A DNA stretch of 39,907 bases from positions 124,001 to 163,907 of the forward strand of contig JAVKOQ020000114.1 in the NCBI GenBank assembly GCA_031835245.2, given 5' to 3'. This stretch comes from Balamuthia mandrillaris (Eukaryota). Numbering within the stretch: the stretch's first letter is position 1; every line of letters starts with the position of its first letter. Of the stretch, positions 1-39,907 are shown in pieces. Under the pieces are notes generated by a model. The model saw only the letters and a list, made by a program, of their open reading frames with translations, was not told where the DNA came from and searched no databases. The position numbers were made by a program, and so were the translations under genes.

Positions 1-82
1 CAATTCAGCAAATATCAACAAAAACAAAATCGGAGCGGACGAAGGCGGAGAAGAAGAGAGGGAGAAAGAGAGAGCTTCGCAG

Positions 83-592
83 ATGCCACAGCTGACTTGG
101 ATTTATCGTGTATCGGACCCGCTGATTCTGACCGCGGAGGAGAGCGAGCAGTTTGAGGAGCACAGAAGGTTGGCGAAACAGCTATGGCAAAAGATTAGGC
201 CCGAGTCACCTCGCAGGCACTGCGTAGAAGCAGGCGACCACTACTTCATGTTTGTCTCTCACCTGTTTTTATTTTTACCTCATCTCTTTTTTTCGCTCTC
301 TCTCTTCTCATCTCTTTTTTTCTCTCTCTCTCCACTTTTTGTTTGTAGGTACATTATAGAGGGAGATGTGTGCTACATAACGCTGTGCGACAGTGTGTAC
401 CCCAAAAAATTGGCTTTGGCCTTCTTGGAAGAGATCAAGAAGGAGTTTGACATACAGTATGGGCCTGAGGTCAAATCTGCACGAAGGCCTTATGCTTTCA
501 TCAAGTTTGGTGCGTTGTTTGTTTAGGAGGAGAGCGCGTATGAGCGAGAAGAGAAACCAATTTAGAGGAAGAGAAAGCATAGAAGCACAATA

Positions 593-634
<42 letters not shown>

Positions 635-1207
635 AATGGTGCACACAACTGACTATCATTATCGCTTCTTAGATACGTTTATTCAAAAGACCAAAAAGAT
701 GTATCTAGATACCAGGTCTGAACGCAACCTTGACATAGTGACCAAAGAACTCAGCGATGTGCAACGTATCATGTCACAGAACATTGAAGAAATCCTTAAC
801 AGGGGCGACAAGCTCAATTGTATTCTCCTCTTCCTTCTTCTTCTTCTTCTTCTTCTTCTTCTTCTTGTTCTTCTTCTTCTTCTTCTTGTTGTTGTTGTTG
901 TTCGTGTTCTTCTTCTTGTTCTTCTTCTTCTTCTTCTTGTTCTTCTTGTTCTTCTTCTTCTTGTTCTTCTTCTTCTTCTTCTTCTTCTTCTTCTTCTTCT
1001 TCTTCTTCTTCTTCTTCTGTTCCGTCACTCACAAGTACACATGCAGCGGTAACATCAAAGTCAGAGAGACTCGTGTTCGAGTCAGAGAGCTACAAGAAGA
1101 AGGCCAAATGGTTGAACGAAGCTTTGTTTTGGAGAAAGTGGAAGCCCGTCATCATAGTTGGTGTTATTCTCCTCTTTTGCTTTTATCTCTATTTCTTTTG
1201 GTTTTGA
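83..1207 (+). CDS. SEC22: Vesicle-trafficking R-SNARE Sec22 (longin + SNARE + C-terminal TM), 4 exons: 83-249, 349-509, 673-819, 1047-1207
   Basis: GT-AG joins keep frame; longin motifs CYITLCDSVYPKKLALAFLEEI and RPYAFIKFDTFIQK; NIE segment (MSQNIEEILNRGDKL) with R-layer; hydrophobic C-terminal anchor. Confidence 0.95.
831..1017 (+). repeat. (CTT/GTT)n microsatellite in Sec22 intron 3
   Basis: Direct reading; lies inside intron 820-1046. Confidence 0.95.
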
Positions 1208-1324
1208 ACAGCTGGTTGAACAAACATTGTGATGACTTACTATTCATTCACTCACTTTTTTTTTATTTGCTTCTCACTCAGAAAAGTGATCACTCTTTCT
1301 CTCTCTTTCTCTTTCTTATCCTTC

Positions 1325-2181
1325 CTATTTGCGAAGAAACTGTTTGTTGACACAGTTACGAGGACCGCTTTCTCCCGTCAACACTCTCTTCACCTCCAAC
1401 GCCGCTTTGGTGCGCATCTCCACAAAGGCCTCATCGCTGTAGAACGCCGTGTGCGGCGTGATGATCAAATTGGGAACATCCTTCAAGTGGCCATCCACGT
1501 AGGGCTCCTCCTCCAGCACATCCAACGCCGCTCCTCTCACCCTTCCGTCCTTCAACGCGGCGAGCAAGGCGGCTTCCTCGATAAGCCCTCCGCGTGCGGT
1601 GTTGACCAAGAAGATGCCTTTGTCCTCCTCGCCTTTGAGCTGCCTTCGCTCGGGGGAGGAGAGGAAGGAGAACGCGGTGGAGTCGAGGAGGTGGTGGTTC
1701 GTCCTGTCGAGGAGGCAGTGCAGGGAGAGGACATCCGCTCTCACCATGGCCTCTTGCAGCGTGTCCACTCGCTCTATGCCCAACGCTTTGTCCAGCCCGT
1801 CCTCCACGTACGGATCTTTTGTTATGTGTTGTTTTGTTTGTTAACAAGAGAGCAGAGAAGCAGAGAACTAGAGAAGGAGAGGGAGAGAGGGAGAGAGAGA
1901 GAGGGAGAGGGAGAGAGAGAGAGAGAGAAGAGAACCATAGAAGAGAACTTGGAAGCCAAAAGCTTTGGCTCGCATGGCTGCAGCCTTTGGTTTGGTTGAA
2001 AAAAAACATAAAGTTGAGTCAACTCAAAAAGCAAATGAAGAACGACGGGACCGACAAGAACAGAAACGAAAGGAGAGAAGGAAGAAAGAGATGAAGGGAG
2101 AACGATGGCGAAGCTGAACCTTTCCTATTTTGCCCAACCCGATGATCACAAAGGTCTTTCCTCTCAACCTGAACAACCACC

Positions 2182-2213
<32 letters not shown>

Positions 2214-3408
2214 AAGAAGAAGAAGAAGAAGAAGAAGAAGAAGAAGAAGAAGAAGAAGAAGAAGAAGAACAAGAAGAACAAAAGAACAAGAAGAACAAGA
2301 AGAACAAGAAGAAGAACAAGAAGAACAAGAAGAAGAACAAGAACAAGAACAAGAAGAAGAAGAAGAAGAAGAAGAAGAAGAACAAGAAGAAGAAGAAGGC
2401 GAAAAAGAAGAAGAAGAACAAGAAGAAGAAGAAGAAGAAGAAGGAAAAGAAGAAGAAGAACAAGAAGAAGAAGAAGAAGAAGAAGAAGAACAAGAACAAG
2501 AAGAAGAAGAAGAAGAAGAACAAGAAGAAGAACAAGAACAAGAACAAGAAGAAGAAGAACAAGAAGAAGAAGAAGAAGAACAAGAAGAAGAAGAAGAAGA
2601 AGAAGAAGAAGAAGAAGAACAAGAAGAAGAAGAACAAGAAGAAGAAGAAGAAGAAGAGGAACAAGAAGAAGAACAAGAACAAGAAGAAGCAAAAAAAGAA
2701 GAAAAAGAAGAAGAAGAAGAAGAAGAAGAAGAAGAAGAAGAAGAAGAACAAGAAGAAGAACAAGAACAAGAACAAGAAGAAGAAGAAGAACAAGAACAAG
2801 AACATAAGAACAAGAACATAAGAACAAGAACATAAGAACAAGAACAAGCGACGGACCTAGTGGCGCCATGAGCGCTGTGAGTGGGCCAACCGCCGGTGGA
2901 AGAGACCATGTTGGCCAGTTGATGGGTCTTGCGCATAAGGTTCAACACGTGGCTCATCGCAGAGTCGGCCACCTCCTCCACGCCATAGTCGGGCACGTTG
3001 GCCACCGCTATTCCTCTCTCCCCGGCAGCCTTTCATGGACGACGCAGTCTAAGAGACGGAGAGAGATACGAGAGAAGAGAAGAAAGAAGAGAGAGAGAGA
3101 GAGAGAGAAGGGACAAACGGCGAGATCGACAGAGTCAAAGCCAGCCCCTATGCGCACTATCACTTTTGTGTTTTTCAGTTTGTGCTCGATGGTCTCTCGG
3201 CCCAACGCAACTACCAAACCAAACAGACAGTTGAGTCCTTGGTGGATGTGATCCATGGAGAAACAACAACGAAAAAGGTTGGGAGCAACTATTACTACTA
3301 ACCAAGGTGCCAAGCAAACACCGCTGACGCCTCTGCGATCTGTTGGTGAAGAACAAGCACCAACAAGAAGAAGAATAACAAAAAGAAAAAGGGGGAGAGT
3401 GAGAGAAG

Positions 3409-3439
<31 letters not shown>

Positions 3440-3594
3440 ACGACCTTTTCTGGGATCTCAGCCTCCGAGTTCAGCTTCCAACATTCCACCCGCGCCACCC
3501 CATCCAAAACCTTTTGCTCGATGTCGGCCTCATCCAGAAAGTCCAACATGACGACCAAGGGCAACGACGAAGGGCCTGCAGCAGCTGCTTCCAT
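1325..3594 (-). CDS. CTBP: CtBP-like D-isomer-specific 2-hydroxyacid dehydrogenase, about 7 exons
   Basis: Spliced protein has VIVRIGAGFDSVDL, GIAVANVPDYGVEEVADSAMSHVLNL, GLGKIG Rossmann motif, RAKAFGFQVLFYDPY, LVNTARGGLI, AALDV..EP, TPHTAFYS and terminal RNCVNK, which follow CtBP throughout. Confidence 0.85.
2184..2848 (+). repeat. ~665-nt (GAA)n/(GAACAA) compound microsatellite filling the 688-nt CtBP intron 2169-2856
   Basis: Direct reading; includes three copies of the 14-mer AACATAAGAACAAG at 2801-2842. Confidence 0.97.
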
Positions 3595-3892
3595 CTTTTT
3601 GTTGTTCGGCGAAGTGGAATATCATTACGTTCGGGACGTCATGAAAGGAGGAAAGGTGAGGGGTCCTCCAAATTATCACAAAAAGGGAAAAAAAACGCCT
3701 CTTCGTCCAACAACGATATAAACTGTTTTTTTTTTGTTTGTGGCATTGAGGGAAGGGTTTTCTCCACGATCGGTGCCGAAGGGCTGACGAGTTCAGGAGG
3801 TTGGAGACAGTGTAAACTTTCCATAAGGAACGGAACAAAAGAGAGGGAGTTTCAGTTGAAGATAACAGAGGAGACCGATTCATCAAAAGAAT

Positions 3893-6232
3893 ATGGAGGG
3901 CGGTCTCTCAGAGTTCCAATTGAAGATGAACGCGGCAAGGCAAAGGGCGGCCTCGGATGCCTCGGCCGGAAGATCAGCAGTTGGCGGAGGGGAATCAAGG
4001 CTAAGAGGAGGAAGTCCAGGCTCTGCCCCAGCAAGCACTCCGATCCCGATCCAAAACAAACATGAAGGTCGACCTCCGACAAACGGCCCTCCGCACCATG
4101 GCAACGATACCACATCCAACTCCTCGCCTACTTTTCCTTTGGGTAAAGGGGGTGGAGGCAACAAGGTTTTTGGATCTCCGTCCCTTCAAAAAGGACCTCC
4201 ACCTCCTCAAACCTCCTCTCCTCATACGCAACCTAGAGGGACTGGCCCACCACCTCCCCTTCCGTCTCGAACAACAGCTCCTCCTACAGCTGGAGCTCCT
4301 GCTCCTGGTCATGAAACAAATCCATTTCTACCTAACGGTGCTAAAGGAGAAGGTACGGGAGGATTGCGATCAAAAGCGAAAATGTTTGAGGACCATACTA
4401 AACATAACACCAACAACAACGATCCTATTCCCCCTCTACTTCCTTCACGAGAACAAACGCCTCAACTGTCAAGCTTGGAAAACGAACAAACACAATCAGG
4501 ACGTCCAAGCAGAGACTCCCTCCCAGACATGAGCCCTCAAAATCAACCACTAGAACAGCTGAAACGGAAGGCCTCCGCTCCAGCACCATCAAGTTCCGTC
4601 TCCCTCAAATCGGGGGATGGTGCATTGGCTTTCAACAAGCCCCTAAGCGAACCAAAGTTTGCCAGTCTCCCCTCGAAATCCAAGGCTCTGAAAGATTCGG
4701 AACCTCAACCATCGCATCCAACGTTGGAGATCTTTGAGCGTACATCAACAGGGACAACTGCTGCCCCTCCACCAGTACCTGTACGAAATGAGGTTTGTGT
4801 AGTGACCTCACCGAACGCTGAATCTGCGGAGCACAAGAATGAGCCCCAAGAGACTCAAGATGCAAAACAGGAAGAAGTTGCCAGCGAAGAAACGGGGCTC
4901 ACTTCGATGCCTTCTGAGCCGATCAAAGAGGACAAGTCCACCGTTGAAGAACCAGGCGTTGAGGCCACGCTAGACGTGCCGACAGCGGAGGAACCTCCGC
5001 CCCCTCCTAGGAGCTTCTGGGATGATGTCCCTCTAACGCGTGAGCCTGCCTTGTCTTGTGTAAGTCTTACGTTTTTCAACTTCGACCATTCCCCTCTTCA
5101 ACAAAGCAAGTATGAACGTTATGTGTTTAAAAAACAGGTACAAAAACAACGAGCGACCCCAAAGAATGGTTCCAGGCGTCCTCCTTCCAGGAACAAGCTC
5201 CACAGAACCGGGGAGGCCAAAACCGCTGGAGGACTTGATAGTTCTCTGTTCGATCCTCGTGCCGGGGCCAAGGAGCGTATCGTCACTCCTGACTTTTCTC
5301 ACACGTTGATGCTGGAGGAGGCACCACAGGTAGACTCCCCTTCCATACAGTCACCGGATCATGCACACCGCCGACGCACCACCTCCACCCGCAGCCCACG
5401 AGCCAACATGGTGAATCCACAACATGGAGGCAGCCCTCTTGCCACGTCTGACCCATCAAGACCTTCTCCTTTGTTGTCTGGTTTGCCTCGAGCTGGTTCC
5501 GTTGTCGCTTCAGGAAGCGATTCAGGCAGCATGCTTCGCAGCTCTTTAGGAGGACCAAGGATTGGGCAGTTGGGTGGAAGCATGATCATGGCTCCTCCTG
5601 GAGGTGGCGGCATGCTTCGTTTGGACAAAGCCGCATTGGGGAATGTCAAGCTTAGGCATAATACCAACACACAGCCAACCGAGCACGGGGGCGACAGAGG
5701 AGGGTCCCCAGAGAGCGGCAGCCGTCTCAAATCAGGACTCTCTTCCTGTTCAGCAGCCTTTGCACCACAGGCAAAGGATGAAGGGGGTAGTCCCATAAGG
5801 AATGATAACAGGAAGGTCAGAATGACGGGCAAAGGAGGTTTGCTAACTAAAGTAATGACCGAGGGACATCTGCGATCTCACCGCAGCCGTTCTTCCACGT
5901 CGCCTGCCCCTGTCCGAATACCCCCAAAGTCACCCAACGAGGGGAAGAAGGAGAAGCAGAAGGAAAAGGACACTGAAGTTTCTAGTTCAAGTGATTCGCC
6001 AAAGGAAACGAGAAGCTCCCGTTTCTCACCGTCAAGGCTCAGGAAGAGCAAGAACTCAGATGAGAAGAAATCCGCTGGTAAGGAGAAAAAGTCGAACAAG
6101 GAGCAAGCCCTTCCTGAAAACAACAACAGCAACAGCGACAACAAGAACAACAACACCAATAACAAGGAAGAAGGCTCTCAGCCCCCTTGGATGAAGGAGG
6201 TCAACGCCAGAAAGGGTTTGGTAAAGACCTAA
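3893..6232 (+). CDS. Proline-rich disordered protein, putative actin/capping-protein regulator (CPI motif, WH2-like segment); probable in-frame intron 5060-5137; start may be 3926
   Basis: 779-codon ORF; many PxxP motifs; GTAAGT...AAAACAG intron; spliced LSCVQKQRATPKNGSRRPPSR; LDKAALGNVKLRH; C-terminal PPWMKEV. Confidence 0.7.
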   Translation: MEGGLSEFQLKMNAARQRAASDASAGRSAVGGGESRLRGGSPGSAPASTPIPIQNKHEGRPPTNGPPHHGNDTTSNSSPTFPLGKGGGGNKVFGSPSLQKGPPPPQTSSPHTQPRGTGPPPPLPSRTTAPPTAGAPAPGHETNPFLPNGAKGEGTGGLRSKAKMFEDHTKHNTNNNDPIPPLLPSREQTPQLSSLENEQTQSGRPSRDSLPDMSPQNQPLEQLKRKASAPAPSSSVSLKSGDGALAFNKPLSEPKFASLPSKSKALKDSEPQPSHPTLEIFERTSTGTTAAPPPVPVRNEVCVVTSPNAESAEHKNEPQETQDAKQEEVASEETGLTSMPSEPIKEDKSTVEEPGVEATLDVPTAEEPPPPPRSFWDDVPLTREPALSCVSLTFFNFDHSPLQQSKYERYVFKKQVQKQRATPKNGSRRPPSRNKLHRTGEAKTAGGLDSSLFDPRAGAKERIVTPDFSHTLMLEEAPQVDSPSIQSPDHAHRRRTTSTRSPRANMVNPQHGGSPLATSDPSRPSPLLSGLPRAGSVVASGSDSGSMLRSSLGGPRIGQLGGSMIMAPPGGGGMLRLDKAALGNVKLRHNTNTQPTEHGGDRGGSPESGSRLKSGLSSCSAAFAPQAKDEGGSPIRNDNRKVRMTGKGGLLTKVMTEGHLRSHRSRSSTSPAPVRIPPKSPNEGKKEKQKEKDTEVSSSSDSPKETRSSRFSPSRLRKSKNSDEKKSAGKEKKSNKEQALPENNNSNSDNKNNNTNNKEEGSQPPWMKEVNARKGLVKT

Positions 6233-6817
6233 AGTTAGTAGGTGCAGTGTATAGAGGAATGCCCAGGGCTAGCAATACCAGGTTGTGATGTATCCGTTGT
6301 TGTAATCTATTAACCGCCCATATATATACCTTGAAAAGGCTATCCAAGCCATCAAAAGGGAGTTGGGAAGGAGAGCGAAGCAAAGGTGGCCAGACGAGAC
6401 GGGAACATGTGAGCGTCATCGACGGAAGGAGATGCGAAAACACGATAACTTAGAAGAGCGAGGGTAAAAAGGGACGCTCAGGGAGAAGTGAAGAGCAGGG
6501 CCACGAAGAGCTAAGAGGAACGTGACAAACAATTGGAGTCACAAGACAAAACCGATTACTAACCTTCACCTAAAATGGAGAAGTTGGTGTCTTTTCAGCA
6601 AATAACGTGCTGCTTGACCCGACATCCCATCGACTTTTGATCATATATCTATCGGAACCGAGCGGAGGTTAGTTTCCCTTCGCCTAACCAACTCGTTGAG
6701 AAAATATAAAAGAAGGACGAGGGTATTCAACTGTCGTTTCTTCCTGTCCTTTTGCACAAACATAAAATCAAAAAGAAGGAGGGAACAAAGCGGAGCGCCT
6801 GCTGCCAGAGACATAGA

Positions 6818-7297
6818 ATGACAGGGAAAGAGGAGAAGAGGAACGCAAAGCTGGATGAGAAGCTGTTGGCCGTGGCACAGAGGGGACAGCCAAAGAGGCT
6901 GAAAAAGGTGCTGAGCGAGGGAGCCAACCCAGACGCCAGAGAATCGGTCGAGCAGTACACCGCGCTTCACATAACTGCGGCTGCAGCTCGCCTCAAATGT
7001 TCTACAGTCCTCATCGAAGGAGGTAGCTTTCTTTTTGTTTGTTTTCTTTCTGTGGTGAACTTGGGGCTCATCTTCCTTATCTTTGGTTTTTGAAGGGGCG
7101 GATGTGAACGCGAGGTCAAAAACGGGACACACGCCGCTCCACATGGCGGTAGGGCACAACCATCACAAGATGACTAAACGTTTGCTGAAGCACGGCGCCG
7201 ACCCCATGCTTTGCACCGACAACGACGAGACCTTGTGTCACCTCGCTGCCGTCACAGACGCCAGGATGATGAAGCTTCTGCTCAGGAAAGGTTAGGT

Positions 7298-7334
<37 letters not shown>

Positions 7335-7651
7335 AGTTTAAGAATACCTTATTGAAACAACGAACAGGAGTTCCATTTGACAAAGTGGACAAGCTGGGAA
7401 GAACGCCGTTGTCCATCGCAGTGGAGGCAGAGAATACGGACGTGATGCAGGTGCTGTTAAAAAAGGGAGCGGACCCCAACGGTAAGTCCAAAGACAAGCA
7501 CGGTCCGCTTCACATTGCCGCCTTGAATGGCAGCATGGAAGCTGTGCAAGCTCTGCTGGAGGCAGGCGCTGATAAGAACCAGAGAAACGCCGTGGGAAAG
7601 AGTCCACGCGACCTTTCCTACGATAACATGCTCACCCAGGCTTTGTCTTGA
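6818..7651 (+). CDS. Ankyrin-repeat protein, 3 exons: 6818-7022, 7096-7290, 7368-7651
   Basis: Ankyrin consensus TALHITA, GADVNARSKTGHTPLHMA, GRTPLSIA, GPLHIAALNG; splice phases consistent. Confidence 0.92.
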
Positions 7652-7847
7652 AAGTAATTCTCGTAAGTGATTATCACTGCATTGGAGACAACCGAGTTCT
7701 CTGCTTTAAACTATTTTTTGGTGTAGATATAATAAGTCATTTAAACTTTCATAGCAATACAACGTACTTTACTCGGGCCACAAGAGAAAACAAACAAAAG
7801 ACAAAGAAAAGAAGAAAAGAGAAAAAGAAAAAGGAAAAAGGAAGAGT

Positions 7848-7954
7848 TTATGTAGAAGAAGGCTTAAGAACTTGATTATACTTCGGCAATGTTTGGTGAA
7901 GTATCCGCAAGTGTCGTATATGTATAGCTAGATGTGCCTGTTACAAATCAATTT

Positions 7955-7990
<36 letters not shown>

Positions 7991-8047
7991 TAGAAAGAGA
8001 GAAAGAGAGAAAGAGAGAAAGAGAGAAGAGAGAAGAGGGAAGAGAGA

Positions 8048-8079
<32 letters not shown>

Positions 8080-8614
8080 GACGGAGGAATGTGAGAGAGA
8101 ATGAACAAAAAAATGAAGCTTCAAAGAAGAAAGAAAGTGAACCTCTTTGGCATCTTCAGCTTTCCTTTGTGCGTTGCGTTCTCCAAAAACAACGGTTCCA
8201 TCGGAAACGCCGTCATTACTGCCCACGACAACGGCCATGCCTATCGTACAGCCATTACCTATCACACATCCTTCTCCCAGTTTTGCTGATGAGGGCACAA
8301 CAAAAAAGGAATAGTGTCCCTTTGAGCAAACCACAAACGACAAGAAAGAATAAAGAAACGAAAAAAAAACCTTTGGCTTCTATAACATTGTTATTTCCAA
8401 TCCGTTTGGCGTGCACAACTATCAAAAGGGTCAGGTCAGCGAAGGACGAAGAGTGAGCGGAAAGAGAGGAGAGACCGGGAGAGAAGGGAGCAGAGAAGAG
8501 AGAAGAGAAGGGAGAGCAGAGAGAGAAGAGAGGGCGGGAGAAGGAAGAACGGAGAGCGAGAGAGAGAAGAACGAGAAGAGAGAAGACAGAAAAAGAGAAG
8601 AGAAAACAAGAGGC

Positions 8615-8648
<34 letters not shown>

Positions 8649-8988
8649 GTACCGGCGCCTATTTCAATGGCGTTGTTGTCTCCAATCTCAAGGGTTTCAC
8701 CGGTGGTGGAGCGGTTGTGAATGCACGCCAGCTCTTCCACGATATTGTTGCTACCAATGTGAATGGGTCCGCCCTCCGCGATGACCCTGCACTTGGGATG
8801 GAGGACCGTGCCCTTGCCTATCCGTATGTTGCCCTCCAGCACGGCCGTCTTGCAAACCACTGCCGTCGCTGCAATGGAAACATCACCCACACCATATCTT
8901 TGGTTTTTTTGTTCGAAAGGCTGATTAGAATAAGGAGTGAAAAAATGAGGAAGCGAAGGAAGAAGGTGGAAAGAAAACGTTACTCCAT
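7848..8988 (-). CDS. DCTN6: Dynactin subunit 6 (p27), left-handed beta-helix protein, about 5 exons, first coding exon only ATGGA
   Basis: IAATAVVC...GNIRIGKGTVLHPKCRVIAEGGPIHIGSNNIVEE, IGDNNAIEIG, IGNNNVIEAK; C-terminal helix ILHQTLPKYNQVLK; TAA at 7848-7850. Confidence 0.9.
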
Positions 8989-9247
8989 ATTTTTTTAAAA
9001 AAAACACAACGCTGTGGAAAGAGAGGAGGATAAGGCGATACTCTCTCTCTATTCTTCTTTCTTATGCTTCAGCCTTCGTTCGATATTTTCCATTTCATTT
9101 CCGATATTTTAACTGTTGTCGGTCCTACCCAATAATCGATGATTATTATGATGCACGATCGACAATTGCAAATTTTATTGGCAAAAAAATAATAGAAAGG
9201 GCCACAAAAAAAAGCAAGCAAGAGAGGGGAAGAACAAAAAACGGAAG

Positions 9248-10204
9248 ATGGGAAGTACGTAGCAGCTCTCCTCCTTCTTCGTTTCGGCATTGATTCATTG
9301 TCTATGCTCTCTCTGCCCATCACGCTTGCTGGTCGTTCACTCGTTCTTACGTTTTTTAAAAAAAAAAATTGTTTCTCTCTCCACCAAAAATCAACTACCG
9401 AAAATCCCCCACCCAAGAGCAACCAAGCCACACCACGACCGCCATTTTGTCGGCTCTGTTGTTCGTGCTGACCCTCTCTGCGTTGAGCTTGTGGGCTCCG
9501 GTGCTGGCCTCCACGGAGCGTCTCACCATCGTGGGTGGTTTCATCAGTTCGCTTCTGTTCTTCTTTGCCCTGTTGGTGCGTCACTTTTTTAAAAATACTT
9601 TTATTTTTTTTCTCATTAATCGATTGGTGTCAGACAATTGGCAATCTTGAGAACGAAACTGGTTGGATTGAAGGTAAGAAAGACGAGACTGCTTGCTCCT
9701 CTCATCTAATCTTCTGCAACACGTAAAATAGTGTTCTTGTGCGAAGCTGTTGCTTTGGTAGCTGCCGCCACTGTGCACCGTGTTTGTGTTACTACTTGGT
9801 ATGTGGGAACGCTTTGTTTCTTCTTTTTTCTCTTTTGCTCTGCTTCCCTTCTCTGTTGCTCTTCTCTCTCTCCCTCCCCCTCCCCCTCCCTCTCTCTCCC
9901 TCTACCTCTCCTTCTCGACTTCGCCTCTTCTCGGCTGCAAAGAAGTTTCTCTCTTCTCCTCTGCTATTTCCTTCTTGTCTTTCTCGACAGAACCACCCGA
10001 TGTAGCCACATTGCTGCATGCACATTTCCTGTCTGGAATAGCTAAGTCGCCGCACAGGCAAAACATTGCTAACAACACCGCTTCTCTCTCTCTCTCAAAA
10101 GCTTCCTCTTCTCCGTTGGTCTTCTCTACATGACAAACAAGGCCTCACAGAGCATCAACCGTCAGCCTGTTGTGGTTTCTAAGAAGGGCTCTTCTCGCAA
10201 GTAA
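9248..10204 (+). CDS. KRTCAP2: Oligosaccharyltransferase accessory subunit KCP2/keratinocyte-associated protein 2, about 5 exons
   Basis: LASTERLTIVGGFISSLLF, IGNLE, VHRVCVTTC-FLFSVGLLYMTNK and a basic C-terminus (KKGSSRK*) match the KCP2 pattern. Confidence 0.9.
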
Positions 10205-10698
10205 ATGCCTTTGAAGCTGGAACAATGATTTTTTGGAAAAAAAAAGAAAGAGTTCTTTCTTATGCCTCTACTATTTCTCTCTCTCTCTCTCTCTCTCTCT
10301 ATTGAGAAGTTTTGGGAGATTTGCGCAAGGGTTAAAGCAAGCCTGCAACGAGAAGCGAGGGAGCGAAACAGAGAACGAGAGAGAAAGAGAGACAAAGATC
10401 AGCAAAGCGGGAGAGCACGAGCGAAGAGAAGAGCAAGGAGAGGAGAGAAACCATGAGAATGAAATTTCTTCGTTCCTTGGCTTCGTTGCGATTGGACGCC
10501 TGCAATTATCCGAGCGTTTCTGTTCTCCCATTGGGTAGAGATATTCCCCGAAGAGACAGGGGTTGACGCCATGGCCGCCTTTTCGTCAGAGAAAGGCAAG
10601 TTATAGGTGCCTTAAATAGGGTTTGACGAACCAAAACCCCACTCTCTCCAGTTCTTCTTTTTTCAACAAACAACACTCCAACCACAACAACACACACA

Positions 10699-11381
10699 AT
10701 GCAAAGCGAAACCCCCCTGAAGCTCTACTACTTTGGCATCAAGGCCAGGGCACACCTGCCCCTCCTGGTCTGCGAGTATGCCGGCCTGAACTACCAGTGG
10801 GTCACCGACTTTGACTGGGCCACCATGAAGCCCACCACCCCCTTTGGTCAGCTCCCATACTTGGTGGATGGGGACGTAAGTTTGGCTCAGAGCATGGCCA
10901 TTGCTCGCTACCTTGCCAAGAAGGCCGGCTTGCAGGGCACCACGGACGCTGACTATGCCATGTCTGAACAGTAAGTAGTGAGCGACTGGCCTCCTTTATT
11001 GCATTCTTTCTCTTTCTCAATACTGAACTGCTTCCTTTTTCAACAAGACTCATCGAGGAGCAAAACGACATCTACTCCATCTTGGCCAAGGCCAACAACG
11101 CTCAAAACAAGCATGAGGCCTACGATCAGGCCCTCACTGTGGATATCCCCAAGCACCTCGACCTCCTGGAGAAGCTGCTGGGTGAGAGCGAGTACTTTGC
11201 CTCCACCGTGACCACCGGTGACTTGGCCCTCTTCTCCGTCTTCAACATCATCCTGGACTTTGACTCCAAGGCCTTCGACAACTATCCCAAGCTCAAGGGC
11301 TTCTACGACCGCCTGTCTGGACACTCTGGCGTGAAGAGGTTCTTGGAGCTTCCCATGCGCCAATACTTGAAGCGCGACTAA
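10699..11381 (+). CDS. Glutathione S-transferase (sigma-like, Tyr-type), 2 exons: 10699-10970, 11048-11381
   Basis: LKLYYFGIKARA, KPTTPFGQLPYL, LAQSMAIARYLA, VTTGDL, YPKL; strong C/G-ending codon bias suggests high expression. Confidence 0.93.
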
Positions 11382-11688
11382 AGCCCACATCAAACAAACA
11401 TAACTTGGTTTCGTGAGGGTGTTTGCTTTGTAGTACTCTCTGAGATAGCTTCAGAAGGAAGTGTTCAGGGAGCCGAAGAATAAACAGACCCCCTTTGTTT
11501 TCCCCATGAGCTTCTCGTTCTTTCTCCCTCCTTGTTTTCCTTCATTCACCCGCTTTGAATTTGTCGATAACTATTCGATGCCGTCGAAAATTATTTCCGC
11601 TTTGGTGAATTATTAACCGCTGTCCGATAAAAAGTAAAAAGAGGGAGAAAGAGTAGCAACAAAGAAGAAAAACAAAACAAGGAGGAGG

Positions 11689-11910
11689 ATGGGCTGGCTG
11701 CGAATTAACCGAGACCTGGAGGAGGTGGGCCACTACCGCGAGAACACGCACAAGTACTACCGCATCACTCCGCGCACGGCCTACCACGCGTTCATCTTCT
11801 TGTTCCTCATCCCTGTGGGTCTTTACGCGGGAGCGCGGGCCAGCTGCATCAAGGGCGACAAGCGCAGCTCCACTCGTCTTATTACCGCACGACCGAGGAC
11901 TTACCCCTGA
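11689..11910 (+). CDS. NDUFB4: Mitochondrial complex I accessory subunit NDUFB4/B15-like, 73 aa
   Basis: N..LEE...YRENTHKYYRITPRTA + TM (FIFLFLIPVGLY) resembles the plant/fungal NDUFB4 pattern REN...FRWT.R + TM-P. Confidence 0.75.
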   Translation: MGWLRINRDLEEVGHYRENTHKYYRITPRTAYHAFIFLFLIPVGLYAGARASCIKGDKRSSTRLITARPRTYP

Positions 11911-12346
11911 ACCAAAAAATTAGTTTAATCTCTCCCAGCTCCTCTTCACTATTTTTTCTTCATCATCATCAACATTGTGGAAAAAAAAAAAAGCTTGTCA
12001 ACAAACACAAATCTCTCTTCCTCCCTTTTTTTTTTTTAAAAAGAATGATTTTGGAGTGCATTATTTTAACCTAGAGTTTGCGCCAAACATTTTTCTCTCT
12101 CTATTCTTGGTGTTGTTGTGGTTGTTGTTGGTGAGGCAGAAGAAGGATGGGCCAAAGCCTTCTTGTCTGCTACTTTCTAGTTTTTGTTTATACGTCGCAA
12201 TTTCTATCGATAATCGACAAAAAGTTCCATTTTGAGAAAAGTCGAGGCCGATCAATAATTATTACCGATCAGTATAAGCAAAATGTGGATAGTTTTTGAT
12301 CGCCTTGCAAAAGAAAAAGAAGAAACACAACACCACCAGCACCACC

Positions 12347-12541
12347 ATGCAAGTGGTGAATGGCAGCGACGCCACGGGAACAGAACCGCGCGGCATGGTT
12401 CAGATTCTGGACCACTTCTCCCAGCTACCCTCGAAGGCACTAGAAAGGATCTGGGAGGATGAGGAAGGTTTTAGCTATTTAGAAAAGTACAGGGATGTGT
12501 ACGACAAAGACCCAGACTTCAACGATTGTGTCCACAAATAA
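12347..12541 (+). CDS. Hypothetical 64-aa ORF, possibly a truncated gene or pseudogene 5' end
   Basis: ACCACCATG context after an A-rich leader like the neighbouring genes; globular-looking composition; no recognised motif. Confidence 0.3.
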   Translation: MQVVNGSDATGTEPRGMVQILDHFSQLPSKALERIWEDEEGFSYLEKYRDVYDKDPDFNDCVHK

Positions 12542-13215
12542 GAGGGCTGGCTCTTGCAAACTCCAGGACCATCATCATGTAGATGGTGACTGTTGCTCTA
12601 TTTTTCTCTGGAATAAGTGTTGGTTGAGCCCAACTTAAGCAAGTAGAGCAACTCCACCTTCTTATTTGCTATGGCCTCCGATGCTTCTGCCGTCGCCTTT
12701 ATCACTGAGCAAGCGATCAACCAGTTGCCTGTGGATCGCTGCCTCAGCCTTCTGGTCTGATATAGTATTTTTCCATCTTATGGCGAAGTTCTGCTTTTTT
12801 TCTCTTCTCTTTCTTTTTTGTAGTGTCGTAAGTCTCCTGTTGTTTTAGCTGCTTTTTTTCTCTTCTCTTTCTTTTTTGCTCTGCAAATATTATAGGTCCT
12901 AGAAACTTGGCGGACCAAGCCCTTGTTTGCGCTTTGTTCCTGTTGGTAGATGTACAAGGGGTGATGAGATAGCTGTTGGCTCGGGTCCATCAAGAGGCCG
13001 CCTTATAATCATCTTTGCATTCTCACCAAGAGGTTTTTTTTTTTTTTTGCTGTTGTTTTTCTTTCCAGTTTCGAATCGATAATTCCATATATTGTAATTA
13101 TTGTCTTCAGATAACGATATTTTTCGTTTTTGAGTAGTGAACTTTTCCCTTCAATCAAAAAAACAAAAAAGAAGAGAAGAGAAGAAAAAAAGTAACGGAA
13201 ACAAAAAAAAACGGA

Positions 13216-16200
13216 ATGAACGGCGGAGGAGAGGTGCCCCCCTTGGCGCCGCCCGACGGAGAGGGAGAAGGAGGGGAGGAGGGCTCCCTGCGCACCTCCT
13301 CCAACAAAGTGGTGGACCTGGTGAGCCGCTTCCAACCGCAAAAGAATGCCGCCCAGGAGGCGGTGCCGACGGAGGGCTTCCAGAAGCTCCACTGCAACCT
13401 GATGAGCGAGCTGCTGCAGCGGGCCAACAGCTGGCGCTCCCTCCGCGCACAGTGGGAGCAGCGCGCCCAGCCGGAGCCCCCTCCCGAGATCACCCGCACG
13501 GGCCTCGTGTGGACGCGCCCGCAGCTGGAGGCCGCCTCCAAGGACGAGATCTGGCAGAGCATCGACTGCATGCAGAAGGAGGTGGAGGCGCTGCGCAGCC
13601 ACGCCAACCTGAGGGAGGTGGAGGCCCTCCAGCGCAAGAACCAACAGCTGGAGGTCAAGCTGAACCGCACGCGCTCCTACCTGCAGCAGCTCAACGACCA
13701 GCTGGAGAGGATGCAGAACAACGCGGTTGCCTTAGGGTTAGACGGAAAGTCGCCGGCTCAGCGAGGAAAGCGAGAGGAGGAGGATGCAGCGGACGAGGAC
13801 GAGGACGAGCATGACTGGAGCGAGGCTATGGGGTGGAAGAACGGACTGGAGCATGCTATCGTCACGCTTAGAGACTATGAGCAAAAGGATAGAGAGCAAA
13901 CCAAACGGATTCAAGAACTCGAAGAGGCTGGTATGTCTTCTCTCTCTCTCTCTCTCTCTCTCTCCCCCTCTCTCTCCCTCTCTCTTCTCTTCTCTTCTCC
14001 CTGTTCTTCATTCCTCTACCTTCTCTTTCTGGTTCCTGTTCGTCACTCTTTTTCTCTTCTATCTTTTTGTTCTCGTTTTTTTTTCTCCAATAGACTCAAC
14101 TTTGTTGTAGTAGCACAAGCGCAACGAGCTCCAACTGTAGGAGGAAGGGACCCGATGGAACTGGACATGCTGGTAGCGCAACAGGAGGAACGTATAAAAG
14201 AACTAGAAGAGCAACTAGAGGATGCCAAAATGGCAGCCATCCCACAAATGCAGCAGGAACGATTTCAGAAAGAACAAGAAATGCGGCAGCAGATTGACGA
14301 AATAGAGGACCACTATCACGCCGAGTTAGCCGCACGCGATGAAGAGCTGGAGAAGAAGAACGAAGAGAATGAAAGATTGGAAACGGAGTTGCGTAGGATT
14401 CAGGATAAATTCGACCAAATGGAAGGACAGCTTGAGGCGCTGAGGGTGGAAAACGAACGTCTAGTCGTGGCAACAAAGGAAGCAGCTGAAAAAGGCAACA
14501 AACAGGAAGAGGCCAGCAACGCAAAAGCGGAGGTGGAGAAGCTTCAACAAGACAATGACGAGCTGCAAAAACGTTTGGCAGAGACTGAGAAACGGTTGAC
14601 TGAAATGGAGAAAGAAATGGAGGCCGTGCGCCAAAGAGAGAAGGAGGCTCGCGCAAAGGCTGAACGAGATGAACAAGAGTTACGTTCGAGGTTAGAACAG
14701 TCAAACGAAGAGTTAAAAGCGGCCAAAGCGGCAGCTATAGACAGAGACAATGCAACAATAGAGGAAGAACAAAAGCTTAGAGATGAGTTGGAGCGATTGA
14801 ACGGAGAGCTAGCGACAGCCCATCAAAAAGATCAAGCACAACTGGAAGCCCATCAAAAGGAAAAAGAGCAACTGTTGCAGCGCATAAAGGAGCTGGAAAG
14901 TAATAATGACGAGAGAGAAAAAGCTGAGACGGAAGCGTTGCGGCACACTATTAGCGACCTCGAGACAAAGCTTCAAGGTTTACAGAACGAGAAGGAGGAG
15001 CAGCTGAATCAACTACAGGATAGAGAACAGCAGTTGGAAGACAAACTGAGGCTCGAACTACAACAACTGGAGGCACGAGTGAAAGCTCTTGAGCAAGAGA
15101 GGGACGGGGCAAGAGATATGTTAGAGAAGGAACGAGTGAGTGCAGCACAACAAATGGAGCAACTTCAGACAGCCACCAAACAAGAGGTGCTGCGCATCGA
15201 ACAAGAGGCAGGAGAGGAAATCGCGCGGCTCAAAGAAGCAGTTGTCGAGGGACAGAAAAAGTGTCACCAACTGGAAACAGAGCTCCAAACAGCACAACAA
15301 CAGCAGGAGGAGGAACAAAGCCGTCGTATTGCAGAAGAGAACGACCGAAATCAACAACATAAGGCCAACGCTGCACAAGAAGAGAGTCAACGCATGCAAC
15401 GCGAACAAGAGAGAGCAGAGGAGCTTGCACGAATAAAAGCTGAACTGGCCGAGGCACAGAAGAGGTGCCAAGAATTGGAAACAAAATTGCAAAACACGCT
15501 GGAAGAGTTGGAAGAGGAAAGGCGTCAGTCTGCGGAAGAGAACACCCGACACCAACAAGCAATCGACCGGCATCAAGACGAGCAACGAGGTCTTCTTGAG
15601 CAAGAGCAACAACGTTTGGAGGATGTGAAGCAGCAATTGCAGCAATTGCAAGCGGAAAAGAAGGAGGTGGAAGAGGAAGCAATACGACTTGCTGAGGAAT
15701 TGCAAAACGCAGAAGCCAACAAAGATGATGCCACCAGAGACCAACAACAATTGGAGGAGGTGAAGCGGCGGGTGCAAAAAATGGAAGCAGAGAAGAAGGA
15801 GCAGGAACAAGAACGAACGCGGCTTATTGATGCATTGAAAAAAGCAGAAGTCGACAATGACAACATCACAAGAGAACAACAGCGATTGGAGGAGATGAAG
15901 CAGCAATTGCAGCAAATACAAGTTGAGAAGAAGGAGTGGGAAGAGGAAGCAATACGACTTGCGGAGGCGTTGAAAAGCGCAGAAGCCGACAAAGACAATG
16001 CCACCAGAAACCAACAACAATTGGAGGAGGTGAAGCGGCGGGTGCAACAAATGGAAGCAGAGAAGAAAGAGCAGGAACAAGCACGAATGCAACTTGCCGA
16101 GGCGCTGAAAAAATCAGAGGCTGACAAAGAAAATGCCACCAGAGACAAACAACGATTGGAGGAAGTGAATCAACAATTACAACAAATGGAAGCAGAGAAG

Positions 16201-17079
16201 AAGGAACAGGAACAAGAAAGAATTCGGCTTATTGATGCATTGAAAAAAGCAAAAGCCAACAAAGACAATGCCACTAGAGACCAACAACAATTGGAGGAGG
16301 TGAAGCGGCGGTTGCAACAAATGGAAACGGAGAAGGAAGAGCAGAAAGAAGAACAAACGCGACTCACTGAAGCACTGAAACATGCAGAGGCTGGCAAAGA
16401 AAATGCCACGAGAGAGGTGGAACAGCTACTACAAGTCAAAGAAGCTTTACAAGGAGCGTTGAAGACAGCACAAGCCAAAGGATCAGAAGAACGGGCAAAG
16501 CAACAAAAGGAATTGGCGGCTGCTCGAGCAGAAGCCCAACGTTTGAAGGACGAGTTGAAGAATGCAGGAAGAGAGGCGGAGAGAAAAGGCAAAGAGAAGG
16601 ACGAGGTAACAGCAGAGCAAATAACAGAAAGCAAACAAAAGATAGCCCAACTACAAAACCAGCTCAAGGCAAAAGAAGACCAAGTACTTCGTCTCACGCA
16701 AGAACTGTCCGCTCAAAAGAACAGACACCAGCAACTCTTAAAAGAGGAGAAGAAGAACAAACGACTGAGCAGTCCCCTCTTGCCCATCAACAGAGCTAAA
16801 TGGCGGTCGATGGCCTCTTTTGCGACAAGCGATGAGATCTTAGCACAAAAGGAAAAGGACAAAGTGAAAGAAATGCAAGAGACATTAATGCACCAGCAAG
16901 AGATGGTGAAACAACTGTCTGCTCTCCAACACAATCACAACAAGGCTGGCTATCTCATCAGCAAGGCTCAACTTTTGGGCAACCTTTTGGTGTGGTGCTG
17001 CATCACCATGTTTCTCTTTGGATGGCTTTATCTTCGCTATTACCGGCAAACTCTACTTGAGTGGCTTCCGCCGCATTGA
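13216..17079 (+). CDS. Long coiled-coil tail-anchored membrane protein (KASH-like or golgin-like), about 1227 aa after removing in-frame intron 13931-14110
   Basis: E/Q/K-rich heptads over more than 1000 aa; single TM LLGNLLVWCCITMFLFGWLYL then RYYRQTLLEWLPPH*; GTATGT...TTGTAG intron with CT tract. Confidence 0.85.
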   Translation: MNGGGEVPPLAPPDGEGEGGEEGSLRTSSNKVVDLVSRFQPQKNAAQEAVPTEGFQKLHCNLMSELLQRANSWRSLRAQWEQRAQPEPPPEITRTGLVWTRPQLEAASKDEIWQSIDCMQKEVEALRSHANLREVEALQRKNQQLEVKLNRTRSYLQQLNDQLERMQNNAVALGLDGKSPAQRGKREEEDAADEDEDEHDWSEAMGWKNGLEHAIVTLRDYEQKDREQTKRIQELEEAGMSSLSLSLSLSPSLSLSLLFSSPCSSFLYLLFLVPVRHSFSLLSFCSRFFFSNRLNFVVVAQAQRAPTVGGRDPMELDMLVAQQEERIKELEEQLEDAKMAAIPQMQQERFQKEQEMRQQIDEIEDHYHAELAARDEELEKKNEENERLETELRRIQDKFDQMEGQLEALRVENERLVVATKEAAEKGNKQEEASNAKAEVEKLQQDNDELQKRLAETEKRLTEMEKEMEAVRQREKEARAKAERDEQELRSRLEQSNEELKAAKAAAIDRDNATIEEEQKLRDELERLNGELATAHQKDQAQLEAHQKEKEQLLQRIKELESNNDEREKAETEALRHTISDLETKLQGLQNEKEEQLNQLQDREQQLEDKLRLELQQLEARVKALEQERDGARDMLEKERVSAAQQMEQLQTATKQEVLRIEQEAGEEIARLKEAVVEGQKKCHQLETELQTAQQQQEEEQSRRIAEENDRNQQHKANAAQEESQRMQREQERAEELARIKAELAEAQKRCQELETKLQNTLEELEEERRQSAEENTRHQQAIDRHQDEQRGLLEQEQQRLEDVKQQLQQLQAEKKEVEEEAIRLAEELQNAEANKDDATRDQQQLEEVKRRVQKMEAEKKEQEQERTRLIDALKKAEVDNDNITREQQRLEEMKQQLQQIQVEKKEWEEEAIRLAEALKSAEADKDNATRNQQQLEEVKRRVQQMEAEKKEQEQARMQLAEALKKSEADKENATRDKQRLEEVNQQLQQMEAEKKEQEQERIRLIDALKKAKANKDNATRDQQQLEEVKRRLQQMETEKEEQKEEQTRLTEALKHAEAGKENATREVEQLLQVKEALQGALKTAQAKGSEERAKQQKELAAARAEAQRLKDELKNAGREAERKGKEKDEVTAEQITESKQKIAQLQNQLKAKEDQVLRLTQELSAQKNRHQQLLKEEKKNKRLSSPLLPINRAKWRSMASFATSDEILAQKEKDKVKEMQETLMHQQEMVKQLSALQHNHNKAGYLISKAQLLGNLLVWCCITMFLFGWLYLRYYRQTLLEWLPPH
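15607..16416 (+). repeat. Coding tandem repeat, 6 x 135 nt (45 aa), with 270-nt higher-order period
   Basis: TTGGAGGAGGTGAAGCGGCGG recurs at 15751, 16021 and 16291. Confidence 0.9.
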
Positions 17080-17200
17080 CGGTAAGACCTTCCTCTTGTT
17101 CTTGTTATTCTTGTTCTTCTTCTTCTTCTCGCGCGCGCGCGCGCGCTCTCTCTCTCTCTCTCTTGCAAGAAAAAAGAATAAGCACTGGAAGAAGTTATAT

Positions 17201-18361
17201 TTACTCTCGAATGTTATTCCAATGCGTTACTAACTTGTCTTTCGCATAAGCAGCTGTTGTAAACATAGGAGAATTTCCTTTGGAACCATTGTTGTACCGT
17301 TTGTATTTAGCCATTTTTAAGCGAGGCAATAGAAAGGACACAGCTGCAATAAAGTTGGCCTCTGGTGAATCTTCTCCATCCAACACAAATAACTTCTTTA
17401 GTTCGTTTTCGTCTCCATGTTTGTGCTGTCTATCTTCTCCACCCTCTTCTACTTTCCTTTCACTCAACCAAGGCTGCAATATCTCTGGAGAGCTGTACTC
17501 ACAAAACGAAGGCCATATGCAACTTTCAAAGTATTTCTCCATTCTCTCTTGTCTCCGTTTCTTCTCCTCTTCTGTTCTCTGGTTTCCCACTTCACCATCA
17601 TCTGCCACTCGTCTTTGGCGACAAACAGACTTGGATAAGGTCAGAAGCATGCCCGCTTCAAACCGTTGACTTGTCTCCGTGTGAGCCAACGCCAAGAAGC
17701 TATCTACTATCAGCACAGCTCTCAACCCTACTTCTTCTTCATCTGCTTGTTCAAACTGTTGGAGAAGAGCGGAGCGAGCGTGATCGATGGCAATGTTCAT
17801 GGAACGAAAGTCAACGGCCTCTACGCGCTCCCAATTGCTCTCCCCTGCATCGTCGGACCATGGGATGACGTCCTTCCAGTACTTATCCCCTGTCACCACC
17901 ATCACTTTTGCTATCGTCTTTTCTTCCTCTCCCGCGTTCTCTCCCTCCTCACATTTTGTGTTGTAGTTGTTATGCCATTCCTGGTAGAACGTTTTCGCTC
18001 GGTTCAGGATGATATCTTCTTCTCCTTCTTCTTCTCGGACGCCTCGTTGATGGCCCTGAAGGTACTCTGTCCACCAAGCGGCCAAAGCAGCGGCCAGCGT
18101 GGATTTGCCGGACCTAGTGCATCCACCTATCCCTATCATCATCACTCTATCCTCCTCCTTTGAAGAACTCTTCTCCTTTGATGCATCGCCATCGTCGTTA
18201 CAGCCGTCCTCCTCATCGTCGATGTCCACAAGCGGATGACCGGCGCGTTCCGCTTTGCGGTAGAGAGTGATGGCAGCGGCCATGTCGCCCGCTAGCTCCC
18301 GTTCCTTGGCACGTGCGTAGTACAGCCTTCCCTCGGCAGTAACCTTAGACGTTGAAGACAT
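17201..18361 (-). CDS. Nicotinamide riboside kinase-like P-loop kinase with an N-terminal helical (TPR/MIT-like) segment
   Basis: IGIGGCTRSGKSTLA Walker A; GDKYWK; NWERVEAVDF; LIVDSFL; CRQRR lid; YFESCIWPSF. Confidence 0.75.
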   Translation of the reverse strand: MSSTSKVTAEGRLYYARAKERELAGDMAAAITLYRKAERAGHPLVDIDDEEDGCNDDGDASKEKSSSKEEDRVMMIGIGGCTRSGKSTLAAALAAWWTEYLQGHQRGVREEEGEEDIILNRAKTFYQEWHNNYNTKCEEGENAGEEEKTIAKVMVVTGDKYWKDVIPWSDDAGESNWERVEAVDFRSMNIAIDHARSALLQQFEQADEEEVGLRAVLIVDSFLALAHTETSQRFEAGMLLTLSKSVCRQRRVADDGEVGNQRTEEEKKRRQERMEKYFESCIWPSFCEYSSPEILQPWLSERKVEEGGEDRQHKHGDENELKKLFVLDGEDSPEANFIAAVSFLLPRLKMAKYKRYNNGSKGNSPMFTTAAYAKDKLVTHWNNIRE

Positions 18362-18454
18362 GCTTCTTCTTCTTCTTCTTCTTCTTTCGTTTTTATTTGT
18401 TCCAATGAATTTTTCTTTTTTTTAATTTATATTAACTTTCCATTTTCGGTGAAA

Positions 18455-18499
18455 GCTGACGTGGGTTTGGATTTCAGCCAAATAAATTCGCTGACGTCA
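18455..18499. promoter_or_regulatory. Two CRE/ATF-type motifs (GCTGACGT at 18455; TGACGTCA at 18492) in a 213-nt divergent promoter
   Basis: Motifs read directly; function is inferred. Confidence 0.35.
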
Positions 18500-18574
18500 A
18501 TTGCTGCTCGAGTTGAGTACTATTTGTGCACTATCTAGCGTTACAAATAAGAAAAAAAAGAAAGAAAAACAGAG

Positions 18575-20296
18575 ATGAGGAGAAGGACGGAGGTGAAGTG
18601 CGGAGCTTGCGGCTCTCTTTCGGGAGTCCTCGCGGCCATCCTTCTCGTTAGCTCCTGCTTCGTGGTGGTAGCAGCAACGGACAGCAACGACAAAGTTGAC
18701 AGTACAACCACTATAGACCCCAGCCAAAGTAACGGTGGAGCCAACGGCTTCGTCTCTGCCGTTCATAAAGTTCGTTTCGTGCATGACAACAACGAGGAGG
18801 AGGAATGGACGGCGGAGGCAACGGCAGCAAAGCGTAACAACTATGATCCTCATGCCCCTCCTTCCGTTGGTCCTTGGTTTGAAGGTTCTCTCTCTTTCGT
18901 TTCATGTGGGCTTCTTCCTTATAATAACCTCGACAAAACCAAAACCAAAGGATGGTACACGAGAGTGGTGGATAGAGAAGGAAAGTACTCGTTTGGCATA
19001 ATGGCGGGCTCCTTCTGCGGTAGCGGTGTCTCCTGCAACTACGACGCCAACCTGCCTGGCTACATGGCTCTCATTCAACAAGTCATTCCTTCCAACTCCT
19101 CTTCTTCTCCCTCAAAAGCAGCAACGGAAGACCAAGCTGTTCTTTTTGCCTTTAAGCAAAGGTTGTTGGAGGGAAAAGCATTTGCCTCTTATAACACCAA
19201 TGCGACAGCCATGGAGGTGTGGGAGCTGTTTCCAAATGCCACTTCGATCACCATCAAGAAAGGAGAGCCGGTGGACGTGAATCCCGACTTTAGCTCCCCT
19301 CCTGACTTTGAGTGGAAGATATTGGGTGGAGAGGGCGAGGATGGCGCTGGCTGCTTCTTCAGGAACGATGCTGTCTATTATGTCTCCAAATCTCAAGGTT
19401 TTGCATTCTGTCTTCTTGTTCTTGCTCTTCTTCTTGCTGTTCTTGTCCTCCTTGTCCTTCTTCGTCCTGTTCTTATTCTTCTCGCTCTTAAAAACAAAAA
19501 AGGAGTAAAGTTTTCAGCCAAGTTCAAAAACCCGCTCTACTGGGAGAAGAACAAACCAGGAGAAGGACCAGAGGGCAACGCCATCTACCTCCCTCTCCAG
19601 CAGCACTGGTTCGTGTATAGCCTTGGCTCCGATGCCGTCTGGCAGTTCCTCCAGCAGAACTCTAGTGTTTCGTTGAGCGGCTCTGGCTGGGCTCACCAAG
19701 AGAAGAACTGGGGTGTCTCCTTCCCCAAAGCTTGGATATGGTCTGAGGTATTGTTCTTCCTCCTTCTTCCTTCCGCTTACAGTAACTAAAACAATCAACA
19801 AAACATATCGCAAACAGGGAATGGCGGAGAACAACACACGCCACTTTGCGGTGACGGGAGGTAACGTGCCTGTTATAGGACCAATTGCAGTGACGGCGTG
19901 GTTGGTGGGCTATCGCAGCCCACGCATCAACTGGTCGTTTCGCCCTCAGAACGTGCTTACCAGCTTCACCCCAGGTATCGACGCTTGCTCCGGTTCCTTC
20001 AACATGACTGTGCAAACCCCTGTTACCAAGCGACTAGGTGCGTTTGTCCTTTTTCTTTTTTCTTTTCGTTTCTCCTTTATCTTCCCTCTTTCTCGTTCTT
20101 CTTTCCTTGTTCCTTCTTTCCATTTCGTTGCTTCGTCACTACTAACCGTTTGTTGGTGTTTGCAGTGTTTACGATGAAGGCTCCTGTGAAGACATACACC
20201 CCGTTGTCAGTGCCATCATTGCAAGGATGGGTTCCTGACGGCTGTGTTGAAACTTACGTTGCTGAGGTACAATCCATTCATTTCTTTCTTTCTCTA

Positions 20297-20335
<39 letters not shown>

Positions 20336-20499
20336 TCTCTCTCTCTCTCCCTCTCTCTCTCTCTCTCCCCCTCTCTCTCTCTCTCACCTGTTATCAAAAG
20401 ACTGTTGTAGAAGCTTATGAGAATGGGTACTTGGTGGATTGGACTGTGTTTCGTAACTCTGCTCTCGAGTTTGGTGGAGAGTACATGTGCAAGCCATAA
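18575..20499 (+). CDS. Tocopherol cyclase (VTE1)-like beta-barrel protein with N-terminal signal/TM, about 6 exons
   Basis: Spliced PWFEGWYTR, GEGPEG...LPLQQHWFVYSL, AHQEKNWGVSFPKAWIW and final exon NSALEFGGEY (20401-20499). Confidence 0.8.
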
Positions 20500-20551
20500 A
20501 AACAAAATTAGGTCTGTTTCTTTATTGTTTGGAGTTTGGCTTTTGTTCCAA

Positions 20552-22381
20552 TTAGTAATAAATGGAACGAACTCGATGGATAGGGAGATGCTTCATGAGC
20601 GATGCATTCTCTTTGGCACTGTCCCAAAGATAAAAGTCGATGACTATCGCGTTCAGCGGATGCGACTTCCATTCTTCTTTTGTATCTTGTCCTTCTTCCT
20701 CTTTCTCCAGCCGTGCCATTTCTCTTCGAATAAGCTATATCATTCGATTAGTTTCAGTCCAATCAGTGTGAAACAAAAAAAAGAACCAAACCTCAACTGC
20801 CCAAATGGAACAGCCTCTTATTTCCACCTCGAGCTCATCGCCTGAATGGAAGAGATGGCCTTCCGTTAGCTGTTCCAATAATTCGTTGCTATATTTCAGC
20901 GCCCCGAAGTACAGTAGACCCTGTTACAATAAACGTTTTTTGTAAGTCTGCAATGCTCAAACAGGATGCAAAAATGTCATCATCTGTCTTTACCTGAGGT
21001 ACTCTATGTGTGCATTAAGCTGAAGTTAGATAAGAAAGAGAGGAGAAGAGAAAGAATTGAAATGAATTATCGTTACCTATAGTCAGCGAACATGGTAATG
21101 TGCTCAATGTCTGAAAAGCTACCAAAGCTAGCACCAGCAAAGCAAGCCCACAGATCCGCTATCAATATCTGTGCTCGTTTGTAAAACTTAACTAAGGCAT
21201 CATACAATGTAAGTTCTTGAACAAAACAGATGAGAGAGAGGGAGAACAAGAGAGAAGAGAACGAGACCTGTCCTATCGTGATACTGAGCTTCGTCTCTAT
21301 ATGAACTAAAGTTCTTAACAATAAGGTCTAATAGAAGAAGAGCGTTGCCACCAGCCTCTGCTATGCAATTGACAAAAGAGCCCTGAAAGCGGCGCAGGAG
21401 GACACTTCCAGCCTCGTTCAAGACGCCCACTCTCTCCTCCAGCATTGGCAGCTCTTCCTCCGTCTCTGACCGGAAGATATGTCGCAGCTTCTCCTTTGAG
21501 ACATCTCGCATGTACTCGGCACTTGTGAATGGGATGCCCTCCTGTGTTATGTTTGAGAACTCTGATATAAGCAAACAAGAAAGAAAGCAGAGGAACGAAG
21601 AAGAGAAAAGCAGAGAGAAGAGAACGAGAGAAGAGACAAGAGGCAAGAGAACGAGAAGAGACGACGAGAAAACGAGAGAGGATAACGAGAAAAGCAGAAC
21701 AAGAAGAGAGCAGAGAGAAGCAAAGAAGCAGAGAACGAGTTAACAAGAGAAGCAGAGAACGAGCGAAGAAGAGGAGCAAGGTGTAATGACCTCAAGAGCT
21801 CGGTTTACAGCAGCACAAAGGGACCAGTATCCGGTGTAGGTGTTGCCACGGTAGGCCACAGCGAACGGCCGTTCTTCGGACTCGCTCCAAAAGCTAAAGT
21901 TGAGGGTGTCCACCAGGAATATCCTTTTTTTTGTTATGATGAAAAAAAAATTGTTGTGAGCCAAAAGGGTTACAAAAAAGGTGGTGCTCCGGGGTGCTGT
22001 ACCAGTCCACAGTCGCTTTGGTCTTGTCTTTCGGGTTAAGAGCGTGCTGCGACCATGTTTGCAAAGAAAAACGTCCCTTCTTGCGGACCTCGTGCAACTT
22101 TTGTTGTTGTTGTGGTTGTGGTTGTGGTTGTGGTTGTTGTGGGGGTCACTTGTGAGGAAGCGAATAGAAAAAAATAAAGCTGAAGATGTACATATATATA
22201 CCTTGCGAGCAGCAGAGACGACGCCTTCAGCGGGTACGCTCACATGTTCCGCCCTTCCTGCAATAAACTCTGCAGACTCCAACACCACCGACGCTGTTTC
22301 TGTGGCCTTCGTCTGGGGCGCCGCTGTCCCTTCCTCCTCCTCCTCCTCCTCCTCTTGTTGTTGTCGTTGCATGTTCTTCAT
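20552..22381 (-). CDS. QNG1: Queuosine 5'-phosphate N-glycosylase / queuosine salvage protein (C9orf64, DUF2419), multi-exon, includes a 10-nt micro-exon
   Basis: [84 protein letters not shown]. Confidence 0.96.
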
Positions 22382-22667
22382 AGTGGAAATTCTCTTCGGG
22401 TCGACACAAACATTTACATGACGACATGGATAAAATCGGGTCGACCTGTAGATAATTCCCTAGGGACGACATGATGATTCCGTACCCGTAAAGAAAGCAA
22501 AGAAGAAAGAAAGGGACAACGATGGGTTTCTTGAAGGGAGGAAGGGGAGGTGGCTTGTGGCGGTCCTTGAAAGGGTTTTCTTTGTTTCCATGTAAGTAGT
22601 TTTGAAAACAACCTGCGACACCCATTTTTTTTTGGTACATTAAAACTTTTTATTCTGGTTGGGTTAA

Positions 22668-23984
<1,317 letters not shown>

Positions 23985-24101
23985 TTTGTTTCATTGTTTA
24001 AAAGAAAAGAAAAGAAAAAAAGAAGAAAAAAATCAGAAAAAAATCAGAAAAATAAAAATTATCGACAATAAGAAAAAGAAAGAAAAGAAAAGAAAAGAAA
24101 A

Positions 24102-25388
24102 ATGAAGAAACGAAAGGCCAGCTCGTTGGGTGGCGGAGCCTCGGTGGCCAGCCTTTATTCCTCTCCGATACGGCGAAGACCACCCCAGGCCAGACGAAGG
24201 AGAAGCGCTCCCTCCTCCGCTCATGAGGATGTCTTTGCTGCCCTGAGGGAGGGAGAGGAGAAAGAAGAAGTGGGGGAGGAGGAAGAGGAGGAGGAACGGG
24301 TGGAGTTGGGTGAACTTGCCTCGGACACGTGGGTTGGCTTGCAAATACTTCGCTCCCAGTTTCCGCTGCTCTCTGGCGATGCGCGGACGCCGCCAGTGCC
24401 TGTTCTCCTCAAAACCCAACTATATGCCATCGTCACCAACCACACGGACGTCGATCAACAGCTGGTACCTTCTCTCGTTCTCCCTCCTTGTCGTTCTCTT
24501 CGTGGTGTGTTCGCTTCTCTGCTTCTCTCAGCGGTGAGAAAACAACCCAACAAACACGCACACAAACAATCAAACAAAAGGACCAACTAAAGAAAGACGG
24601 AAAGCTGCGACTGTTTAAGTTGCTGAGCCTGAAGGACGAGTATGCCATCATGCTGCAGGAGGACTATCTCTCTCTCATCGACATTACAAAGCAACGGCAC
24701 ATCGACATCCAGAAACAAGAGCGAGCAAACGACAAAGAACCTGAAGAGTGCTCCGCAAAAGCCAAAGATAAAGAGCGGGAGAAAGAGGAGGACTCTGCCA
24801 CTGAAACGAGTGCTGCCATTTTTGGTACCTTCAACCTGAGTTTTTTTGCTATGCGATACTTAATCCTATCTTCTTGTTGCAAAAAGATATCTTTGTGAGG
24901 ACGGTGGCCTCGACATGTTGTGCCAAAGAGAGCATCACAAAAGCGGAGCTGAGCAACTTGTTGTTTGGGGATGGTCCGATCAACGAGACACAAATTACGT
25001 TGGTCTTCACCTTCTCTTCTTCTCCCTTCTGTTCCATTCGATAGCTCTTTCTCTTGGTTTTCCTTCCCATCTTTTGCTTATGGTTTTTGCTCTTAGCATG
25101 TTGGTGAATGCAGGTTTGTTAATAAGAGGAAGGGAGGAAATAGAGTGCTTTTGGTTCTCTATTCCAAGCACAGGTCCATTTTTCAGCAGCTGCCTCAAAG
25201 GACGGAAGGAAGTGATCACCATGCTGCAAAGAACAAGGCATAAGGAGATGTTTCGAGAGGACCTCGCCAAGAGGAAGATGCGATACTCTTTCTTGCCACC
25301 AATGTTCCACGTGAAGGACCTCATAGGCAAAGAAGTACTGGAAAGCGTGGAGACAACGGCCGGACCACTAATACGATTACGAAATTGA
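24102..25388 (+). CDS. STK19: STK19 / winged-helix DNA repair factor homolog, about 4 exons
   Basis: DT...LRSQFP, LKTQLYAIV..HTDVDQQL, LVNAGLL, FWFSIPSTGPF....KGRKEV, FHVKDLIG..VLESVETTAGPLIRL. Confidence 0.9.
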
Positions 25389-25424
25389 TGAGCATGTACA
25401 AACATACAAAAACACAGCATTATT

Positions 25425-28400
25425 TCAGTAAAAGTGTACAGAGGTCCATCCTTTTCTTCGATATCCTTTTGGGCAAAAAAGCTCAAGCATCTTTCCTCGT
25501 CCACGCGCTTTATCGTAACAGGCGTTTGGTAGCATTGTCTCGATGATGTCATATACCGCTTCTGGTTTTTCTTCCCGTTCTACTTCCACCCAGTCTTCTT
25601 CTTTTTTCTCCTCCTCAAGATCTGCCACGTGGTCTCCTTTACTTGCAGAAGCTTCTTTTTTGGTTCGTTTGGTTGAGTTGCGATGACGAATGTGGTGATA
25701 ACGTTCTTTGGAGATGGGAGGAAGCGGAGCAAATATTACATCCGTATTTCGTTGATGGCGCAGCTCCAAATCTCCTGTTGCTGTTTCTTCTTCGTCAATG
25801 TCATCGTCATCGTTGTCGCTGCTGCCAACAACACCATTCAGGGAGGAGGGCATCTTCTTGAAAATGAGGAGAGTGAGCTTGGACTTGCGGAAGTAAGGAG
25901 AGGGTTCCTCGACGGTCTTATTGTTGACGGATTGCCGCACCCATGCCAAGTTTTCCACATACGTAAACCTCCATTTGGCAGCCATTCGCATCACCTTTTT
26001 GTATTGTGTCAGTGAAGCAAGCAACATCGAAGATGAAATACGAGAGGTGAACTATACCCTTGGAATGAGCTCCTTTTCGACCCAAATGAACAAAAGACCA
26101 TTGCGGACCAAAGAACCGATGTCCCACCACCGCCCCAACTCCTCTGGAGTAACGCCCCATGTTTCTTGGTTGACCCATGGGGGATCCATTACCACTGCTT
26201 CAAAGTCATTGCCAAGAAGCTTTAAGTCATAAGGTTCTGACAGCTTCATTTCCCGATAACTAATAAGCTTTACTCGTTAGAACGGAAAAAACAGAAGTGA
26301 AAGAACAAAAGGGAGAGAAAGTTACAATGCGCCTTTGATGTCCTGATAGCGCCTCTGCAGGGCAGTACGGCCCTTATGATCACGTTGGAGCGGTTGGATG
26401 AGCCTTGCCCATGTGCTCGGTATACGCTTTGGCATCGCAACCTTTTCTGGCGGTTGCTCCTCCTGCGGTAGTGGGGCAAGCCCTTTGATCCAAAAGGAAA
26501 GGTCCAGTTGTCGTGTTATCGGTGCTGTTTGTTTGGACCGTAGTAGCGGCGAGGAGGATATTAGTTGTTTCTTGTTACGCTCCGGTTGAAAGGTTTTAAT
26601 CGCTTTCGTTTCGAGTTTGGGTGGCTGTTGAGGTGGCGAGAGTGGTGGTAGTGGTTCTGTCTTTTTGTTTGCTTTCATTGCGAGTCGTTGTTCCTTCCGT
26701 TCAAGCAACAATAAGGCATCGTTGGTCTTGCTCTTGTTGAGAGGCGTTCGTTTCTCGTTTTCCTTTTCATTGTCCTTGCTCTTTTTCTTTTCTTGCTTAT
26801 GTACATGGCTTGTATCGATGGGAGAGGTGGATATGAGTTGGGAGGCTATGGTCGAATGCTCAGTCTCTCTTTTGCTTCGTTGAGGTGAGACGGAGGAAGT
26901 AGTAAACGTTATGTCTCCCTCTCCTCCATGATACTTTCTAAGCCATCTATCCACCCATTTTTCAACGTATTTGACTTGTTGGGTTTGCCATACATCGGTC
27001 AGGCAGTTTTTAAGCTGCATCTGCTTAGGAAATAACAACGTGAGTTCTCTACTGTTGTCTGTGAAAACGGGTACACGTACATCCTTAGAATGGCTACCAC
27101 GGTATCCAGCCAAGCATTGTCTCGTGTCTTCATCGACCTCATTGTCCGTTCGCTTTGAAGAAGCAGCATTAGCCTTTTCGTTTGGGAGCTTTCGCTCCCT
27201 CACTAACTTGCGGTAGTAGTTGGCGCATTGATAACCGACCCGGTGAGGCAATCCTTTGCTGAAGAGACCCCAGGAGGAACCCACCTGCCATCCTTTGCTC
27301 TTGAACTCGTTGTAACGATCCATCCAAGCCTTTGCTTCTGCTCCTTTGATGCCTCCTGAAGCTTGTTTTACTCCAATATCTACATGCATGTTCTCAAGGA
27401 TAAGAAAAAGACAAACATCTTGAGAAAGAAAGGAGACAAAGGGTTGAAATACCCGTGAATCGATAGTAATAGGCGTTGGGGTTGCTGTGCCGCTGTCTCC
27501 AAGCCGCTATTCTCGCCGAGGACCATTCTTTAACGCTCTGCTCATCAAAAGGTTCAACAAACTTGTCCAGCTCGATAAATGCTTCTTCGTCTCCTTTGCG
27601 TGAATCAATCTCCTCTTGTGCAGGGTGTAACTTCTTGCTTGGTTCGTTGTGTTGTTGTTCAGTCAAGGGCGACTGCATTGTCATTGCCTCATTCCTTTCT
27701 TCTCTGCTGCTTTTGGATGGCAGATCATCTTCTTCCATTCTCTTCGAGTTGCGAGTAATGCGTATGGTTAGACGATTGTTGGACGCCTTGCTATCTTCTT
27801 TCTTTGGGGGTTCTGTTTCTGCCGAGGGCTCAACAACGGAAGCTCTATGCTTTGGCGGCCGTCCTCTGCTAGTTCTTTTTTTGCCGGATCCTTTCGGTCT
27901 TCCTCGTCTTCGTTTTGTCACAACCTCCTCCACAGGTTCCTCTGCTTCCTTCTTTTTCTGTTCCTCCTCATCGTACTTTTCACCTTGAGACAGATGCCCC
28001 TGCACTACAAGTGCCATCGGATCCTGTTCACTAACTTGTGTTCTCCTCTTCTTGTGTTGACTAGCGACGGGATTGTCGTGCTCCATATTGTCGTCGTTGT
28101 CATTGTTATGTCGTGTTGCGATTGCGTCAGGAGAAGATGGTTCAGCAAGGAGGTTAAAAACTCGTTCTATTTTTCTTTTAAGTGAGTTGCCTCGCTCTTT
28201 CTGATCTCCATTGCGTTCCTCACCAGCTGCTTCTCGCGTCTTGTCGAAAGGTAAAAGCGTCGCAACATGTTGTCTGGTGTTATCTTCTCCCTTCACGGGA
28301 GAGCTACCATTTGAAAAAGCGCTCTCTTCTCCCTCCCACTCTTCTGAAGAAGAAGAACTGGTGTCCAGGAAGCCGCCCCATTGTTTCTTTTTGCGCTTCT

Positions 28401-29292
28401 TCTGCTTTGTGGGTGAAGGCGAAGAGGAGGGTGTTGGTGTAGCTGCTGCTTTGGGAGACGTCGTGGTTGCAGTCGAAGGCCGTTCAGGAGCTGTGTATGT
28501 ATCGGCAGTAGAAAGAGAAGGAATGGGTTTTTCCACCTTCGCCACGTCTTTCCCTGTTGATAACGAAACTTTTGACAACGGGCCAAAAGAAGAAGCCTCA
28601 CAGGAGGAAATAGTAGTACTTGACGGAGGTAGAGGACCTATGCGGCTGAAGGAAGAGGTGGTGGAAGAGGCTATTCTCGAAGAAGCATCCTTGTTGGGGG
28701 TTCGCTTCGCTAGAGAAAGTGGTGGTCGTTGGCGAGCTGGTGTAGTGCGTTGAAAGAGCAGGCCGAAGGGGGAAGGACTGTTTTTGTTTTTGTGCACTAC
28801 TGAAACGATCTTGACCTCCTCCTCTTCCTCTTCTCCTTGCTTTACCGGTTCTTTTCCGCTCTCCTCCTGTGTTGTGGATAACGTAGGCAGTGGAAGCGGC
28901 AGCGAAGGAGGTGGGGTAGCGGTCACCTCTCTTCTCGGAGGATCATCTTCGCTGTAAGCGGTAGTGATACACGACTGGGATGGCAGCAGCGGTTCCGCTG
29001 CAACAAACGCGAAAACCTCTTCGTCTGCCTTGCCGTGATGCCGTCGCAGCTCTTCAGCGATCTCCTCCTCTACCTGCCGAAAGGAGTCCAAAGAGAAGCT
29101 GCTGCCCGCGCTCCCAAGGCCTCTCCCTTCCGCCTTGCCACCGTCCTCAAAGAAGGACAGCCAGGCGGCCACGTCCAAGGGCTCCTCCGAAGAACAAAAC
29201 AGGTCCATTTGCTGGCACGGTTGGCTTCCTTGCGCACCATCTTCATCATCGCCGTACGGCCAGTGATGATGATGGCTGGCGTTGTCCATCAT
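25425..29292 (-). CDS. Fusion protein: AT-hooks + p1/AMTP1-type Myb-like domain + MT-A70 (MTA9/AMT6-7-type) methyltransferase domain; exons 29292-27453, 27379-26326, 26259-26058, 25994-25425 (~1221 aa; alternative start 29385)
   Basis: Three GT-AG introns with matching phases (1, 2, 0); NPNAYYYRFT-D...WGLFSKGLPHRVGYQCANYYRKLV; FEAVVMDPPW, GLLFIWVEKE, YVENLAW, YFRKSK, LELRHQRNTDVIF, KPEAVYDIIETMLP, KMLELF. Confidence 0.85.
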
Positions 29293-29520
29293 CCCCACCA
29301 GCTCAAGGCTGCAAGAAGTTTTGCAGTGCCAAAGGCGTGCGAAATAATTATCGGTATGATTTCTTGCCGTAACGACTTTGTTCATCGGCCTAACGGTCCC
29401 TTCCTAACTACCCCAAATTTTTGTTTTCTTGTAAAAATTTTAAATAGTTACCAAAGGTGACATCATATTTTATCCAAATATAGAAACTTACATAAATGAA
29501 AATTCCTAACATGAAGAAAA

Positions 29521-29528
29521 TGACGTCA
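29521..29528. promoter_or_regulatory. Perfect CRE palindrome TGACGTCA in the divergent promoter between the MT-A70 fusion and the HDEL gene
   Basis: Read directly; function is inferred. Confidence 0.3.
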
Positions 29529-29682
29529 ACTTCGCTCTTCCCTCTTTTGTGACAATAAAAAAATGTAGCGCAGCAGGGTGGACATAAGTATTGAGGAGTC
29601 ATGTACTTTCCCGCTGAGACAAAGGGGAATGGTATCTAAGTTTTGTCTACCTTGCGGGCTTACAATTAAAAAAAGAGGAAGG

Positions 29683-30205
29683 ATGCTGGCTCGGCTTTGG
29701 CTGATGATGGCGGCAGTGGTGGTGGTGGTGTGCGTGGGGAATGGGTGGTCGTGGAAGGCAAAGACAACGGTGGAGGCGAAAGAGGTTCCTTTGGGCTTTG
29801 AGGACGAGCGGGTGGACCTGTTCGAGGGGCTGCTGAGGGTGTGCAGCGAGCTCTGCGATGACCAGCTCAAGGACAACGACGTCTGCCGGGATTTTTGTCG
29901 GTTTGTGGAGCACATCGAGGCGGAACATGCGGAAGAGATACAGACAACGTTCGAAACGTACGGCCGTAAGCTGGCCCCTGCGGTAACCGTCACACAATTT
30001 TTCGTTTTTGCAATGTGCTTCTGTTCTATTTGCTGAAGGACTTTTGAAAAAAAAAACCAAACAAACAAACCAGTCATGGGCCATGCAGGATACCATACGG
30101 TGGCGGTTGCAGACGAACCAAGAGGACCTGCACGCCCTGGGGGACTACTTCCTGGAGAGCCTGCTGCAGTGGAGCAGCTTCGCCTTCCGCCACGACGAAT
30201 TGTGA
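29683..30205 (+). CDS. Small ER-luminal protein of unknown function (signal peptide, twin CX3C, C-terminal HDEL); exons 29683-29982 and 30074-30205, 143 aa
   Basis: MLARLWLMMAAVVVVVCVG signal; CSELC and CRDFC; phase-0 GTAACC...ACCAG intron; ends FRHDEL*. Confidence 0.8.
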
Positions 30206-30325
30206 TCCTATCCTTGCCAATCTGTGCTCCTTTTGTGCACCGCTGTCATGGTGCTGCAATCCTTGAGCTCTTTTTCTGTACAAACTGAACAAAACAAATC
30301 AAACGAGAAAAAAGAGAGAAGAGAG

Positions 30326-31901
30326 ATGGAAGAGGAGCATGGCGATGGAAGAGAGAGCAGAGCGGAGCATGGCGATGGAAAGGAGGTCCGAAGGGTGGTC
30401 ATTTGTGGCGGGGGCGTCATTGGAGCAAGCATAGCCTACCATCTGATGCTGTTGCTGGCTCACGCTCCGCAGCAGCAAGGGGATGAGGAGCAGGGTGAGA
30501 CCCCCACTTCTCAGCCCACCACCACCCCAGAGTGGCAGGTCACCGTGGTGGAGAAAGGAGGGCAGGTGGCCAGCGCTGCCTCTGGCAAGGCCGGTGGCTT
30601 CCTGGCCCTGGACTGGTGCGACCACTCCGCGTTGCGGCACCTCGCCCGCCCGAGCTTCCAGCTGCACGCCACGATGGCCTCCGCCTTTGCCAGCGAGTCC
30701 CAACAGAACTATGACTATCGCCCCATGGACACCCTCTCCCTCACCTGCAAGGCCGGTCTGAAGCGCTCCGCCCTGTTGGAGCAACAAAGAAAGGAGGAGA
30801 AGCGGCGCGAGAAGATGCCCTGGCTGCCGCCATCTGCTGCGCTGTCCTTGCTGCCCTCCTGGCTGGACCTGTCGGCGATCAAGGCGTTCTCTCCGCTGGG
30901 CAACACTGAGACCACAGCCCAGCTGCACCCCGCCAAGTTCACTCGTGTTCTCATAGAAGAGGCTCAGAAGTTGGGCAACGTTCAGCTGCTTCTCAACACT
31001 GAAGTGACCAACGTTGCTATGGAGAATGGCAAAGTGGTAGCTGTACAGATCTCTTCCTCCGCCTCCCCTTCTTCTTCCACTCCCACTACTCTGCCAGCTG
31101 ATGTGGTGGTGGTAGCGATGGGTCCATGGTCCAAAGATGCGTGCCGATGGTTTCCTAACCTGCCTCCGATCCATGCACAAAAAGCACATAGCATCCTCAT
31201 TCGCCCTTCTAGTCCGGTAATGTTCCTTCTCCCTTCTCTCGCTCTGTTCTTGTTCTGTCTCTTTACTCTCCAAAGCTCTTCTCTCTGTGCCCCTTCTCTC
31301 GTTCTCTCGCTCTCGCTCTCTCTCTCTCACTTTCTCTCTCTCTCTCTCCCTGCTTTGTGTGTTCTGTTTGCAGTTATTTTGGGTGTGGGTGGGAGTGATT
31401 AAAATGAAAGATGATGACTGACGTTTTATAATCAACTTATGTTAGGTGAGTGCACACGCGTTATTCGTGGAATACACAGACACGACGCGTCGCTCTCCAG
31501 AGATCTATCCACGCAGCACAGGAGAGGTCTATATCTGCGGCGAATCAGATGGAAGAACGCCGCTCCCTCCTCACCCTAACGACGTCAAGCCCAACGAGGA
31601 GAGCTGTGAGGCCTTGCGCTCTGTAGCAAGCGCCCTCTCTCCGGCGCTCTCAGAGGGCCAAGTGGAGTGCCAACAAGCATGTTACCTACCGTTATCGCCA
31701 GATGGATTGCCGCTGCTGGGCCGCATAGAGGGGGTAGAAGGAGCATACGTGGCCGCAGGGCACGGGTGTTGGGGCATCCTCAACTCGCCCGCAACTGGCT
31801 TGGCCATGGCGGAACTGATCTTGTACGGTAGCAGTCACTCCATCTCGCTTCGCCCCTTTGATCCTTCAAGAAAAAGTGTTCAGGTGGCAACAAGAGAGTA
31901 G
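30326..31901 (+). CDS. FAD-dependent oxidoreductase, DAO family (TDA3/Btn3-like), 2 exons: 30326-31216, 31446-31901
   Basis: VVICGGGVIG, ASAASGKAGGFLALDW, TTAQLHPAKFT, AMGPWS, PEIYPR, QACYLP..DGLPLLG, AAGHGCWGILNSPATG. Confidence 0.92.
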
Positions 31902-32586
31902 GTCAGCGGAACAGTAAACAACAGAAGTCAAACCTCCAACCGGAAAATACGGAAAAAAATCCTTTCCTTCGTCTAAAACAGAGCCTCACGAAGATCAAAG
32001 GCAGGTAAAGATAGTGGCGAGATGAGAAACATCCGTTTTTGGTTGCAGTACGCATTTCGTATGGAGCGATCTGTTGGTATCGCAGATAAGATAAAGCGAT
32101 GTATGTTGAGGCGAGTAAGGAACCAATGCCCAAACGGTCCCAATTCCCTTAGCGAGCAAGATGAGGGGGAGTGGAGGTATTGGAGACCAACTTTGGGTGA
32201 AATTTCACAGAGGGGTGACCCGAATTGTTTTGTTTACCGAAACGTCACTTGTTGTCCTTTTTGGGCCTCAGCTAATTTCCTTTGCTGGAGCTCGGTCTTA
32301 CCTGGAAGCACGCAAGAGCTGAGTTCGCTCCTGTACTGGTTGGATACCATCTATGTTGTTCAGGCAGTTTCCCCCTTTTTGAATACAAGAACACCATCCG
32401 GCCCCAATACTAGGGGATTGGTCTCTTTTAAGAAAGACGATCCTTCCCACCGATAAACCAGGAAACCGCGGACTCTCTCTCTCTCTCCGACAAAAGCCAA
32501 GGGCTTGGGAAATTTCTATGCGTTAAACGGTCATAGAGAAATATTTTCTTTCAAGTTCCAAAGCAAGCACAGGGCACAGGCACTCA

Positions 32587-34197
32587 ATGGGAGAACATTT
32601 TAATGAAAGCATACGCCGCGATATCACAACATGGTACCGCCATCATCTTTGGTGAAAACGATATCGTTCTTACTTTGCTAGCTTCATCCTGTCCTTTAAC
32701 TCCGTTCCAGGATTCAAAACAACTATAGGATAGAGATTGGAATGTCAACACCCAAGGAGAGCGTCTACTGTCACTACACCATGAGCTGTATGTTTCGGGG
32801 ATTGAAGCCCGTTTCTTCCTCTGTCTTTGGGCGGATCATGCATAAAGTATTTCCCGCATTGAAGAGCTCCCGCAAAGGTGCGAGAGCGAAAGCCCCTATT
32901 CGTCCCTGTTCTCCTGTTTGGTGTTTCTGTGCACACTTCACCTTTCCTAAAAAACGGAAACATCAGCTAACACCTCAAACAAACGAAAACAGGTCCTCGA
33001 GGAAAGGAAAAGCACCACTACAAGGACTTGGGGGTGCGATCAGATCATGACCCTGCACTGCTCGTCAACCAGCAGAAAGAAGCTCCCTCTGAAAGCAACA
33101 ATAGCTGCACTAATTCCCAGGAGGCCAACAAGAGAAAACGAAAGAGAAGCCGCGCAACCTTTGTTGACGAGGGCTTGAAACTACAAACACACACCTCTGA
33201 AACGGCTGGTTGTGACGCAGTCCTCCAGCGTCATCCACGACCTCATTCCACACCTCCTGCCGCATTCTACAACCTAGTTTCCGCAAGCTGGTCTCCTGCC
33301 TCTTTCTCCTCTGCTTCCGCTGATGAAACACTAGGACGGAACCCAGGCCTGCCCACGCCTCAACTGAAACGAGAGGTGGCTGCAAACCCAGTCACCCGGT
33401 CCTCGGCACCAGCGTCCACCAGTGGCGTGAGCCCCCATCACCACCTACCATCGAGTAATCCTTTTTCCGTTTCCTCAGCATCACCAACACCCACACCCAC
33501 GCCTCCACCACACCAACTACAAACCAAAGGGCATTCTTCTCCGATGGGTACTTCCCCTCTGCACTACTGCTCTAATGTTTCTCCAGTGGCCAACTCGTCT
33601 TCAGCCCCCACCCCTCGCTTTATGGAGGAGGTCTGTTCCTGGGAGCTTGGACCCATCTTCTCGTGCACCTTCGCGGAGGACCTCCCCGACACATTGCAGC
33701 AGTGCGCTCAACACTTCCTCAAGCAGTATCAACAGCACTGGGAGCAGGTCTTTGAGGCCCTGCTGCGAGGGGATCTGAAGGGAGCGGGACATCTCTCTCA
33801 CCCCTTCTGGGAGTCCGTTGCCTTTTTGTATCCTCTCTTCGAGGAGAGGAGCGTCTGCGCGCAGATACTGGACCTCGACAGGGAGGCTTACGGCACGCTC
33901 TCCGACCTCATCATGGCCAACTCTGCCCTGGGTCATGTCGAAACTCTAGCTGCTTGGTGCAAAGAGCTGGCCAACTTGTTCCCTCGTTTCGTGGAGAACG
34001 CGGTAACGGGCGTGCTGCCACCCTACCTCGTCTCGCGAAAGGTCCGGCAGGCCAAATCCTTTGCCGCCACGTTGGTCCATCGGGCTGAATTCCTGTGTTA
34101 TCTCGATCGTCAGTCAAGGAATGGTGGAAGCAATCTCTCTGTGCCAACAGTACCAGAGGTCTTGGACCGTTCTCTCCCAAGTCACTGCGTGCACTGA
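32587..34197 (+). CDS. RFX: RFX-family winged-helix transcription factor; exons 32587-32633, 32711-32877, 32993-34197
   Basis: Spliced WIQNNY...STPKESVYCHY..C...LKPVSSSVFGRIMHKVFPALKSSRKGPRGKEKHHYKDL follows the RFX DNA-binding domain; C-terminal FLKQYQQH...FW and AKSFAATL resemble the B/C/dimerisation regions. Confidence 0.85.
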
Positions 34198-34410
34198 GGG
34201 CACGAAACTCAACCACCCTTCTTCCTCCGTCAGTCGTGCAGAACTTTTGTCTGCGCTTCTGTAAATTTGCTTTTTATCGACCACCTGAAAATAAAGTGCT
34301 AATATATGAAATTTTGTCATAAAATATTCACTTTTGCAATAATTTTGTAGCGAAAATCAATAAAATGCGATAAAAATATCATACGAATTTTACGAAAACA
34401 AAAACACAGA

Positions 34411-35754
34411 ATGTTTAAGCAGGTGTGGAAGAAGAAAGAGGTGAGGAAGGAGGAGAGAAGCGCCGACAAGCTGCAAAAGACTCAAAGGCGCAAAGAGCGA
34501 GGTCCGGTGGTCGAGCCCGCCACTTTGTTAGGCCCCTTCGAGGTGTTGCCGCTGGAATTGTTGAGTTACGTGGTGGAGCTCCACGGTGACGATGTACACT
34601 ACTTATTGGCATTGAGCAGCCTCAACTCGGAGTGGCGAGCCCTTGTGGACACCCCACGAACGTGGAAACGAGTCTTTGCCAGCCGCTTTCCCTCTCACTG
34701 TGAGTCTATCGCCTGGGTATGTGTTGCTTTCTTTTTTTATTTTCCCATCATTCAAAAAGTAGTAATCTTGGCCAAACCACTACTTTTCTTAAAAAAAAAA
34801 AACAGGTGGTGAGCAATGGGCTGTGGAGAGACAAGAGCCGCAAGGCAACCACAACAACGACAACAACAACGACAACACAAAGCTTTCCGTGGAAGGAGCA
34901 GCTGAAAGCAACCTCGCGCTGCCCCTTTGCCAGCCGCTACCAATGCAAAGAGGTGGCCCTGCCCCACCTCAACGACGCCTACAAGTACTATTCCTTTCGT
35001 GGGAGCGTGGGCGTGAGCGGCCAGGCCGCTGGCCGATGGTACTTTGAGGTGGAGGTGCTGCGCACCAACGGACACCCTAACATGCAGCTCGGTTGGCTCA
35101 CCAATGCCTTTACCGTTAACCTTGCGGTTTGTTATTTATTCTTTTTTTTTCTAAGTTTTACTTTCTTTCTCGCTTCCTCTTTTGTTCTTTCTCTACCTTC
35201 TCTTTGATGTTCACCGCAAACTATGCTCGATGTTGCAGCAACACTATGGTGTGGGCGATGATGCATTCTCTTGGGGCTATGACGGCTTCAGGAAGTCGTT
35301 GTATTACAAGAGCAAGGGAGCCACTGGCTATTCCCATCCCTGGAAAAATGGAGACCGTGTTGGTTGTTGCCTTGACCTCGACAACTCCACCATTTCCTAT
35401 TTTATCAATGGTGCTCTCTCTCTTTTCTTTCTTCATGTTCTGCTGTGCTAATCCTATTATTGTTGAAACTGTTATTGAACAGGAAAAAGCCTGGGAGTGG
35501 CATTCAGGAAGGTCAAGGCCTCCGCTGGCGAGTTCTTTTATCCGGGCGTAACTTACTACGGTGGCTACTTTCCAACGATAATCCCAAACGATGTCCAACC
35601 CTCTGCATCCGGCCAACAGCACAACGTCAGCATCGGCGTTCACTTTATCTTCGAGCCGGATCACTTCAAGTATGGTCTGCCACAAGGCTGTCTTCCTCTT
35701 AGCCACCTTGCTGCTGACCCACAACAGATTCGCATCCTCTACTGCGCTTCATGA
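34411..35754 (+). CDS. F-box + SPRY domain protein, paralog 1 (4 exons)
   Basis: LPLELLSYVV...LSSLNSEWRALV F-box; GRWYFEVEVL, MQLGW, GVGDDAFSWGYDG, WKNGDRVGCCLDLD SPRY. Confidence 0.88.
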
Positions 35755-35756
35755 TG

Positions 35757-35798
<42 letters not shown>

Positions 35799-35851
35799 AT
35801 CTCTTCTGTCCAATAAAACTAGTCACGTCGTCACGAAAACAAGCATGCAAG

Positions 35852-37137
35852 ATGAGAGAGGAAGGAAGGACGTGGCTGGGTGCTTTCGAGGTGTTGCCGT
35901 TGGAGCTCATCTCCCACATCGTGGAGCAACGGGCTGACGATGTGAGCTTTGTGTGGACGATGTGTAGCCTAAATAGCGAGTGGCGCCGCCTTCTCGACAC
36001 TTCCCAAACCTGGAAACGGGTCTTTGCGGCCCACTTTCCATCACAGTATGCTTCGCTGCGTTGGGTTTGTCACTCCCTCTCTGGAAACCTTACAAGGGGC
36101 TGCTTTTCTGACCGAACAGTGAAAGCAAAGGTGGTAGGACATGGCCTATGGAAGACAACCTCGACGGAGAGAACCCCACAAAAATTCCCATGGAAACAAC
36201 AGCTGATAGCAACGCTGCGTTGCCCTCTCGCCCGCGTCTACCTCCCGGAGGAGCAGGCTCGCCGCTTTTTAAAGGTCTACAGATACCACACCTTTCGCGT
36301 TGATGTGGGCGTGAGCTGTCAGGCCACTGGTCGATGGTACTTTGAGGTGGAGTTACTGCACACCACTGGGCATCCCAACATGCAGCTCGGTTGGCTTACC
36401 AACCCTTTTGATGTTGACTCTCGGGTTAGTTCTCCTGCTTGTTTTCCAACTGGAGAGCAAAGAGCGAGAGCACAAGCAGAGAAGCACAGGTGACAGCGAA
36501 CAAGAGAACAGAGAAGTGGGAGCGGAGAGCAGAGAGAGGAGAGAAGAACCAATAATTCAAGTGCTAACCAAAGCGAAGCTGCACTATGGAGTAGGCGATG
36601 ACTCACATTCATGGGGTTTTGATGGCTTCCGGTTGATGCGTTATCACAACGGGAAGCAGCTCCGTGACTATGGTGAGAGGCAATGGCAAAATGGAGACCG
36701 CATAGGCTGCTGTTTAGACCTTGACGCTTCCACCATCTCCTATTATCTTAATGGTAAGCATCCCTGCTGAGTGGTCTTTCTATCTTTTGCGTCTCTGATC
36801 CACCTAAACAGGGCGTTCTCTGGGAGTGGCTTTCAGTTCAGTAACTGAAGACCAACCAAATGGAAGCTTCTTCTATCCCGGTGTTACCTACTATGGAGGC
36901 TACTTCCCTACCATCATATCCAACCAGAGCCCCCATCATTGTCAACAGCGAGCAAAACTAGATGACTATCCATCCCTTGTTTCTTCCGATGAGAAGACAC
37001 ACAGTGTGAGTATAGGCGTTCGCTTTGTCTTCGATGCAGACGAATTCTGCCATTCCACGTTGCTGGACCAAGGCGTTATGCCGTTGACGCTTCTGTATGG
37101 CTCTGCTTCTCAACCCGCCATCCTACTCTGTACCTAG
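35852..37137 (+). CDS. F-box + SPRY domain protein, paralog 2 (4 exons)
   Basis: Same motifs (LPLELISHIV, GRWYFEVELL, GVGDDSHSWGFDG, FFYPGVTYYGGYFPTII) and introns at the same three positions. Confidence 0.88.
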
Positions 37138-37508
37138 CTCGTCTGCTGCAAGAGCAGGCCTGGAACTACCTGGTTCAACAGACCACAAAACCTTACAGCG
37201 TGGTGCGTTGTCCCTCTCGCCCTATTATTCATTTAAATTTGCTCACAACCTTTCTCAGAGGGTGAACCTATGAGGGAGGCATATTCCTTTCGGCAAATAA
37301 GGTTGTGCGACGGTTCACCAAACTGTGATTGTTCTCAAAATACCACTCCTTTCGCAACTGCGATTGGCTATTCGCAACCCCTTGTCACTCGAATAAGGTC
37401 TGTTTTAGGTAAAACAAAATTTGCAAGACTCTATCCGCAACGAAAGTTCTGCAGCCTTCCATTCACCCTCTCTCCCTTTGTTTTTTTTGGACAGGAAAAG
37501 CAAACAAT

Positions 37509-38589
37509 ATGGTGAGGAACTCTTGTGTCGCGAGGGTGGCGCTGCTCCTTGCTTGCGTCTTGTTAGCGATAAGTTTGGGCTCGGCAGAGTTGTTAGAAAC
37601 CTCCACTCGCTCCTTTCGTGAGGCTACTAGAAGAGAGCTTGCCGCCGCTGACAACACTACTCGCAACCGACCCGAGTTCCCAGACTCTGCTTCGGAAATC
37701 AAAGATGCGCTGCTGAATGCCCTCGTCAAGGCCAAACGCTTGTATGATGACTCTGAGAAAGGAATGCAAGTAGGAGTGGGTGTAGCAGTGGATATTGGTG
37801 GTGAGATCACTGTACAAGTGGGGCACGGCCAGGCTAGAAGATCTGAGGATAACGACGGGAAACCCATGAAGGTGAACGAGCACACGAGGTTCTTCTTTGG
37901 TTCTAACACCAAGACCGTGACTGCTGCTTTGACCATGAAGTACCTTCAGGTTTTTCTTCCCCTTCGTTTTTCTAAATTCGTGGTGTATATGTGCACACGC
38001 TCTTGTTTGTGTTTGTGTTGTTCGCAAGGCGTATTGGTGTTTGCTCACTTCTGCAGTTTTAGCCTTAACCTACAACCGCTACAACAGGAAGGCATGATAA
38101 GCCTGGACGACGACCTGAAGGAATATCTTTCAACTGAGTTGACCTCACGTTACAAATATCCTGGCGACATAACACTGACCGACCTGCTTAGGCACACGTC
38201 CGGTCTTAAGGAGTACTTATCGTTCAGCGGTGTCAATGTCACAAACGTGTGGACCATGGAGGAGCTTGCCTTGCACGGTCCTGCCGGCAACGAGGCAAAA
38301 CCACCAACGGCCTATGAGTACCGCAACACCAACTACTTATTGTTGGGTTTAATCTGCAGGATTCTTGCCGAAGAGCGAGACACGGTTGTTTTGGAGCAGC
38401 CTCTCTATGAGGACTTGGTGGGGGAGTTTGGAGAATCTGCTGAAGCACTTCAAAGCTGGGAGTTTCCTTTGGAGTTCCATTGGAGCTATGAAAGTGCGAG
38501 CAACGCCTATGAGGAAACCGAAGATGGTTCATATGGCCCTCTGTATCTCCCTTTCCCTCTCTTGATCTCCTCCCTCCCTTCCTCTCTTC

Positions 38590-38620
<31 letters not shown>

Positions 38621-39251
38621 TCGTTCTAGTTTCGTCTTTTATCTTCTCCACTCCGTTATTTCAGCAAAAGCTTCCTAACATCTCTACTCTGATCCCGTAA
38701 AAAGGTGACATTGTCAATATCAACAGCCCACCAAACAGCAAGTTTTCTCCTTCCCTTCCCTCATCAGCAGGAAACATACTCTCTCGCCCATACGACATGG
38801 TCAAATTCTACCATCGCCTTTTTGGAGCCCGTGACCTCATATCCTCTGAAAATGTGGATAAGATGATAGACTTTGGGGAAGACGGCACTAAATACGGCTT
38901 CGGCGTAATTTCTTTTAATTCAGTTCTTGATAGGGACTATTTATCGGCCATTAACATAACGGCATACGGTCATGATGGCAAGTGGTTGGCATGGGTATTA
39001 CTTTCTTTCTTGCCTCTTTTTCCTTTCTCCGTTGATGAACTGAGGAGACTAAATAATACTTCTGTTGTTAATTATCGTAGGAATCTTACTGTCTGTACAT
39101 CCCTGAGTTGGATGTTTCATTTGCTTTTGCCAGCAATGTTGAGGAGTATAATTCTTTAACTGTGGCCATGAGCACTCTTGACTTTTTCCTTGAGGCTTTC
39201 GAAGCCGGGAGCGACTCCTCCTCTTCTTCATTGCACCCTTGGTGGTGGTAA
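37509..39251 (+). CDS. Secreted beta-lactamase-family (class C / D-Ala-D-Ala peptidase-like) serine hydrolase, paralog 1, about 4 exons
   Basis: Signal peptide; FFFGSNTK (SxxK), ITLTDLLRHTSGL, YEYRNTNY (YxN), YGHDG; last exon ESYCLYIPELDVSFAFASN...HPWWW*. Confidence 0.88.
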
Positions 39252-39324
39252 ACAATAAAACAACCCCCTTTCGTGCATTGTGCGCCTTCTACGAGTTCCG
39301 CCCAGCGAGAGAAGAACGGACGCA

Positions 39325-39907
39325 ATGACTTCCAGAAGCGTGTCTGGCCTAAAGGTGGCCCTGCTCGTTGCTTGCTTCCTGGTGACCTGCTTGCTCGGCT
39401 CTACAACGGCAAGTCGCAACAGACCTGAGTTTCCTGTGGACTCCGAAGCCATTAGGGAGGCGCTGCTTGACGCCCTCGAAGAGGCCAAGGGCTTGTACGC
39501 CCCTACTGAGGAAGGCATGAAGGCAGGAACGGCTGTGGCGGTCGACATTGGAGGTGGGCTCACCGTGCAAGTGGGACATGGCCATGCCCGAAGAGCCGAA
39601 GACACGGATGGAGAGGCGGTGCTTGCCGATGAATACACGAGGTACTTCTTTGGTTCGAACACCAAGACCGTGACTGCTGCTTTAGTTCTCAAGTACCTGC
39701 AGGTTTTCTTTGCTTTCATTTTCAAGCCTTTAACTTTGTCGGCGTTCATTTTCGCTAATGCTGCGTATGCGCTTTATTTATTCCTTTTACCTAACAGAAA
39801 GAAATGATTTCAAGTCTAGACGACAACTTGGCCAGCTACCTTCCCGATGAACTTGCCGTACGCTATGCACACGCGAAACAAATAACCCTAACCGATCTAT
39901 TGAGACA
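39325..39907 (+). CDS. Secreted beta-lactamase-family serine hydrolase, paralog 2 (cut off by window end)
   Basis: Signal peptide; RNRPEFP..S..I..ALL.AL, VQVGHG.ARR.ED.DG and FFGSNTKTVTAAL..KYLQ shared with paralog 1; intron at the same position. Confidence 0.88.

What the first reader, a model, noticed from the sequence alone, without database searches (positions are those of the whole stretch)
25425..29292. Apparent fusion of two DNA 6mA methyltransferase complex subunits (p1/AMTP1 + MTA9/AMT6-7) in one gene
Seen: four ORF pieces join in frame through GT-AG introns 27452-27380 (phase 1), 26325-26260 (phase 2, CTAAC branch-like site) and 26057-25995 (phase 0), totalling 3666 nt. The middle reads WSSARIAAW...NPNAYYYRFTD...WGLFSKGLPHRVGYQCANYYRKLV. 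The C-terminus is an MT-A70 domain with FIWVEKE, YVENL, ELRHQR.D and IETMLP. Known: the ciliate MTA1c/AMT1 complex writing ApT 6mA has separate MTA1, MTA9 (AMT6/7), p1 (Myb/homeo-like) and p2 subunits. Inference: from recalled motifs, the two domains match p1 and the AMT6/7 clade rather than AMT1 or METTL3/14. This would be a DNA-binding adaptor fused to its MT-A70 partner, an architecture I do not know to be described.
Basis: partly seen in the sequence, partly recalled or inferred. Interest (0 to 1): 0.88.

Follow-up and report, generated by a model that had tools for sequence, protein, structure and literature searches.

The report
DNA methylase partner with built-in tethers
One amoeba gene joins a Myb-type domain, a motif predicted to grip the DNA replication clamp, and a relative of the partner subunit of the enzyme that writes adenine methylation on DNA; the layout recurs in many early-branching fungi and likely ties copying of this mark to replication, but the Myb part is not the p1 subunit first proposed.

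Summary
The gene is real; the p1 label is wrong. RNA-like contigs confirm the last intron and show a fourth, missed one (27080-27021); the disputed junction 26326/26259 is uncovered, but MTA9 homology starts upstream of it. The C-terminal domain is AMT6/7(MTA9)-like (profile E 2e-36, against 1e-20 for MTA1). The Myb domain fails p1 tests that had a working positive control; it belongs to a separate family also joined to MMS22L or U-box domains. The Myb + MT-A70 layout is in 11 of the 150 best hits and dozens of early-diverging fungi, matching the published paralogue Mta9_B. New here: a PIP-box-like motif upstream of the methylase domain in 55 of 60 fused proteins and 0 of 11 unfused ones, suggesting PCNA-coupled maintenance like Tetrahymena AMT6. 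DPPW is kept, but other SAM contacts are replaced. PCNA binding, DNA binding and activity are untested. The scan noted this fusion before in a fungal genome (e1-7321988).

The parts
27453..29292 (-). Exon 1 (ATG 29292; database isoform P0005 starts at ATG 29385): long low-complexity N-terminus, AT-hook-like motifs, first half of the Myb module
   Evidence: N-terminus 3% conserved across homologues
27850..27918 (-). Two AT-hook-like RGRP motifs (aa 459-481); seen only in the Balamuthia copies
   Evidence: motif match only, (0 of 11 other fused proteins); Pfam gives no AT-hook call
27183..27558 (-). Myb/SANT-like module with N-terminal extension (aa 579-679), split by intron 1; not p1 or p2
27380..27452 (-). 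Intron 1, GT-AG, 73 nt, phase 1
   Evidence: used by all six database isoforms; X11 contigs end on either side, no joint listed
27081..27379 (-). Exon 2: second half of the Myb module
27021..27080 (-).
   Evidence: joined in X11 contig
26326..27020 (-). Exon 3: conserved helix, basic linker, PIP-like motif and first conserved block of the MTA9-type domain
26922..27002 (-). Conserved helix after the Myb repeat (aa 720-746); absent from the U-box-bearing branch of this Myb family
26487..26510 (-). PIP-box-like motif QLDLSFWI (aa 884-891), predicted PCNA-binding site
   Evidence: binding not tested
26388..26411 (-). WARLIQPL block that aligns to Tetrahymena MTA9 residues ~106-115; lies upstream of the disputed intron
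26260..26325 (-). Intron 3, GT-AG, 66 nt, phase 2; retention gives a stop at 26324-26322 and a protein lacking the methylase core
   Evidence: spliced in P0002, P0004, P0005 and retained in P0001, P0003, P0006; 1-nt deletion at 26318 in a divergent copy; no RNA read across it
26058..26259 (-). Exon 4: MT-A70 N-half with DPPW (26186-26175) and FIWVEKE
25995..26057 (-). Intron 4, GT-AG, 63 nt, phase 0
   Evidence: joined in X11 contig
25425..25994 (-). Exon 5: MT-A70 C-half (YVENL, ELRHQR, acidic inserts, IETMLP, MLELF, GW), stop at 25427-25425; no GNE motif

Best explanation
The gene encodes one roughly 1200-residue protein with a Myb-type module, a PIP-box-like motif and an AMT6/7(MTA9)-type MT-A70 domain, which likely serves as the non-catalytic partner of the 6mA writer AMT1 and is predicted to be brought to newly replicated DNA by the sliding clamp PCNA. 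Shown: gene structure, domain order, AMT6/7 affinity by profile, a Myb family distinct from p1 and p2, and conservation of the motif. Inferred steps: (1) The MT-A70 domain pairs with AMT1 as MTA9 does in ciliates, and AMT1 supplies catalysis, because the C-terminal SAM contacts are replaced here although DPPW survives. (2) The motif docks on PCNA, as the PIP box of Tetrahymena AMT6 does, so this complex starts remethylation of hemimethylated ApT behind the fork. (3) The Myb module adds a DNA or nucleosome contact in addition to p1, not in place of it. (4) The unfused paralogue with the YVGYVEDE N-terminal motif (Mta9_A) fills the other, clamp-independent role.
For: AMT6/7: the window exon alone hits MTA9-B/MTA9 at 3e-6 to 5e-4 and MTA1 at 0.018 or worse. 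The profile of 12 fused proteins gives MTA9-B 2e-36, MTA9 1e-33, MTA1 1e-20, METTL3/14 1e-7. Foldseek ranks AMT7/MTA9 first for a Cunninghamella homologue model. One protein: spliced database isoforms at two loci; MTA9 homology begins upstream of intron 3; a transcriptome-derived full fusion in the amoeba Endostelium (P0022); exon indels listed for a divergent copy sum to multiples of three while the intron has a 1-nt deletion (3 further indels not shown). Spread: amoebae, Mucoromycota, Mortierellales, Dimargaritales, two green algae. PIP: 55 of 60 fused proteins (51 strict), 1.4 expected from shuffles, 83-127 residues before the catalytic motif; 0 of 11 unfused. Its Q and L are two of three invariant columns in a 34-row alignment. 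AMT6 is recruited by PCNA through a PIP box (PMC11761967 passages). SAM contacts of MTA1 are D182, V183, D209, S332, R357, N360, N370, E371 (PMC9852454). By-eye, motif-anchored comparison with the AMT1 sequence printed puts E, P, Y, F, Y at the last five positions here.
Confidence: 0.55

Rival explanations
1. The protein is an AMT1 partner targeted by its Myb module, but the Q-x-x-L-x-x-aromatic motif binds something other than PCNA or packs on the protein itself, so there is no replication coupling.
For: The Balamuthia motif is imperfect, and the green algal proteins lack it. The AMT6 PIP sits elsewhere in the fold. PIP-like motifs can bind other partners (own knowledge).
Against: 51 of 60 fit the strict consensus; the motif sits in a low-confidence, likely flexible part of the model (pLDDT about 45, with a short helix at 310-314). 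A PCNA-recruited paralogue exists in the same clade.
Confidence: 0.22
2. The protein is itself an active adenine methyltransferase, alone or as a second active site in the dimer, with the Myb module as its own targeting domain.
For: DPPW is kept here and in 59 of the 73 non-A-type rows surveyed. The fold score is highest against catalytic MTA1.
Against: The GNE, RRNN and SQKP SAM-contact motifs of AMT1 are replaced (by eye). DPPW is eroded in some fused members (DPSW, NPPV, SPPL, NLDW) and also kept in 4 of 12 A-type rows. Mucor mta1 loss removes all symmetric 6mA (PMC11258239 passage).
Confidence: 0.12
3. The main product is the intron-3-retaining Myb + PIP protein of about 950 residues, or there are two genes, and the fusion is a minor or predicted-only isoform.
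For: Three of six database isoforms end at the stop in intron 3. No RNA joint was seen there. Many fungal database entries are N-halves or C-halves.
Against: The MTA9-homologous block starts upstream of the intron. 61 of 215 held proteins carry all four blocks (the profiles were built from many of these). A transcript-derived fusion exists in Endostelium. The MT-A70 C-terminal block is 100% identical between two Balamuthia copies, against 94% for the N-terminus.
Confidence: 0.08
4. One reading: p1/AMTP1 fused to MTA9, two subunits of the ciliate-type complex in one chain.
For: Both are Myb-like, and p1 touches MTA9 in the DNA-bound structure (PMC12485025 section 9), so such a fusion would make geometric sense.
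Against: The p1 profile misses the domain while hitting PDB p1 at about 3e-57. p1 and p2 signature motifs are in 0 of 215 proteins. Lichtheimia has the fusion plus separate p1 and p2.
Confidence: 0.03

Closest known systems
Mta9_B paralogue of early-diverging fungi (Lax et al. 2025, PMC12019607; R. microsporus PHZ11228.1, Lichtheimia LCOR_09837.1)
   Same: The Lichtheimia entry in their Supplementary Data 3 has the same Myb + helix + QxxLxxFF + DPPW MT-A70 layout. Their B-pattern PYISS.K occurs in fused protein P0013.
   Different: The text read (section 12 and passages) distinguishes the paralogues by an interface loop only and mentions no Myb domain or PIP box in Mta9; Fig. 4b could not be seen. 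The Balamuthia protein is longer, has AT-hook-like motifs, and its orthology to fungal Mta9_B is not resolved by trees.
Tetrahymena AMT6 / MTA9-B (PDB 8xyl_B; PMC11761967)
   Same: Best profile hit (2e-36); an AMT1 partner with a PIP box that recruits it to PCNA.
   Different: AMT6 has NIKW for DPPW, its PIP box is in an internal loop, and the Myb profile does not hit it.
Tetrahymena AMT7 / MTA9 (PDB 7yi8_A, 9o6k_A, 9u92_B)
   Same: ELRHQR and IETLLP motifs and the N-terminal W..I.PL block; top Foldseek hits.
   Different: NALW for DPPW, no Myb hit, reported not to bind PCNA.
p1/AMTP1 and p2/AMTP2 (PDB 7yi8_C, 8xyl_C; 7f4l_B)
   Same: Myb-like helix-turn-helix fold class.
   Different: No sequence or profile relationship beyond the generic Myb core.
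Unnamed Myb family with NPNAYYYRF extension
   Same: 713 representatives at E<=0.001 with this domain; same extension and recognition helix.
   Different: Other members carry U-box with CUE or UIM, MMS22L/Mus7, or a dual-specificity phosphatase instead of MT-A70.

Membership tests
AMT6/7 (MTA9) clade | MT-A70 domain | tested here: met
   Pfam PF05063 above cutoff for P0005 and P0002; fold hits for a homologue model
AMT6/7 (MTA9) clade | Closer in sequence to MTA9/AMT6 than to AMT1, METTL3, METTL14, METTL4 | tested here: met
   (2e-36 against 1e-20, 1e-7, 0.025); no tree with AMT1 or METTL outgroups was built
AMT6/7 (MTA9) clade | Catalytic DPPW eroded (as stated for ciliate members) | tested here: not met
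   DPPW intact; also intact in 4 of 12 A-type rows, so erosion is a ciliate trait rather than a clade rule
AMT6/7 (MTA9) clade | SAM-contact residues of AMT1 lost | tested here: inconclusive
   five C-terminal contacts replaced by by-eye, motif-anchored alignment; the D182 position could not be aligned with confidence; no ligand model
AMT6/7 (MTA9) clade | Heterodimer with AMT1; AMT1 present in the genome | not testable with these tools
   no whole genome held; no AMT1 sequence of this organism in hand
p1/AMTP1 | Profile match to the p1 N-terminal DNA-binding domain | tested here: not met
   positive control
p1/AMTP1 | Signature motifs (SPGW, FGIG.W, QR.LGQQS) | tested here: not met
   0 of 215 proteins; motifs read from the PMC12019607 supplement
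p1/AMTP1 | Structural match to the p1 chain | tested here: inconclusive
p2/AMTP2 | Profile and motif match to p2 | tested here: not met
   the Myb profile misses p2 chains at E<=10 although they are in the library; p2 motifs in 0 of 215; no p2 profile was built
Myb/SANT superfamily | Three-helix Myb repeat | tested here: met
   profile hits c-Myb at 4e-7; Atlas first hit PF00249 at 0.92; helices in the model
Myb/SANT superfamily | Binds DNA (Myb) or histone tails (SANT) | not testable with these tools
   needs binding assays
AMT6-type PCNA-recruited partner | PIP box consensus Q-x-x-[LIMV]-x-x-aromatic-aromatic | tested here: inconclusive
   strict in 51 of 60 fused proteins; Balamuthia QLDLSFWI fits the relaxed form only
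AMT6-type PCNA-recruited partner | PIP box in the internal loop of the methylase domain | tested here: not met
   here it is 86 residues upstream of DPPW; AMT6 position
AMT6-type PCNA-recruited partner | Binds PCNA | not tested
Fungal Mta9_B | Orthology (one clade with fungal fused proteins) | tested here: inconclusive
   shared four-block layout; trees unresolved, AU p 0.33 and 0.10

The most novel reading that the evidence does not exclude
The AMT6/7 family split very early in eukaryotes into a clamp-independent type and a Myb + PIP type. The second is a replication-coupled 6mA maintenance factor, the adenine counterpart of PCNA-bound DNMT1, conserved from amoebae to fungi and overlooked because gene models are often split. 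Its Myb module, also found on MMS22L in other protists, would be an undescribed reader of newly replicated DNA or chromatin, and intron retention could release a Myb + PIP form that competes for the clamp.
Probability: 0.3. Interest if true: 0.8.

Novelty: new variant of a known kind. Interest (0 to 1): 0.57.

Why it matters
How symmetric 6mA is copied after replication is worked out only in Tetrahymena, where AMT6 uses a PIP box reported as conserved in ciliate homologues. A conserved PIP-like motif plus an extra DNA-binding-type domain on one AMT6/7 paralogue in amoebae and early-diverging fungi gives a direct test of whether replication-coupled 6mA maintenance is general. It also assigns testable, different jobs to the two fungal Mta9 paralogues. 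It corrects the idea that the MT-A70 partners never carry a nucleic-acid-binding domain or DPPW, both stated for the ciliate complex. It is a variant of a known complex, not a new system, and the sequences already sit in databases and in a paper's supplement.

Tried and rejected
No whole genome is held, so AMT1, p1, p2 and an A-type paralogue could not be sought in this organism. No RNA holder was listed by the index. Raw RNA reads were too thin to list joints in this gene. X11 has no cover at 26146-26410, so that hole says nothing about intron 3. Pfam finds nothing in the Myb region of the window protein. Single-sequence searches of solved structures give only weak c-Myb matches. p1 and p2 chains are not among the 50 rows shown in either fold search; this absence is not taken as exclusion. 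No relative in viral contigs (4 pattern matches, none confirmed). The published MT-A70 tree file could be searched only for names, not read as a tree. One weak MT-A70 score in P0016 (35 bits, low-complexity region) was rejected as spurious. Twelve other in-frame GT-AG pairs near 26441-26195 exist; rejected because most would remove conserved residues and the database isoforms use 26325-26260. Earlier-findings look-ups by sequence and by place returned nothing. Trees could neither show nor reject a single origin of the fusion (near-duplicates, short fragments and most Mortierellales were left out of the AU runs).
Full report
Observation. A search with part of the Myb region returned three proteins, all named Balamuthia mandrillaris by NCBI, and their clusters hold six isoforms on three contigs. 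P0002, P0004 and P0005 splice intron 26325-26260; P0001, P0003 and P0006 stop inside it. They do not cover the disputed junction, and raw reads were too sparse to list joints in this gene.

One gene or two. Direct RNA proof at 26326/26259 is missing, but four things favour one protein. First, the block WARLIQPL at 26411-26388, upstream of that intron, aligns to Tetrahymena MTA9 residues near 106-115, so the methylase-like domain straddles the intron. Second, a divergent copy in DNA-like runs has listed exon indels that sum to multiples of three and a 1-nt deletion inside this intron. Third, of the 150 best hits of a search with the Myb domain alone (713 hits in all), 11 carry an MT-A70 domain downstream. 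Those named are Dispira, Dimargaris, Cunninghamella, Calcarisporiella, Bifiguratus, Podila, the amoeba Endostelium (a transcriptome assembly), and the green algae Cymbomonas and Myrmecia; two are unnamed. Fourth, a profile search added dozens more from Mucorales, Umbelopsis, Mortierellales and Dimargaritales (67 hits), and 61 of 215 held proteins have all four conserved blocks (partly circular, as the profiles came from these proteins).

The Myb domain is not p1. A profile of 27 relatives hits c-Myb at 4e-7 and no p1 or p2 chain at E<=10. To test this properly I collected p1 genes from metagenomes by motif (92 of 119 loci passed a filter). An alignment of 16 of them hits PDB p1 at about 3e-57 and p2 at about 1e-4, so the control works. 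The larger p1 profile scores the 245 held proteins no better than E 0.11, and profile-profile probabilities are 1.8% and 9.6%. p1 and p2 motifs are in 0 of 215 proteins. In the supplement of PMC12019607, Lichtheimia has a full Myb-fused Mta9, a second unfused Mta9, and separate p1 and p2. The domain instead belongs to a family whose other members carry U-box (with CUE or UIM), MMS22L/Mus7 or a phosphatase. The U-box branch forms its own group (98/91) and lacks the extra helix that the MT-A70- and MMS22L-linked forms share.

In an otherwise unconserved linker (10% identity) lies QLDLSFWI. Its Q and L are two of only three invariant columns in a 34-row alignment. A PIP-box pattern occurs 83-127 residues before the catalytic motif in 55 of 60 fused proteins (51 strict; 1.4 and 0.3 expected from shuffles) and in 0 of 11 unfused A-type proteins. 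The five misses include both green algae, the Balamuthia form fits only the relaxed pattern, and about half of the rows are close relatives. In Tetrahymena, AMT6 is recruited by PCNA through a PIP box to start maintenance methylation after replication, whereas AMT7 is not; that box lies in an internal loop, so the match is functional analogy. By eye, Oxytricha MTA9 sequences printed also show Q-x-x-L/I-x-x-aromatic motifs upstream of the domain.

Mechanism. Most likely the protein dimerises with AMT1 through its MT-A70 domain, is brought to nascent DNA through PCNA, and adds a Myb contact on top of p1, so that hemimethylated ApT is restored soon after the fork (0.55; every functional step inferred). 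Rivals: the motif has another partner (0.22); the protein is catalytically active (0.12); the intron-retained form is the main product (0.08); a true p1 fusion (0.03). Whether the fusion arose once is open: single-clade tests were not rejected (AU p 0.33; 0.10), but the free trees did not recover it.

What is in print. Searches listed no paper that describes a Myb domain or PIP box on a non-ciliate AMT6/7; most listed papers were seen only as listings. Read: PMC12695648 (passages; part 1 of 3 of its table file; word searches of 12 supplements, with no 'Myb', 'fusion' or 'Balamuthia' there; three files too large to read; Acanthamoeba has one AMT1 and two AMT6/7). PMC12019607 (passages, section 12, parts 1 and 3 of 8 of Data 3, part 3 of 5 of Data 4, review-file passages); it reports the Mta9_A/Mta9_B duplication without mentioning a Myb domain in Mta9, but its Fig. 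4b domain diagram and one picture-only file could not be seen and may show it. PMC12485025 (abstract, sections 7 and 9). PMC11761967 (passages, section 15). Passages only of PMC9852454, PMC7145601, PMC4738411, PMC13297926, PMC11258239 and bioRxiv 10.1101/2025.07.08.663716 (supplements not seen). Beh et al. 2019 was not read. UniRef names several fused proteins 'Myb-like domain-containing', so automatic annotation already sees the domain. This scan recorded the same Myb-Mta9 layout earlier in a fungal genome (e1-7321988); the excerpt shown does not mention the PIP motif.

Verdict. A real, conserved architecture and a new variant of a known kind. The headline claim of two complex subunits fused is wrong, which lowers surprise. 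The PIP-like motif confined to the Myb-bearing paralogue makes replication-coupled 6mA inheritance outside ciliates directly testable. Interest 0.57.

Noticed in passing
P0008, P0012 (Gefionella), P0017; not in the window: The same Myb + helix module sits at the N-terminus of MMS22L/Mus7-family proteins in some protists (P0017 by similarity to P0012), and with a dual-specificity phosphatase and weak HMG box in P0237. MMS22L acting at replication forks is recalled, not tested.
   Followed up: partly
P0026, P0029, P0033, P0044 and others: A large family with CUE or UIM + this Myb variant + U-box; 48 of 122 Myb-only hits have a U-box-like motif.
   Followed up: partly
window 26260-26325 and 25995-26057: Database isoforms retain intron 3 (Myb + PIP protein without methylase core) or intron 4 (P0004); could be regulated retention or assembly of unspliced RNA.
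   Followed up: partly
window 25425-29292 versus P0002, P0003 and runs X12/X13: Three copies on different contigs at 100%, 93% and 87% protein identity to the window model, plus a divergent copy in DNA-like runs; haplotypes or recent paralogues.
   Followed up: no
window 28345-28817: One X11 contig skips 471 bases with non-canonical ends and 27 other letters between, with only 22 letters on the short side; probably an assembly chimera, unexplained.
   Followed up: no
window 24314-25388 (+): Convergent neighbour with a Pfam Stk19 domain (1e-12) and an RNA-supported intron near 24824-24885; its stop lies about 40 bases from this gene's stop.
   Followed up: no
P0223, P0224 (Vermistella), P0228 (Diphylleia), P0233: Unfused A-type AMT6/7 proteins of protists also keep DPPW, against the general statement that the clade lacks the motif.
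   Followed up: partly
P0204-P0213 and similar fungal entries: Many fungal database models hold only the Myb half or only the methylase half, probably split annotations, which may explain why the fusion is overlooked.
   Followed up: no
window 7178-7648, 10968-11378, 21203-22459, 30206-31898, 32971-34194, 36315-36767, 37413-39804: Ordinary neighbours by Pfam: ankyrin repeats, glutathione S-transferase, queuosine salvage protein, FAD-dependent oxidoreductase, RFX-type BCD domain, SPRY domain, beta-lactamase-family hydrolase. None links to 6mA.
   Followed up: no
window 2001-3000 and 15001-17000: Strongly A-skewed stretches (AT skew 0.81 and about 0.54), probably low-complexity coding or repeats.
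   Followed up: no
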